A DNA stretch of 64,000 nt from an uncultured Chloroflexia bacterium (GCA_963763775.1 CAVXPZ010000002.1:74275-138274), one strand, 5' to 3'. Positions 1-64,000 are shown, numbered from the stretch's first letter. A program made the numbers and translations. The notes: a model not told the origin generated them from the letters alone.

Positions 1-607
1 GCAGCCCGAGGACGTACCCCCAGAACCGGTGTTGGTCCTTCGTCGTGTCGGGCGTCGCGCCGGTGCCGCACGACTGCGTCCCGCCGGTGCCGCTGTTCGC
101 GTCGGTCGCGAACGACGAGTCGTCGACGCAGGCGCGGGCCGGGTTGCCCTCGTAGCCGTTGTTGTCGCCGGCACTCGTCGTCTGGGCCCCGTTCGAGACG
201 CACGGTTGATACAGCGTCGTCCCGTCGACGGCAGTGACCGTGTTGCTGTCGACGCTCTCCCAGCTCTGGAACACCGCCCGCAGCCGATACCAGAACGTCC
301 CGCTGCCGGGGTCGTCGACGGTCGTCGTCGTGGTCCGGCCGGCGATCGCCGCGACCAGGGTGTACGTCCCGCCCGAGCTCGTCGCCCGATACAGGTTGTA
401 GCCCGTCGCATAGGTGTCCGACGTCGCGGTCCAGCTCAGCGTGATCGAGGCGCCGCCCGCGGCGGTGAGCGTCGTCGGCGGCTGGAGGGTGTCCGACCCG
501 ACCGAGCCGGTGGACGTGGCGGCGTCGGTGTAGCGAGCCAGGGACCATGGCGCGGGAACGCCGATGACCAGGAGGGCCAGGACGAGCGGCACCGAGCGTC
601 GGAGCAT
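1..607 (-). CDS. Secreted SipW-type substrate with FN3-like domain (3' end runs off window start)
   Basis: Not in ORF track; manual translation from ATG at 607: MLRRSVPLVLALLVIGVPAPWSLARYTDAATSTGSVGSDTLQPPTTLTAAGGASITLSWTATSDTYATGYNLYRATSSGGTY... The SLA-RYTD motif resembles SipW-cognate signal peptides; LSW..GYNLYR..WYRLRA is an FN3-like pattern; directly downstream of sipW. Confidence 0.8.
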   Translation of the reverse strand, partial: MLRRSVPLVLALLVIGVPAPWSLARYTDAATSTGSVGSDTLQPPTTLTAAGGASITLSWTATSDTYATGYNLYRATSSGGTYTLVAAIAGRTTTTTVDDPGSGTFWYRLRAVFQSWESVDSNTVTAVDGTTLYQPCVSNGAQTTSAGDNNGYEGNPARACVDDSSFATDANSGTGGTQSCGTGATPDTTKDQHRFWGYVLGL

Positions 608-610
608 CGG

Positions 611-1204
611 TCAGGCGACCGGGTCGGGCGTCCGGCCGTCGTCGGCCCACGCCACGCCGGCGTCGGACCCTTCGGCCTCGGCGGGGTCCCGATCGAGTGC
701 CCACGAGCCCACCAGCAGGACGATCCCAAGCGCGATGACGAACAGGATCCCGCTCGGGATCGACAGGAGCGCGACAAGGAAGCCCGCGTACGGGATGACG
801 AGGACCTCGCGGCCGAGGACGGCGGTCGCCGGGGTGATCGACGGATCGGGCGCGTCGTTGGCGTCGCCCTTCGTCTCCAGCCACGGCTGGCCGTCCCGTG
901 CGGCGATGCGGATGATCCGATGCGTGAAGACCGCCCGCTGCGGTCCGCTGCGCAGGCTGACCACGTCGCCGACCGCGAGCTCGCCCGCGGCGACCGGCCT
1001 GACGACCACGGCGGCGCCGAGCGGGATCGTCGGCTCCATCGAACCGCCGGCGACCACGAACGTGGAAGCGCCGAAGAGCGGCACGACGCGGCCGAGGACC
1101 ACGCCGAACAGCGCGACCACGACGACACCGATCAGCGCGAGGTCAAGCGCGCGTCGCAGCCAGGTGGTCCCCCGTCGTTGCCGATCCATGGTTGGCATCT
1201 CCAT
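611..1204 (-). CDS. sipW: Signal peptidase I, SipW/ER-type (Ser-His)
   Basis: Motifs VVAGGSMEPTIP, VFTHRI, TKGDANDAPD; N- and C-terminal TM segments; start trimmed from the 611..1984 ORF. Confidence 0.88.
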   Translation of the reverse strand: MEMPTMDRQRRGTTWLRRALDLALIGVVVVALFGVVLGRVVPLFGASTFVVAGGSMEPTIPLGAAVVVRPVAAGELAVGDVVSLRSGPQRAVFTHRIIRIAARDGQPWLETKGDANDAPDPSITPATAVLGREVLVIPYAGFLVALLSIPSGILFVIALGIVLLVGSWALDRDPAEAEGSDAGVAWADDGRTPDPVA

Positions 1205-1260
1205 GCTGCGACGGACCGCCACCCCGGGTGGGGCGACGGCGTCCACCGGCACGAATCGGG

Positions 1261-1851
1261 TTACGGGTTGTTGGCGGTCTGCTCGGCGTCGAACGTGAAC
1301 GTCACGGCCGACGTGAGGCCCTGGAGCGTGTTCCCGCTGGTGAGCGGGAGGCTCACCCGGAAGCAGAGGACCTCGTTGCTCGCCGCCGCCAGCGTCCGGT
1401 CGCCGGCCTGGGCGCCCTGGGTGTTGCTGCCGATCGCGGCGCCGCTGAGCGCCGTGGCCGCCAGGACGGTCGTGCCGTCGAACGCGGCGCAACTGGTGCC
1501 CTGCGTCTTCACGGTCAGCTGGAGGGCCGCGCCGAGCGCGGTGGTCGCGGTCGTCGACATCGCGTAGCGGAGCGGCGCGGTGCCGGCGTTGGCGATCGTC
1601 ATCGTGGCCGTGTTCGCGTCGCCGGGCATCATCGCCGCGACGTTGAACGCGACGGCCGGGCTCGATGTGATGTCGATGGTCCCGCTGGCGAACGACCCCG
1701 TCGACGCGGCGGTGTCGGTGAAGATCGCCAGGGAGAAAGCCCCGGCGCCCAGCCCGACCACGGTCAGGCCAAGCAGGGCAGCGAGGATCGGGCGGCGGTG
1801 GATGCGACGTTGCGCGCTCGGCATCCGGGTGAGGAGGTTGGACTCCTGCAC
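1261..1851 (-). CDS. TasA/CalY (camelysin-like) family fibre protein with SipW-type signal peptide
   Basis: GAFSLAIFTD signal motif, GTIDI, MMPGD, IANAGT..LRY, C-terminal LQG..VTFTFDAEQ; adjacent to sipW; start GTG 1851 (alternative ATG 1824). Confidence 0.82.
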   Translation of the reverse strand: MQESNLLTRMPSAQRRIHRRPILAALLGLTVVGLGAGAFSLAIFTDTAASTGSFASGTIDITSSPAVAFNVAAMMPGDANTATMTIANAGTAPLRYAMSTTATTALGAALQLTVKTQGTSCAAFDGTTVLAATALSGAAIGSNTQGAQAGDRTLAAASNEVLCFRVSLPLTSGNTLQGLTSAVTFTFDAEQTANNP

Positions 1852-2056
1852 GGGGTGAACCCCTTTCGCTATGCAGCGGCCGGGCATGGCCGCGTTGTCC
1901 CCCCGGATCCCACAGGCGTGGAGACCCCGACGCTCTGTGCCTCCGGGATGGCATCGCGATCCGGTGAAGTGGCGTCTGGTGCATTCAAGCCGCCGCCGGT
2001 GCGTCGCCGCCACGGGACCGATGGGTCAGTGCGGGCGGTACCTTCGTCCGCCGCGC

Positions 2057-2917
2057 TCAGTCGGGTGGTGCCGCCCGCCCGCTCTCGGCCAGCCGCTCGT
2101 CGTAGCGCCGGTCGCGCCACGCCAATGCGGCCTTGAGCCCGTCGCGCCGCACGATCTCGTCCCACTCGCGCTGTTCGGGGGTGTCGGCCGCGTTGATGAT
2201 CGCGCCGAGGTCCAGGCCGGCCTCGACCGCCATCCGGAACCCGGCCGCGTCCATCGCGCGGTTCAACATCATCTTCGTGGGACCCATGACCTCGGGCGGG
2301 GTCCGCGCGAGCCGGTCCGCCAGGGCGTCGACCTCCGCCGCCAGCCGGTCGGCCGGGACGACCCGGTTGATGAGCCCGATCCGTTCGGCCTCGACCGCGT
2401 CGATGAGGTCGCCGGTCAGCAGCAGCTCCCGGGTCTTCTTCTGGCCGATCAGGTACGGCATGAGGAGGGTGACCGGCGCCGAGCCATACCGGATCTCCGG
2501 TTCGCCGAGCTTGGTCCCCTCAGCGGCGACCACGAGGTCGCAGGCCATGGCGATCTCGAGGCCCCCCGCGAGCGCGTACCCGTGCACCTGGGCGATGACC
2601 GGCTTCGCGAGATCGAGGATCCGCAGCGTCGCCGCGACGTCGGCCGCAAGGAGCTCGCGCCAGCGGACCGGTCCCTCGATCCCGCCGTCGACCTCCTCGG
2701 CGAGGTCGTAGCCCGCCGAGAACGCCCGCCCGGCGCCCTCCAGCACCACCACCCGCACGCTCGGGTCCGCGGCCGCCGCGTCCAGGGCCGCGACGAGCGC
2801 TTCGACGAGCGGGCCCGAGAGCGCATTCAGCTTGGCCGGACGGTTCAGGGTCAGGCGGACGCCCCACGGCGTCGACGTCGTCAGGACGAGGGCCGTCCCG
2901 TCGTCAGGTGCCGGCAT
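2057..2917 (-). CDS. Enoyl-CoA hydratase/isomerase (crotonase) family protein
   Basis: LTLNRPAKLNAL, AFSAGYDL, HGYALAGGLEIAMACD, GEPEI. Confidence 0.92.
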   Translation of the reverse strand: MPAPDDGTALVLTTSTPWGVRLTLNRPAKLNALSGPLVEALVAALDAAAADPSVRVVVLEGAGRAFSAGYDLAEEVDGGIEGPVRWRELLAADVAATLRILDLAKPVIAQVHGYALAGGLEIAMACDLVVAAEGTKLGEPEIRYGSAPVTLLMPYLIGQKKTRELLLTGDLIDAVEAERIGLINRVVPADRLAAEVDALADRLARTPPEVMGPTKMMLNRAMDAAGFRMAVEAGLDLGAIINAADTPEQREWDEIVRRDGLKAALAWRDRRYDERLAESGRAAPPD

Positions 2918-5111
2918 CCCGTCCCTCCTCGAGCACGACCAGGGCGTCGACGGCGATCGCGCCGGTCGCCGACGCGATGACCGGATTGAGGTCGACCTCG
3001 AGCACGTCCGGTCGATCGGCACCGAGCCGGCCCAGGGCGACGAGCATCGCCGCGACCGCGGACCGGTCCACCGGCGGGCGTCCTCGGACGCCGTCGAGCA
3101 GCGCGCGGCCGCGCAGGTCGTCGAGCATCGCCATCGCCGCTCGAGGGGTGACCGGGGCCAGGCGGATCGCGACGTCGTCGAGGACCTCGGCGAGGATGCC
3201 GCCCAGGCCGACGAGGACCGCGGGTCCGAACTGCGGGTCGCGCTGGAGCCCGACGATCAGCTCCACCCCCGGGTCCGCCATCGGCTCCACGAGCAGGCCT
3301 CGGACCTCGAGCCCGGACACCCGGGCCGCGTCGAGCATCCGCTCGGCCGCCGTGCGGACCGCCTCGTCGCCGACGAGCCCCAGGGCCACGCCGCCGACCT
3401 CGGTCTTGTGCCACACGCCCGCGGCATCGAGCTTGATCGCCACGGCGCCGCCGATCCCGCGGGCCGCATCGACCGCCTCCCCGGCGTCGGCCGCCGGCAC
3501 GGGACGGACGACCTCGATCCCGGCCGCCCCGAGGAACGCGAGGCTCTCGCGTTCCGCGAGCGGACGCCCATGGCCCGCCGGTCTCGGCATGGGCTCGCGG
3601 TCCGCGCCGTACGACGTGCGGTCCGCGGCCAGCGCCGGCCAACCGCCCCGCCAGGGTCCCACGGCGTGGCGGTGGTCCCGCCGGGTGGTCCAGCGGGCGG
3701 TCTTGGCGATCGCCGTGAACGCTTCGACGCCACCGCGCAGCAACGGCGCGCCGCCGCCCTTCGTGTCCAGCAGCGCCTTCGTCTCGGCCGGTGGCTCGCC
3801 CGACGTCAGGGAGACGTAGACGGGCAGGATCGAGGGGCGGTCGGCGGTGGCCTCGAGCAGCTGGAAGGACACGTCGTTCGCCGTCCCCACCTCGGAGGGC
3901 AGTGACCGGTAGGGGAAGTCGTGCACGATCGCGAGCACGTCGTAGGCCCCGGAGGCCGCCATCGCCTCGAAGGCGGCCCCGTAGGCGACGGCCGGGTCGT
4001 CGGCGCCCCACGGATCGAGGGGGTTGCCGACGTAGCCCATCGTGGGCAGAGCGGCCAGGATCGCGGCGCGCGCGGCGTCGGGGATCGGCGGAAGGTCCAC
4101 GCCGGTCTGCGGCACCTGGTCGGCGATGAGCGAGGCCTCCCCGGTCGACACCGTCACGACCCCGGTCCGCCCGCGCCCGACGGAGCGCCCGGTCCGCCGC
4201 ATCCCCTCGACGAGCTCGGCCGTCTCGAGCAGCTCGTCGAGGTCGGCACAGCGGATGACGCCGGCCGCGTCGAGCGCCGCGTCGGTGATCCGGGCCTCCC
4301 CGGCGAGCGAGCCGGAGTGCGCGACGGCGGCCTGCTGCGCCTGGGGGCTGCGGCCGACCTTGACCGCCATGATCGGCTTGCCCAGCTCGAGGGCGCGGTC
4401 CGCGAGCGCGAGGAACCGCTCGGGCCGCTTGAAGCCCTCGACGAAGAGGATGACCGAGGTGGTCTCCGGGTCGTCGAGGCAGAACGCGAGGTAGTCGCAG
4501 ACGTCGAGGACCACCTCGGAGCCGCACGAGATGATCCGGCTGAACCCGACGCGCGAGCCCGAGTGGACGTACGCGTCGGTGACCGAACCCGATTGCGCGA
4601 TCCCGGCGACGCCGCCGCGCGGCAGGTACGGCGAGACGTCGCCGATGTACGTCGCGGCGTTCGCCACGAGGTCGATGACGCCCATGCAGTTCGGTCCGAG
4701 GAGCGCGATCCCGTGCTCCCGCGCGATGCGGGCCACCTCGGCCTGCATGGCCGCCGCAGCCGGACCGCCTTCCACGACCCCACCGCCCGGGATGATCACC
4801 GCGGGCACGCCCGCCGCCGCCGCCGCCTCGGTCACGGACGCCGCCCGCAGCGGATTGAGGGCGACGACGGCGATGTCCGGCCGCTCGGGCAGCGCCTCGA
4901 GGCTCGGGTAGCACGGCTGACCGTGCAGCTCGTCGTACTTGGGGTTGACGAAGTGGCAGCGCGTCGCGCTGCCCATGGTCCGCAGGTTGTCGCGGACGGT
5001 CTCGGCGATCCAGCTCCGCGGCGAGGCGCCGACCACCGCGACCGACCGCGGCGCGAAGAGCGGGCGGAGGTCGATCTCGCCGGTGGCGCGCACCGCGGCC
5101 GGGTCGGTCAT
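2904..5111 (-). CDS. ADP-forming acyl-CoA synthetase (acetate-CoA ligase family, CoA-binding plus ATP-grasp fusion)
   Basis: PRSVAVVGAS, LLGPNCMG, QSGSV, AHSGSLAG phospho-His loop, NPLD, HKTEVGGV, DPQFGP, EVDLNP; ATG overlaps upstream stop. Confidence 0.9.
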   Translation of the reverse strand: MTDPAAVRATGEIDLRPLFAPRSVAVVGASPRSWIAETVRDNLRTMGSATRCHFVNPKYDELHGQPCYPSLEALPERPDIAVVALNPLRAASVTEAAAAAGVPAVIIPGGGVVEGGPAAAAMQAEVARIAREHGIALLGPNCMGVIDLVANAATYIGDVSPYLPRGGVAGIAQSGSVTDAYVHSGSRVGFSRIISCGSEVVLDVCDYLAFCLDDPETTSVILFVEGFKRPERFLALADRALELGKPIMAVKVGRSPQAQQAAVAHSGSLAGEARITDAALDAAGVIRCADLDELLETAELVEGMRRTGRSVGRGRTGVVTVSTGEASLIADQVPQTGVDLPPIPDAARAAILAALPTMGYVGNPLDPWGADDPAVAYGAAFEAMAASGAYDVLAIVHDFPYRSLPSEVGTANDVSFQLLEATADRPSILPVYVSLTSGEPPAETKALLDTKGGGAPLLRGGVEAFTAIAKTARWTTRRDHRHAVGPWRGGWPALAADRTSYGADREPMPRPAGHGRPLAERESLAFLGAAGIEVVRPVPAADAGEAVDAARGIGGAVAIKLDAAGVWHKTEVGGVALGLVGDEAVRTAAERMLDAARVSGLEVRGLLVEPMADPGVELIVGLQRDPQFGPAVLVGLGGILAEVLDDVAIRLAPVTPRAAMAMLDDLRGRALLDGVRGRPPVDRSAVAAMLVALGRLGADRPDVLEVDLNPVIASATGAIAVDALVVLEEGRDAGT

Positions 5112-6283
5112 CCGACCACCCGGCCGACGCCGCGCTTCTCGAGGGCGCGGGCGACGATCAGCCGCTGGATCTCCGAGGTCCCCTCCCAGATCCGGTCGAC
5201 GCGCAGCTCGCGGAAGAACCGCTCCGCCGGGTACTCGCGCATGTAGCCGCGGCCCCCGAAGACCTGGACGACGCGGTCGGCGCATCGGAATGCCGCCTCC
5301 GAGGCGAACAGCTTGGCGAGCGAGGCCTTCGCGTGGACCACCTTCGGGTCGGCGCCGGTATCGGCCAGCCAGGCGCACTCGCGGGTGAGCAGGCGCGCCG
5401 CGGACGCGTCGGCGGCGGAGTCGGCCAGCGGGAACGACACGCCCTGGAAGTCGTAGATCCGCTCACCGAACTGGATCCGCTCCGTCGCCCACTCGACGGC
5501 GAGCGTGAGGAGGCGCTCCATCGCGCCGCTGCAGCGCGCGCCGATGTGGATGCGCTCCTCGACGAACCACTCGTTCGTGAGCTCGTCCGCGCGGCCGACG
5601 CCGCCGAGCACGGCGCTCGCCGGGACGCGCACGCCGGACAGCACGAACTGGGGATGCCGGTCCGCGAAGGTGTGCATGTAGTCGGGGTCGTGGTTGACCC
5701 GGACGCCGGGAACGTCGTAGTCGACGAGGAACAGCGTGGGCAGGCGGCGGTCGCCGTCGACGACGTTGGCCTGGAAGATCATGAAGTCCGTGTCGTCCGG
5801 GCCCGTCACGAACCACTTCTCGCCATCGAGGATGTAATCGCCGGTGGCGGTGTCGCGGACCGCCGTCGCACGGATCGCGCGCGCGTCGGAGCCGGCCCCG
5901 TCCTCCGTGACCGCGTAGCTGCCGGAGCGCTCGCCGCGCATCGATGGGTCGAAGTACCGGCGTTTCTGCTCCGCATCGCCGTGGACGAGCACGTTGTACG
6001 GGCCCGGGATGTACGACCACAGGCCGCCGGTCACCTGGCCGAGCTGCTCGTGGACGAGCACCTGCTCGAAGACCGACCAGCCCTGGCCGCCGAGTCCCAC
6101 GGGGAAGTTGCCCCCGTGCAGCCGGGCCTCGATGGCGGCCCGACGGATCGGGTCACCCCAATCGCGCGGCACCTTGCCGCCGGCACGCTCGAACTCCTGC
6201 TCCTTCGGCTGGAGCACGTCGTGAACGAACGCGCGCGCTCGCGCCTGGAGCTCGAGCTGGGCGTCGGTGAGCGTCAGGTCCAT
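5108..6283 (-). CDS. Acyl-CoA dehydrogenase
   Basis: AVTEDGAGSDA, LDGEKWFVT, RIQFG, QVFGGRGY, RIWEGTSEIQR. Confidence 0.95.
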   Translation of the reverse strand: MDLTLTDAQLELQARARAFVHDVLQPKEQEFERAGGKVPRDWGDPIRRAAIEARLHGGNFPVGLGGQGWSVFEQVLVHEQLGQVTGGLWSYIPGPYNVLVHGDAEQKRRYFDPSMRGERSGSYAVTEDGAGSDARAIRATAVRDTATGDYILDGEKWFVTGPDDTDFMIFQANVVDGDRRLPTLFLVDYDVPGVRVNHDPDYMHTFADRHPQFVLSGVRVPASAVLGGVGRADELTNEWFVEERIHIGARCSGAMERLLTLAVEWATERIQFGERIYDFQGVSFPLADSAADASAARLLTRECAWLADTGADPKVVHAKASLAKLFASEAAFRCADRVVQVFGGRGYMREYPAERFFRELRVDRIWEGTSEIQRLIVARALEKRGVGRVVG

Positions 6284-6343
6284 GGGCGCCAGTCTGGCGT
6301 ACGCGGCGGGCGGCTCACGGGTCCCGTCGCGGGCCTCGGGACG

Positions 6344-7789
6344 TCAACCCGGCTGGGCGAGCACCATGATCCGGATCTCGGTCATGTCCTCCATCGCCCA
6401 GCGCAGCCCCTCGCGGCCGAGCCCGGAGTCCTTGACCCCGCCGTAGGGCATGTGGTCGATGCGGTAGGTCGGGATGTCGTTGACGATGACCCCGCCCACC
6501 TCGAGCTCGCCGAACGCCCGCCAGGCGCCCGCCAGGTCGTTGGTGAAGACGCCCGTCTGCAGCCCGAACATGCTGTCGTTGACCTTGGCGATGGCCTCGT
6601 CCATGGTCCGGAACGGGGCGGCCACCACGAGCGGGGCGAAGGCCTCGTTCGAGCAGACCTGGGCCGTCGTCGGGACGCCGGTCAGGACCGTCGGCGGGAA
6701 GAACGTGCCGTCGGCCGTGCCACCCGCGAGGAGCGTGCCGCCCAGGGCGACCGCCTCGTCGACCCAGCGCTGGGTCCGCGCCGCCGCGGCGCCATCGACC
6801 ATCGGCCCGACGTCGGTCGCCGGGTCGAGCGGGTCACCGAGCTTGAGCGACTTCACGCCCTCGACGAAGCGGGACATGAACGCGTCCCAGACATCCTCGT
6901 GGATGAACGCCCGCTGCACGCTGATGCAGACCTGGCCGGCATACGCGAAGCCGCCGATCAGGATCCGCTTGACGGCCCACTCGAGGTCCGCGCTCTTGTC
7001 GACGATGACGCCGGCGTTGCCGCCGAGCTCGAGGACGACCTTCTTCTTGCCGGCGCGCTCCTTCATGCGCCAGCCGACGCTCGGGCTGCCGGTGAACGTC
7101 AGGAGCTTGAAGCGCTCGTCCGCGACCATCCGGTCGCCGAGCTCGCGGGTCATCGGCAGGATCGAGACCGACCCGGCCGGCGCGCCCGCCGCCTCGACGA
7201 TCTCGGCGACGGCCAGCATCACCAGCGGGTCCTTGGACGGCGGCTTGAGCACGATCGGATTGCCCGTCGCGATCGCCGGCGCGAGCTTGTGCGCGGCGAG
7301 GTTCAGCGGGAAGTTGAACGGGCTGATCGCGGCGATCGGGCCGATCGGGAACCGGCGCGTGATCCCGACGCGGTCCTTCGACGACGGCATGAGGTCGAGC
7401 GGGATGAGCTCGCCGGTCATCCGCTCGGCCTCCTCGGCGCCGAGGCGGAAGGTCAGCGTGGCGCGGTCGACCTCGACGAGCGCGTCGCGGATCGGCTTGC
7501 CGGCCTCGAGCGCGATGAGCCGGCCGAGCTCCTCGCGACGGTCCTTGATCCCCGCGCTGATCTCGCGCAGGATCCGCCCGCGCTCGTAGGCCGGCAGGTG
7601 ACGCGTGACCTCGAAGGCGGCCACGGCCGCCTCGACGGCCGCCTCGTACTGGGCCTCGCTGGCATGGAACGTCGACCCGGCCGGGGTCGTGGGGTCCGCC
7701 GGATTGGCGACGACGAGCGGCTCGTCGGACTCGACCCAGCGGCCGGCCAGGAAGATGGGATGGGGCTTGGTGCCGGCGACGATGGCCAT
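6344..7789 (-). CDS. Aldehyde dehydrogenase family protein
   Basis: ISPFNFPLN, FTGSPSVG, LELGGN, GQVCIS (catalytic Cys), EAFAP, PYGGVKDSGLGREG. Confidence 0.95.
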   Translation of the reverse strand: MAIVAGTKPHPIFLAGRWVESDEPLVVANPADPTTPAGSTFHASEAQYEAAVEAAVAAFEVTRHLPAYERGRILREISAGIKDRREELGRLIALEAGKPIRDALVEVDRATLTFRLGAEEAERMTGELIPLDLMPSSKDRVGITRRFPIGPIAAISPFNFPLNLAAHKLAPAIATGNPIVLKPPSKDPLVMLAVAEIVEAAGAPAGSVSILPMTRELGDRMVADERFKLLTFTGSPSVGWRMKERAGKKKVVLELGGNAGVIVDKSADLEWAVKRILIGGFAYAGQVCISVQRAFIHEDVWDAFMSRFVEGVKSLKLGDPLDPATDVGPMVDGAAAARTQRWVDEAVALGGTLLAGGTADGTFFPPTVLTGVPTTAQVCSNEAFAPLVVAAPFRTMDEAIAKVNDSMFGLQTGVFTNDLAGAWRAFGELEVGGVIVNDIPTYRIDHMPYGGVKDSGLGREGLRWAMEDMTEIRIMVLAQPG

Positions 7790-7876
7790 CGGGAGGGGCT
7801 CCTGGGGCAAGCGGGTTGCGGTACCGTCGCATCGTACAACCCGGACCCACGGACCCGACGCTCAGGAGGCCGCCAG

Positions 7877-8700
7877 ATGGGCAACGGCACCGACCTGCGA
7901 GACGCGCTGCGCGTCCGACCCGGCTCCCGCATCCACCTCGAGAAGCTCGACCCCGCCGCTACCCACGGGCGCGACAAGGCCTCGGCGGCCGAGGCGACCG
8001 CGAAGCAGCTCGTGCGGCTCGGCGAGCTGCAGGACCGGTTCTGGGCCGAGGCGAAGCACTCGGTGCTCGTGGTCCTCCAGGGCATCGATGCCGCCGGCAA
8101 GGACGGGACGATCAACAAGGTGATGGAGGCCTTCAACCCGCAGGGGTGCCCGGTCACCAGCTTCAAGGTCCCGAGCAGCGACGAGCTGGCCCACGACTAC
8201 CTGTGGCGGGTGCACAAGGCGGTCCCGCGCAAGGGCGAGATCGGGATCTTCAACCGCTCGCACTACGAGGATGTCCTGATCGTCCGGGTCCACGACCTCG
8301 TGCCCAAGCGTGTGTGGTCCAAGCGGTTCCACCAGATCAACGAGTTCGAGCGCACCCTCGCCGAGAACGGCACCACCATCGTGAAGTTCTTCCTGTCGAT
8401 CTCGAAGGACGAGCAGCGCGAGCGGTTCCAGGCGCGCTACGACGACCCCACGAAGCGCTGGAAGTTCTCGATGGCCGACCTGTCCGAGCGCGAGCGGTGG
8501 GACGACTACCAGGTCGCCTTCGACGACGCGATCTCGAAGACCTCGACCGACTGGGCACCGTGGTACGTCATCCCGGCCGAACCGCAAGTGGTTCCGCAAC
8601 CTCGCGGTCGCGACGATCCTCGCCGACACGATGGCCGGGCTCCGTCCCGCGTACCCGGCGGTCGCGGCGGACGTCCCCGCGGATCCTCGAGATCACCTAG
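7877..8700 (+). CDS. ppk2: Polyphosphate kinase 2 family (class III-like); apparent frameshifts near 8580 and 8685
   Basis: AGGAGG RBS; VLQGIDAAGKDG Walker A, HDYLWR, FNRSHYEDVL, APWYVIPA continuing as RKWFRNLAVA in a shifted frame. Confidence 0.9.
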
Positions 8701-9709
8701 GCGCGGGCGCCCGCGGCGGGACCAGCGTCCCCAGGGTCTCCGCCGTCGCCCGTTCGAACCCGCCCATCGCATCGGGCTCGAGACCTCGCACGGCGCGTTC
8801 CCAGGCGGCCGCCTTGGCGATCGGCGCCAGCCGGATGGCGCGGTCGGCGACCTCCGCCAGGGCTCGGGACGGGAGCCGGTCCGTCCACGCCTCGAGGTAC
8901 GCGTCGCGCAAGCGGACGATCCCCGGCGCCGCGGTCGTCGTCCCGGTCCGGCGGGCGATGGAGGCCAGCGTCTGCGCGAGCGTCTGGAACGGGTGCGCCA
9001 GGGTCGCATCGCCCCAGTCGAAGAGGCGGAACCCGGCCCCGTCGACCAGCACGTTCCCGCCGTGCAGGTCGCCGTGGTCGATCGAGTCGGGGATCCCTGC
9101 GGCGGCGAGATCCGCCGCCGCGGCCTCCGCCATCCCGAGCCGCGACCGCAGCCGTCGGCGCGTCGCCGCCGCGCCGGCCCGCGCCCAGGGGGCCTCGTCG
9201 TCGAGCAGGCTCGCGAGGATCGTCGGCAGGCGGGCGGGTCGGGCATCCGGGATCCCGGTCGTGGCGAGGCTCGCGGCCCATGGCTCGGCGGCACGCTGCA
9301 TCGCGGCGTAGCCCCGGAGCACACGCTCCCACGCCCCGAGGTCGCGGTCCCCGGACCCGTCCGGTCCACGAGCACGGAGGGTCGGCCCGCCATCGTCGAA
9401 GAGCAGCCAGGCGCGACCGTGGTCGGCGGCCAGCGGGTAGAGCACGTGCGCCACCCCGTGCTCGGCCAAGGCGGCGAGCAGGGGGCCTTCGTAGGCCGGT
9501 CCGGGACCCGTCGCCTTCGACCAGGCCACGCCGCGGTCGGTCGGGATCCGAAAGGCGGTCGACCATGGCGTCAGGTGGGGCTGGTCCACCGTCCCGGCCA
9601 CGTGCCGGCCGGCGGCGGCGAGCTCGGCCTCGGCCCAGGCCAGGTGTCCGGCTCGCCACGCTGGGTCGGTCCAGGTCGCCGTCCCGGTGGGGATGCCGCC
9701 GTCCGCCAT
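8693..9709 (-). CDS. Aminoglycoside phosphotransferase/kinase-like (APH family) protein
   Basis: HGDLHGGNV and LFDWGDA kinase motifs; own ATG at 9709 after upstream gene stop. Confidence 0.8.
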   Translation of the reverse strand: MADGGIPTGTATWTDPAWRAGHLAWAEAELAAAGRHVAGTVDQPHLTPWSTAFRIPTDRGVAWSKATGPGPAYEGPLLAALAEHGVAHVLYPLAADHGRAWLLFDDGGPTLRARGPDGSGDRDLGAWERVLRGYAAMQRAAEPWAASLATTGIPDARPARLPTILASLLDDEAPWARAGAAATRRRLRSRLGMAEAAAADLAAAGIPDSIDHGDLHGGNVLVDGAGFRLFDWGDATLAHPFQTLAQTLASIARRTGTTTAAPGIVRLRDAYLEAWTDRLPSRALAEVADRAIRLAPIAKAAAWERAVRGLEPDAMGGFERATAETLGTLVPPRAPAPR

Positions 9710-9723
9710 GCGAGGGCTGCCGC

Positions 9724-11401
9724 CTACTTCGACTTGCCGCCGCCGAAGAGCGTCCCGAACACGCCGCGGATGATGTCCTGACCGAGGCGCGAGGAGACCA
9801 CCTTCCCCCCGGTGCGGATGGCCGTGTCGATGGTCTTCTGCTGGGCCTTCGCGGCCTCGCGCTGCGCCTTGACCTCGGCCTGCTGCTGGCGCGTGCGCCT
9901 CGCGGGCGGCCTTGGCCTGCGCGGCCTCGATGGCCTTCTGCTGGCGGGCCAGCTCGCGTTCCTGCTGCGCCGGGGTCATCGTGTTCATCCCGGCCGCCGT
10001 GGTCGGGTCCACGCCGGCTCGCACCGCCGCGTCCGTGGCGGCCTGTCTCGCGGCGGCGATCTTCGCCGTGATCCGCTCGTACGCACTGTCCCGGTCGATG
10101 GTCTGGCCGTATTTCGCCTGGAGCGGGCTCATCGCGATGTGGCCGCGGAAGACGACCTCCTCGACGGGCGCCATCAACGAGTCCGGCGGCAGCAGCCGGG
10201 TCGCCGCGAGCGGGGTCGGGACGCCCTTGGGCGAGAGGACCGTGACCAGCGCCTCGCCCGTCCCGAGCGAGGTGATCGTCTTCTCCACGTCGTAGAAGTC
10301 CGTCATCGGGAACGTGCGCGCGGTCTTGCGGAGCGCGTCGGCATCGACGGGGGTGAAGACGCGAAGCGCGTGCTGGATGCGGTTGCCCAGCTGGGCCAGG
10401 ACCGGCGACGGCACGTCGGTGGGCGTCTGCGTGACGAAGTACACCCCCACGCCCTTCGAGCGGATGAGCCGAGCGGTCCGCTCGATCTGGTCGAGCAGCG
10501 CCTGCGACGCATCGTCGAAGAGCAGGTGCGCCTCGTCGAAGAAGAAGCACAGCTTGGGCTTCGGGAGGTCGCCTGCCTCGGGGAGGTTCTCGTACAGCTG
10601 CGCCAGCATCCACAGCATGAACGTGGAGAACAGCGCCGGCTTGTCCATGACGTCCGACAGCTCCAGGACGCTGATGATCCCGGCCCCTTCGGGCGTCGAC
10701 CGCATCAGGTCCGCGACCTCGAACTCGGGCTCGCCGAAGAAGACGTCCGCGCCCTGCTGCTCCAGCACGACGATCGACCGCTGGAGCACGCCGACCGAGG
10801 CCGGCGACATCCCGCCGTAGTCGGCGAGGTTCGCCTTCCCGTCGTCCGACGCGAGGTACTTGAGGGTCGCGGTCAGGTCCTTGAGGTCGAGCAGCGGGAG
10901 GTCGTTGTCGTCGCAGTACTTGAAGATCAGCGCGAGGATGCTGGTCTGCGTGTCGTTGAGCCCCAGGACCTTGCCGAGCAGCAGCGGTCCGAACGAGTGG
11001 ACCGTGGCCCGCACCTGCGACCCGAGCTTGCCCGAGAGCGAGAGGAACTCGACCGGGTGTCCGGCGGCCTGGAAGGTCCATGCCATGGACGCCGCCCGCT
11101 CGACGACCTTCGGGTTCGCGGCATCCCCCGGCGCGGCCAGACCCGTCAGGTCGCCCTTGATATCGGCCACGAACACCGGCACGCCGGCCTGGGACAGCTG
11201 ACCGGCGAGGAGCTGGAGCGTCTTGGTCTTGCCGGTCCCGGTCGCGCCGGCGATCAGGCCGTGGCGGTTCATCATCGAGAGCGCGACGGCCACGCGGGTG
11301 TCGTTGAACAACTCGCCGTCGCGCATCGCGCTGCCGATGGTCAGGCTCGGTTCCGTGAGCGAGTAGCCGGCCGTCATGGCGTCGCGGAACGCCTGGTCCA
11401 T
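9724..11401 (-). CDS. HerA-like ATPase, DUF853/YjgR family; frameshift near 9895
   Basis: NRHGLIAGATGTGKTKTLQ, ADIKGDL, FFFDEAHLLF, RLIRSKGVG, QLGNRIQHALR; C-terminal IIRGVFGTLFGG in shifted frame. Confidence 0.9.
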
Positions 11402-11501
11402 GGGTCCCTCCGGGAGCGCGAACGGGTCGTTCAGGGGAGGTCGCAAGCGTATCATCGGGCCGAACGCGTGCCATGTCGGTGACGGTCAGGGAGGACGGAC
11501 G

Positions 11502-11909
11502 TTGGGAAGCATCGATGATGTCGAGGGCATCGGCCCCACGTATGCCGGGAAGCTCGCCGCGGCGGGAGTGAAGACCACGGACGACCTGCTCGCCGCCGGC
11601 GCCAAGCCGTCGGGCCGCACCTCGCTCGCAGGATCCACGGGCATCGACCAGGCGCTCATCCTCGAGTGGGTGAACCACGCCGACCTCATGCGTATCAAGG
11701 GCGTCGGCTCGGAGTACTCCGACCTGCTCGAGGCCGCCGGCGTCGACTCACCGGCCGAGCTCGCGCAGCGCAATGCCGCGAACCTGGCGATCACGTTCCA
11801 GGAGGTCGTCGCCGCCCGACCGGGCATCGTCCGACGCGTCCCGAGCGAGAGCGAGGTCGCCGGCTGGATCGATCAGTCGAAGGGCCTCGACAAGGTCGTC
11901 GAGCACTGA
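11502..11909 (+). CDS. DUF4332 helix-hairpin-helix protein
   Basis: IDDVEGIGPTYAGKL, WVNHADLMRIKGVGSEYSDLLEAAGVD; TTG start after GGAGG. Confidence 0.85.
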   Translation: MGSIDDVEGIGPTYAGKLAAAGVKTTDDLLAAGAKPSGRTSLAGSTGIDQALILEWVNHADLMRIKGVGSEYSDLLEAAGVDSPAELAQRNAANLAITFQEVVAARPGIVRRVPSESEVAGWIDQSKGLDKVVEH

Positions 11910-11934
11910 TCGCTCGGCACGGGAGGTCCTGCCG

Positions 11935-12306
11935 ATGGGTGGGTTCCGCGAGTTCCTGACCAAGAGCAACGCCCTGGCCCTGGCCATCGGCGTGATCATC
12001 GGCGCGGCGCTCGGCAGCGTGGTCAACACGCTCGTCAACAGCGTGATCATGCCGCCGATCGGCTACGTGCTGGGCGGCGTGGACTTCGCCTCCATGAAGA
12101 CGGTCCTCGGGCACGACAGCAAGGGCGCCGAGATCTCGATCGGCTGGGGACTGCTGATCAACTCACTGATCGTCTTCGTCATCGTGATGCTGGTCGCGTA
12201 CGTGCTCAGCAAGATGTTCATCAAGGAGGGCCCTCCGCCCGGTCCGTCCCCGGAGGAGACCCTGCTGACCGAGATCCGCGACGAGTTGCGCAAGCGACCC
12301 GCCTGA
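11935..12306 (+). CDS. mscL: Large-conductance mechanosensitive channel
   Basis: FREFLTKSNALALAIGVIIGAA, VIMPPIG, LLTEIRDEL. Confidence 0.92.
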   Translation: MGGFREFLTKSNALALAIGVIIGAALGSVVNTLVNSVIMPPIGYVLGGVDFASMKTVLGHDSKGAEISIGWGLLINSLIVFVIVMLVAYVLSKMFIKEGPPPGPSPEETLLTEIRDELRKRPA

Positions 12307-12334
12307 CCGGCCCGACGAACCCGATCGCGCGACC

Positions 12335-12360
12335 ATGGCCCGCCGGCGACGGCGGGCCAT
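12335..12360. terminator. GC hairpin between convergent genes (possible terminator)
   Basis: ATGGCCCGCCG-GCGA-CGGCGGGCCAT, 11-bp stem with GNRA loop; no U-tract. Confidence 0.5.
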
Positions 12361-12366
12361 CGCGAT

Positions 12367-13053
12367 TCAGGGCGGCGCGCCACGCCTCGGGATCTCGACT
12401 CGGGCAAGGAGGGTGGTCCGCCGGTCCGACATCGTCCGATTGGTCGAGACGAGCTCGACGGCCTCCGGGCTGAACCCGGCATGACGGACGCGCCGGACCC
12501 GCTGGACGGCGTCGAAGAGCTCGCGGGACGGGGGCCGCGTGAACCGGATGAGGTTCGCCCAGAGCAGACGGCCGGCGACGATGCCGCCGATCCCGCCGCG
12601 GCCGGCGACCGCCCATCGACGCGCAAGTTCTCGCCGGGCACCCCGGAGATCGAGGTCGACCTCGTCGAGTGCCGCGAAGACCGAGGTATCACCCACCCCG
12701 ATCCGGACCACCTTCAGGGACCCGCCGACGAGCCTCGGCGCGACCGCCAGCAGGTCCGAGATCGCCACGGCCGTCGTCTGCCCGTCGGGTACGTGGATGG
12801 GACCACAGACCGTGACGTGGATCGTCCGAGCCGGGCACACGTACTGTCCGGGCTGCGCCTGGGCGATCGTCTCGGCCACCGCCTCGAGCCGGGTCGCAAG
12901 GCCTGCCGGCAACCGGATGACGCTCGTGGCGAACGAGGCCGGCGCGTCCGGGTCGGCACCGTCCGGGTCCAGGCGATCTCGCCGGAGGCCGAGGCCGGTG
13001 CGTCGACGCACCATCCAGTCGGCATCGATGACGGCGGTCGTCAGCGACGTCAC
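12367..13053 (-). CDS. Putative 2H-phosphoesterase (2'-5' RNA ligase-like) protein
   Basis: IHVTV motif and C-terminal VELVSTN pattern; second HxT motif not evident; start uncertain. Confidence 0.5.
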   Translation of the reverse strand: MTSLTTAVIDADWMVRRRTGLGLRRDRLDPDGADPDAPASFATSVIRLPAGLATRLEAVAETIAQAQPGQYVCPARTIHVTVCGPIHVPDGQTTAVAISDLLAVAPRLVGGSLKVVRIGVGDTSVFAALDEVDLDLRGARRELARRWAVAGRGGIGGIVAGRLLWANLIRFTRPPSRELFDAVQRVRRVRHAGFSPEAVELVSTNRTMSDRRTTLLARVEIPRRGAPP

Positions 13054-13066
13054 GCGGGTCGGCGAC

Positions 13067-13912
13067 TCACGCGTCCCGCGCGCAGGGGTACGAGCCGAGG
13101 ACCCGCCACATCGTCGTGACGGCCCCGAGGTCCTCGAGCGCCGCCGCTGTCTCCGGCCGCGCGACGTCCGCATCGAGGTCCACCCAGAACACGTACTCCC
13201 AGGCTCGCTCGCGGCTGGGCCGCGACTCGAGCTTGTGCATGTTCAGCTCGTGGGCGGCGAAGACTCGCAGGACCGCGAGGAGCGTTCCCGGCTCGTTGCG
13301 GACCGCGACCACGAGGGTCGTCCGGTGCGCCGGTCCGGCGCCGATGACGGACGGTGGCGGTTCCCCGGCTCGGGCGAGGACCACGAAGCGGGTCCGGTTG
13401 CCCGGCAGGTCGCCGATCCCGTCGGCGAGCACCTCGAGACCGAAGAGGCCGGCCGCGCGGGGCGAGAGCACCGCCGCCGCGCCGCGCTCACCGCGATCCG
13501 CGATGGACTTGCCCGCACCGGCGGTGTTGTAGGTCGACAGCAGTTGCCACGGTCGCGACCGCAGGAACGTCTCGGCCTGGCCAAGGGCCTGGATGTGCGA
13601 GTAGACCCGCTCGACATCCTCGATGCGCTGGCCTGGCAGCGCCGCCAGGCACAGGCTCACCGGGACCACGACCTCGCCGACGATGATCAGCTCGTACTCG
13701 ATCAACAGGTCGTAGTTCTCGCGGACCGTCCCGTTGATGACGTTCTCGATCGGCACGACACCCGTCGCGGCCTCGCCGCTCGCCACGGCGTCGAACACGG
13801 CCCTGAAGCTGCCCAGCGGCGTCCGCGGCACGTCCCCGAAGGCCGCCAGCACGGCATCCTCGGCAAAGGCGCCGGGTTCCCCGGCGTAGGCCACGATCGT
13901 CGGTTCGCGCAT
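13067..13912 (-). CDS. pheA: Prephenate dehydratase
   Basis: AYAGEPGAFAE, VPIENVINGTV, SHIQALGQ, NRTRF, ACT-domain KLESRP. Confidence 0.95.
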   Translation of the reverse strand: MREPTIVAYAGEPGAFAEDAVLAAFGDVPRTPLGSFRAVFDAVASGEAATGVVPIENVINGTVRENYDLLIEYELIIVGEVVVPVSLCLAALPGQRIEDVERVYSHIQALGQAETFLRSRPWQLLSTYNTAGAGKSIADRGERGAAAVLSPRAAGLFGLEVLADGIGDLPGNRTRFVVLARAGEPPPSVIGAGPAHRTTLVVAVRNEPGTLLAVLRVFAAHELNMHKLESRPSRERAWEYVFWVDLDADVARPETAAALEDLGAVTTMWRVLGSYPCARDA

Positions 13913-13962
13913 CGTGCCGATGAGTCTATCCGGGCGGGACCGCGGGTCGGCCCCGAGGACCG

Positions 13963-14508
13963 CTAGCGCTCGAACCAGGCCGTGGTGTCGTGCTGGCCTT
14001 CGTCCTCGTCGATGGCGGCGCGCCGTTCCCGCGCGACGCCGGCCGGGACCGGTGACCCCGGCCGCGCCTCCGAGCCCGTGGCGGCCGCGGCTTCCGGGGC
14101 GCCGGCCCACTGCGTCTCGGCGAGCATCGCGTTGAGGGCGTTGAGGTAGGCCTCGACGGACGCGGCGATGATGTTGTCGCTCCTGGCCTCGCCCGTGTAC
14201 TCGCCCGCGCCGCGGGCCCCGCCGACGTCCGGCGGTGCGACACGGACGGTCACGGCGCCTTCCGTGTCGGTCCCCTCGCCGAGCGCATGGATGTCGTAGG
14301 CGAGCAATCGCGGGTGGCCGGCCAGGATCTCCGACAGCGCCCGGTCGACCGCGAGGTAGAGCGCGTCGATGGCCCCGGTCCCGTCGGCCGAGGCCCGCCA
14401 CTGGTGGTCGCCGGCCTCGATGACCACGGCGCCGCGGCTGCGGGCGTTGCTGCCGGACGTGACCGTCCAGCGAGTCAGACGGATCGTGGGGGACGAGTCG
14501 TCGGGCAT
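13963..14508 (-). CDS. Stand-alone LeuA-type allosteric (dimerisation) domain protein
   Basis: GTGAIDAL..AVD.AL, LLAYDIHAL, NIIAASVEAYLNALN align by eye with the C-terminal domains of LeuA and CimA in this operon; no catalytic TIM barrel. Confidence 0.8.
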   Translation of the reverse strand: MPDDSSPTIRLTRWTVTSGSNARSRGAVVIEAGDHQWRASADGTGAIDALYLAVDRALSEILAGHPRLLAYDIHALGEGTDTEGAVTVRVAPPDVGGARGAGEYTGEARSDNIIAASVEAYLNALNAMLAETQWAGAPEAAAATGSEARPGSPVPAGVARERRAAIDEDEGQHDTTAWFER

Positions 14509-14513
14509 CCGGG

Positions 14514-16202
14514 CTACCTCCGAGGCGTCGCGGTCGGGTGGACGGCCGCGGACCGCGGTTCCGACGGCCGCGCGGTGGTGAAGTGGCGCTCGTCGCGCCG
14601 CCGAAGCTCGGCTCCGGACTTCCAGATGGCGTACTCGATCGAGTCCGCGAGCGCCGCGGCCGAGGCCGCGATGATGTTCGTGTCGCTGCCCATCGTCGAC
14701 CAGGTCCGGGCACCGTCCTGCGAGTCGATGATCACCCGGGTGCGGGCGGCCGTCGCGGCGCCGCCATCGATGATGCGGACCTTGTAGTCGACAAGGTGGA
14801 CGTCGTCGAGGCCGGGGTAGAACGCCCCCAGCGCCTTGCGCAGGGCGGCGTCCAGGGCGTTGACCGGGCCGTTCCCGTCGGCGGCGGTGTGCAGGACCTC
14901 GCCGTCGACCTCGACCTTGACGGTCGCCTCCGCGAGGAGCTCGCGGCCATCCCGCTGCTCGACGAGACACGTGTAGTCGACGATCCGGAACGGCGCGGCG
15001 TAGTCGGTCGCGTGGCGGCGGATGAGCAGCTCGAACGAGGCCTCGGCGCCCTCGAAGGCGAGCCCTTCCGACTCGAGCTGCTTGATGAGCGTCGAGAGCT
15101 CGCGCGGGTCCACGACGCCCTCGAGCTCGTGGCCGAGCTGCTGCGCCCGGATCGAGGTGTTGGCCCGCCCGCCGAGCTCCGACACGACCAGGCGGCCGGC
15201 ATTCCCGACCGAGCCCGGATCGACGTGCTGGTAGCTCCGCTCGACCTTCGCCACGGCCGCGCCGTGCACGCCGCCCTTGTGCGCGAAGGCGGACCGCCCG
15301 ACGTACGGCTGGTAATCGGAAGGATTGACGTTCGCGATCTCCGCGACCGAGCGCGAGAGGTCCGTCAGACCGGCAAGGTCGCCACCGCCCGCCGGCACGA
15401 GACCGTGGCTCGTCTTGAGCGCGAGGTTCGCGAGGATGCTGACCATGTTCGCGTTCCCGCAGCGCTCACCGTAGCCGTTGATCGTGGCCTGGACGTGCCG
15501 GATCCCGGACGCCACGGCGGCCATCGAGTTCGCGACCGCCAGCTCCGCGTCGTTATGCGTGTGGATGCCCCAGGTCACGGTCGGGGCGTCCGGCTCCCCC
15601 TCCAGGGTGCCGCGGACGTCGCCGATGATCGCCACGAGCTCGTCGGTCAACGTGCCGCCGTTCGTGTCGCACAGGACGAGCGTCCTGGCCCCGGCCTGGC
15701 GGGCCATCCGCAGGGTCGAGAGGGCGTACTCGCGGTCCGCCTTGTAGCCGTCGAAGAAGTGCTCGGCGTCGTAGACGGCCTCGCGCCCCCGGTCCACGAC
15801 GAAGCCGACCGAGTCCGCGATCATGTCGAGGTTCTCCGTCGGCGTCGCGCCGAGGACCTCGATGACGTGCAGCAGCCACGACTTCCCGAAGATCGTGACG
15901 ACCGGCGTCTCGGCCGCGACGAGCTCGCGCAGGTTCGGGTCGTCCGCCGGGGCGTTGGCGCGGTGCCGCGTGGACCCGAAGGCCGCGAGCTTGGCGCGCT
16001 CCCAGCGCATCGTCCGGGCCGCCGCGAAGAACTCGATGTCCTTGGGGTTCGAGCCGGGCCAGCCGCCCTCGATGAACGGCATCCCGAACTCGTCGAGCAT
16101 GCGGGCCACGCGCAGCTTGTCGGCGAGCGAGAGCGTGATGTTCTCGCCCTGCGTGCCGTCGCGCAGCGTCGTGTCGTAGAGGATGACCGGCTGGTCGCTC
16201 AT
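14514..16202 (-). CDS. cimA: Citramalate synthase
   Basis: YDTTLRDGTQGE, EGGWPGSNPKD, DAEHFFDG, HTHND, GYGERCGN, AHKGGVH, FEGAEASFEL. Confidence 0.92.
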   Translation of the reverse strand: MSDQPVILYDTTLRDGTQGENITLSLADKLRVARMLDEFGMPFIEGGWPGSNPKDIEFFAAARTMRWERAKLAAFGSTRHRANAPADDPNLRELVAAETPVVTIFGKSWLLHVIEVLGATPTENLDMIADSVGFVVDRGREAVYDAEHFFDGYKADREYALSTLRMARQAGARTLVLCDTNGGTLTDELVAIIGDVRGTLEGEPDAPTVTWGIHTHNDAELAVANSMAAVASGIRHVQATINGYGERCGNANMVSILANLALKTSHGLVPAGGGDLAGLTDLSRSVAEIANVNPSDYQPYVGRSAFAHKGGVHGAAVAKVERSYQHVDPGSVGNAGRLVVSELGGRANTSIRAQQLGHELEGVVDPRELSTLIKQLESEGLAFEGAEASFELLIRRHATDYAAPFRIVDYTCLVEQRDGRELLAEATVKVEVDGEVLHTAADGNGPVNALDAALRKALGAFYPGLDDVHLVDYKVRIIDGGAATAARTRVIIDSQDGARTWSTMGSDTNIIAASAAALADSIEYAIWKSGAELRRRDERHFTTARPSEPRSAAVHPTATPRR

Positions 16203-17329
16203 GCCGGCACCGCGGCGCCGAGGGCCTCGACGACCGCGGTCGCGAAGGCCGTCGTCCCGACGACGACGAACCCGTCCTGGAGGTTCGCCGGATCCGCCAG
16301 GTCGCCCGTCCGCCAGCCGGCATCGAGCGCGCCCGCCACGGCCGCTTCGACGGCCGACGCCGCGTCGTCGCGGCCGAGCGACATCCGCAGCAGCATCGCG
16401 GCCGACAGGATGGTGCCGATGGGATTGGCCTTGTCCTGCCCGGCGATATCCGGCGCGGATCCGTGGATCGGCTCGTAGAGGCCGAACGTGCCGTGGGCCG
16501 TCCGACGCGTGCCGAGCGACGCGGACGGGAGCATCCCGAGGCTGCCGGCGAGGACCGCCGCCTCGTCGGAGAGGATGTCCCCGAACAGGTTCTCGGTCAC
16601 GATCACGTCGAAGTCCGAGGGATGCCGCACGAGCAGCATCGCGCACGAATCCACGAGCTGGTGGTTGAGCGTGACGGCCGGGAAGTCGGCCGCGACCTCG
16701 TCGGCGATGGTCCGCCACAGCCGTGAGGTCGCCAGGACGTTCGCCTTGTCCACCGACGTGACGCGCCCTCGACGGGCGGACGCCAGCTCGAAGGCGAGCT
16801 TGACGATCCGGCGCACCTCGGCCTCGGCGTACGGCAGGGTGTCGAGCGCCGAACGCTCCCCCACCGGGCCGGACGCCTCGCGCCGTTCGCCGAAGTAGAT
16901 CCCGCCGGTCAGCTCGCGGACGATGAGCAGGTCGACGCCGTCGAGCAGCTCGGGCCGGAGGGGCGACGAGGCCACCAGCGCCGGGTGGACGCTGACCGGT
17001 CGCAGGTTGGCGTACAGGCCGAGCCCGCCGCGGAGCGCGAACAGCGCCTGCTCGGGGCGGACGGCCGCACCCGGGTCGGACCACTTCGGGCCGCCGACGG
17101 CGCCCAGGAGGATCGCGTCGGCCTCGCCGCACGCGGTCACGTCCTCGGGGCGGATCGCGACGCCGTACGCGTCGATCGCGATGCCCCCGACGAGGTACTC
17201 CGGCCAGGAGACGTGGAACCCGAAGGCCGCGCCCGCCGCGTCGACGACCCGCCGCGCGGCATCCACCACCTCGGGGCCGACACCGTCGCCCGGGATGACG
17301 GCGACGCGGTAGGTCCGGCTCGCGGTCAC
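16199..17329 (-). CDS. leuB: 3-isopropylmalate dehydrogenase
   Basis: PGDGVGPEV, GAVGGPKW, RELTGGIYFG, NLFGDILSDEA, EPIHGSAPDIAG. Confidence 0.96.
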   Translation of the reverse strand: MTASRTYRVAVIPGDGVGPEVVDAARRVVDAAGAAFGFHVSWPEYLVGGIAIDAYGVAIRPEDVTACGEADAILLGAVGGPKWSDPGAAVRPEQALFALRGGLGLYANLRPVSVHPALVASSPLRPELLDGVDLLIVRELTGGIYFGERREASGPVGERSALDTLPYAEAEVRRIVKLAFELASARRGRVTSVDKANVLATSRLWRTIADEVAADFPAVTLNHQLVDSCAMLLVRHPSDFDVIVTENLFGDILSDEAAVLAGSLGMLPSASLGTRRTAHGTFGLYEPIHGSAPDIAGQDKANPIGTILSAAMLLRMSLGRDDAASAVEAAVAGALDAGWRTGDLADPANLQDGFVVVGTTAFATAVVEALGAAVPA

Positions 17330-18966
17330 GGCAGCCCCTCTTCGCTGCGCGGGGCCACGAACGCGACCTTGACGCCGTTGATCTCGGCGCCGTGGAGCTT
17401 GTTGACCGCCACGAGATAGGCGTCGAGCGACGCCTCGATGATGTTCGTGGATAACCCGTGCCCGGACACGACGAGCGCGCCCGGACCCTCGTCCGAGGAC
17501 CGCCGGCAGCGCACGAGCACCTGGCCCTGGGCATCCTCGCCGGCCGACACGGCCTTGATCTCGTACTCGGCAAGCGTCGGGTGCCAGCCGAGGATCGGCT
17601 GGAGGGCCTCGTCGACCGCGCCGAAGAGCGCGTTGACCGGTCCGTTCCCGGTGGTCTCGGCCGTCCGCTCGGCGCCTTCGACGGTGAGGGTGACCGTGCC
17701 GGTGGCGTTCCCGCCATGCGACGATGTCACGCTCCAGCCCACGAGCGCGACACTCGCGGGGACTTCGGCCGCCCGCTGCTCCATGAGGGCCATGAGGTCG
17801 GCGTCGGTGACTTCCTTCTTCGCGTCGGCGAGGGCCACGGCCTGGCGATACATCTCGTCGAGGGCCTCGCCCTCGAGCTCGTAGCCGAGCTCCTTGAGCT
17901 TGCCCTGAAGGCCACGCCGCCCCGACAGCTTGCCGATCGTCAGCTGGCTGCCCGAGAGCCCGACCGACTGCGGGGTCATGATCTCGTAGGTCAGCGGGTT
18001 CTTGATGACGCCGTCCTGGTGGATCCCCGACTCGTGCGCGAACGCGTTGCTGCCGACGATCGCCTTGTTCGGCTGGACCGTGAACCCGGTCAGGTAGCTC
18101 ACGAGGCGACTCGCCGCGGTGATCTGCTCGGTCGCGATCCCGGAACCGCCTTGCTCGAACTGCGTCGGGCGGGTCCGGAGCGCCATGACCACTTCCTCGA
18201 GGGACGCGTTCCCGGCTCGCTCGCCGAGGCCGTTGATGGTCACCTCGACCTGGCGCGCACCCGCCTGGACCGCCGCGAGCGTGTTGGCCGTCGCGAGACC
18301 CAGGTCGTTGTGGCAATGCACGCTGACGGTCGCCTGGTCGCCCACGAGGTCGACGACCCGCTTGGTGAGCGTCCCGAACTCGGCGGGGATGGCATACCCG
18401 ACCGTGTCGGGGATGTTCACGGTGGACGCCCCGGCCTCCACGACGGCCTCGTAGATCTGCAGCAGGTAGTCGATGTCGGTGCGCGAGGCGTCCTCGGCGC
18501 TGAACTCGATCTCGGCGTCGCGGCCCAACTGCTCGCGGCCGTAGCGCACCCAGCGGACGGCCTCGGCGAGGGCCGTCTCGCGGTCGATGCGGAGCTTGTG
18601 CTTGAGGTGGATGTCGGACGTCGCGATGAAGACGTGGAGGTGCGGACGCTCCGCGACCTTGATGGCCTCGATCGCGCGCTGCGGGTCGCCGTCCTTGCAG
18701 CGGGCGAGTGCCGCGACGGCGATCCCGCCCCGTGTCTCCTGGGCGATCCGCCGGACCGCCTCGAAGTCGCCGGGCGAGGCGGCCGGGAACCCGGCCTCGA
18801 TGACGTCGACCTTCAGCCGCACGAGCTGGCGGGCGACCTCGAGCTTCTCGGCCGCGGTCAGCCCGGCGCCGGGCGCCTGCTCCCCGTCGCGCAGGGTGGT
18901 ATCGAAGATGCGGATGCTTCCCGCGGGCACGAACGGTCCCGCGGGCCGGGGTACGGCGGCGCTCAT
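17326..18966 (-). CDS. leuA: 2-isopropylmalate synthase
   Basis: [42 protein letters not shown]-terminal regulatory domain GNGPV. Confidence 0.95.
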
Positions 18967-20015
18967 CGCGACGCGCCGGGCGTCGTGGCGGCGGCCTGGG
19001 CCTGACCGGCCTGGACCTCGACCGGATCGAGGAACGGCATCTGGCCGCGGAGGCGTCCGCCGACGCGCTCGATGAGGTGGTCGTGGTCCGCCTGACGCAG
19101 CCGTTCGAATTCCGCGCGACCCGACTCGTTCTCGGCGATCCAGCGATCGGCGAACGTCCCGTCCTGGATCTCGCGGAGGACCTGCTGCATCGTCTCGCGG
19201 ACGTGGCCGTCGATGATCCGGGGCCCGCTGACGTAGTCGCCGTACTCCGCGGTATCGCTGACGCTGAAGCGCATGAAGTTGAGCCCGCCGCGGTACATCA
19301 GATCGACGATGAGCTTGAGCTCGTGCATCGTCTCGAAGTACGCGAGCTCCGGCTGGTAGCCGGCCTCGACGAGCGTCTCGAACGCCATCTTCACGAGGGC
19401 CGCCGTGCCGCCGCACAGGACCGCCTGCTCGCCGAACAGGTCGGTCTCGGTCTCCTCGGCGAACGTGGTCTCGAGGACGCCGGCGCGCGTGGACCCGATC
19501 GCCCGCGCATAGGCCAGGGTCCGTGCCCGGGCCGTGCCCGACGCGTCGTTCTGGACCGCGAACAGTGCCGGGACGCCGCCGCCGGCCCGGTACACGCTGC
19601 GGAGCAGGTGCCCAGGGCCCTTGGGGGCCACCATGCCGACGTCGACGATGGCCGGCGGATCGATGCGCCCGAACCGGATGTTGAACCCGTGGGCGAACAT
19701 GAGGAGCTGTCCCGGTCGCAGGCTCGGCGCGATCTCCTCGTCGTAGACCGCCTTCTGGGCGGTGTCGGGGACGAGGATCATGATCACGTCCGCCGCCTTC
19801 ACCGCGTCCGCGACGTCCATGACCTTCAGGCCGGCGTCGGCGGCCAGGGCCCGGCTCTTCGACCCGGATGCGAGCCCGACGACGACGTCGACACCGGACT
19901 CGTGCAGGTTCAGCGCGTGCGCGTGGCCCTGCGACCCATAGCCGATGATCGCGACCGTCTGGCCGGCGAGCGCCGACGGGTCCGCGTCATCGTCGTAGTA
20001 CATCGTGGCGGTCAT
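18963..20015 (-). CDS. ilvC: Ketol-acid reductoisomerase
   Basis: [36 protein letters not shown]. Confidence 0.97.
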
Positions 20016-20626
20016 CGCTTGAGTGCCTCCTCGATCGATCCCGAACCCCGGGCCATGACGACCGCGCCGGTACGGACGGATTCCTTGATGCCATACGTGC
20101 GGACCAGCGAGATGAACGTGTCGATCTCACCCTCCGAGCCGGTGACCTCGACGACCACCGAGCCGTCGGCCACGTCGAGGACACGCCCGCGCGACAGTTC
20201 GACGAGCCGGAGCACCTCGGCCCGGTTCGACTCGGTCGCGCGGATCTTCACGAGCGCGAGCTCGTGCTCGACGGTGGGCTCCGAGGTGACGTCCTGCACC
20301 TTGAGGACGTCGATCAGCCGGTAGAGCTGCTTGGCGGCCTGCTCGACGGCCACGTCATCGCCATGGAGCGTGATCGTCATGCGGCTCACATCGGGCTGGT
20401 CGGTATGGCTGACGGCCAGCGAGTCGATGTTGAAGTTGCGGGCGCGCATGAGGCTCGCGACGCGGTTGAGCACGCCGGGCTTGTTCAACACGATGGCGAT
20501 CAGCACGTGCCGGCGGTGCTCGCCGCCGCCCGGCAGGGCCCGCGGCGGCGGTGCGGCGTGGGCTGGGCCAGCCGTGCCGGCCTCGGTGCCGGGCAGCTGC
20601 CCGTTCGAGTTCGCGTCGGCGGTCAT
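20012..20626 (-). CDS. ilvN: Acetolactate synthase small subunit
   Basis: [20 protein letters not shown] domain, [17 protein letters not shown]. Confidence 0.95.
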
Positions 20627-22487
20627 TCGTCCGGACCGTCCCACTTCTCGATCAGGTCGGACAGGCCCTTGCCGGCCGGCATCATCGGGAAGACGTTCTG
20701 CTCCTCGGCGATCTCGAACCAGATGAGCGCCGGACCGTCGACGGCCTGCGCCGCCGCGATCGCCGCGTCCACCTCGTCGGGCGTCCGCGCGCGGAACGCC
20801 GGGATCCCGTACGCGTCCGCGAGCTTCGCGAAGTCCGGGCCGGGCAGGTTCGATGAGTGGTAGTTGCCCGCGTAGATGATCTCCTGCCACTGGCGGATCA
20901 TCCCGAGCTTCTTGTTGTCGAGCAGGGCGATCTTCACCGGGATGTGGTCCGCGACCAGGGTCATCAGCTCCTGCGAGGTCATCTGGAACCCGCCGTCGCC
21001 GGTGATCGCCCAGGTCTCGCGATCGGGGCGTCCGAGGGCCGCGCCCATCGCCGCCGGGACGCTGAAGCCCATGGTGCCGAGCCCGCCGGAGCTGACATGG
21101 CTGTTCGGGTGGCGGAAGCCGGTGTACCGGGCGAGCCACATCTGGTTCTGGCCGACATCGGCGACGTAGGTCGCGTCGTGGTTCGTCAGCTCGCCGATGC
21201 GCTCCACCACGTAGTCGGCGGAGAGCAGGCCGTCGCGCCAGGCACCGGATCCGTGCCAGCTGGAGGCCACCGAATCGGTCTTCCACTCGGCCAGCTGCTC
21301 GAAGTAGCCGGCGCGCGTCGCCGGGTCGACGGCCGGGGACAGCCGGAGCAGCTCCGCGAGGACGCGCCTGGCATCGCCGACGATCGGCACCTCGACCGCG
21401 ACGTTCTTCCCGATCTCGGCCGGGTCGATGTCCGCGTGGATGATCCGCGCGTAGGGTGCGTACGTCCGGACGTTGCCGGTCACCCGGTCGTCGAAGCGCA
21501 TCCCGATCGCGATCAGCAGGTCGGCGGTCTGGATCGCGCGGTTCACGTGCTTCCAGCCGTGCATCCCCATGTAGCCGTAGGCCAGGGGGTGCGTCTCGTC
21601 GATCGCCCCGATCCCGAGCAGCGTCCACGCGACGGGGATCTGGGCCTTCTCGGCGAACGCCTTGAGCTCGTCCCAGGCCTCGGCATGGAGGACGCCGTGA
21701 CCGGCGAGGATCACCGGTCGCTGGGCCTTCGCGATCTCCGCGGCGGCGAGCTTCAACTGGCGAGGGTGGCCGTCGACGTTGGGGCGGAACCCGGGCAGCC
21801 CGGCGACGACCTCCGCCTCGGTCGGGTGCTGCGGCCCGCGTCTCCTGCTGGAGCGCGTCCTTGGTGATGTCGATGTGGACCGGTCCCGGGACGCCCGGTC
21901 CGCGCGATGTGGAAGGCCTCGGCGACGACCCGCGGCAGGTCGTCGGCGTCGCGGACCAGGTAGTTGTGCTTGGTCATCGGCAGGGTGATGCCGTTGATGT
22001 CGATCTCCTGGAACGCGTCCTTGCCGATGAGGACGCCGGGGACGTTGCCGGTGATCGCGACCATCGGGATCGAGTCCAGCAGGGCGGTCCCGATCCCCGT
22101 GACGAGGTTCGTCGCGCCGGGTCCCGACGTGCCCATGCAGACCCCGACCCGGCCGGTCACCCGCGCGTACCCGTCGGCCGCGTGCGCACCGCCCTGCTCA
22201 TGGCGCACGAGGATGTGGCGCAATTCCGGATAGTCGCCGAGGACGTCGTACAGCGGGAGGATGACGCCGCCCGGGTAGCTGAAGAAGACGTCCACGCCCT
22301 GGTTGAGCAGCGCCTCGCACAGGACGTCCGCCCCGATGCGGGTCCGCTTGAGGTCGCGGCCGTCGTGGAGCATCTCCTTGCGGGCCTTCTCGACCGCGGC
22401 CGCCTCGGCCGTCCCGTCGCCGGGCACGTGGCTGCGCCGGGCCGGGCCGGGACTGGGCGGTTTCGCCGTATCGGTCTTCGTCGTCAT
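20623..22487 (-). CDS. ilvB: Acetolactate synthase large subunit; frameshifts around 21750-21890
   Basis: [26 protein letters not shown] in the 5' ORF; [23 protein letters not shown] in the 3' ORF. Confidence 0.93.
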
Positions 22488-22523
22488 CGGGGTCCCCTAC
22501 AGCTGACTGGTCGAGATCGGCTG

Positions 22524-22562
22524 GAAATACGAAGACCCTCGCCTCCCGGCGAGGGTCCCTTC
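22524..22562 (-). terminator. Attenuator terminator hairpin upstream of ilvB
   Basis: Minus strand GACCCTCGCC-GGGA-GGCGAGGGTC followed by TTCGTATTT. Confidence 0.8.
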
Positions 22563-22583
22563 GGTCTTCGGTGGTGTCGGGCG

Positions 22584-22793
22584 CTACTGGCGCTCGTCCC
22601 TCCGCGTCCCTTGGTCCCGCCGGGAGCCGGTAATGAGGCCAAGAAGGCCATCAAGCCCCAGAAGCGAGCGAAGAAGAGCGAGGGGGGATACGTCGGCGAG
22701 GCCGGCCGGTTCGATGGGCATGTGGACGCGTCGTCCGTCCGACGTCACCACGATGGCGACGCGGCGGCGATCCTGCCGATCGAAATGGCCCAA
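22584..22793 (-). CDS. Putative ilv-leu attenuation leader peptide (69 aa)
   Basis: AGGAGG then TTG; MGHFDRQDRRRVAIVVTSDGRRVHMPIEPAGLADVSPLALLRSLLGLDGLLGLITGSRRDQGTRRDERQ; Leu cluster uses six CTT codons plus ATT/GTA, unusual at this GC content; stop just before the terminator. Confidence 0.75.
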   Translation of the reverse strand: MGHFDRQDRRRVAIVVTSDGRRVHMPIEPAGLADVSPLALLRSLLGLDGLLGLITGSRRDQGTRRDERQ

Positions 22794-22845
22794 GGTGGCC
22801 TCCTGATGACGCCTCATCCCCGCCTGAACGGGCGATGTGGGGCGC

Positions 22846-22874
22846 AGTCTACGAGGCGAGGGGCCATCGCGCAA
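22846..22874 (-). promoter_or_regulatory. Sigma70-type promoter of the ilv-leu leader
   Basis: Minus strand TTGCGC-17 bp-TAGACT. Confidence 0.7.
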
Positions 22875-22882
22875 CTGCCAGA

Positions 22883-24454
22883 TCATGTCGGCATGGTCCG
22901 CAGGCGCTCGATGAGCCAGTCGGCGCCCTTCGCGAGCGCCGTCAGATCGAGCGATTCGGTCGACGGGCGGTCCGTCGGACGGCCCAGCAGGTAGCCCTGG
23001 CCGGCGCCGATCCCGAGCGACCGGACGACGTCGAGCTGCTGCGGCGTCTCGATGCCCTCGGCGATGACCAGCGCGCCCCAGCGGTCGGCCAGGTCGCGCA
23101 GCGTCTTGAGGATCTCGAGCGAGGTCTCGCGGACGGCGCCGCCCTGGACGAGCGAGAGGTCGATCTTGACGATGTCGAATCGGAGCTGGCTCAGGAGGCG
23201 CAGGCCGGCGTTCCCCGCGCCGACGTCGTCGGCGGCGAGCCGGATGCCGGCGACCCGACACGACTCCACGGCCTGGCGCAACCGGTCCAGATCCTCGACG
23301 GCCTCGCGCTCGGTCAACTCGAGCACGATGTTGCGGGGGTCCAGCCCGTGGCGGACGATCATCCGCAGCAGGGCGTGGACGCTGAAGTCGTCGCGTTCGA
23401 GCGTTCGCGGCGAGAGGTTGACGGTCAGGGACCCTGGAAGGCGCAGGCGCGCGGCGGTCTCCATCACGGTGTTGAGGCAGGCGATGTCCAGCTCACCGGT
23501 GCGCCCGGTGGCCTCGGCCGCCTCGAAGAGCGCGCCGGGGTCGGCGAACCCGCTGTCCGGCAGCGGTCGGACGAGGCCCTCGTACCCGCGCGGTGCGCCG
23601 GTCGAGAGGTCGTAGATGGGCTGGAAGACCGCGCGGATCGCGCCGGTGGCGGCGACCTGGGCCACGGCGGCGGACAGCTCGGCCGGCGGGCGTTCCGCGG
23701 CCGGTCCGTCGTGGCGGGCCGGGTCGTAGATCGTCACGCAGGTCCGGCCGTGGCGCTTGCTCCAGTACAACGCGGCATCGGCCTGCCGATACAGGGCCTC
23801 GCGATCGCGCGCCGGCGCCGGTCCGGCGCTGATCCCGGCCGAGAACGAGATCGTGTGCTCGAAGCCGCGACCGGACTCGCCGTCGAGACAGGCAGCGAGC
23901 AACCGGCGGACCATCACCTGTGCCTGGTCGACGTCCGTGTCCGGGAGGATCAGGGCGAACTCGTCGCCGCCGACGCGGAACGCCCGGTCCGAGCGCCGGA
24001 CGAACGAGGCGATGGTCGTGGCCGCCTGGCGCAGCACCTGGTCGCCCGCGGCATGGCCGCTCGAGTCGTTGATCCGCTTGAAGTCGTCGAGGTCGACGAT
24101 CGCCAGCGCCACGGACCGGCCGGAGCGGGTGGCGAGCGACCACTGCCGCTCGACCTCCTCCTGGAACGCCCGGTGGTTCCCGAGCCCGGTCAGGGTGTCG
24201 CGCAGGGCCTCGGCTCGGGCGCGGTCGTACGCGTCCTCGAGGATGCGCCGGGCCTCCTCCAGACGCTCGGCGGGCTCGAGGACCCGGCGCGCGAGCCAGA
24301 CGGTCAGGAGGCCGAGGACGAAGGAGAGCGCGAGGATCGCCAGGGTCGGGACGGCGATCGAGGCGCCGTGGCCGGACGTGAACGCGTAGATGAACGGCGC
24401 CGCGATCAGGATCGGGATCGCGAACATCGTGACGAGGGCAAGGAACAGCCGCAA
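22883..24454 (-). CDS. Membrane-anchored diguanylate cyclase/phosphodiesterase (GGDEF-EAL)
   Basis: Two TM helices; DTLTGLGN, DLDDFKRIND..GH..GD, RRSD I-site 5 aa before GGDEF; EGL variant EAL with DDVGAG, KID, EGIE, QGY; true start uncertain. Confidence 0.92.
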   Translation of the reverse strand: MRLFLALVTMFAIPILIAAPFIYAFTSGHGASIAVPTLAILALSFVLGLLTVWLARRVLEPAERLEEARRILEDAYDRARAEALRDTLTGLGNHRAFQEEVERQWSLATRSGRSVALAIVDLDDFKRINDSSGHAAGDQVLRQAATTIASFVRRSDRAFRVGGDEFALILPDTDVDQAQVMVRRLLAACLDGESGRGFEHTISFSAGISAGPAPARDREALYRQADAALYWSKRHGRTCVTIYDPARHDGPAAERPPAELSAAVAQVAATGAIRAVFQPIYDLSTGAPRGYEGLVRPLPDSGFADPGALFEAAEATGRTGELDIACLNTVMETAARLRLPGSLTVNLSPRTLERDDFSVHALLRMIVRHGLDPRNIVLELTEREAVEDLDRLRQAVESCRVAGIRLAADDVGAGNAGLRLLSQLRFDIVKIDLSLVQGGAVRETSLEILKTLRDLADRWGALVIAEGIETPQQLDVVRSLGIGAGQGYLLGRPTDRPSTESLDLTALAKGADWLIERLRTMPT

Positions 24455-24644
24455 TCGGACGAGTCGAAGATTCGTGGACTCGCCGAGGAAGCTGCCGGAG
24501 CGCTCCTGATCGTCGCGGATGAGCCGTGGCCTCCCTTGGTGGGAGGTTGGTTATAGTCCGTTGGGGTCCTCACCGGGAATGTGCCCTTGGTACCGCACCT
24601 CATAGGACCTCCGGTGTTGCGACCGGTCCACGAGGCGTCGGATC

Positions 24645-24740
24645 GCGGTGAGCGGGCGGCTCGGACCGAGCCGATGTCGCGAGCGCGCCCACGCCGGCGC
24701 GTGAGTGCCTGAGGCGAGCGCCGAGCCGCCCGATCACCGC
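24645..24740 (+). repeat. Dispersed hairpin repeat, copy A, inside a flanking inverted repeat
   Basis: Core CCGAGCCGA..TCGCGAGCGCGCCCACGCCGGCGCGTGAGTGC..GAGG matches copies at 37726-37781 (-) and 37876-37929 (+); arms GCGGTGA.CGGGCGGCTCGG / CCGAGCCGCCCG.TCACCGC. Confidence 0.7.
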
Positions 24741-24779
24741 CCCTGCGACCTTCCGGGGAGGGCTGGTACGCTGCGTCGC

Positions 24780-26219
24780 ATGACCGAACCGCGCACCATC
24801 GTCGCCAAGATCTGGGACGACCACGTCGTCACGCAGGACCCGGGGGCACCCGCCGTCCTGGCCGTGGACCTGCATCTCGTCCACGAAGTCACGAGCCCCC
24901 AGGCGTTCTCCGGGCTCCGCGCCCGCGGCCTCCGGGTCCGCCACCCCGGCCAGACCGTGGCCACCGCGGACCACTCGATCCCGACGACGCCGCGGAGCCT
25001 GCCGATCCTCGACGCGATGGCCGCCGCGCAGATCACGCAGCTCGAGACGAACTGCGCCGAGTTCGGCATCCCGCTCCACGGGATCGGCTCGCCGAGCCAG
25101 GGCATCGTCCACGTCATCGGCCCGCAGCTCGGCCTCACCCAGCCAGGCATGACGATCGTGTGCGGCGACTCGCACACCAGCACGCACGGGGCGTTCGGCG
25201 CGTTGGCCTTCGGGATCGGCACCAGCGAGGTCGAGATGGTCCTCGCGACCCAGACGCTGCTGCAGCGCGACCCGAAGACCTACGAGGTGCGGGTCGACGG
25301 CCGGCTGGCGCCCGGGGTCAGCAGCAAGGACATCATCCTCGCCCTGATCGCCCGGATCGGCGTCGGCGGCGGCACGGGCCATGTCTTCGAATACCGCGGC
25401 GAGGCCATCCGGGCCCTGACGATGGAACAGCGGATGACCATCTGCAACATGAGCATCGAGGGCGGCGCGCGCGCCGGGCTGATCGCCCCGGACGACACCA
25501 CGTTCGAGTACGTCCACGGCCGCGAGCACGCCCCGAAAGGCGCGGACTGGGACGCGGCGGTCACCCGCTGGCGGACGCTCCCGACCGACGACGGCGCCAC
25601 GTTCGACAAGACGATCACGATCGATGCGAACGCTCTCGAGCCCATGATCACCTACGGGACCAACCCCGGCATGGGGATCCCGATCACGTCCCGCGTCCCG
25701 TCTCCCGAGGACGAGCCGGACGCCCAGTCGAAGCGGGCACTCGAGCACGCCCTCGCCTACATGGACCTGCGCCCGGGGCAGCCGATCATCGGCCAGAAGG
25801 TCGACGTGGTCTTCGTCGGGTCGTGCACGAACGGGCGTATCTCGGACCTGCGCCTCGCGGCCGCCGCGCTCGAGGGTCGGCACATCGCCGACGGGGTCCG
25901 CCTGATGGTGACGCCCGGCAGCGACGAGGTGAAGCGCGAGGCCGAGGCCGAGGGCCTCTCGGAGATCTTCAAGGCCGCGGGCGCCGACTGGCGCGAGTCG
26001 GGGTGCTCGATGTGCATCGCGATGAACGGCGACCAGCTGACGCCGGGGCAGTACGCCGTGAGCACGAGCAACCGCAACTTCGAGGGTCGGCAGGGCAAGG
26101 GTGGCCGGACGTTCCTGGCGTCGCCGCTCACCGCGGCGGCGAGCGCGATCAGCGGCGTCGTCACCGATCCGCGGACGCTGCCCGGCATCGAGCACCTCGC
26201 CGCCGTGGGAGGGCGCTGA
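24780..26219 (+). CDS. leuC: 3-isopropylmalate dehydratase large subunit
   Basis: [46 protein letters not shown]. Confidence 0.97.
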
Positions 26220-26222
26220 CCG

Positions 26223-26846
26223 ATGGCGGAGCCGTTCACGATGTTCACGAGCAAGGTCGTGCCGCTCGACGCCGAGAACGTCGACACGGACCAGGTCGTC
26301 CCCGCTCGCTATCTCAAGGTGACCGACAAGGAGGGCCTCGCCGATGCCCTCTTCCGCGACTGGCGATTCGATGAGGACGGAGCGCTGAAGGACCCGCCGT
26401 TCATCCTCGACCAGCCCGGGATGGCCGGCCGCCGCATCCTGCTCGTGGGGGACAACTTCGGCGCCGGGTCGTCGCGGGAGCACGCGCCATGGGCCCTGAC
26501 CGCGTGGGGCATCCGCGCGATCCTCTCGACGGGCTTCGCCGACATCTTCTCGAGCAACAGCCTCAAGAACGGGCTGCTGCCCATCGTCGTCCCCCCGGAC
26601 GTGCATCAGCGACTGTGGTCGTTGATCGAGGCGGACCCGGACGCCCAGCTCACCATCGACCTGGCCGAGGAAGGCGTGCTGCTTCCGGACGGGTCCACGA
26701 TCGACTTCACGATCGATCCCTTCGCGAAGCACATGCTGCTCGCGGGCACGGACGAGCTCGGCTACCTCCTCTCGAAGGCCGCGGAGCTCGAGACGTGGGA
26801 AGCGGCACATCCGTCACGCGTGGATACCCTCGCCGGGGCGCGCTGA
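26223..26846 (+). CDS. leuD: 3-isopropylmalate dehydratase small subunit
   Basis: NVDTDQVVPARYL, NFGAGSSREHAPWAL, FADIF..N..KNGLLP. Confidence 0.97.
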   Translation: MAEPFTMFTSKVVPLDAENVDTDQVVPARYLKVTDKEGLADALFRDWRFDEDGALKDPPFILDQPGMAGRRILLVGDNFGAGSSREHAPWALTAWGIRAILSTGFADIFSSNSLKNGLLPIVVPPDVHQRLWSLIEADPDAQLTIDLAEEGVLLPDGSTIDFTIDPFAKHMLLAGTDELGYLLSKAAELETWEAAHPSRVDTLAGAR

Positions 26847-26881
26847 CGGAACCCGCCGACGAGGCGCATCGTCTCGCGGCC

Positions 26882-27392
26882 ATGCAGACCCTTCGCCGCC
26901 TCACCGGCCTCCTGTCCGTCGTCGTCCTCGCCGCAGCCTGCTCGGGAGGGGCCGCGTCCGCGCCGCCGACCGCGGTCCCGTCGCCCGACCCGAACACGCC
27001 GGTGACGAACGTCCCGGGTGACAGCGGTAGGTGATGATGGCGCCCCGGTGGACGGCAGCGGTCTCGTCGTGCCGAAGCCCGGACAGCTCGACGTCCATGC
27101 CATCCCGATGACCGGCATCTCGGCCACGGTCGACGGCCGGCACGTCGTGGTCACGACCGCCTGGACCAGTGGCGTGGAGCCGTGCAACGTGCTCGACAGC
27201 ATCGTCGTCGCGCGCGGTGACCACGCGTTCACGCTCACCATCCGCGAGGGCCACGGCCCCGAGAAGGTGGCCTGCATCGAGATCGCCCAGCTCAAGCAGG
27301 CGAAGGTCGACCTCGGCGACCTCGACCCCGGCACCTACACGATCGCCGACAGCGAGTCCGGCGCGACGCCGATCGAGGTCGTCGTCCCCTGA
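26882..27392 (+). CDS. Hypothetical lipoprotein; frameshift near 27029
   Basis: MQTLRR-hydrophobic-LAAAC lipobox, Pro-rich linker, then a beta-rich domain with two Cys in a shifted frame. Confidence 0.7.
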
Positions 27393-27446
27393 CCCTCGGG
27401 CGCCCGCCGGCGCCGGATCGCGACGACCTGTGCGACGATCGACGTC

Positions 27447-28634
27447 GTGAATCCGCTCGATCTGATCGCGATCCTGCTCATCGTCATCGGGGCGGTGCTG
27501 GGATTCCGGTCGGGGGCGTTGCCGCAGATCGGCGGGCTCGCCGGCGCGATCGGCGGGGCCGCGCTCGTCGTGCTCGTCGCCCTGCCGCTCGCCACGGACC
27601 AACTCGGCGCGATCGACCCCGGGCTCCGGCCGTTCGTGGTGCTCGGCGGCCTGCTGATCGTGGTGGCCCTCGGCGAGTCGGTCGGCTCCACGTTCGGTCG
27701 ACGGATCGCGACGTCCCTCGGGACGGGCGTCCTCAGCGCCGCGGACCGGGTCGCGGGCGCGTTCGTCGGCATCGCCCAGGGCCTGCTCATCATCTGGCTC
27801 GTCGGCGGCCTCCTGGCACTCGCACCGGTCCTGCGGCTGACCGAGGCCGCGCAGACCTCGAAGGCGATCCGGGCCCTCAACGCGGTCCTGCCGGCGCCGG
27901 GCGACTTCGCGATGGGCCTCGGCCGGATGCTCGACTCGACCGGCCTGCCCGCCGTCTTCGTCGGGTTCGAGCCGCTGCCGCAGGCCCCGGTCGACCTGCC
28001 CGGCGACCCGATCGTGCAGCGGCTTGCGAAGGCCGCGCTCTCGAGCACGGTCAAGGTCTCGGCGGGCGCCTGCGGTTTCACCTCCGTCGGGACCGGCTTC
28101 GCGATCGCCGGCGACTACGTGGTCACGAACGCGCACGTGGTGGCGGGGGCGGGACGCGGGGACACGAAGGTCCGCGATGCGAACGACGACCTGCATGACG
28201 CGGTGACCGTGCTGTTCGACCCGTCGCTCGACGTCGCCGTCCTGCACGTGCCCGGCCTGGGCGCGAATGCCCTGCGATTCACCACTCGGGACCCGGGTCG
28301 CGGCGCGATCGGCGCCACCATCGGGTACCCGGGTGGCGGGAACGTGCAGGTGCTGCCGGCCGCGGTGGCGGGGGAGTACCCGGCCGTCGGCCGGGACATC
28401 TACGACCAGGACCGCGTCAGCCGCCAGATCCTCGAGCTCCACGCGGCGATCGACCGCGGCGACAGCGGCGGACCGTTCGTGCTCGTGGACGGGACCGTGG
28501 GAGGCGTGGTGTTCGCGGAGGCGCGGACGGACGACTCGGTGGGCTATGCGCTCTCGCCGACCGCCGTCTCCACCCGGGTCAGCCCGGCCCTCGGACGCAC
28601 GTCGGCCGTCGACACCGGGGACTGCATCCGCTGA
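27447..28634 (+). CDS. MarP-like membrane serine protease (CvpA-like TM region plus trypsin domain)
   Basis: N-terminal TM helices; VTNAHVV, DVAVL, GDSGGP; Cys at GACG and at the C-terminus. Confidence 0.9.
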   Translation: MNPLDLIAILLIVIGAVLGFRSGALPQIGGLAGAIGGAALVVLVALPLATDQLGAIDPGLRPFVVLGGLLIVVALGESVGSTFGRRIATSLGTGVLSAADRVAGAFVGIAQGLLIIWLVGGLLALAPVLRLTEAAQTSKAIRALNAVLPAPGDFAMGLGRMLDSTGLPAVFVGFEPLPQAPVDLPGDPIVQRLAKAALSSTVKVSAGACGFTSVGTGFAIAGDYVVTNAHVVAGAGRGDTKVRDANDDLHDAVTVLFDPSLDVAVLHVPGLGANALRFTTRDPGRGAIGATIGYPGGGNVQVLPAAVAGEYPAVGRDIYDQDRVSRQILELHAAIDRGDSGGPFVLVDGTVGGVVFAEARTDDSVGYALSPTAVSTRVSPALGRTSAVDTGDCIR

Positions 28635-28643
28635 CCCGGAGGG

Positions 28644-29057
28644 TCACTCCTCGGGCGACCCCGTCGTTCGGATCCGCTTCGCGAGGGCGAGCATGACCTC
28701 GCCCTGGATCTCGGGGTGGGCGCTCAGCAGCGACTTGAACTCCCGGGTCCCCATGACGAGCAGTCGCGTCGGGGTCGTCGCCGTCGCGGTCGCCGTGCGG
28801 TGCCCGTGGTCGACCAGGGCGATCTCGCCGAGGAACTCGTTGGCCCCCATGGTGCGCAGCGTCGCGCCGCCGGCCGTGATCTCGACGGATCCGTCGAGGA
28901 TGACGAAGAACTCGCTGCCGGGGGTGTCCTCGCGCATCAGGACGTAGCCCGCGGGGACGTCGACCTCGTCGCAGAGCTGGCCGACCTCCGTGAGCTGCTT
29001 CTGGTCGAGGCCCGAGAGCAGCGGCACCTTCGCCAGCACGGCGAGCTTCTGGTCCAT
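28644..29057 (-). CDS. Stand-alone cyclic-nucleotide-binding domain protein
   Basis: [22 protein letters not shown]...RTAT phosphate-binding cassette. Confidence 0.88.
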
Positions 29058-29198
29058 GGTCGGTCCTCTCCTCCGTTGCCTACCCGATGGTCGCAGCAGC
29101 ATACGCAATGGCGTCGGCGTCGCAAGCGGCCTCGCGAGCCGGATCCGGGTCTCGGGACACTACACTTGACGCCCCGCAGCCCTCGAAGGAAACCCTCG

Positions 29199-30941
29199 AT
29201 GCCCGAGTCCACGCACCCCTACGACCGCCCGAGCGACCCCGCCAAGCGCCACTCGGCCGCACTCACCGACGGCCCGGACCGGGCCGCGGCCCGGGCGATG
29301 CTCAAGGCGATCGGCTTCACGGACGACGACCTGGCCAAGCCCCTCGTCGGCGTCGCGACGACGTGGATCGAGACGATGCCGTGCAACTACAACCAGCGGC
29401 GACTGGCCGAGCACGTGAAGGACGGGATCCGGGCGGCGGGTGGCACGCCGATGGAGTTCAACACGGTCTCGGTCAGCGACGGCGTCTCGATGGGCACCGA
29501 GGGCATGAAGGCCTCGCTGATCAGCCGCGAGGTCGTCGCCGACTCGATCGAGCTCGTCGTGCGCGGCCACCTCCTGGACGGGGTCGTCTGCCTCGTCGGC
29601 TGCGACAAGACGCTCCCGGGCGCCGCGATGGCGCTCGGACGCCTCGATGTCCCGGGGCTCGTGCTCTACAACGGGACGATCTACCCGGGCGTGTACAAGG
29701 GCCAGCGCAACGCCACCGTCGTCACCGTCTTCGAGGCGATCGGCGCGTACCGGGCGGGCAAGATCACGCTCGACGAGCTGTACGAGGTGGAGAACGTCGC
29801 GTGCCCGGGCCCGGGCGCCTGCGGCGGCCAGTACACGGCGAACACGATGGCCATGGTCCTCGAGTTCATGGGCCTGTCACCGGCTGGCCTGAACGGCATC
29901 CCGGCCGAGGACCCCGCGAAGGACGCGGCCGCCCGACGGTCCGGCGAGCTCGTGATGGACCTGGTGCGGGACGATCTCCGGCCGTCACGCTACGTGACCC
30001 GGGCCGCGCTCGAGAACGGGATCGCCTCGGTCGCGGCCACGGGTGGCTCGACGAACGGCGTGCTGCACCTGCTGGCGATCGCCCACGACTTCGGGATCCC
30101 ACTCGACATCGACGAGTTCGGGGCGGTGGCGGACCGGACGCCCATCGTGGCGGACATGGTCCCTGGCGGCCGCTACACGGCCGCCGACATGTACGACGCC
30201 GGCGGTCTCAGCCTGGTCATGCGCGAACTCCTGAAGCGGCCGGGGCTGCTCCACGGGGATTCGCCCACGGTCGACGGCCGCACGATCGCCGAGATCGCGG
30301 CCGCGGCCGTCGAGACACCCGGTCAGCAGGTGGTCGTGCCCCTCGAGACCCCGCTCAAGCCGACCGGTGGCCTGGCGATCCTGCACGGCTCGCTCGCGCC
30401 CGAGGGGTGCGTCGTCAAGCTCGCCGGCCACGAGCGCCGGCTCCATCGCGGGCCCGCCCGCGTCTTCGAGTCCGAGGCGGACTGCTACGCGGCCGTCCGC
30501 GACCGGCGGATCGTGGCGGGTGACGTGGTGGTGATCCGCAACGAGGGACCGGTCGGTGGGCCGGGCATGCAGGAGATGCTCAGCGTGACCGCGGCACTCG
30601 TCGGCGAGGGCCTCGGTGACGAGGTCGCACTCATCACCGACGGACGGTTCTCCGGCGGCACGCACGGGCTGATGATCGGCCACATCGCGCCGGAGGCGGC
30701 CCTGGGCGGGCCGATCGCCGCCGTGCGCGAGGGCGACAGCATCGTCATCGACGTGGATCGGAAGGCGCTCGACCTGGAGGTCCCCGACGACGAGATCGCC
30801 CGCCGGCTCGCGGCCTGGTCGCCGCCGGCGCCGCGCTACACGCGTGGCGTGATGGCCAAGTACGCCGCCCTGGTCGGGTCGGCGTCGGACGGTGCGGTGA
30901 CGACCGGCCCACGCATGCAGGCAAATCTGGGGCGCCGATGA
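29199..30941 (+). CDS. ilvD: Dihydroxy-acid dehydratase
   Basis: [43 protein letters not shown]. Confidence 0.96.
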
Positions 30942-31841
30942 GCGGCCGCATCTCGATCGGGATCAAGACCTCGCCCCAGGGCGTCGACTGGGCCACGCTC
31001 GATGGCGCCTGGGGCCGGATCGGCGAGCACGACGTCTTCGAGTCCGTGTGGATGAACGACCATCTGACGGACATCGGTCAGGAGCGTGCAGGCCCGTCGT
31101 GGGAGGCGCTGACGACACTGACGGCGCTGATCCATCACGTCCCCGGCAAGCACGTCGGGCATGCCGTGCTGTCGGCGACGTTCCGGCATCCCTCCGTGCT
31201 GGCGAAGGCCGCGACCGTGCTGGACCATGCCACGGGCGGCCGGTTCATCGTCGGCCTGGGTGCCGGCTGGTTCGAACCGGAGCACACGCCCTTCGGCATC
31301 CCCTACCCCGAGATGCCGGAGCGATTCGACCGGTTCGAATCGGCCGTCCGCGTCCTGCGAGCGCATGGGCTCGGCCGAGGCCGCCACGGCGGCCGGGGTC
31401 ACCCGACCCGACCCGTTCTATCCCCTCGACGGCGCCACCAACGACCCGCCGCCGCGCACGCCCGGCGGTCCGCCCATCTGGCTCGGCGGCCAGAAGCGCC
31501 GCGGGCTCGCGCTGGCCGCGGAAGTCGCCCAGGGATGGCTGCTGCCGGCGGTGACGCCCGACAAGAACCCCACGAACATGACGTACTTCGCGGGTCGGCG
31601 GGAAGCCTTGCTCGCGGCCCTCGAAGCCGCCGGACGAGACCCGGACGGGTTCGCCATCGTCGCGCAGGTGCCGGCGGGCGGCACGGCCGAGACTCGCCGG
31701 CTCTGCCTCGAGAGCGCCGTCGAGGCGGTGTCCATCGGGGCGACGCACGTGATCATCGGCATGCCGCCGGCGCTCGGCGCGTCGGGCGTGGACGATGTCG
31801 CGCGGGAGGTCGCCGAGCCGCTGCGGGACGCGATCGGATGA
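30938..31841 (+). CDS. LLM-class flavin/F420-dependent oxidoreductase; frameshift near 31363
   Basis: [33 protein letters not shown], then PPIWLGG in a second frame. Confidence 0.85.
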
Positions 31842-32797
31842 CCGTCGAGGTCCGGCCGGCGTCCACCGCGCCCGACGACCTCGTGACCATCGCCCGGATC
31901 ATCAACTCCGCACGCCCCGACGATCCGACAACGGTCGACGAGCTGCGCTGGGCCGATACCGACGTATCCGGGGGGCCGACGGTTCATCGCCGCGCTCGAC
32001 GGCCGCGACGTCGGTGTCGGGACCATCGGGCGGATCTACGTCTATCCGCCGACGTTCGATGGCCTGTGGGCGACGGTCGACGTCCTGGCTGACCTGAGGC
32101 GGCGGGGCGTCGGGGCGGCGCTGCTCGAGACGATCCGGGCGGCGGCCGTCGATGCTCGGAAAGTCGACGTTGCACATCCCGGCCTCGGACGGGCGGCCGG
32201 AGGGCGTCGCGTTCCTGCGTCCATCGCGGATTCACGGAGTACGAGCGCGCGGCCATGGTCGAGCTGCGGCTCACCGGACTGGCACCCCTGACGATCGAGC
32301 CGTCGGCGGGCGTGCGACTCGTGACCCTCGAGGCCCGACCCGATCTCGTGCCGGGCGTGCATGCCGTGGCGATGGAGACGTTCGACGACATCCCGGGCGC
32401 GGACGACCCGATGGCCGCGGGGGACCTCGCCGAGTTCCGTGCCCGCGACGTCGACCGCGACGTCATCCCGCGTTGGGGCTTCGTTCTCGCGTTGGACGAC
32501 GCCACCGACGACGTGGTCGGCTACGCGTCACTCGCGTTCGACCCAGGCTCATCGACCGTCGCGTATCACGACATGACGGCGGTCCGACGCGCCTGGCGCG
32601 GACGGGGTGTCGCGACGGCCCTCAAGGCCGCCACCATCGCCGCTGCCATCGACCACGGCCTCGAGCGGCTGTACACCGGCAACGACGTCGACAACGCGCC
32701 GATGCGTGCGGTGAACGCCCGACTCGGCTACCGGCCCCTCCCCGATTCGCTGACGCTGCGAGGCCCGGCGACGCCCCCGACACGGCCACCGGCGTGA
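31838..32797 (+). CDS. Tandem GNAT N-acetyltransferase; several frameshifts
   Basis: LRRRGVGAALL in the 5' half; TAVRRAWRGRGVATALK and NAPMRAVNARLGY in the 3' half. Confidence 0.8.
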
Positions 32798-32814
32798 CGC
32801 GGCATCATGGACGG

Positions 32815-33075
32815 GTGACCGATCCGTCCGTGGCCGCGCCACCACCCCACGACCCCCTCGCACCGGACCCGGACCTGTACGACGACCCGCGGAACGTCCG
32901 CGCTCGGGCCAAAGGCCTCCCGGCGCCGTACATCGCGGGCGGCGAGGACCCGGATCCGGCCAAGGGTCTCGCCGACGACCGCAAGTACGGCCGCTGGCTC
33001 ATCTACATGGTGGTCGGGCTCATCCTCGTCGGGTTCGTCGTCGGGATCGCGATCGCCCTGGCGGTCAGGGTGTGA
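32815..33075 (+). CDS. Small hypothetical membrane protein
   Basis: PRNVRARAKGLPAPYIAGGEDPD followed by one C-terminal TM helix; stop overlaps next GTG. Confidence 0.65.
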   Translation: MTDPSVAAPPPHDPLAPDPDLYDDPRNVRARAKGLPAPYIAGGEDPDPAKGLADDRKYGRWLIYMVVGLILVGFVVGIAIALAVRV

Positions 33076-34505
33076 CCGCGATCGCCGAACGACCGTCCGA
33101 CCGCGTGTCGGCCGTGACCTGGGAGCGGGCGCACGAACAGCTCCTCGAGACGCTGCGCGACCTGATCCGCATCCGGTCGATCAACCCGCCCGAGCCGGGG
33201 CACCCCGATGGCGAGCTCGTCGCCGCGAACGCCATCGCCGAGATGCTGCGAGCCGCGGGTCTCGTCCCGGAGGTGGTGGAGCCGGTCCCGGGCCGCGGTT
33301 CGGTGCACGCGCGGCTGCGCGGCGACGGGACCGGCGGGGCGCCGTTCCTCCTCTTCTCGCATCTCGACGTGGTCCCCGCGCCCCCGGAGCGCTGGACCCA
33401 CGACCCGTTCGCGGCCGACGTCGCCGATGGGTATGTCTACGGTCGGGGCGCCGTCGACATGAAGGACATGATCGCGATGGAGCTCGGGGTCGTCCGATTG
33501 CTGGCGGCGGAGGCCCGCGCGGCCGGGCTCGACCCGGCGCATGACCCCATCCCCGGACTCCGTCGGGACGTCCTGTTCACCTGCACGGCCGACGAGGAGG
33601 CCGGCGGCGACGCCGGGGCGCGGTGGATCGCCCTGCACCGGCCCGCCTGGTTCGAGGCCGCCGGAGCCGTCAACGAGAGCGGCGGCGTCTCGGTGACCGT
33701 GGCCGGCCGACGCCTCTACCCCATCCAGGTCGCCGAGAAGGGGTTCGCGCCGTTCCGGATCCGCGTCCGCGGGACCTGGGGGCACGGATCCATGCCGCGC
33801 GACGACAACGCGGCGGTGATGGCCGCCACGATCATCGAGCGCCTCGCCGTCCCGGGGCCGATCCGCCTGACACCGGTGATGGAACGGTTCCTGCTCGCCC
33901 TGGCCGAGGTGCTGCCGCGCGACGCCGCCCGCATCGTCCGGGGCATCGCGGCCGGGGACACCGCCGCCGAGGCCGCCCTCGACCGGGTCTGCGAGCCGAT
34001 GTACGCGCGGGTCGTCCGCGCGCTCATCCGCGACACGCTGAGCCCCGACGTGGTCCACGCCGGGGTCAAGTACAACGTCATCCCGGGCGACGCGGTGATC
34101 GAGGTGGACTGCCGGGTCCTCCCGGGGTCCACCGAGGCGGACGCCCGTGCCGAGGTGGAGCGGCGGATCGGGCCGGACCTGCTGCCGGCGTGCGAGATCG
34201 AGGCGCTCGCCTGGGGCGAGCCGGTCGAGTCGCCGGCCGAAGGCCCGCTCTGGGACATCATGGTCGCGACCCTCATCGACCACGACCCGGAAGCGGTGCC
34301 GCTGCCGATCATGGCGCCGTTCGGCACGGACGCGAAGAGCACGATCCCGATGGGGGTCCCCACGTACGGGTTCTCGCCGCTCCGGCTGGAGCCGGGCGAG
34401 CCGTACCTCGAGCGGTACCACGGGGTCGATGAGCGCATGTCGCTCGACGCGCTGCGGTTCGGCCTGCCGGTCCTCTACGACGTCGTGCGCCGCTTCTGCG
34501 GTTGA
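33072..34505 (+). CDS. M20/M25/M40 family metallo-hydrolase
   Basis: SHLDVVP, GRGAVDMK, ADEEAGG, NESGG, GTDAK, HGVDER. Confidence 0.92.
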   Translation: MTAIAERPSDRVSAVTWERAHEQLLETLRDLIRIRSINPPEPGHPDGELVAANAIAEMLRAAGLVPEVVEPVPGRGSVHARLRGDGTGGAPFLLFSHLDVVPAPPERWTHDPFAADVADGYVYGRGAVDMKDMIAMELGVVRLLAAEARAAGLDPAHDPIPGLRRDVLFTCTADEEAGGDAGARWIALHRPAWFEAAGAVNESGGVSVTVAGRRLYPIQVAEKGFAPFRIRVRGTWGHGSMPRDDNAAVMAATIIERLAVPGPIRLTPVMERFLLALAEVLPRDAARIVRGIAAGDTAAEAALDRVCEPMYARVVRALIRDTLSPDVVHAGVKYNVIPGDAVIEVDCRVLPGSTEADARAEVERRIGPDLLPACEIEALAWGEPVESPAEGPLWDIMVATLIDHDPEAVPLPIMAPFGTDAKSTIPMGVPTYGFSPLRLEPGEPYLERYHGVDERMSLDALRFGLPVLYDVVRRFCG

Positions 34506-34527
34506 CGCCCGGTCTACCGGGCCCGGG

Positions 34528-34746
34528 TCAGCCGCCCGAGTGCGCTGCCCCGCCCGACGGATACCGGACGCGGACCTGCTCGTCACAGGACGGACAGGCG
34601 AAGACATCGCCGCCGGCCCACCCGGCCTCGGGGTCGCTCGACGCCGGGTCGTGGTGCGACGGTCGCGGCTCGAGCCGTTCCCACCTGCCGTCGTTGTGCC
34701 GATGCTCCAGGCGGTACAGGGTCTCCGCCATCCGACTCTGATCCAC
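34528..34746 (-). CDS. Small hypothetical protein, possible Zn-binding (HxH and CxxC)
   Basis: AGGAGG RBS then GTG; LEHRH...FACPSCDEQVRV. Confidence 0.6.
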   Translation of the reverse strand: MDQSRMAETLYRLEHRHNDGRWERLEPRPSHHDPASSDPEAGWAGGDVFACPSCDEQVRVRYPSGGAAHSGG

Positions 34747-34770
34747 GAACGTCACCTCCTGACGGGAAGG

Positions 34771-35355
34771 CTACTCCGGCGTCCAGTCCCGCGGCGCCTT
34801 GATGAGGCGTCCGCGGCGGTTGATCGCGTGGGTCGCCAGCGCGGCGACGCCCATCGCCACGATCGCGCGCTCCGCGGTCGGCAGCGGCCGCACCGCATTC
34901 AGGAACTGGTCGGCCCGCGAGCGGTCCACGACGCGAAGGACCGCGTGGCCGCGCTGCGTGAGACGCAAGGTCCGCTGGCGACGGTCTTCGGGCTCCTGGT
35001 GGCGCTCCACGAGACGTCGGCGGACGAGCCCGTCGATCAAGCGGCTGGTGGCCGAGGGCGACCGGCCGATCTCCTCCGCCAGCTCCCCGACGGTCATCGT
35101 GCTGCCGTCGGCGAGCACGTAGAGCGCCGCGAGCTGGGTGAACCCGAGCCGCAGCTCGCCCAGCTGGCTCGCGAACCCGATCACGAGCTCGCGCCACAGG
35201 GCCCGGCCCATCGCGACGCGCTCGCTGATCTGACGGACGTTCGGCAGCCGGTTGCCGGCCGCGAGGACCGGTGCGGACAGGTCGGCCTCGAACTGGCGGG
35301 CGACCGCCCGCCGGGGCACCGGATGACGTCGCGCGGAGGGGAACGGGTCGGACAC
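34771..35355 (-). CDS. MarR-family transcriptional regulator with N-terminal extension
   Basis: TVGELAEEIGRSPSATSRLIDGLVRRRLVER..EDRRQRTLRLT..G. Confidence 0.85.
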   Translation of the reverse strand: MSDPFPSARRHPVPRRAVARQFEADLSAPVLAAGNRLPNVRQISERVAMGRALWRELVIGFASQLGELRLGFTQLAALYVLADGSTMTVGELAEEIGRSPSATSRLIDGLVRRRLVERHQEPEDRRQRTLRLTQRGHAVLRVVDRSRADQFLNAVRPLPTAERAIVAMGVAALATHAINRRGRLIKAPRDWTPE

Positions 35356-35443
35356 GGCTGAATCGTAGGTCCGCGGGGACTTCCATGCAACCGTGCACGC
35401 GAATCGGCCATGTCGGCCTCTGGCGGCACTACGCTCTGCCTCG

Positions 35444-36403
35444 ATGTCGACGTTCGCCTTCGTCTTTCCCGGCCAGGGCTCGCAGTCGGTCGGGATGGGA
35501 CGCACGATCGCGGAGGTCTCGCCCGGCGCGGCCGCGGCCTTCGCGACCGCGGATTCCACGCTTGGTGAGGGGATCACCGCCCTCGCGTGGGACGGCCCCG
35601 CGGATCAGCTTGACCGCACCGAGAACGCCCAGCCGGCCCTGCTCGCCGCCTCGATGGCGATCCTCGCGGCGATGCGCGAGCGATGGGCAGCCGCCGGTCT
35701 GCCCGCACCCGAACCCGCCTTCGCCGCCGGCCACTCGATGGGGCAGTATTCCGCCCTCGTCGCCGCCGGCACCCTCTCCCTCGAGGACGGCGTCCGGCTC
35801 GTGCGCGAGCGCGGCCGCCTGATGCAGGCGTCGGGTGGCGGCCGGGATGGGGCGATGGCCGCGCTCATCGGCCTCGACGACACGCGGCTCCCGGAGCTCG
35901 TGTCCCGGGCCTCGGCACATGGCATCTTCGTCGTGGCGAACCGGAATGCCCCGGGCCAGGTCGTGGTCTCCGGGGAGCGCCCGGCCATCGAGGCCGGCGC
36001 CGAGATCGCCAAGGAGCTGGGCGCGAAGCGCGCGATCGTGCTGCCCGTCTCGGTCGCGGCCCATTCGCCGCTGATGGCGGAAGCCGCCGAGGGGATGCGG
36101 ACCGCCCTCGCCGACGTGACGTTCTCCGACCCGCACCCGGCCCTCCTCGCCAACGCGGACGCACGGCTCCTCACGACGGGCGACGCATGCCGCGACGAGC
36201 TCATCGACCACCTCACGGCCGGCGTCGACTGGGTCGGCGCGGTCGGCCGCATGACCGAGGCCGGCGTCACGACGTTCGTGGAGGTCGGACCCGGCAAGGT
36301 GCTGACCGGCCTCATCCGTCGCATCGCCCCCGACGCCGAAGTCATCGCCGCGGACGACGCGTCGTCCGTCGACCGCCTGCTCGAACTCGCCATCACCGCC
36401 TGA
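35444..36403 (+). CDS. fabD: Malonyl-CoA:ACP transacylase
   Basis: FPGQGSQ, QPAL, GHSMG, NAPGQVV, AAHS, EVGPGKVL. Confidence 0.95.
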   Translation: MSTFAFVFPGQGSQSVGMGRTIAEVSPGAAAAFATADSTLGEGITALAWDGPADQLDRTENAQPALLAASMAILAAMRERWAAAGLPAPEPAFAAGHSMGQYSALVAAGTLSLEDGVRLVRERGRLMQASGGGRDGAMAALIGLDDTRLPELVSRASAHGIFVVANRNAPGQVVVSGERPAIEAGAEIAKELGAKRAIVLPVSVAAHSPLMAEAAEGMRTALADVTFSDPHPALLANADARLLTTGDACRDELIDHLTAGVDWVGAVGRMTEAGVTTFVEVGPGKVLTGLIRRIAPDAEVIAADDASSVDRLLELAITA

Positions 36404-36442
36404 TCCCTCGAACCCCCGAGATCACCGAAGGAGCACACGAAC

Positions 36443-37717
36443 TTGCGACCGCCCGACTACAACCGCCGCGTCGTCGTCACCGGCCTCGGCGTCATCAGCT
36501 CGATCGGCAACGATGTCGACACGGCCTGGACGAACCTCGTCGAGGGCCGGTCCGGCCTCGACGTCATCACGAAGTTCGACCCATCCCCGTACGCCGCCCA
36601 GTGGGCCGGCGAGGTCCGCGACTTCGAGGCGTCGGACTGGATGGACCCCAAGGCCGCGCGTCGGAGCGAGTCGAGCCTTCATTTCGGTGTCGCGGCGGCC
36701 AAGCAGGCCCTCGCCGACTCCGGGTTCGAGCTCGATGACGAGAACCGGACCGAGGTCGGCGTGATCTTCGGCTCGGGTGCCGGCGGCCAGTCGCTGATGA
36801 TCGACAACTACATCGCGCTCCACGATCGCGGCCCGCGCACCGTCGGCCCGACGTTCATCGCGAACGCCCTCGTCGACAGCTGCTCGGGGATGATCGCGAT
36901 CGAGACCGGCGCCATCGGCCACAACGTCTGCATGGTGTCGGCCTGCGCCACCGGCACGCACAACGTCGGCGAGGCCGCCGAGGCGATCCGCCGCGGCGAC
37001 TGCATCGCCGTCATCTCGGGCTCGACCGAGGCACCGCTCCTCGAGATCGGCCACGCGTCGTTCTCGAACATGCGCGGCATGGGCCTGCCGCGACCCGACG
37101 AGCCGTTCACGACCCTGTCGCGGCCGTTCGACCTGACCCGGAACGGGTTCGTGCTCGGCGAGGGTGCCGGGTCCCTGTTCCTCGAGGACCTCGAGCTCGC
37201 CAAGGCGCGCGGCGCCCGCATCTACGCCGAGGTCGTGGGCTACGGGTCCGCCGCCGACGGCTGGGACATGGTCCAGCCGGTCGACGCGGGCGCCGGCTCG
37301 GCCCGCGCCATGAAGATGGCCCTCGACCGCCGCGGCGTCCCCGCCGACGAGGTCGACATGATCAATCCGCACGGCACGTCGACGCCCCTGGGCGACAAGC
37401 GCGAGACCGAGGCCATCTGGTCGGTCTTCGGGCCGCGTTCGTCGGGCAAGGAGCACTCGCTGGCGATCAGCGCGACCAAGTCGATGACCGGCCACATGAT
37501 GGGCGCCGCCGGCGCTTTCGAGGCCTTCGCGACGGTCAAGGCGATCGCCGAGCAGTGCTCGCCGGGCACGATCAACTACCGCGACGCCGACCCGGAGTGC
37601 GACCTCTGGGTCCTCCCCGAGACGACCGCGATGCCGATCCGGTACGCGCTGTCGAACAACATCGGCCTCGGAGGCCACAACGGCGCCGTCATCTTCAAGC
37701 GGTACGACGGCGACTGA
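36443..37717 (+). CDS. fabF: Beta-ketoacyl-ACP synthase II (copy 1)
   Basis: RRVVVTGLG, SACATG, HGTST, GHMMGAAG; GAAGGAG plus TTG start. Confidence 0.9.
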   Translation: MRPPDYNRRVVVTGLGVISSIGNDVDTAWTNLVEGRSGLDVITKFDPSPYAAQWAGEVRDFEASDWMDPKAARRSESSLHFGVAAAKQALADSGFELDDENRTEVGVIFGSGAGGQSLMIDNYIALHDRGPRTVGPTFIANALVDSCSGMIAIETGAIGHNVCMVSACATGTHNVGEAAEAIRRGDCIAVISGSTEAPLLEIGHASFSNMRGMGLPRPDEPFTTLSRPFDLTRNGFVLGEGAGSLFLEDLELAKARGARIYAEVVGYGSAADGWDMVQPVDAGAGSARAMKMALDRRGVPADEVDMINPHGTSTPLGDKRETEAIWSVFGPRSSGKEHSLAISATKSMTGHMMGAAGAFEAFATVKAIAEQCSPGTINYRDADPECDLWVLPETTAMPIRYALSNNIGLGGHNGAVIFKRYDGD

Positions 37718-37725
37718 CGCCTTCA

Positions 37726-37945
37726 GCCTCGACCTCCCGCACTCGCGCACCTGCGTGGGCGCGCTCGCGAGGTCGGCTCGGCCGAAGCCGCCAGTCGCCG
37801 GTATCAATCTCAGCGAATGGCTGGACTGGGGGCGGTGGCCGCGTTCGGGCGGGTGGATGGCGGGGCGACGGACGCGCCGACCTCGCGAGCGGGCGCCACG
37901 AAGCGCCCGACGAGTGCGGGAGGCGGGGCAGTCGCGCCGCCAGCC
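37726..37945. repeat. Two inverted copies (B on -, C on +) of the dispersed hairpin repeat between the fabF genes
   Basis: 37726-37781 reverse-complements to CCGAGCCGACCTCGCGAGCGCGCCCACGCAGGTGCGCGAGTGCGGGAGG; 37876-37929 is GCCGACCTCGCGAGCGGGCGCCACGAAGCGCCCGACGAGTGCGGGAGG. Confidence 0.75.
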
Positions 37946-38004
37946 GTCACCCGCCCCAGCCACGCAACTACAATCTGACCGCAGCCCAACCGTGAGGAAC
38001 CCCT

Positions 38005-39270
38005 GTGCCTGAACGAGACCCAGCGCGCCGCGCGGTCGTGACCGGCCTCGGCGCCGTGATGCCGATCGGGAACGACTTCCCGACCTACTGGTCCAACCTC
38101 GTCAAGGGCGTGACCGGGACGCGACGGATCCAGAGCTTCGACCCGTCCGCCTTCGAGGTCCAGATCGCCGCCGAGGTGCTCGACTTCGACCCGACGAAGG
38201 CCATGGAGCCCAAGATGGCCCGGCGGATGAGCCGGTTCATCCACTTCGCGATGGCCGCGGGCAAGGAGGCGGTCGAGGACTCGGGGATCGATTTCGCCTC
38301 GATGTCCCAGGAGGAGCGCGACCGGGTGGGCGTCGTCGTGAACACCGGCGGCGGCGGGATCGAGCAGATCATCGACGGCACGCACGTCCACGACACGAAG
38401 GGCCCGCGGTTCGTCTCGGCGTTCGCGATCCCGGCCCTCTCCGGTTCGATGGGCGCCGCGATGCTGTCGATGCAGTACGGGCTGACCGGTCCGGTCATGA
38501 CCCAGGTCGCCGCCTGCGCGACCTCGGTCATCGCGTTCCACGACGCGCTGCGGCTCATCCGGTCCGGCGAGTGCGACGTCGTGCTCGCGGGCGGGTCCGA
38601 GGCCCCGGTCTGGCCGATGGGCGTGGCCGCCCTCTCGAACATGGGCGCGCTCTCGAAGCGCAACGACTCCCCGGAGACCGCGTCACGGCCGTTCGATGCG
38701 ACCCGCGACGGCTTCGTCCTCGGCGAGGGCGGCGGCGTGGTCGTGGTCGAGTCGCTCGAGCACGCCCGCAACCGCGGCGCGACGCCGATCGCCGAGATCA
38801 TCGGCGGCGCCCTGACCGCGGACGCGTTCCACATCAGCGCCCCGGAACCCACCGGCCGCGGCCAGGCCCGGGCCATGACCCAGGCCCTCCGCCACGCCGA
38901 GGTGACCACGGACGAGGTCGACTACATCGTCGCGCACGGCACGTCGACGTCGCTCAACGACGTGACGGAGACGCGCGCGATCAAGGCGGCCTACGGCGAT
39001 CGCGCCTACAAGGTCGCCATCAGCTCGCCGAAGTCGATGATCGGCCACCTCGTCGGGGCGGCGGGGATCGCCAGCGCGCTCGCGGCGATCGGCGCGATCC
39101 GCGACCAGGTCATCCCGCCGACCGCGAACCTGCACACGCCGGACCCCGAGTGCGACCTGGACTACGTCCCGCTCGTCGCCCGCAAGGCCAAGGTCGAGAC
39201 GGTCAGCGTCAATGGCTTCGGCTTCGGCGGCCAGAACGCGGTGGCGGTGTTCCGCACGGTCGTCGACTAG
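38005..39270 (+). CDS. fabF: Beta-ketoacyl-ACP synthase II (copy 2)
   Basis: RRAVVTGLG, AACATS, HGTST, GHLVGAAG, NGFGFGGQN; own TACAAT -10 box at 37969-37974. Confidence 0.9.
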   Translation: MPERDPARRAVVTGLGAVMPIGNDFPTYWSNLVKGVTGTRRIQSFDPSAFEVQIAAEVLDFDPTKAMEPKMARRMSRFIHFAMAAGKEAVEDSGIDFASMSQEERDRVGVVVNTGGGGIEQIIDGTHVHDTKGPRFVSAFAIPALSGSMGAAMLSMQYGLTGPVMTQVAACATSVIAFHDALRLIRSGECDVVLAGGSEAPVWPMGVAALSNMGALSKRNDSPETASRPFDATRDGFVLGEGGGVVVVESLEHARNRGATPIAEIIGGALTADAFHISAPEPTGRGQARAMTQALRHAEVTTDEVDYIVAHGTSTSLNDVTETRAIKAAYGDRAYKVAISSPKSMIGHLVGAAGIASALAAIGAIRDQVIPPTANLHTPDPECDLDYVPLVARKAKVETVSVNGFGFGGQNAVAVFRTVVD

Positions 39271-39336
39271 CGATCGGACGCGGCTCGGCCGGTCGACCGG
39301 AGCCCGGAGCCCGTAGCCCGGAGCGCGAGGGACGGC

Positions 39337-39841
39337 TCAGTTCACCGGCCGGAGCGTGTGGCCCTCGTAGGCCTCGATCGCGGCGACATGCGCCGGCGAC
39401 AGCGGGACCGCCGCGGCGGACGCGTAGTCGTAGCGGACCAGGACCGATTCGCTCGACGGCCACCAGGCGGCGCTCCCCACCGGGGACGGACGCCAGCAGC
39501 CGATGCTGGAGCGTGAACGACGAGCGCCCGATCCGGCTCGTGCGCGACTCCACGGTGACGACCTCGCCGTGGAAGACCTGGGCGCGGTACGTGATCCGCG
39601 CCTCGGCGAGGATCAGGCTCTCCGGATGCTCCGCCCCATGGCCGATGGGCTCGCCGGTCACGTCCGTCCAATACTGGATCCGAGCGACCTCGCAGTACGT
39701 GAGGTAGACGGCGTTGTTGACGTGGACCATCGCATCGGTGTCGCCGAAGCGGACCGGGATCTCGACCACGTGCCGGAAGGCGCCCGTGAGATCGCGCGGG
39801 TCCGCGCCCGGGCCGGTGTGATGGTGATGATCGTGCGTCAC
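39337..39841 (-). CDS. Acyl-CoA thioesterase (4HBT/YbgC hot-dog fold); frameshift near 39455
   Basis: VRFGDTDAMVHVNNAVY, IGRSSF, then ESVLVRYDY in a shifted frame to TGA at 39337. Confidence 0.85.
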
Positions 39842-39851
39842 GGGCGCGAGT

Positions 39852-42174
39852 CTACGCGGCTCGGTGGAACCCGCGCAGGCGCAGCGAGTTGGTGACGACG
39901 ATGACCGACGAGATCGCCATCGCCCCCGCGGCGAGCGCCGGGCTCAACGTGATCCCGAACGCGGGGTACAGGACGCCCATCGCGACCGGGATCAGCAGGA
40001 CGTTGTAGGCGAAGGCCCAGAACAGGTTCTGCCGGACGACGGTCATCGTGGCCCGCGAGAGTTCGAGCGCCGTCGCCACCGAGCGCGGGTCGCCGCCCAC
40101 GAGCGTGACGTCCGACGCCTCGATCGCCACATCGGCTCCGGTCCCGATCGCGATCCCCAGGTCGGCCGATGCCAGCGCGGGCGCGTCGTTGAGGCCGTCG
40201 CCGACCATCGCGACGGTGCGCCCGCCGGCCCGGAGCCGCTCGACCAGGGCCGTCTTGTCGGCCGGGCGCGCATCGGCGAGGACGTGCTCCGGCAGGATGC
40301 CGACCGCGGCCGCGACCGTCTCCGCGGTCGACCGGCCGTCGCCGGTGGCCAGCCACGTCTCGATGCCGGCGCGGCTGAGCGCCCCGACCGCCGGGGCGGC
40401 CTCCGCTTTCACCGGATCGGTGATCGCGATGGCCCCGATCGCGCGGCCGTCCATCGCGACGAACGCCACCGTCCGGGCCCCCGCCGCCGCGCTCGCCAGC
40501 AGCCCGGCCATCGGCGTGAGGTCGACGCCGCGCTCACGCACCCAGCGCTCGTTGCCGACGAGGACGACCCGCGGGCCGGTATCGGTCGTCACGGTCGCCT
40601 CGATGCCACCGCCGACACTCGCGACGAACCCCGTCGCGGGCAGGAACTCCCAACTCGTCCTGACGAGCCCGCGCCACGATCGCGGCGGCGAGTGGATGCT
40701 CGCTCCCCTTCTCCGCCGAGGCCGCGAGGTCGAGCACCGTCGCGATGCTGACGCCCGGCACCGTCAGCACGCCGTCGACGACCGGCCGGCCGAGCGTGAG
40801 CGTGCCGGTCTTGTCGAGGACGACCACCGACACCTTGTGGGCGGTCTCGAGCGCCTCGCCGCCACGGATGAGGATCCCCGCCTCGGCGCCACGCCCCGTC
40901 CCGACCATGATCGCGGTCGGGGTGGCGAGGCCCATCGCGCACGGGCAGGCGATCACAAGCACCGTGATCGAGGCCACCAGCGCATACGTCAGCCGCGGTT
41001 CCGGCCCGAACGCCATCCACACCGCGAACGTGACGGCCGACAGCACCAGGACCAGCGGGACGAAGACCTCGGCGATCCGGTCGGCGAGCCGGGCGATGGG
41101 CGCCTTCGAGCCCTGGGCGCGCTCGACGAGGGCGATGATCCGCGCGAGTGCGGTGTCGAGCCCGACATGCGTGGCACGCATGACGAACGACCCGGTCGTG
41201 TTGAGCGTGGCGCCGATCACCTCGTCGCCCGGACCCTTGGCGGCCGGGATGGGCTCGCCGGTCAGCAACGCCTCGTCGACGGCCGACGCGCCCTCGACGA
41301 CCACGCCGTCGACCGGCACCTTGTCACCGGGCCGGACCCGCAGGAGGTCGCCGACGACCACGGCCTCGAGCGGCACCTCGATGTCGCGGCCGCCGTCGAC
41401 GCGGATGGCCGACGTCGCGCTGAGCGCGGCGAGACGCCGGATCGCGCTCACGGTGCGGACCTTGGCGCGGGCCTCGAGCCACCGCCCGAGCAGCACGAGG
41501 CCGATGATGATCGACGCGCTGTCGAAGTAGGTCAGCGGCTCCAGGCCGGCCGCCTGCACGACGGACGGGAAGAGCGTGACCACGACGCTATACGCCCAGG
41601 CCGCGGTCGTCCCGATCGCGACGAGGGTGTCCATGTTGCTGGTGCCGTGTCGCGCGGTGCGCCAGGCGGACCGATAGAACCGGCGACCCGCCCAGAACTG
41701 GATGACCGTGGCCGGCACCAGCGCGATGAGATTCCGCTGCTCCATCCCGAGCCCCTCGGCCGGGATCGCCATCAGGACCATGATCCCGAACGCGACGGCG
41801 ATCGATGCGACCGCCTGGACGAGCAGCCGGTCCGCGGCTCGGGCCCGGTCGGCGTCCTCGGCGGTGCGCTCCGAGGCCAGGTCCGATGGCGTGATCGGCG
41901 TGATCGCGACGGGGCGCGGGGCGCGAACCTCGTACCCGGCGGCCTCGACCGCGCCCACGAGATCCGACCTCGTCGCCACGTCGGGCAGGTAGTGGATCGT
42001 CGCGATCTCGGTGGCGAGGTTGACGCTGGCGTCCTGGACGCCCGGCGTGTTGCGCAGGAATCGCTCGATGCGGTTCACGCAGGACGCGCAGGTCATCCCT
42101 TCGACCGGGAGGGCGAGCTCGGCGGCTGACCCGGGCCCGGTCGGTGGGATGGCGAGGACGATGGACTCAGACAT
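39852..42174 (-). CDS. copA: Cu(I)-translocating P1B-type ATPase; frameshifts near 40600-40650
   Basis: [35 protein letters not shown] and MAISS metal-binding residues. Confidence 0.92.
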
Positions 42175-42189
42175 ACTCCCTGGGAGTAT
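42173..42189. promoter_or_regulatory. Putative CsoR-type copper operator overlapping copA -10 and start
   Basis: Perfect palindrome ATACTCCC-T-GGGAGTAT; ATAC/GTAT ends around C/G tracts as in CsoR operators. Confidence 0.65.
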
Positions 42190-42214
42190 ACCACCCGCGT
42201 ACCATGGCGGACCC

Positions 42215-42802
42215 ATGCCGACCCCCATCGACGCCGACGTCGTCGTCCGGACCATCGCCGGTCCGTGGGGGCCGCTCCATGTCGCGGCGTCGGTCCGGGG
42301 CATCGTCGCGGCCGAGTCCGCGGTGACGGACGAGGCCTTCCGGTCCGGCCTGCGGCGCCGACTCGGCGACCCCGGGGCGACCCGGTCGACCGCCGTCGCC
42401 CCCGACGACCTGCGGCTCGCCCTGCTCGATCGTGCGGAGACCGCGATCGGCGAGCTCCTGGCGGGCGGACCACCGCACGACGACGTCCCGGTGGACCTCG
42501 CGGACCGTCCGGTCTGGGATCAGCGAGTGTTGGCGGCCGTCCGGGCGGTGCCGTGGGGACGGACCGCGAGCTACGGCGAGATCGCCCGGCGGATCGGCGC
42601 GCCGCGGGCGGCCCGCGCGGTCGGCGGGGCGCTGGGCCGGAACCCGGTCACGCTCCTGATCCCGTGCCACCGGGTGATCGCCGCCGACGGCACCATCGGC
42701 GGGTACGGCGGCGACGGGTGGGGTGGGCGCGAGGCTGCCCTCGAGCGAAAGCGATCGCTGCTCGCGCGCGAGGGCGTCACGGTGGCCCAGCCGGACGGCT
42801 AG
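42215..42802 (+). CDS. ogt: Methylated-DNA--protein-cysteine S-methyltransferase
   Basis: [30 protein letters not shown]. Confidence 0.93.
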
Positions 42803-42846
42803 ACTCCGCGCCACGTCGGCCGGGACGCCGACCTCGCGGAGGACCC

Positions 42847-44655
42847 ATGGCGATCGCGGCGGCCCCAGCCCCCTCCATGTTCGCGGTCTTCCGCCGGCGC
42901 GACTTCTCGCTGCTGTGGATGGCGCAGCTCATCTCGACCGCCGGGTCGGCGCTGACCGACCTCGCCGCGGGCATCTGGGTCTACCGGGAGACCGGGTCCG
43001 CGCTCGCGGTCGGACTCACGCTCATGGCGACGGCGATCCCGAGCCTCATCGTGGGTCTGCTGGCCGGGGTGTACGTCGACCGCCACGACCGCAAGCGGAT
43101 CATGATCATCACCTGCCTCGTCCAGGCGGTCGTGGTCGCCTGCATCGCGTTCGTCGTGCAGGCCGACATCATCGTCGGCCTGTATGCGCTGCTGCTCCTG
43201 AACGCAGGCGTGAAGCAGTTCTTCGACCCGGCGCACGACAGCCTGATCCCGGAGCTCGCGAGCGACGAGGAGCTGGCCTCGGCGAACGCGTTCCTGTCGA
43301 TCGCCTCGTTCGGCTCCACCGCGATCGGGTTCGCCGGCGCCGGGCTGCTGGCCAGCACGATCGGGCTCACGTGGGCCTTCATCATCGATGCCGCCTCGTT
43401 CGTGGTCGGCGCGGTCCTGATCGGGCTCATGGGCCACTACACCATGCCGCCGCCCGAGGAGGACGCGACGGTCGCGGTGATCATGGAGAACCTGCGCTCC
43501 GGGCTCTCGACGCTGTTCGGGACGCCGATCATCCGCTCGCTGTTCATCGTCGGCGCGTTCATGTTCGTCGCGTTCGGCCTCTGGAACGTGCTCCTGCTCC
43601 CGTTCTCGATCACCGTGCTCGGCGCGACCGAGTTCGAGTACGGCCTGCAGGAGGGCCTCACGTCCGTCGGGTTCGTGATCGGCTCGCTGCTGATGGCCCG
43701 ATTCGCGAACCGGCTGCCGGAACCGGCGTGGATCGTCGTCTCGCTGGTCGGCATGGGCCTCGCCGGCCTGCTGTACGCCACCGCGACCAGCGTGCCGTTC
43801 GCCATCCTCGTGGTGACCATCAGCGGGCTGCTCCAGCCGCCGTCCTCGGTGTCGCGAGCGGTCCTGCTCCAGCGGAACACCCCGCGCGAGATGCGCGGTC
43901 GCGTGTTCTCCGCGTTCTACGTCATGCGCGACGTCATCTTCCTCATCGGCATGGCCGGCGCGGGGCTCGCGGACATCATCGACATCCGGGTGCTCATCGT
44001 GGTCGCCTCGTGCCTGCTGTTCGTGTCCGCCGGGTTCACGCTGGTCGCCCCGGGGCTCGGTATCCGCACCTGGGGCGCCGCCGCCGCGCGGCTTCGCGCC
44101 GCAGCTGCGGCGCCGGGCATCGCGGGGGCACCGAGGCGCGTCGCGACCATGGCGGACTTCGACCGGCTCGCCGGCCGGACCAGCGCGTTCGCGAACCTGT
44201 CGCCGACGCAGCGCGAGGCGTTCATCGCCGACGCCAGCGTCCACGACATCGAGGCCGGCACGCGAGTCCTCGAGCATGGCGACGCGGCGACGAGCGCCTA
44301 TTTCATCCTCGAAGGGTCGACGACGGCCGGCGTCCCCACCGAGGGCGGTTACCGCGGACTCTCGACGATGGCCGCCGGCGACTTCTTCGGGGAGATCGCG
44401 GCGCTGACCGGCAGCGTGCGGACGGCCGACGTCGTGGCGGACACGAACGCCGTCCTGCTCGAGGTGCCGGCCGAGGCGCTTCGCGGGGCGATGGCGGTCC
44501 CGGAGGTCGACCGTCTGGTGATGTCGACCCTGAACAGCCGGATCCAGCGGACCGAGAACGCCGACCTGCCGAGGCTCGCGGGCGTCGACCAGGCATCACT
44601 CAAGGACCTGCGGACGTCGCACGTCGAGGCCGACGCCGAGGCCGCCGCGTCCTGA
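42847..44655 (+). CDS. MFS transporter (DHA3-like) fused to a C-terminal cyclic-nucleotide-binding domain
   Basis: RDFSLLWMAQLIS, GVYVDRHDRK, LLQRNTPREMRGRVFS; then AYFILEG..GDFFGEIAAL..VRTADV. Confidence 0.9.
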   Translation: MAIAAAPAPSMFAVFRRRDFSLLWMAQLISTAGSALTDLAAGIWVYRETGSALAVGLTLMATAIPSLIVGLLAGVYVDRHDRKRIMIITCLVQAVVVACIAFVVQADIIVGLYALLLLNAGVKQFFDPAHDSLIPELASDEELASANAFLSIASFGSTAIGFAGAGLLASTIGLTWAFIIDAASFVVGAVLIGLMGHYTMPPPEEDATVAVIMENLRSGLSTLFGTPIIRSLFIVGAFMFVAFGLWNVLLLPFSITVLGATEFEYGLQEGLTSVGFVIGSLLMARFANRLPEPAWIVVSLVGMGLAGLLYATATSVPFAILVVTISGLLQPPSSVSRAVLLQRNTPREMRGRVFSAFYVMRDVIFLIGMAGAGLADIIDIRVLIVVASCLLFVSAGFTLVAPGLGIRTWGAAAARLRAAAAAPGIAGAPRRVATMADFDRLAGRTSAFANLSPTQREAFIADASVHDIEAGTRVLEHGDAATSAYFILEGSTTAGVPTEGGYRGLSTMAAGDFFGEIAALTGSVRTADVVADTNAVLLEVPAEALRGAMAVPEVDRLVMSTLNSRIQRTENADLPRLAGVDQASLKDLRTSHVEADAEAAAS

Positions 44656-44668
44656 CCCACGCTCGGGC

Positions 44669-44734
44669 TGTCGGGCAGCTGACAGCGGCAGGGTCGCAGG
44701 TGGACTTCACCGAGCCCCGACCGTGGCCTAAGGT
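44669..44734 (+). promoter_or_regulatory. Candidate promoter of the 67-aa peptide with upstream Crp-family-like palindrome
   Basis: TTCACC-17 bp-TAAGGT (44706-44734); TGTCG-N6-TGACA at 44669-44684. Confidence 0.4.
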
Positions 44735-44767
44735 TCGGTCATCCAGGAAGGACGAAGGAGGCGCGAG

Positions 44768-44971
44768 ATGCAGAAGAAGATCCAGCTCCCGAAGGAAGCC
44801 GGCGTCGGACCCGAGGATGCGACCAAGCGGCACACCGCGCTCGACGAGGACGATGTCGAGGGCCACCGCGTCGCCACGAAGAACCCCGAGCCCTTCTCCC
44901 CGCACCTCCCCTCGACGGGCGGCGAGCTGACGGACGACGCCCCCGGCAGCGAGGACCTCGCCAAGCGCTAG
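44768..44971 (+). CDS. Small acidic peptide (67 aa) with repeated G[PS]EDxxKR and a DDVEGH motif
   Basis: AAGGAGG at 44755-44761, genome-like codon usage, followed by a terminator hairpin. Confidence 0.78.
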   Translation: MQKKIQLPKEAGVGPEDATKRHTALDEDDVEGHRVATKNPEPFSPHLPSTGGELTDDAPGSEDLAKR

Positions 44972-44994
44972 GTTCGCGCATCGAGCGCCGATCG

Positions 44995-45030
44995 GAGACC
45001 GTCCCGTCCGACTGGACCGGACGGTCTCTT
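44995..45030. terminator. Hairpin between the peptide gene and the convergent subtilase gene
   Basis: GAGACCGTCC...GGACGGTCTC-TT, 10-bp stem. Confidence 0.65.
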
Positions 45031-45866
45031 CACGTCCGGGTCTCGCCGGGGTCGTTCGCCGTCGCGGCGAGGAGGCTCTTGATCTCGAACGGGCTCGCGT
45101 CCGGATACCGGCTGCAGAGGCGCGCCGCCTGGCCCGCGAGATGCGGGGCCGCGAACGAGTTCCCGGTGACGCGGATCCGGGTCCCGCCGAGCCAGGCCAC
45201 GTCCACATCGACGCCGTGCGCCCCGAACTCGACCGGCGGCGCGGGGTTGTAGAACCAGATCGACGGGTCGCCGAGGTCGTGGGCGGCCGTCGAGATGACC
45301 GTCGCGAAGAGCGAGGGGTACGACGGCCCCAGGACGTTGTTCGCGGCACTCACGAAGAGGGTGTTCGCGAAGTAGGCGCGGTCCGCCGTCTCGTGGAAGA
45401 GTCCGTGCAGGGCCTCGCTCCGCGACGACAGGCTCAGGTTCACGACCCGGATGCCCTCGTCGATCGCCCAGTCGAGGGCGGTCAGGAACGCGAGCCCCTT
45501 GCCGCGGTTGTCCGGTCCGAGGACCCGCACCGACACGAGCGACGCCGCCGGCGCGATGGCGTGGATGATCCCGGCGCACGCCGTGCCGTGGCCGACGACG
45601 TCGACGCCGGCGGGGTCGTCGGCGATCGTGGCGTCCTCGCCGTCGATCTCGACGCGGACACTCCGAACGAGCCGGCCGCCGACCGCCGGGTGGTCGCGCT
45701 CCACCCCTGAATCGATGATGGCGACCGTGACACCGTCACCGTCGCTCTCGCCGAAGACCGCATCACGCTCCAGGCGGCCGAACGGCCGCTCGCGGGTCAG
45801 GGTGGACCGGCGACCGGCCGCGAACGGCTCGCTCCAGGCTGGGAGCGGCAGGTCCGCCTCGGTCAC
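45030..45866 (-). CDS. S8 subtilisin-like serine peptidase, catalytic domain only
   Basis: IIDSG (Asp), DVVGHGTACAG (His), AANN, GNSFAAPH (Ser); no visible signal peptide or prodomain. Confidence 0.92.
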   Translation of the reverse strand: MTEADLPLPAWSEPFAAGRRSTLTRERPFGRLERDAVFGESDGDGVTVAIIDSGVERDHPAVGGRLVRSVRVEIDGEDATIADDPAGVDVVGHGTACAGIIHAIAPAASLVSVRVLGPDNRGKGLAFLTALDWAIDEGIRVVNLSLSSRSEALHGLFHETADRAYFANTLFVSAANNVLGPSYPSLFATVISTAAHDLGDPSIWFYNPAPPVEFGAHGVDVDVAWLGGTRIRVTGNSFAAPHLAGQAARLCSRYPDASPFEIKSLLAATANDPGETRT

Positions 45867-46681
45867 GACCGCGACGGCCGATGCGGACCGCGGCGGGCGT
45901 TGCGCCGCAGGACCGCGTCGAGGATGTCGACGACGAGGTCGGCGTCGTCCGCATCGATCGCCCGCAGCCGCGCGAGCCGGTCCGCGATCCGCCAGACCGG
46001 CGCGTCCTCGGTGGCCTCGCCGGTGAACGCGGCACCGACCAATGCCTCGATCGCGGCGTCGTCGAGCGCGCCGGGCGCGGCCGCCGCGACCGAGATCAGC
46101 GCGTCGCGGAGGAGATGCGCCCCGTGCCGCTCGAGGCGCGTCGCCTGGATCGCGACACTCGCCTGTCGGGCGAACACCGTCGCGAGCTCGATGTCGCGCA
46201 GGCCGAAGGTCGTCCCGTCGAGTCGGTCGAGGATCTCGAGGACGCCGATGACGTCCGCATCGGCGACGAGCGGCACCGCCAGCAGCGACCGCGGGACGTA
46301 GCCGGTCCGTTCCGCGGCGTCACGGCCGAACCGCGGATCGGCGGCCACGTCGCCGATCACCAGCGGAGAGCCGGTCGCGAACACATATCCGGCGACGCCC
46401 TCGCCGGGCTCGATGCTGAGGCCGATGACGCCCTCGCCTCGGGCGCCGGCCGCGACGCGAAAGACGAGTCGGTCCGTCGAGGGATCGTGGAGGGCCAGCG
46501 ACGCCGCCTCGGACCCGAACATCGCGACCGTGGCCTCGACGATGCTCCGCAGCACGGCCTCGCCACCGGGCGGCTCGAGCCGGCTCGCCGCATCGAGTCG
46601 GCGGGCGACGGCCGTCAGTGCCCCGAGGGCCGCCGCCAGGTCGGCGGAGGAGCCCGCGCCCGGGTCTCGGGGCTCGCTCAC
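45863..46681 (-). CDS. Stand-alone GAF domain protein with C-terminal helical extension
   Basis: GEGVAGYVF..G, DPRF, TGYVPRSLLAVPL, IGVLEILDR..F..RDIE; GTG overlaps crp stop. Confidence 0.88.
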   Translation of the reverse strand: MSEPRDPGAGSSADLAAALGALTAVARRLDAASRLEPPGGEAVLRSIVEATVAMFGSEAASLALHDPSTDRLVFRVAAGARGEGVIGLSIEPGEGVAGYVFATGSPLVIGDVAADPRFGRDAAERTGYVPRSLLAVPLVADADVIGVLEILDRLDGTTFGLRDIELATVFARQASVAIQATRLERHGAHLLRDALISVAAAAPGALDDAAIEALVGAAFTGEATEDAPVWRIADRLARLRAIDADDADLVVDILDAVLRRNARRGPHRPSRS

Positions 46682-47395
46682 CGACGCACCGCATCCGCCA
46701 GGCGTCCGGGGTCCGGGACCACCAGCACGTCCCCGTCGAAACGCAGCACGTCGTCGGCGACCAGCTCGGCCAGCAGCCGGTTGACCGACTGGCGTGACCC
46801 GCCGATCATCCCCGCGAGCTCGGCCTGGGTATACGGCCACGGCGAGCTGCGCCCCACCGGCCGGCCACCCGTCGTCGCCATCGCCGCCGATCGACCGGAG
46901 GATGTGCTTGGCGAGGCGCCCCGACAGGTCGAGGAAGTGCAGGTCTTCGACCTGGGCGGTCAGCCGACGGACCTCGGTCGCGAGCGAAGCGAGCAGCGCC
47001 CGGCGCATCCCCGACTCCTGGTCGAGCAGCCGGTCGAACGCCTCGCGACGCAGGATGAGGACGATGGTCTCCTCGAGCGACTCGACCGTCGCCGATCGTG
47101 GCGCGCCGTCCAGCAGCGACAGCTCCCCGAAGAAGCCGCCCGGACCGATGGTCGCGAGGATGGCGGGCTCGGCGCCGTCGTCGGACGGGAGGACGACCTT
47201 GACCGAGCCGCTGACGACGACGAAGAGGGCGTCCGCCGGATCGCCGACGTGGAAGATGACCTCACCGCGGCGCGACCTTCGCTGTCGCATGGCGTCGACG
47301 CAGAGGTCGACGGAGCGTTCGTCGAGGTCCGCGAACAGCCGGCAGGCGCGCAGCGCGTCGTGGCCGATCGAGCGGTCGAATGCCGTGAGCACCAT
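46678..47395 (-). CDS. Crp/Fnr family transcriptional regulator; frameshift near 46850
   Basis: FFGELSLLDGAPRSATV cNMP cassette, RLAK, then TQAELAGMIGGSRQSVNRLL HTH in a second frame. Confidence 0.9.
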
Positions 47396-47422
47396 GCACG
47401 CCATCGTACGGCGTGCGGACCG

Positions 47423-48103
47423 CTACGGGCGCGGCACCGGGCGCATCGGGTAGACGCCGATCACGACGGGCGTCCGGGGGTCGAGCGAGAGCTCGTAGCC
47501 GACCTCGCCGGCGCGGACCAGCTCGCCGAGCAACTGCCCCTCGCGGGCCGGCAGCCCGACGAAGATGCGCCCGGGATCGAGGTCGATCGGGCTGACGTCG
47601 TCGTCGCCGGTGTCGATCGCGAACCGACGCCGCAGCTCGTGCATCGGCACGTAGGGACGGCTCTTGATGAAGCGGCGCAGCTGCGGGGCGGTGCACGCCG
47701 TGCCGCGGTCCCCGCCGTTCATCGGCCGATCCTGAGGGCCGGAGGGCGGCCCGTGGCCCGGCGCGGGCATCGGGCCGGACGGACGCGAGGGCGGCACGAC
47801 CGAGGGAGCCGGTCGCTCGATGGGCGGGGCGTTCCCCGGCGCGGCGTTCCCGCCGGCGGGGGCGGGGGCGGCGCTCGGCGGGAGCGAGGCCGGCGTCGGG
47901 AGCGCGGGCTGCGCCGCGGACGCGGTCGGCGCAGCAGGCGCGGTCGGCGCGGATGGGGCCCCCGACGGCAGCGCGGGCTTCTCCGCCGGGATCGCGGGCA
48001 GCTCGGCAGCCTGGACGGCGCGAGGCTCGCCCGGCTGGCCCGGACGTGGTCCGGGCTGGCGGGCGCGCTCGTGGTGGTGCGCGCGACCGCGGCGCCGGCT
48101 CAT
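47423..48103 (-). CDS. Hypothetical protein: Pro/Ala-rich N-terminus, ~90-aa globular C-terminal domain
   Basis: Low-complexity first ~130 aa, then QLRRFIKSRPYVPMHELRRRF...GELVRAGEVGYEL; start uncertain. Confidence 0.65.
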   Translation of the reverse strand: MSRRRGRAHHHERARQPGPRPGQPGEPRAVQAAELPAIPAEKPALPSGAPSAPTAPAAPTASAAQPALPTPASLPPSAAPAPAGGNAAPGNAPPIERPAPSVVPPSRPSGPMPAPGHGPPSGPQDRPMNGGDRGTACTAPQLRRFIKSRPYVPMHELRRRFAIDTGDDDVSPIDLDPGRIFVGLPAREGQLLGELVRAGEVGYELSLDPRTPVVIGVYPMRPVPRP

Positions 48104-48253
48104 CGGTCGGTCGACCCGGGCTGGACGGCTCGGATCGGTGCGGCGCCGCTGTGGCAGCGCTGGAAGGTCAGGTTCATCAGGTCTCGGAGGAGGGCGGCTC
48201 GATCAGGCAGGGCCGTCGCCCGATGATACCGCACGCTCCGATGGGCGCCGGGC

Positions 48254-49411
48254 TCAGCCGTCGACGACGTACAGCTCCCGAGCGGCCTCGTTGAGCACGA
48301 CCGGCCCGTCCGGGCCACACGCGACGATGTCCTCGATCCGCGCCCCGTACTCGCCGACGAGGTAGATCCCGGGCTCCACGGAGAACGTCATGCCCTCGCG
48401 GAGCGCCAGCGCATTGCCCGCGACCAGGTAGGGGTCCTCGTGGCCGTCGAGGCCGATCCCGTGGCCCGTCCGATGGAAGAACGCCTCGCCGTAGCCCGCG
48501 GCGTCGATCGGCCGGCGAGCCGCCGCGTCGATGTCCTCGCACGCCTCGCCGGGCCGGACCGCGGCGGTGGCCGCCGCCTGGGCGGCGTACAGCACGCCGA
48601 AGAGCTGCTGGAACCCGTCGTCGGGCCCCTTGGCCGGGTCGCCGCCGGTCACCCACAGGGTCCTCGTGATGTCCGATCCGTACCCGCCGAGCACGCCGCC
48701 GATGTCGAGCACGATGGGCTCGCCCGCGCCGATGACGCGGTCCGACGCCTCGTGGTGCGGCGACGCCGAGTTCGGTCCGGAGGCGACGATCGCGAACAGC
48801 CCGACGTCGTGACCCTCCTCGATGAGGCGTGCCGTGACCTCGCTGGCGACGTCCGCCTCGGTCCGCCCGATCAGCCGGCCCGCGGCGATGCTCGCGACGA
48901 CCCGGTCGGCGGCGTGGGCAGCGAGCGTCAGCAGGGCGATCTCGTCCGTGTCCTTGATCATCCGCAGGTCGCGCAGCACCGAGGACGCGAGCCGGAACGC
49001 CCCGTCGGGGAGTTCGCCCTGGAGTCGCAGCAGGTGCATGGCGATGAGCGTGTCCGAGACCGCGAATCGGCTCGCGTGGGGCCGGCGTGCCCGGACGTGG
49101 CCGGCGACGAGGGCGTAGGCATCCTCGGTCTCACCCCAGGTGAGGATGTCGACGTCCGTCCGGAGACCGCGCTCCGCCGCGCCACGCTCCAGTCGCGGGA
49201 CGACGATCACCGGTTCGTGCCCCGGCACCACGACGAGCATCGTCAGGCGCTCGAGCGGCATCGCCTCGTAGCCGGTGAGGTAGCGGAGATCAGATCCGAC
49301 GCCGATGAGGAGCGCGTCGAGCCCGGCGGCGGCGGCCGCCTCGCCGGCCGCCGCGAGGCGTGCCGCGTAGCGAGTGCCGGGGATCGTCGGACGAGCCATG
49401 TCGATGGTCAT
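48254..49411 (-). CDS. Xaa-Pro peptidase (M24B family)
   Basis: DLRYLTG, RMIKD, PHH, DIG..SDITRT, HRTGHGIGLDGHE, EPGIY, RIED. Confidence 0.93.
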   Translation of the reverse strand: MTIDMARPTIPGTRYAARLAAAGEAAAAAGLDALLIGVGSDLRYLTGYEAMPLERLTMLVVVPGHEPVIVVPRLERGAAERGLRTDVDILTWGETEDAYALVAGHVRARRPHASRFAVSDTLIAMHLLRLQGELPDGAFRLASSVLRDLRMIKDTDEIALLTLAAHAADRVVASIAAGRLIGRTEADVASEVTARLIEEGHDVGLFAIVASGPNSASPHHEASDRVIGAGEPIVLDIGGVLGGYGSDITRTLWVTGGDPAKGPDDGFQQLFGVLYAAQAAATAAVRPGEACEDIDAAARRPIDAAGYGEAFFHRTGHGIGLDGHEDPYLVAGNALALREGMTFSVEPGIYLVGEYGARIEDIVACGPDGPVVLNEAARELYVVDG

Positions 49412-49836
49412 CGGGCCGTCGCGCCGGTCGGCGTCATCCATGCGGCCAGCTTGCCGGGGCCGTCCTCGAACAGGACGCGGTACGCGTAGACGCGGTCGGC
49501 CCCGGCCGCGATCGCGCGATCCCGGAGCTCGCGGTCGTCGTGTTGGCCGACCGCGAGGACGCGGACGCCCACCCGGGCGGCCAGCTCGATCGCGGCGATG
49601 CCGTCGTACGCCCGCGCGGTCAGGTCGACGACCGCGAACGCGACGCCTGCGAGGGCGGCTTCGAACCGCTGGAGCGAGGTGACCGTCGACGGGGCCGCAC
49701 CGGCGGCGCGCGCCGCCCGGGCGAGCCGGTCGGCCCAGATGAGGTCGTCGGCGAGGATCAGGACGATCGGCGCTTCCGTCGGCAGGTCGGTGGCCACGTC
49801 CGCGGGGGCGTCGGCGGGCGCGGGCACCTCGGTCAC
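49408..49836 (-). CDS. Small receiver-like (CheY-fold) protein
   Basis: ILADDL, AVVDL, AAGAD pattern; conserved Lys not evident. Confidence 0.6.
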   Translation of the reverse strand: MTEVPAPADAPADVATDLPTEAPIVLILADDLIWADRLARAARAAGAAPSTVTSLQRFEAALAGVAFAVVDLTARAYDGIAAIELAARVGVRVLAVGQHDDRELRDRAIAAGADRVYAYRVLFEDGPGKLAAWMTPTGATAR

Positions 49837-50333
49837 GCGAAGCGCTCGGCCAGGTGGTGGAAGACGTCGCGCGCGGTCACGACACCGGTGGGACGACCGT
49901 CCTCGACGATCGGGATGTGCCGGAATCCCCCGACGGCCATCTTGTGGATCGCGATGGCGATCGGGTCGTCGTGGCGGAGGACGACCGGGTCCGGCGTCAT
50001 GAAGTCGCGCACGTGGAAGGCCTCGAGCCGCTTCCCGGCGGCCTTCACGACCGCGTCACGATCCGTGAAGATGCCGACGAGTCGGTCGCCGGCCATCACG
50101 AGCACGCAATCGACGGCGGACTGGTTCATCAGCGAGATCGCCACGTCGACCGGGGTGTCGGGGCCGACGGTGACCGGCGGCGGCGCGCCGAGGTCGTCGA
50201 GATGCTCGCCAAGGAGGCGACCATGGAACGACGAGAGCGCCTGGGGGACATCCGCGCCGGCGAGGTCCGCGCCGCAGTTGTCGCAGACCTCGGCCCCCAT
50301 CAGGTTGTAGTGGCCACAGACCGGGCAGTCCAT
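49833..50333 (-). CDS. Zinc-ribbon plus CBS-pair protein
   Basis: CPVC..CDNC, then LVGIFTDRD, MTPDP, GGFRHIPIV..GVVTARD. Confidence 0.85.
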   Translation of the reverse strand: MDCPVCGHYNLMGAEVCDNCGADLAGADVPQALSSFHGRLLGEHLDDLGAPPPVTVGPDTPVDVAISLMNQSAVDCVLVMAGDRLVGIFTDRDAVVKAAGKRLEAFHVRDFMTPDPVVLRHDDPIAIAIHKMAVGGFRHIPIVEDGRPTGVVTARDVFHHLAERFA

Positions 50334-50352
50334 CTCGCCTTCCCTCCCCCTC

Positions 50353-51432
50353 TCAGTCGACCGTCCAGGTCTCCCCGCCGCGCAGGACACGCTCGAGGTC
50401 GCCGGGCCCGGACTTCGCGACCGCCGTGGCGAGCTGGTCCTCGATGAGCTGGTCGTGGGTCGGGCGGCTGACGGCTCGCAGGACGCCGACCGGGACCGGG
50501 AACTCCGGGTAGGCCATCCGCGAGAGCATCAGCGCGAGATACGGGTCCTCGGCGGTCTCGTCGTGGACGAGCAGGTCCGCCTCGGTGACGCCGTCCTCAC
50601 CGATCGTGACGACCTCGGGGTGGAGACCGTTGAGGCGGATCCCCTTGTCGCGGTCCTTGCCGAAGATCATCGGCTTGCCGTGCTCGAGCACGAGCATGCG
50701 GTCCTCACGGACCTCGCGATCGGTGAAGTCCCGCCAGGCGCCGTCATTGAAGATGTTGCAGTTCTGGAGGACCTCGACGAAGCACGAGCCCTTGTGCCGG
50801 CCGGCCCGCTCGAGCGTGCCCTGCAGGTGCTCGGTGTGGGTGTCCACGGACCGCGCGACGAAGCTTGCTTCGGCGGCGAGGGCGATCGTCAGCGGGATGA
50901 TCGGCGTGTCGACCGAGCCGAGCGGCGTCGACTTCGTCCGCTTCCCGAACTCCGACGTCGGCGACGCCTGGCCCTTGGTCAGCCCGTAGATGCGGTTGTT
51001 GAACATGATCATGTTGATGTCGACGTTGCGCCGCATCGAGTGGATCACGTGGTTGCCACCGATCGAGAGCGCGTCGCCGTCGCCGGTGATGACCCAGACC
51101 ATCAGATCGGGGCGCGCGGCCTTGAGGCCCGTGGCGAGCGTCGGCGCGCGACCGTGGATCGTGTGGAACCCGAAGGTGTTCATGTAGTACGGCAGCCGGC
51201 CGGAGCAGCCGATGCCCGAGATGAAGACGATGTTCTCCCGCGGATACCCGAAGTCGGGCATCACCTTCTGGGTCTGCGCGAGGATCGAGTAATCACCGCA
51301 GCCGGGGCACCAACGGACCTCCTGGTCCGAGACGAAGTCCTTGCGCGTGAGCGCGATGACCTGGGCGTTCTCCGGGCTGAGCGGCGGCTGGGGCGGGACC
51401 ACCGGGGTGGTCTGGCCGTTCGTGTCGGTCAT
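50353..51432 (-). CDS. korB: 2-oxoacid:ferredoxin oxidoreductase beta subunit
   Basis: WCPGCGD, SGIGCS, HGRA, GDGD, YGLTKGQ.SPT. Confidence 0.93.
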   Translation of the reverse strand: MTDTNGQTTPVVPPQPPLSPENAQVIALTRKDFVSDQEVRWCPGCGDYSILAQTQKVMPDFGYPRENIVFISGIGCSGRLPYYMNTFGFHTIHGRAPTLATGLKAARPDLMVWVITGDGDALSIGGNHVIHSMRRNVDINMIMFNNRIYGLTKGQASPTSEFGKRTKSTPLGSVDTPIIPLTIALAAEASFVARSVDTHTEHLQGTLERAGRHKGSCFVEVLQNCNIFNDGAWRDFTDREVREDRMLVLEHGKPMIFGKDRDKGIRLNGLHPEVVTIGEDGVTEADLLVHDETAEDPYLALMLSRMAYPEFPVPVGVLRAVSRPTHDQLIEDQLATAVAKSGPGDLERVLRGGETWTVD

Positions 51433-53291
51433 GCGTGGGCCTCCGCGAGGATCCGCTCGGCTTCGTCGACGATCTCCGCGATGCGGAACGGCTTGCCCCG
51501 GACGCGGTCATAGCCGACCGCATCGATGAGGTACTTCGCCCGCACGAGCATCAGGAGCTGCCCGAGATTGACCTCGGGGATGAGGACCTGCCGGTACGAA
51601 CGCAGGACCGCCTCGGTGTTCGCGGGGAACGGGTTCAGATGGCGAAGATGGGCATGGGCGACCGGGCGGCCGTCGGCCTGCAACCGCTCGACCGCCGACC
51701 GGATGGCGCCGTAGGTGGAGCCCCAGCCCAGGATGAGCAGGTCGCCGGTCGCCGGGCCGTAGACGTCGAGGGGCGGGATGTCGTTCGCGATGCCGGCCAC
51801 CTTCGCGGCCCGCAGCAGCTGCATCCGATGGTGGTTGTCCGGGTCGTAGCTGACATTGCCGGTCACATCGGCCTTCTCGAGGCCACCGATGCGGTGCTCG
51901 AGACCGGCCGTGCCGGGGACCGCCCACGGGCGTGCGAGCGTCTCGGGGTCGCGGAGGTACGGGCGGAACGTCTCCTCGCCGCGCGTCGCGTTGCTGACGC
52001 GGATGTCCGGCAGCGTGGCGAGCTCGGGGATCCGCCACGGCTCCGAGCCGGTCGCGAGGAACGCATCGGAGAGGTACGCGACGGGCGTCATGTACTTGAG
52101 GGCGATCCGCCAGGCCTCGATCGCCAGGTCGAAGCACTCACCGGGCGTGGCGGGGGCCACGATCGGGATCGGCGAGTCGGAGTTGCGGCCGAACATCAGC
52201 TGCAGCAGGTCGGCCTGCTCGTTCTTCGTCGGCATCCCGGTGGACGGCCCGGCACGCTGGACGTCGATGACGACGAGGGGCAGCTCGACCATGACCGCGA
52301 GCCCCATCGCCTCGGTCTTGAGGGCGATCCCGGGGCCGGACGACGCCGTCAGCCCGAGCGACCCGCCGTAGCTCGCCCCGATGGCGGCGCCGATCGCGGC
52401 GATCTCGTCCTCGGCCTGGAAGGTCTTGACGCCGAACGACTTGTACGTCGAGAGCTGGTGCAGGATGTCGCTCGCGGGGGTGATCGGGTAGCTGCCGTAG
52501 AACAACGGACGATCGGCCAGTTTCGACGCGGCGAGGAAGCCGAGCGCCGCCGCCTCGTTACCCGTGATGTTCCGATACGTCCCCGACGGGAGGACCGCCG
52601 GGCGCACGCGGTAGTGCGTGTGGAACATCTCGGTCGTCTCGCCGAACGCGTAGCCAGCCTTGAGCGCGCGCTTGTTGGCTTCGGCGACGACCGGACGCGC
52701 CGAGAACTTCTGGTCGATCCACTCGACCGTCGGCTCCATGCTCCGCTCGTAGAGCCAGAACATGATCCCGAGCGCGAAGAAGTTCTTGGTGAGGTCCTTC
52801 TGCTTGCTCGTCATGTCGAGGCCGTCGAGCGAGCGCTCGTTGAGCGTCGAGATCGGGATCTCGAACACCGTGAACGGGCTCAGCGAGCCGTCAGTCAGCG
52901 GGTTCGACGAATAGGCCGCCTTGTTGAGGTTCTGGGCGGTGAACGCGTCGCTGTTGACGATGAGGGCGCCGCCCGGCGGGAGGTCGATGACGTTCGTCTT
53001 GAGGGCGGCCGGGTTCATCGCGACGAGGACGTCCGGCTGGTCGCCTGGCGTGTGGATGTCGGTCGAGCTGAAGCTGATCTGGAAGCCCGAGACGCCCGGC
53101 AGTGACCCGGCCGGGGCGCGGATCTCGGCCGGGAAGTCCGGCAGGGTGCTGATGTCGTTGCCGAAGACGGCCGCGGTCCGCGTGAACTGGGTCCCGGTCA
53201 GCTGCATCCCGTCGCCGGAATCGCCAGCGAACCGGATCGTCACACGCTCGAGCTCGGAGATGAGCGGCTCGGGCTCCTTGGTGGTCGTCAC
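51429..53291 (-). CDS. korA: 2-oxoacid:ferredoxin oxidoreductase alpha subunit
   Basis: FAGDSGDGMQL, PAEIRAP, YPITPAS, QAEDEIAA, SSGPG, QRAGPSTGMPTK. Confidence 0.93.
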   Translation of the reverse strand: MTTTKEPEPLISELERVTIRFAGDSGDGMQLTGTQFTRTAAVFGNDISTLPDFPAEIRAPAGSLPGVSGFQISFSSTDIHTPGDQPDVLVAMNPAALKTNVIDLPPGGALIVNSDAFTAQNLNKAAYSSNPLTDGSLSPFTVFEIPISTLNERSLDGLDMTSKQKDLTKNFFALGIMFWLYERSMEPTVEWIDQKFSARPVVAEANKRALKAGYAFGETTEMFHTHYRVRPAVLPSGTYRNITGNEAAALGFLAASKLADRPLFYGSYPITPASDILHQLSTYKSFGVKTFQAEDEIAAIGAAIGASYGGSLGLTASSGPGIALKTEAMGLAVMVELPLVVIDVQRAGPSTGMPTKNEQADLLQLMFGRNSDSPIPIVAPATPGECFDLAIEAWRIALKYMTPVAYLSDAFLATGSEPWRIPELATLPDIRVSNATRGEETFRPYLRDPETLARPWAVPGTAGLEHRIGGLEKADVTGNVSYDPDNHHRMQLLRAAKVAGIANDIPPLDVYGPATGDLLILGWGSTYGAIRSAVERLQADGRPVAHAHLRHLNPFPANTEAVLRSYRQVLIPEVNLGQLLMLVRAKYLIDAVGYDRVRGKPFRIAEIVDEAERILAEAHA

Positions 53292-53788
53292 GCGCCTTCC
53301 GGCTCCTTCATGCGCTGGTGTGGCCGGGGCGGGAGGTTGAGGAGCTCCTCCGGGAAAGACTCGGCCAGGTACTTGATGATGTCGGCCTGTCGGACCACGC
53401 CCACGAGCTGGCGGTGCTCGTCCACCAGCGGCACGTTCCGATACCGACCGGTCTGCATGAGCTCGATGGCGTCGCGGATGGTCTGATCCAGGTCGAGCGT
53501 CATCGGCTCGGTGGTCATGAGCGACTCGACGGGTCCGCTCAGGTCGACATGGCCCGCGACGATGCGCCCGAAGATGTCGCGCTCCGTCAGCACGCCCTGG
53601 AGGCGTCCGCCGGCATCGCAGACGAAGACCGAGTCGCCGGTGCCGGTGCGCTGGATCGTGCGCACGCAATCGGCGAGGGACGTGCCCGGTGCGACGGTCA
53701 CCGGCTGACGGCGACTGAGCACGCGAAGGCGCTCGTCCAGGATGATCGGGACGCGATCGGCCACCGCCGTCTCGGTGAGGTCGTTCAC
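53288..53788 (-). CDS. CBS-pair protein
   Basis: LQGVLTERD, MTTEP, RYRNVPLVD..LVGVV; GTG 7 nt after TACACT. Confidence 0.88.
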   Translation of the reverse strand: MNDLTETAVADRVPIILDERLRVLSRRQPVTVAPGTSLADCVRTIQRTGTGDSVFVCDAGGRLQGVLTERDIFGRIVAGHVDLSGPVESLMTTEPMTLDLDQTIRDAIELMQTGRYRNVPLVDEHRQLVGVVRQADIIKYLAESFPEELLNLPPRPHQRMKEPEGA

Positions 53789-53940
53789 GTCCCGAAGTGT
53801 AGCGGTCACGGCCCGTTCCGGGTCCGAAGGAGGGTCTCCGGCGTCGTGCGGCGAGCCTCCCGCGACGTGCAGCGCGCCGCCAGACCGGCGCGCGGCCGGT
53901 GCCAGACGGCTGCACGATCCGGCTGCTAGCCTCGGCGCCC

Positions 53941-54910
53941 ATGGATCGCCGACGCCTGGGCGGTGCCGCCCTCATCCTCGTCTCCGCCGCCGGCTTCGGC
54001 TCGGGCTCGCTGTTCGCCCAGCCGGTCTATGGCGCGGGCGTCGACTGGCTGGTCCTGTCCTCGTGGCGGTTCCTGTTCGGGGCGAGCCTCGCGTGGCTGT
54101 GGCTGCTCGCCTCGCCGACGCGGCGCCGCGGCCTGCGCGACCTCGACCGGCGCGCGCTCGTCGTGGCGCTCGGGCTCGGCGTGCTGTACGTCGGCAACTC
54201 GGGTGCGTATTACGCGGGGCTCGAGACCGTCTCGCCGGGACTGGCCGGGCTGATCGTCTTCATGTACCCGGCTCTCGTGGCCGTCGTGACCTTGCGGGTC
54301 GGGCAACGCCTGGAGGGCCGGCGGGCGTGGGGCGCCCTCGCGATCGTGCTGGTCGGGGTGACGCTCACGATCGGCGGCATCGACCCGAATGACGCGCCGC
54401 CGGTTTCAGGGCTCGTCCTGATCGTCGCCTCCACGCTCATCTACGTGGTGTGGATCGTGCTGGCCGCCCGGTTGTCCGGCGAGCGACGCGGGGTGGTGGG
54501 CAAGGCATCCGATGCCGGCGCGGCGGCCTCGGCGGCGACGGCCCTGATGATGACCTCGACCGCGACCGTCTACTGGATCTGGAGCCTCGTGAGCGGGGCG
54601 GCCGGTCCTGCCCGGCCAGATCCCGGCGGAAGCGTGGTTCGGGCTGTTCGGGGTCGGGGTGGTGTCGACGTTCATCGCGATCCAGGCGTTCTACGCGGGC
54701 GCCCAGCGGATCGGCGCCGCGCAGGCCTCGATCATCAGCACGGTCGAGCCGATCTGGACGATCGTGCTCGCGTACCTGCTCTTCGGGTTCACGCTGACGA
54801 CCACGCAGCTCGTCGGCGGGGCGCTGATCCTGGTCGGCGTGCTGATCGCGCAGACCGGGCCCGGAGCGGGCCGAGCGGCGCCCTCGAGCGTGCGGCTCGC
54901 GGACGAGTAG
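53941..54910 (+). CDS. EamA/DMT family transporter; frameshift near 54600
   Basis: Multiple TM helices; YPALV and IGAAQASIISTVEPIW..LVGGALIL motifs. Confidence 0.88.
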
Positions 54911-55172
54911 CGCCGGCGGGCGGCGCGGGCGCGGTGGGGGCTGCGTCCCCTAGTCATCGGGTGACTGGTATTCGGCAAGCGGCGCGTCCGGGTCGACTCC
55001 CACGGGCCGATTCGCTCTGCCAGTACTCCACGGGTGACTAGGCAGAAGGCGATGCCGGCATCGGCGCCGGCGTACGAGTCACCTGGTGACTGCGCGCCGG
55101 ACGGACCCGTGCCGCGAGGGCTGGGGGGCCACGGGGCCAGGCCGGGCCCTGAGACCGAGCCGCCCGTACTCC

Positions 55173-55931
55173 TCAGCCGCGACCGGCCGCCGCCAGCATC
55201 GCCTTGGCGCCGCTCATGACGAACCCGCCGTCGGAGCCGAGACCAACGAACCGGAACCCGCGCTCCAGGTGCGGCGAGATGACGGACGGGTCGTACAGCA
55301 GGATGCCGGCGGCCTTGCCGTGGCGGCGACACGCAGCGACGACCGAGTCGATCGCCGCGAGGTAGCCCGGGTCGCTGAACTGCCCCGGCACGCCCAGGGC
55401 GTGCGACAGGTCCGCCGGGCCGACGAACAGGACGTCCGCCCCAGGCTGGGCGGCGATCGCGTCAGCGTCAGCGACGGCCGCGGCGTTCTCGATCTGGAAG
55501 ACCCCGAGGACCACGTCGTTGAGGCTCCCGATCTCCGCGTGACCCACGCGACCGAACCCCTGACCACGCCCGCCGAGCGCCACGCCACGCATGCCGGCCG
55601 GCGGGAAGCGCATCCAGGCGAGCGCCTGGGTGACGTCGTCCGCGGACTCGACACGCGGCACGATCAGGCCGCCCGCCCCGAGGTCGAGGGCACGAGATAC
55701 ACGCAGTCGATCGCTTCGCTCGATGCGAACGAGCGCGGTCGCCGGCGTCGTCCCGACGGCATAGAGCTGTCCGAGGGTCGTGGCCTCCGCGCCCATGCCG
55801 TGCTCGGTGTCGATCACCACCCAGTCGAAGCCGGCCTGGCCGGCGATCTCGGCCGCCACCGGCGAGCCGGTGGACAACCACGTGCCGAAGGTGGTCTCGC
55901 CCGCGAGGACTCGTTCTCGTAGCGTCGTCAT
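55173..55931 (-). CDS. HpcH/HpaI aldolase family protein
   Basis: GFDWVVIDTEHG, ALDLGA, QIE, LFVGPADLS. Confidence 0.93.
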   Translation of the reverse strand: MTTLRERVLAGETTFGTWLSTGSPVAAEIAGQAGFDWVVIDTEHGMGAEATTLGQLYAVGTTPATALVRIERSDRLRVSRALDLGAGGLIVPRVESADDVTQALAWMRFPPAGMRGVALGGRGQGFGRVGHAEIGSLNDVVLGVFQIENAAAVADADAIAAQPGADVLFVGPADLSHALGVPGQFSDPGYLAAIDSVVAACRRHGKAAGILLYDPSVISPHLERGFRFVGLGSDGGFVMSGAKAMLAAAGRG

Positions 55932-55970
55932 GACCGCAATGATGCGCGACCACGCGGGTCGCCGTGGCGG

Positions 55971-57305
55971 CTACGGACCGTTGGTCAGCCCGCTGGTATC
56001 CACGACCTCGAGGTCGTCGCCGTGGATGACGTCGAGCTCGTGCATCACGTCGTCATCGATAGTTCGGGTCGCTGGCGCCGGTGATGTACCAGGGCGATCC
56101 GTTGTCGGCGAGGATCATCCCGTAACGCTGGAGGGCGACGGCGATGACTCGCGCCTGCGGCGAGAAGCCCGACGTGTCGAAGGAAGCCTTCAGCCGGACT
56201 CGCAAGCCCATCGGCGGCAGCGACGACGAACTCGATTCGCCGGCCTCGTGGCGCGCCGGATAGATGTACGACGTCCGCGTACGGTTGGTCGTGAATCGCA
56301 GGGCATGGGCGATGGTGGCCCGCCGTGAGCTCGTCATAACGGACGAGACCCGGCAGGATCGGCAGGCCGGCGGCGTCGGCGCTGGTCCAGCCGTCCGGCC
56401 GGAGCGCGTTGGACCGGAGGTCCCACGTCGCGCCGCTCGCCGCCGTGCCAGGCTCCGTTCACCTTGCGCGGCCGCGAAGAGCTCGTAGAGACGGCAGGCG
56501 TCCTTGTCGAGCATCAGGATGTGGCCGTCGGAACCGCCCTCGATCTTCGGACTCGCCGGGATCGGGTACAGCACGTGGTCGGACTCGTCGTCGTAGTCGA
56601 AGGCGACCTTCGACCGCGGGGGTGGAGGACCCGACGACGTTGATACGGGATCCCGTAGCCGGCGTACGACCCGAAGTCCATGTGCAGACCGCGAGTCGAG
56701 ACCGATCGGCGTGATCATCGTCGCGGAGTTCGACGCCACGTCGCGCTCGTCGATGCGTTCGTTCCAGACGTTGTCCGTCGGGAAGACGGGCAGTCCGGAG
56801 CCCCGGCGACGCGTCGGTCGTCCCGCCCGGGTCCGTCGGGACGGCGTCGGGTGGCTCGGGACCGGGGTCCGTCGGGGTCGTGCCGGCTCGAAGCTCCGGC
56901 CGTGGCGATGCCGACGGGATCGGTGTCGGCCTTGCCCGCCATCCGTCCCCTTCGTCGGCTCGTAGCGGGGATGCTGACGCAGCCTGCTCCTTGGTCCGCG
57001 TCCTCGCGGGCGTCGCTGATCCCGTCCTGTCGGTGTCCTTCTTCGCGGGTTCGTCCCGGACAGGTACTCGTACCGTTGTCGAGCCCGTCGTGGTCGGGGT
57101 CCTCGCGCCAATCCGGAGACGCCGTCACGGTCGGTGTCGCTCGCGTCGGGCTCGTGTGCGTCTTGAGTCGGTCCTTCGAAGTCTTGGGCAGTCGGTCGTG
57201 GTCCGTGTCCGTGGCGGCCGTGACGCCCACCGGGGACACGGCCAGGACGAGGACCGCGAGGGCGACCAGGGCGAGCGAGCGCTGCAGGCGGGTCGAGGAC
57301 GTCAT
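55971..57305 (-). CDS. Secreted protein with Asp-rich repeats, Pro-rich linker and conserved C-terminal domain; multiply frameshifted
   Basis: Signal peptide MTSSTRLQRSLALVALAVLVLAVSP; DxDxDG repeats; PVFPTDNVWN, IEGGSDGH, PPMGLRVRLK, YGMILADNGS pieces across frames. Confidence 0.65.
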
Positions 57306-57427
57306 GCGGCCATGGTCGCGTGGCACCACCGCGTTGGGTACCCCCCGACTGGTCCCGGTGGACGTCGCCCGTGGTCCGGTTCCGCGACGCACCGAGGCCG
57401 GCTGACGAGCCTGCAGCCGGCCAAGAC

Positions 57428-57453
57428 TGAACGTTGAGGCGACCGGACCCCTC
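57428..57453 (+). promoter_or_regulatory. Putative ECF-sigma autoregulatory promoter
   Basis: TGAAC-N17-CCTC, same spacing as the motif upstream of the second sigma. Confidence 0.55.
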
Positions 57454-57501
57454 AGGACAGGTAGACGCGCCCACGTCGGGCGTGCACCATCGGTGACCAG
57501 G

Positions 57502-58057
57502 GTGGATCACGACCTCGTGCAGCTGGCCCAGCGTGGTGATCGGGACGCCTTCGCCGTCCTGGTTCGCACGCATGGCGACCGCCTGTTCGGTGTCGCGCGA
57601 AGGATCCTCCGAGACATCGACCTCGCCGACGACGCGGTCCAACAGGCCCTGGTCGTGGCATGGCGCGAACTGCCAAGCCTCCGCGAGGCCGACCGGTTCG
57701 AGGCCTGGTCGACGCGGATCCTGGTCCGCATCTGTTTCGAGCTCTCGCGCGCGTCGCGCCGGGCTGCGGTCCATCTCGTGCCGACTCGACGTCGCCATCG
57801 AACCGATGACCGCCGACGCCGCCGAGGCGGTCGCCCGCCGGGACCTGCTCGAGCGAGGGTTTCGGCGGCTCCCACCGGAGCAGCGCGCGATCCTCGTCCT
57901 TCGCCATTTCGTCGGACTCGAACCGGCCGAGATCGCCGAGACGCTCGGCATCCCGCCGGGGACCGTCCGTTCCCGACTGCATTACGCCCATCGCGAGATG
58001 CGCGCGGCCCTGGAGGCCGACGCACGTCTCACCGTGGCCCAAGGACGACCGGCATGA
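57502..58057 (+). CDS. ECF RNA polymerase sigma factor 1; frameshift near 57780
   Basis: AQRGDRDAF, ADDAVQQAL..AW, RFEAW; then LPPEQRAILVL..EIAETLGIPPGTVRSRLHYA. Confidence 0.9.
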
Positions 58058-59376
58058 CCGACATGACCGACATCGAGCCGATCCTCGACGACTGGTTCGC
58101 CGATGGGTCCGATGTCCTGCCCGATCGGTCGGTCGACGCCGTCCTCGCCGCGGTCCAGCAGACCGGACAACGGGGTGCCTGGCGCGCCCCGTGGAGGACC
58201 TCGCCCATGAACCGCTTCTCGCACCCGACGCTGCTGGCCGGCGCGGCCGCCATCGTCGCCGTCGCGATCGTCGGCGTCTTCGCCTTGTCCGGACAGCGCC
58301 CGGCCCGTGACGCAACCCGCGCCGATCGCGCACCCAAGCGCCGGTGTCCCTACGAGCGGTCCGACGTCCGCGCCGGCGACGCCGACGCGCGCTCGTCATT
58401 GACCGGGACGATCGTCTATCGCCTCCAACTCGGCGACGGGAGCGACCGTGCCTATGCCATGGCGCTGCCGAGTGGCACATCCCGTCCTCTGGGACTCCAT
58501 CTGTTGTCTCGTCCCCGCGCCAGACCAGCCCTGGGTCATGGTGACCGGAGACCGCCGACGCGCCGTCGCATCGTCACCTTCGCAGGAAATCCCGTCGAAG
58601 GTCCGTGGCAGTGCCCGCCGGACTGGACGTCGAGCCCCATGCCGTGGTGCGCCGCTGTATGACCTCGCCTTCGATGGTTGGGCGACGCCATCCGGATCGC
58701 ACCGGCGGTCTGGTTGTCGACCGCGACGGCGATGGGCTCGCCGGCCGTACGTCCAGTTGACCAACGCTCCGACGGGAACCCGACGTGCCGACGAGTTCGT
58801 CCCGGATCGATCGAAGCAGCTGCTCGCTCTCGAGACGTCGACCGAAGCGACCTCACGCGGTCGCCGTCGATCGTGGCCGCCGTGTCAGGCACGGCACGAG
58901 GCCGACTACCGACGACGGTGCTGAACCGAATCCGTCGGCCACGGCCGTCACGGTCGACGAGTACTTCGGTCCGGCCGGGCTCGTGGTCGCCGGACGCCCG
59001 CGGATCGACTTGACCGCCTTCGATCCGTCGCGCGACCTCTCGCCGCGTGTCGTCGCGGACGGGACGGCGGTATTGCGACGGCGGTGACGCACCGGGCGAT
59101 GGCCGCCGACGGGACCGAGCAGTCACCGGCTCGTCGGCGGATCCCGTCGACCATCGGGTTCGACCCGCGCCTCGACCTGACGGTTCGAAGATCGCGGCGC
59201 TCCGGTACGACCCGAGTGAGCGAGCCGGTTCGACGCCCGCCGTCAACCGGCCGACTGCCGCGCTGGTCGTCGACGCCGCTTCATCCTGCGACCGGCGCCA
59301 CGACGACCGCGGGTCCACGGGTGCGCATCGTTCTACAACCCGGTTTCGTGGACGCCGGACGGGACCGCCCTGCTGA
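58054..59376 (+). CDS. Putative membrane anti-sigma-like partner of sigma 1; heavily frameshifted 3' part
   Basis: ATG overlaps sigma stop; ILDDWFADGSDVLPDR..QRGAW, TM helix; later fragments such as PDGSKIA suggest propeller repeats; 3' end uncertain. Confidence 0.55.
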
Positions 59377-59440
59377 TCACTCGTACGACGACGGTCGCCG
59401 CAGGCCCACCCGTTCCTCCCGATCCTACCGTCCCACCGGG

Positions 59441-59466
59441 TGAACCTTTCGCCCGGTGGGACCATC
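59441..59466 (+). promoter_or_regulatory. Putative ECF-sigma autoregulatory promoter
   Basis: TGAAC-N17-CATC. Confidence 0.55.
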
Positions 59467-59513
59467 TGAGTGGGTGAAGCGTCCGACCAGGGCGCCGAGG
59501 GAGAGATCGCTCC

Positions 59514-60065
59514 ATGCGGACGAGGTTGGTCGAGCAGGCAAGGGATGGCGACGACGTCGCCTTCTCCGAGCTGGTCGACCTGGACGGTGACCGCTGCTAC
59601 GCCATCGCCTATCGGATCCTGCGCGATGCGGAGCGGGCCCAGGACGCCGTCCAACAGGCATTCCTCCTCGCCTGGCGCGAACTCCCACGGCTGCGCGACC
59701 CGGAGCGCTTCGGACCATGGCTCCACCGGCTGCTCGTGAACGCCTGTTACGAGGAGCTGCGCCGTCACCGGCGATGGAGCACGAGGATCACGAGCCTGCC
59801 GGTCGACGGACCGGACGGGCCCGACACCACGGTCTCGGTCGACGACCGGGACGCCCTCGACCGAGCGTTCCGACGCCTTACGCCGGAGCATCGATCGGTC
59901 TTCGTCCTGCACCACCACGCCGGGCTGACCCTGGCCGAGATCGCCGACGTCGTCGGTGTCCCTCTCGGCACGGTGAAGTCCCGGCTCCACTACGCCACCA
60001 AGACCCTTCGCGCGGCGATCGTCGCCGATGCCCAGGTCGAATCCTCGGAGGCACGACTGGCATGA
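59514..60065 (+). CDS. ECF RNA polymerase sigma factor 2
   Basis: ARDGDDVAF, AQDAVQQAFLLAW, RFGPWL, EIADVVGVPLGTVKSRLHYA. Confidence 0.93.
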   Translation: MRTRLVEQARDGDDVAFSELVDLDGDRCYAIAYRILRDAERAQDAVQQAFLLAWRELPRLRDPERFGPWLHRLLVNACYEELRRHRRWSTRITSLPVDGPDGPDTTVSVDDRDALDRAFRRLTPEHRSVFVLHHHAGLTLAEIADVVGVPLGTVKSRLHYATKTLRAAIVADAQVESSEARLA

Positions 60066-61009
60066 CGACGCCCCGCGATCCCGACGAGATCCTCGCCGCC
60101 TGGCTGGACGACGGGCCGACCCGGCTCCCCGACCAGACCCGACGCGCGATCGCCGTCGCCCTACCGATGACTCGACAACGCCGGTACGCCCTTGGCGTGC
60201 CGAGGAGGTTCGCCACCATGTCTTCGACCATCAAGTTCGCCTTCGGGGCGGTGGGCGTCGTCGCCCTCGTCCTGGGAGGCGCCCTGCTCCTCGGCCAGGG
60301 GGGATCGGGCGGGAGCGTCGGCGGCGTCGGGGGCGCCCCGACCCTTTCGCCGGTGCCGTCGCCAACGCCGACAGCCATCCCCACACCATCGCCGACGCCG
60401 AGCCCCTCGCCGGGCACGCTGAGCCTCGGGGAAAGCCAGGCGCCGCTGACGGCCGGGACCTATACGGGGTTCGACCCGTTCCCGATCAAGATGTCGATCA
60501 CGGTCCCCGACGGCTGGTCAGGCAATGTCGGCGGGCCGTATGCCGTCTTCCTTGGAGACGACTCGGGGCGCGGGTCCATCGGCGTGACGATCTTCAATGA
60601 CGTCTACGCCGACCCATGTGACAGCAAGAAGGGGTTGGTGTCACCACGGCCCGGGCCTTCGGTGGACGACCTCGCGGCGGTGCTGGCCAAGATGCCGAAC
60701 GTCAAGCCGACGAAACCGGCGACCGGAACCATCGGTGGCCTGGCCGCGAAGCAGCTGACGCTGACGGCACCCGCCATCAGCGCCACGTGTGCCCTCGATC
60801 CCGCCGCAGGCCTGTTCAAGACGTGGGAGCTCCCGCTCGGCGCCGTCGGCGGAGTGGCCCCCGGTCAGCAGGATCGGGTCTGGATCACCTCGGTCGACGG
60901 CGTCCGTGTCGTCATCGACGCCGTGGAATCCGCCGTGCCGGATGCCGCACTGCATGCCCAGATCCAGTCGATCCTGGACTCCATCCAGATCCATCCGAAG
61001 CGCGGCTGA
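60062..61009 (+). CDS. Putative membrane anti-sigma-like partner of sigma 2
   Basis: ATG overlaps sigma stop; ILAAWLDDGPTRLPD..TRQRR, TM helix, Pro/Thr linker, extracytoplasmic domain with two Cys. Confidence 0.75.
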   Translation: MTTPRDPDEILAAWLDDGPTRLPDQTRRAIAVALPMTRQRRYALGVPRRFATMSSTIKFAFGAVGVVALVLGGALLLGQGGSGGSVGGVGGAPTLSPVPSPTPTAIPTPSPTPSPSPGTLSLGESQAPLTAGTYTGFDPFPIKMSITVPDGWSGNVGGPYAVFLGDDSGRGSIGVTIFNDVYADPCDSKKGLVSPRPGPSVDDLAAVLAKMPNVKPTKPATGTIGGLAAKQLTLTAPAISATCALDPAAGLFKTWELPLGAVGGVAPGQQDRVWITSVDGVRVVIDAVESAVPDAALHAQIQSILDSIQIHPKRG

Positions 61010-61021
61010 CCGCGCCCCTCG

Positions 61022-61320
61022 TCAGTCCGGAAACGCCTCCGGTCCGCGGTCCGCGAGTTCGCGGGCCTCGCCGGGGGCGTCCTCGGCCGGCAGCCACGAG
61101 TACGGATACCTTGCGTCCTCGAGGGCGGCCGCCTGACGCGTGATCTTGAGCGGGTGGAACGTGTCCACCATGACGGCCAGCTCCTCGGTGGCCTCCTTGC
61201 CGATCGAGGCCTCGGCCGTCCCCGGATGCGGGTCCGTGCGGGATGCCCGCCGGATGCAGCGTGAACGACGAGATCCCCACGCCACGGCGGCTCATGAAGT
61301 TGCCGGCCACGTAGTAGAGA
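61022..61320 (-). pseudogene. hmgA: 3' fragment of homogentisate 1,2-dioxygenase
   Basis: LYYVAGNFMSRRG..SFTLHPAGIPHGPHPG..ELAVMVDTFHPL..YPYSW; N-terminal part absent, one frameshift. Confidence 0.8.
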
Positions 61321-61365
61321 TGCACGGCCACCCAGGGGCCAGGCGAGCGACCGTTCACTCCGACC

Positions 61366-63846
61366 CTAGTGCGTAGGCCCGACGGCGAACCACTCCTCGG
61401 CGTTCTGGACGATCTCGCTGGCCGGTTCGCCGGTCAGCGGGACGGACCAGATCGACCGGTTGCCGCTCACGAGGATCGAGTTGCCGTCCTGCCCCCAGTG
61501 GATGGCCCCCGGGCCGTGGACTGCGGAGATACCGCCCACCGAGTTGAAGGACCCATCCGGTTCGGCGATCGAGAGTGATGGCCCGCCAGGCCCCCAGAAT
61601 GCGATCGCCACACGCTGCCCGTCCGGTGACCACGCGACGTGTCCCGGCCCGTCAACGTGCACCTGTTGACCACCCCCGTCGTCGGGTCCGGTGATCTGGA
61701 GCTTGGGGTAGGACGCCTCGTCGCACCACGGATCACGCAGGTTGCAGACGCGCGAGACGGCGAGCCGGGAGTCCTGGCTCCAGTCCGCCCACGCGTCGTT
61801 GCCGCCGACCGGCAGCGGGTCCAGGCGTGCCGTTCGATCGTTGAGCCAGTGCCATCCCGACCCGTCGGCCGCGACCAGGAGGATGTCGTCCTGGGTGAGA
61901 CCCTCGGAGACGCCGGGGCAGAGCTCGACGCAGCCGGTGATCCCGATCCACCGGCCGTCGGGCGACCAGGCCAGCCACGGCGGGCCTTGTCGGCCGGCCA
62001 CGAAGCCATCCGGGAGCCGGATCGAGCCGGTCTCCTTGCCGTCCGGGCGCACGATCGCGAGTCGATCGGGTTGGACGTCGCGGTACACCGCGAGGCGCTG
62101 GCTGTCCGGCGCCCAAGTCACGCCCATCCGATCTGCACGCGATGGCGACTCGACTCCGATGGTCCCGACGTGCCGGCCCGACGTCGTCACCAACTCCACG
62201 GATCCTGGACCGTCATACGCGATCACGTTGCCGTCCGGCGAGACCTCCAGAGCGTCGAAGTCTGGCGTCGAGTCGGCGATCGACGGCAGGTGGACGTCGC
62301 TCGCGAGGACCCTCGGGTGGGCGCCATCCGGGTCCGCGGCGATGACCGTCGTGCGCTGGAGATAGACGAGTCCGCCACCGATGCCGCGGCCGGCGTCACT
62401 CGGCCTAGCTGACGGGGCGACGGATGCGCTTGGCTTCGGCGAGGCGTCACCCCAGATCCAGTCGCCGTCCTGGGCGCCTTTGGCCACGACCCGGCTCTCA
62501 CCCAATTCAACGTCGACGAGTTCGAGCTGCGACGCGTCGCCTTCGAAGGCGGCAACCAGGAGCCATCGGCCGTCCGGCGACCAGGCTCTCACGTCGAAGA
62601 TCCCCGTGTCCGGCGTCACATGGCGGGGTGGGTCGTTCGAGTCCACGGCAATCACCCAGAGACCGTCCCCCACAGAGAGTCCGTTCCCATCATCGGCTGC
62701 ATGGTGGTAGGCGATCGAACGGCCGTCCGGCGACCACGCAAACGTGAGCCCAGCAGTCCATGAACCCTCGGCGATCGGCGGGACCAGGACCCGTCTGCCG
62801 GTTCCGTCCGCGGCCATCACCTCGAGCCGGAAGCCGTTCGACTGCGAATCGATGAACGCGATGCGTGTGCCATCCGGCGAGAAGGTGGCGTCCCACGTCG
62901 GATCAGCGTACGAGGCGAGTTCATGCGGGGGGCTTCCGTCGACGGGCACGAGCATCAGCCTGATGGCCGCCGATTTCGAGCAGCGCGTGCCCTCGTCTGG
63001 CTGGCACGCCCCGGCCAGCAGCGCCGTCCCGTCCGGCGACCAGCCGAACGTGACCACATCGGAGACGTCCCAGCGCTCACCGGCCGGAGGTGACAGTGTG
63101 ATCGGCGCATCGCCGCCGACGATCGTGATCGAGGTGCGGTCGAGGATCGCCAGCCGGGTACCATCAGGCGACCAGCTGTGGTAGCGGTTCCCCTGGCCAC
63201 GGATGACATATCCGACCTTCGCCGGGGTCGTCCCGCTGGCGTCCGTGAGGTCGACGTCGAGCGCCGGGGTCTGATCATCGCCGGCGGATCTCGTGACGGA
63301 GATCCGGCCATCGGCCGCCCATCGCGGATCGTCATACGGCGCGGATCCCCCGGTCAGGATCTTCTCGGCCCCGCCACCATCGATGTCGGCGACGTAGACA
63401 TCACCGTCGACCGTGTAGGTGACTCGGCCCGGACCAAGCACGGCCGGTCCCGGGGCCACGGGCGAGGACGACGGGCCCGGGGTCTTGATCGGGGCGACCG
63501 CGAGCTCGCTCGGGGTGGTCGTTGGCGGGATCGGCGGCGTCTGCACGAAGCTCGGCCGCTCCCGGCTCGACCCGGCCAACACGATGATGGTCGCGAGGAC
63601 GACGACGAGCAGGACCGAGATGAAGACCCAGGCGGACCGCGTCGGCAACGTCGGGACCTGCAAGGATCCGCCGAGTCGGACGTGGCCGCCGCTCGGGCCG
63701 GCCGTGGCAAGAGCGACGATGCCGGCTGCATCGAACGGATGGACGGCGACGTCGCCGAAGTCGCAGAGTCGCGCCACCATCGCCGCGTCGGCCGGTGACA
63801 GGACGTCCGGCTCCGGCAGGCGGTCGAGCTTCTGACCGTCAGTCAT
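61366..63846 (-). CDS. Single-TM protein with two TolB/PD40-like beta-propeller regions; putative anti-sigma/sensor of sigma 3
   Basis: One TM at about aa 72-92, Pro-rich linkers, more than ten WSPDG-type repeats; start overlaps upstream sigma stop. Confidence 0.8.
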   Translation of the reverse strand: MTDGQKLDRLPEPDVLSPADAAMVARLCDFGDVAVHPFDAAGIVALATAGPSGGHVRLGGSLQVPTLPTRSAWVFISVLLVVVLATIIVLAGSSRERPSFVQTPPIPPTTTPSELAVAPIKTPGPSSSPVAPGPAVLGPGRVTYTVDGDVYVADIDGGGAEKILTGGSAPYDDPRWAADGRISVTRSAGDDQTPALDVDLTDASGTTPAKVGYVIRGQGNRYHSWSPDGTRLAILDRTSITIVGGDAPITLSPPAGERWDVSDVVTFGWSPDGTALLAGACQPDEGTRCSKSAAIRLMLVPVDGSPPHELASYADPTWDATFSPDGTRIAFIDSQSNGFRLEVMAADGTGRRVLVPPIAEGSWTAGLTFAWSPDGRSIAYHHAADDGNGLSVGDGLWVIAVDSNDPPRHVTPDTGIFDVRAWSPDGRWLLVAAFEGDASQLELVDVELGESRVVAKGAQDGDWIWGDASPKPSASVAPSARPSDAGRGIGGGLVYLQRTTVIAADPDGAHPRVLASDVHLPSIADSTPDFDALEVSPDGNVIAYDGPGSVELVTTSGRHVGTIGVESPSRADRMGVTWAPDSQRLAVYRDVQPDRLAIVRPDGKETGSIRLPDGFVAGRQGPPWLAWSPDGRWIGITGCVELCPGVSEGLTQDDILLVAADGSGWHWLNDRTARLDPLPVGGNDAWADWSQDSRLAVSRVCNLRDPWCDEASYPKLQITGPDDGGGQQVHVDGPGHVAWSPDGQRVAIAFWGPGGPSLSIAEPDGSFNSVGGISAVHGPGAIHWGQDGNSILVSGNRSIWSVPLTGEPASEIVQNAEEWFAVGPTH

Positions 63847-64000
63847 CGCCGAGCTCCTCTCGCAAGCGGGCGATCGCCCTCGCCAGCCGGCTGCGGACCG
63901 CCGTGGCGGTCATGCCCATCTCGCGACCGATCTCCTGGGAATCGAGTCCGACCGTGTAGCGCATCGCGAGCATCGTCCGATCTCGCGCGTCGATCCGATC
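63839..64000 (-). CDS. ECF sigma factor 3, C-terminal region 4 (partial at window end)
   Basis: Manual translation: DRIDARDRTMLAMRYTVGLDSQEIGREMGMTATAVRSRLARAIARLREELGDD*. Confidence 0.85.
   Translation of the reverse strand, partial: DRIDARDRTMLAMRYTVGLDSQEIGREMGMTATAVRSRLARAIARLREELGDD

Follow-up and report, generated by a model that had tools for sequence, protein, structure and literature searches.

A conserved Chloroflexota gene neighbourhood that resembles a cyclic-nucleotide-controlled peptide production system

Genes for an S8 subtilase and a GAF-domain protein, mostly with a Crp-type regulator and often with an MFS transporter, form one neighbourhood with small proteins bearing a DVEGH-type motif across the Chloroflexota. 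The set looks like an undescribed, second-messenger-controlled way to make and release peptides. We judge the chances slightly better than even that it is a conserved module for cyclic-nucleotide-controlled peptide production from ribosomal precursors. Cleavage and export are inferred steps, as is the nature of the GAF ligand.

Gene arrangement and conservation of the neighbourhood

The window analysed is a 64,000-nucleotide stretch of DNA from a soil Chloroflexota bacterium, and its five-gene set at 42847–47404 (Table 1) lies where a first-pass annotation had placed it. The five contiguous genes described there are all present, but in this assembly a single surplus base near 46844 breaks crp in two. 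Its cNMP-binding part at 46882–47404 (PF00027, 2.4e-25) shares the frame of the GAF gene, and its HTH part at 46678–46881 (PF13545, 2.9e-10) stands in another. A 151-nt contig of run X2 spans 46784–46930 with one mismatch and has one base fewer at 46844, which rejoins the frames, and crp is a single frame in relatives. Because this independent short contig lacks the extra base, the frameshift is probably an assembly error.

The GTGA stop/start overlaps said to couple crp, GAF and S8 are both read in the sequence (46681–46678 and 45866–45863), and ATGA/GTGA overlaps are also found in the relative L013. The nearest relatives are long-read MAGs. The peptide gene has its own ribosome-binding site as claimed. 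The terminator ascribed to it is a strong hairpin (−39 kcal/mol, z −2.83, equal stability in 1/200 shuffles) but has no U-tract, and a consensus terminator scan made no call; it is likely a bidirectional terminator. The window holds no cyclase, as had been noted, and the genome's 19 PF00211 matches are all on other contigs. The window also has CopA, two genes off, whose ORF is likewise split in this assembly.

Table 1. Features of the five-gene region, in window coordinates
Feature	Position	Strand	Basis
MFS transporter (MFS_1/MFS_3, EntS-like) with C-terminal cNMP_binding domain	42847–44655	+	Pfam
Crp/FNR-type palindrome TGTCGGGCAGCTGACA (candidate operator)	44669–44684	.	conservation and enrichment
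Shine-Dalgarno AGGAGG of the peptide gene	44756–44761	+	sequence; 6-nt spacer to ATG 44768
67-aa hydrophilic small protein, one DVEGH motif (residues 29–33)	44768–44971	+	conserved unannotated family
GC-rich intergenic hairpin where the peptide and S8 genes converge	44994–45029	.	folding energy
278-aa predicted cytoplasmic subtilase (S8A)	45030–45866	-	PF00082
272-aa GAF-domain protein, C-terminal four/five-helix domain	45863–46681	-	PF01590
crp-family regulator (cNMP_binding and HTH_Crp_2), frame-split in assembly	46678–47404	-	PF00027, PF13545

Full-length S8 orthologues occur in 149 of 258 genomes of the host's family, in 0 of 42 of a small-genome sister family and in 47 of 401 of a Chloroflexota phylum sample, across many families. 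The GAF gene adjoins S8 in 77/80 loci, the three misses being contig ends, and in 20/20 distant loci. A Crp gene usually adjoins as well, with its HTH found in 70/80 loci. The MFS gene, often a direct neighbour, lies within 5 kb of S8 in 59/80 and is missing there in 21/80. All these neighbourhood counts come from related genomes and are not independent. Failure of the homologues to co-occur elsewhere, or to have a conserved peptide ORF nearby, had been named beforehand as what would speak against the module; they clearly do co-occur, and such an ORF is conserved.

The arrangement varies. In type A loci, an MFS orthologue (54–79% identity) is convergent on S8. Type B loci form a single array, all on the same strand, of a repeat gene, MFS-CNB, crp, GAF and S8. 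In other arrangements, the MFS-CNB is only 25–39% identical.

Motif-bearing small proteins and a candidate operator

The 67-aa protein and the tandem DVEGH proteins have no match in Pfam or NCBIfam, known RiPP leader families (NHLP, Nif11, aroma-sacti) included. An orthologue of the 67-aa ORF is found in all 11 type A loci of the genus, one copy being frameshifted, with K3, P8, D29-V-E, H33, P40, GGE and D56 invariant (alignment A1). The family profile finds 93 representatives at E ≤ 1e-3 in a search of 1.84 billion proteins. The family's motif D-[VT]-E-G-[HQ] is invariant and often stands in 2–10 tandem copies, while the spacers are hypervariable across species. The motif proteins are hydrophilic and repetitive and carry no signal peptides, and those encoded before crp have in common a conserved basic helical C-terminal tail. 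Gln replaces His in a DDTEGQ clade (L023, L025–L027, L149, L157, L159, L162, L164 and L171). One homologue (L089) is very His-rich.

There are 232 copies of the strict motif [DE]D[VT]EG[HQ] at up to 5 kb from S8 (0.92 Mb) against two further out (0.62 Mb), an enrichment of about 77-fold over distant parts of the same loci. The whole genome of 3.3 Mb has only 3. Short DVEGH ORFs do recur, and the advice of the first-pass annotation to look for them near the S8 and MFS homologues proved decisive. The motif genes are found in 72/80 loci and keep to fixed positions, convergent after S8 in 48, before crp in 28 and between crp and GAF in 7. The DVEGH/Q motif is absent in 8/80 Limnocylindria loci and 9/20 distant loci.

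In other families, S8-GAF is accompanied by other precursor types with the same junction. A [DE]VQG[YF] motif with an aromatic-rich tail occurs beside it in L082, L083, L084, L087 and L093; for one such peptide, NCBIfam gives 'aroma-sacti' at 7.8e-17. In L087, a radical-SAM/aroma-sacti set lies some 4–5 kb from S8. EVSGY or EVAGY occurs in NHLP-like peptides (NHLP-clan match below cut-off) that adjoin RamC-type class III lanthipeptide synthetases. A RamC/LanKC-like gene directly adjoins the S8 orthologue in L085 and L091; in L086 the two are some 5 kb apart. No candidate precursor of any kind was found in L092. The general junction [DE]-V-x-G-[HYFQ] comes from visual inspection of the very loci in which it is counted.

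The Crp-type transcriptional control proposed earlier gains a conserved candidate operator 5′ of the peptide genes. This palindrome, of consensus TGTC-N8-GACA, has its centre about 91 nt 5′ of the peptide start codon, is the sole match in the window and keeps TGTC..AG..GAC invariant in 11/11 aligned upstream regions. The whole genome has 9 matches in 3.3 Mb (2.7/Mb), two of which precede the two DVEGH ORFs. Related loci have 89 in 1.54 Mb (58/Mb), and there 71 of 117 motif ORFs carry the palindrome 144–323 nt 5′ of the first motif.

The candidate site shares the 5-N6-5 geometry and TGT...ACA core of CRP/FNR sites (TGTGA-N6-TCACA type), whereas its half-site is TGTCG instead of TGTGA. The cNMP domain and C-terminal HTH of CRP/FNR regulators are both encoded here, though in two frames in this assembly. 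The recognition helix of this Crp is SRQSVNR; in E. coli CRP, Glu stands at the position of its Gln.

The subtilase, its GAF partner and the transporter

The S8 protein is a clear subtilase (PF00082, 1.2e-28, 100.7 bits against a cut-off of 21.8), single-copy in the genome. Its catalytic D52, H93, N177 (oxyanion) and S237 are invariant in 15/15 aligned orthologues, and the triad is in subtilase order. It has no signal peptide and no classical propeptide but carries a conserved N-terminal extension, PAWSxPF. Its PDB profile matches include an intracellular serine protease as well as subtilisin BPN′ (7e-42). The top NCBIfam matches are QhpE (NF049966, 9.3e-31) and mycosin (TIGR03921, 5.5e-30); scoring 106.9 and 104.7 under curated cut-offs of 165 and 278.75, the protein is assigned to neither equivalog.

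The GAF domain matches PF01590 at 4e-20, and the protein model has a pLDDT of 84. Its best fold matches are mixed and include cAMP-bound Lcd1 (28% identity, TMt 0.76), PDE2A, CyaB2 and PDE10A but also haem (DosS), PtsP and fRMsr GAFs; the best NCBIfam matches are of NifA, PtsP and NreA types. The DPRF/TGY..RSLL..P features, likened earlier to those of cNMP-binding GAFs, are general GAF consensus, conserved in alignment A3 and not cNMP-specific. In cNMP-binding GAFs of the PDE/CyaB/Lcd1 type, an NKFDE-type signature contacts the nucleotide; inspection by eye found none in this sequence. Of three suggested cNMP sensors, Crp (GELSLLDGAPRSAT) and the MFS tail (GEIAALTGSVRTAD) have intact phosphate-binding cassettes in the sequence itself; the GAF resembles both cNMP and non-cNMP types.

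Structure prediction weakly supports an S8–GAF complex. The ipSAE is 0.45 (runs 0.49, 0.45 and 0.00) against 0.00 for the best of three controls, but most predictions in this band are wrong where the pairing was not likely beforehand. The mark applied (partner pLDDT at least 62, stated run agreement at least 0%) was reached by 58 of 80 solved complexes and 2 of 110 mismatches; scores up to 0.60 held only 7 of the 80 solved complexes but both passing mismatches. No GAF–S8 fusion was found, the two being in one frame without a stop in 1 of 170 loci, so there is no Rosetta-stone support.

The transporter matches PF07690 (3e-41), PF05977 (3e-24, 85.8 bits against a cut-off of 27) and, in its tail, PF00027 (1.1e-14). 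Its NCBIfam matches are all under equivalog cut-offs (EntS NF007792, 86.9 against 324), the nearest being siderophore and other efflux families. MFS cargo is usually small molecules, and a 15–40-residue peptide would be unusual.

Peptide production, its alternatives and known systems

We propose that cNMP-bound Crp would bind TGTCG-N6-CGACA and switch on the precursor gene, and also crp-GAF-S8 where a repeat gene heads the operon. The cytoplasmic subtilase would recognise the [DE]-V-x-G-[H/Q/Y/F] junction and cut the precursor there. A tandem-repeat precursor would then give many copies of a lineage-specific peptide, and the single-motif 67-mer of the window one C-terminal fragment. The GAF protein, which the overlapping stop/start codons would keep at a fixed ratio to the protease, may sense a ligand and regulate the protease as its partner. 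Export of the product perhaps falls to the EntS-like MFS, which its own cNMP domain would gate. Possible roles of the product are signal, antagonist or metal binder, so the 'peptide signal' is just one candidate.

Several points count against peptide production, among them the unusual MFS cargo, the loci without the DVEGH/Q motif or, in L092, without any candidate precursor, the by-eye derivation of the junction, the lack of a GAF–S8 fusion, the low complex score and the relatedness of the genomes counted. ORF and domain annotation found no modifying enzyme in the window, so this is not a classical RiPP cluster, and the joint presence of precursor and modifying enzyme in one cluster, by which a RiPP leader peptidase is identified, is lacking there. 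The MFS gene is also missing near S8 in the loci counted above, and its type varies by arrangement.

This variable MFS also suits intracellular proteolysis without export, which we think unlikely. Here, the disordered DVEGH proteins (stress hydrophilins, scaffolds or regulators) would be Crp-induced, the GAF-controlled subtilase would set their level or activity and the MFS would be a separate neighbour. The hydrophilic, repetitive and signal-less motif proteins, the resemblance of S8 to intracellular subtilisins and the basic C-tail of the pre-crp proteins, which suggests function as intact proteins, all agree with it. However, S8-GAF also sits in clusters of class III lanthipeptide and aroma-sacti type, and such clusters normally release their products. 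The one-strand array of type B also argues against it, and a scaffold accounts less well than multi-copy products for near-identical repeats within a protein whose spacers differ by species.

A role in metal binding is decidedly improbable. A cut at DV|EGH would leave N-terminal X-X-His, and such a terminus is an ATCUN-type Cu/Ni site. The EntS-like MFS would export this metallophore; alternatively, the His/Asp/Glu-rich repeats would serve uncut as a metal buffer. The invariant His after acidic residues, the His-rich homologue, the efflux families nearest to the MFS and the nearby CopA fit this, but a whole clade has Gln for the His, other families have Tyr or Phe, and the CopA neighbourhood is genus-level synteny absent in distant loci. 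The least probable reading, already disfavoured, is inherited synteny with a 67-aa ORF that is no functional partner of S8, GAF or Crp: the Ogt, CopA and M24 peptidase region is also syntenic within the genus and high-GC genomes yield many spurious ORFs, but the association survives three gene orders and other families with different flanking genes, the motif is concentrated near S8 and the palindrome is common to motif genes.

Peptide production may extend to a phylum-wide 'polyprotein peptide factory', which we consider possible if somewhat unlikely. In it, cAMP-Crp would drive tandem precursors, the GAF-regulated subtilase would cut DV(E/Q)G-(H/Q/Y) junctions into many unmodified species-specific peptides and the cNMP-switched transporter would release them. 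In Chloroflexota, S8-GAF would also supply the leader peptidase that class III lanthipeptide and aroma-sacti clusters lack. If this is true, bacteria would have an equivalent of yeast alpha-factor/Kex2, and cyclic-nucleotide gating of one peptide's transcription, maturation and export would be seen for the first time.

The Limnocylindria, a group of uncultured Chloroflexota, abound in soil and freshwater. To our knowledge, hardly anything has been described of their cell-cell or secondary-metabolite biology. Several parts of the module lend themselves to direct test: the defined motif, the candidate protease and its unusual sensor-domain partner, the putative operator and the transporter with a built-in cNMP switch. 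If S8-GAF recognises [DE]-V-x-G junctions, several types of orphan RiPP cluster would have a named leader peptidase, and the pair would serve as a portable protease tool with sequence specificity. The large cyclase repertoire (19 cyclase-domain matches in this genome) would also be tied to a concrete output.

Among known systems, intracellular subtilisin proteases (ISP) likewise lack a signal peptide and classical prodomain and have a short conserved N-terminal extension; PAWSxPF may act somewhat like their LIPY motif. In contrast, ISPs act as general proteases and have neither a dedicated GAF partner nor neighbours that carry a motif. QhpE, the leader peptidase of the quinohemoprotein amine dehydrogenase gamma subunit, works on a small peptide and, as predicted for S8, is a minimal subtilase of the cytoplasm, but no qhp genes, nor ESX genes as for the T7SS mycosin, are nearby here.

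Cyanobactin PatE/PatA/PatG and yeast alpha-factor/Kex2 are systems of multi-copy precursors cut by S8 proteases. They likewise have several product copies per precursor, a constant recognition sequence between them and a subtilase cut, as proposed here. However, the present set has no heterocyclase or macrocyclase domain and another motif, its processing would be cytoplasmic, and S8 matches the PatA NCBIfam model at 1.3e-5, far under cut-off.

S8 proteases also remove RiPP leaders, and AmyP is described as the S8 leader peptidase of a class III lanthipeptide, amylopeptin, requiring a (T/S/A)EVE motif (PMC10885120). As far as that description goes, LanP/AmyP are similar in that a small S8 is encoded beside precursor peptides, and (T/S/A)EVE resembles [DE]-V-E-G. 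Unlike them, the window and most Limnocylindria loci are without a modifying enzyme; their precursors are tandem repeats or single-motif hydrophilic proteins, and with these come an obligatory GAF partner, a Crp regulator and an MFS fused to a cNMP domain.

Gene set and its conservation

The five genes and their domains lie where the first-pass annotation had placed them, with both GTGA stop/start overlaps (crp/GAF and GAF/S8) and a ribosome-binding site of the peptide gene's own (see the table). For the terminator also ascribed to the peptide gene, the candidate is a stable hairpin between the convergent peptide and S8 genes (-39 kcal/mol, z -2.8), which has no U-tract and is not called by the consensus terminator scan. 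Between 42000 and 48500 no Rfam family matched at E<=1, and no convincing inverted repeats were seen in the window upstream of crp or of the MFS gene. The gene ending 19 nt before crp encodes a 226-aa protein whose N-terminus is Pro-rich and whose C-terminal domain of ~100 aa is conserved; it has no match in Pfam or NCBIfam. In most genus loci this gene stays close to the module, and its distance and orientation vary.

Positions of the features discussed, in the window unless a contig (C) of the source genome is named
Feature	Position	Strand	Remark
CopA-like copper-type P-type ATPase	39852-42303	-	two ORFs, 40534-42303 and 39852-40592; frameshift near 40590-40640
MFS transporter with C-terminal cNMP-binding domain (MFS-CNB)	42847-44655	+	
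Palindrome TGTC-N8-GACA	44669-44684		~91 nt ahead of peptide ATG
67-aa ORF	44768-44971	+	AGGAGG 6 nt ahead of ATG
Peptidase_S8 gene (S8), 278 aa	45030-45866	-	convergent on MFS and peptide genes
GAF gene	45863-46681	-	convergent on MFS and peptide genes
crp-family gene	46678-47404	-	convergent on MFS and peptide genes
226-aa protein gene	47423-48103	-	
Second, unlinked DVEGH ORF	C4:129808-130151		ORF start at C4:129921; palindrome at C4:129808
Third perfect genomic palindrome	C1:1295258		no DVEGH ORF

The crp-GAF-S8 set recurs in 14 of 15 loci of the same genus, the fifteenth (L021) having no crp match beside GAF-S8. Eleven of the 15 share the window's arrangement of MFS-CNB, peptide and then convergent S8-GAF-crp (type A), and four carry MFS-CNB (27% identical), crp, GAF and S8 all on the same strand (type B). 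Full-length S8 orthologues occur in 149/258 genomes of the family sample, in 0/42 of a small-genome sister family and in 47/401 of a phylum-wide sample, where they concentrate in certain families (e.g. 13/16 and 10/12); the first and last tallies each include one genome flagged as unpublished (G223 and G454), whose removal shifts the count by one. In a protein atlas, the clusters similar to S8 are labelled Chloroflexota and Actinomycetota.

The gene-neighbourhood check proposed by the first-pass annotation showed that the partners of S8 recur. Among the 80 best related loci, which are species representatives almost all from Chloroflexota, Candidatus Limnocylindrales or Limnocylindria, GAF adjoins S8 in 77, and the other three break off at a contig end; 70 of the loci have a Crp HTH, and 59 have an MFS gene no further than 5 kb away. 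In other families GAF adjoins S8 in 20/20 loci, of which about 16 have a CNB gene, Crp-like or other, at a distance of a few kb at most and about 11 have an MFS gene there. The co-occurrence exceeds chance by far and also exceeds simple synteny.

A fusion of GAF and S8, suggested by open frames of ~550 aa, was rejected: 150 of 170 pairs lie in different frames and a single one is open through, so by their reading frames these are separate genes. At two distant loci (L083:2669-5878 and L086:4102-7101), the small Crp before GAF is replaced by a ~1000-aa protein whose C-terminal part matches CNB.

A small-protein family beside the protease

Orthologues of the 67-aa peptide stand at the same place in all 11 type A genus loci, one of them frameshifted, and their alignment conserves K3, P8, DVE-H, P40, GGE and D56. 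Pfam and NCBIfam gave the peptide no match. Its profile, run against 1.84 billion proteins, found 93 representatives, 36 of them at E<=1e-10 and many with several motif copies. In the S8-GAF neighbourhoods of other genera and families, the proteins consist of 2-10 tandem units, each ending in acidic residues and then D-[VT]-E-G-H. Their spacers of 13-48 residues hardly differ inside any one protein and are unrelated from one species to the next, and Pfam matched none of these tandem proteins. The profile yielded 0-1 weak matches in each of the four type B genomes, where the motif first seemed absent; only once His was relaxed to Gln were DDTEGQ repeats found, in up to 10 copies, heading the MFS-CNB/crp/GAF/S8 array.

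The strict motif [DE]D[VT]EG[HQ] occurs 232 times in the 0.92 Mb that lie no further than 5 kb from S8 versus twice in the 0.62 Mb beyond, with three copies in the whole 3.3-Mb genome and at least one in 73 of 99 loci. A gene with the five-residue motif holds one of three fixed places in 72/80 Limnocylindria loci: convergent after S8 in 48, ahead of crp in 28 and between crp and GAF in 7. Some loci carry two. The conserved peptide ORF that had been looked for beside the protease is there, and the small ORF represents a genuine gene family.

Two variants were seen among its relatives. Loci L074:5561-6322, L075:6305-7771 and L078:7069-7959, all of one family, encode larger proteins convergent to S8. 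In these, D[VT](E/Q)GH motifs, two or three in number, precede a predicted transmembrane helix and a tail rich in Gln and Ala; the proteins may belong to the motif family as members anchored in the membrane. Tandem DVEGH proteins whose genes stand ahead of crp (L109-L135 and others, e.g. L111:7540-8376 and L119:7401-8297) share after the last motif a conserved basic, helical C-terminal tail of ~45 aa (...P.LAR.LA...E.DIQR...) that is absent from the convergent-type peptides and could be a docking element.

DVEGH/Q is absent from nine distant loci, and a search for tandem-repeat DNA in the distant loci without DVEGH gave nothing adjoining S8-GAF. In five of the nine, the small proteins encoded start with a helical part, which is followed by [DE]VQG[YF] and a tail rich in aromatic residues. 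One of these matches the NCBIfam 'aroma-sacti cluster domain' above cut-off (7.8e-17), and the ORF beside it has a radical-SAM-type motif, CxxxCxxC. L085 carries, on one strand and in order, a 75-aa NHLP-like peptide (EVSGY), a class III lanthipeptide synthetase (RamC_N/Pkinase/LANC_like), GAF, S8, MFS and a cyclase/NB-ARC/TPR protein. LanKC-like genes lie near the S8-GAF pair also in L086, which has an NHLP-like peptide with EVAGY, and in L091; no candidate precursor was found in L092. By eye, and from these same loci, the common denominator of the precursors is a [DE]-V-x-G-[H/Q/Y/F] junction. The L085 locus (3952-13055), a low-GC one from Chloroflexota, looks like a complete class III lanthipeptide cluster whose last protein is adenylate-cyclase/NB-ARC/TPR.

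Candidate operator, cyclic-nucleotide sites and the crp frame

A palindrome, TGTC-N8-GACA, is common to the upstream regions of the peptide genes in the window and 10 loci, L019 being left out for its frameshifted ORF. Its single occurrence in the window is not unusual by itself, since at least one appears also in 67 of 100 shuffles. The genome holds nine copies versus ~23 expected from base composition, and two of the nine precede its only two DVEGH ORFs. The related loci are far richer: 89 copies in 99 loci, or 58/Mb versus 2.7/Mb genome-wide. For 71 of 117 motif ORFs, the palindrome precedes the first motif by 144-323 nt. In type B loci the repeat gene and crp each have a copy ahead of them, and the palindrome appears also in distant families with a different precursor type (L082 and L084). 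CRP-family sites share its 5-N6-5 geometry and TGT...ACA core, and the adjacent Crp may bind it.

The unlinked DVEGH ORF of the source genome combines EDVEGH with GP(E/D)xAAAKKAIPD sub-repeats and has no S8, GAF or MFS-CNB gene nearby. The third perfect copy, GGTGTCGGCTGGCCGACACC, is flanked by a membrane-protein gene and a regulator-like gene. Another MFS-CNB paralogue is ~3 kb away, and the site may belong to the same regulon.

Translations of Crp and of the MFS tail both retain an intact G-E-x...R-[ST]-A phosphate-binding cassette. The GAF protein is modelled (pLDDT 84) as a GAF domain with a helical C-terminal domain. A cNMP is a possible ligand, since the best fold matches include the GAFs of cAMP-bound Lcd1, PDE2A, CyaB2 and PDE10A, but also DosS, PtsP and fRMsr. 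The earlier statement that the window has no cyclase is borne out, all 19 class III cyclase-domain matches in the genome being off its contig.

The first-pass observation was real but missed a frameshift in crp. As assembled, the cNMP-binding part is in the GAF gene's frame, making a 513-codon open frame, and the HTH part is in another; in relatives crp is one frame. An independent soil run supplies a 151-nt contig that spans 46784-46930 with one mismatch and has one base fewer at 46844, which rejoins the frames. This contig comes from the Logan contigs used for comparison, whose word shares are small (<=0.14). The break is probably an assembly indel, the alternative being a strain-specific mutation. 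The window is contig 2 of a 4-contig MAG of 3.3 Mb, 87% complete; the closest relatives are also few-contig MAGs, in which many genes look split. The split CopA-like gene, which L013 and other relatives have unbroken, again points to indel errors in this assembly.

Readings and known systems

The reading with the best support is that of a peptide-processing module under cNMP control, and we consider it somewhat better than an even bet. It is the original proposal's idea, in which the MFS protein may export the product, GAF may sense a cNMP and the product may be a signal. The central step of the module would be proteolysis at the motif. S8 is a minimal subtilisin domain, single-copy in the genome, without signal peptide or classical propeptide, and D52, H93, N177 and S237 are kept in 15/15 orthologues. 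Its best NCBIfam matches, QhpE and mycosin, are both under the cut-offs. The predicted S8-GAF complex has a median ipSAE of 0.45 (0.49, 0.45, 0.00) versus 0.00 for the best of three controls, with partner pLDDT of at least 62 and between-run agreement of at least 0%; this weakly supports a complex, since scores in this band are mostly wrong except where the pairing was likely beforehand.

The main rival keeps regulated proteolysis inside the cell and dispenses with export, the part of the proposal that the MFS gene was to provide; we regard it as unlikely. That the products are metal-binding peptides (an ATCUN/metal reading) is very improbable and is weakened as a general explanation because the DDTEGQ clade has Gln, and other families have Tyr or Phe, at the His position.

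Cyanobactins, and yeast alpha-factor with Kex2, are known examples of subtilases cutting multi-copy precursors. The open-access literature searched, which leaves subscription journals and supplements outside, held no description of the peptide-processing module. S8 proteases have an established role as RiPP leader peptidases, and two reviews describe the S8 protease AmyP as maturing a class III lanthipeptide in dependence on a (T/S/A)EVE motif (PMC10885120; PMC10125368). Beside these systems, what appears new here is the DVEGH/Q tandem-repeat family, the constant GAF partner, the candidate Crp operator and the cNMP-fused MFS.
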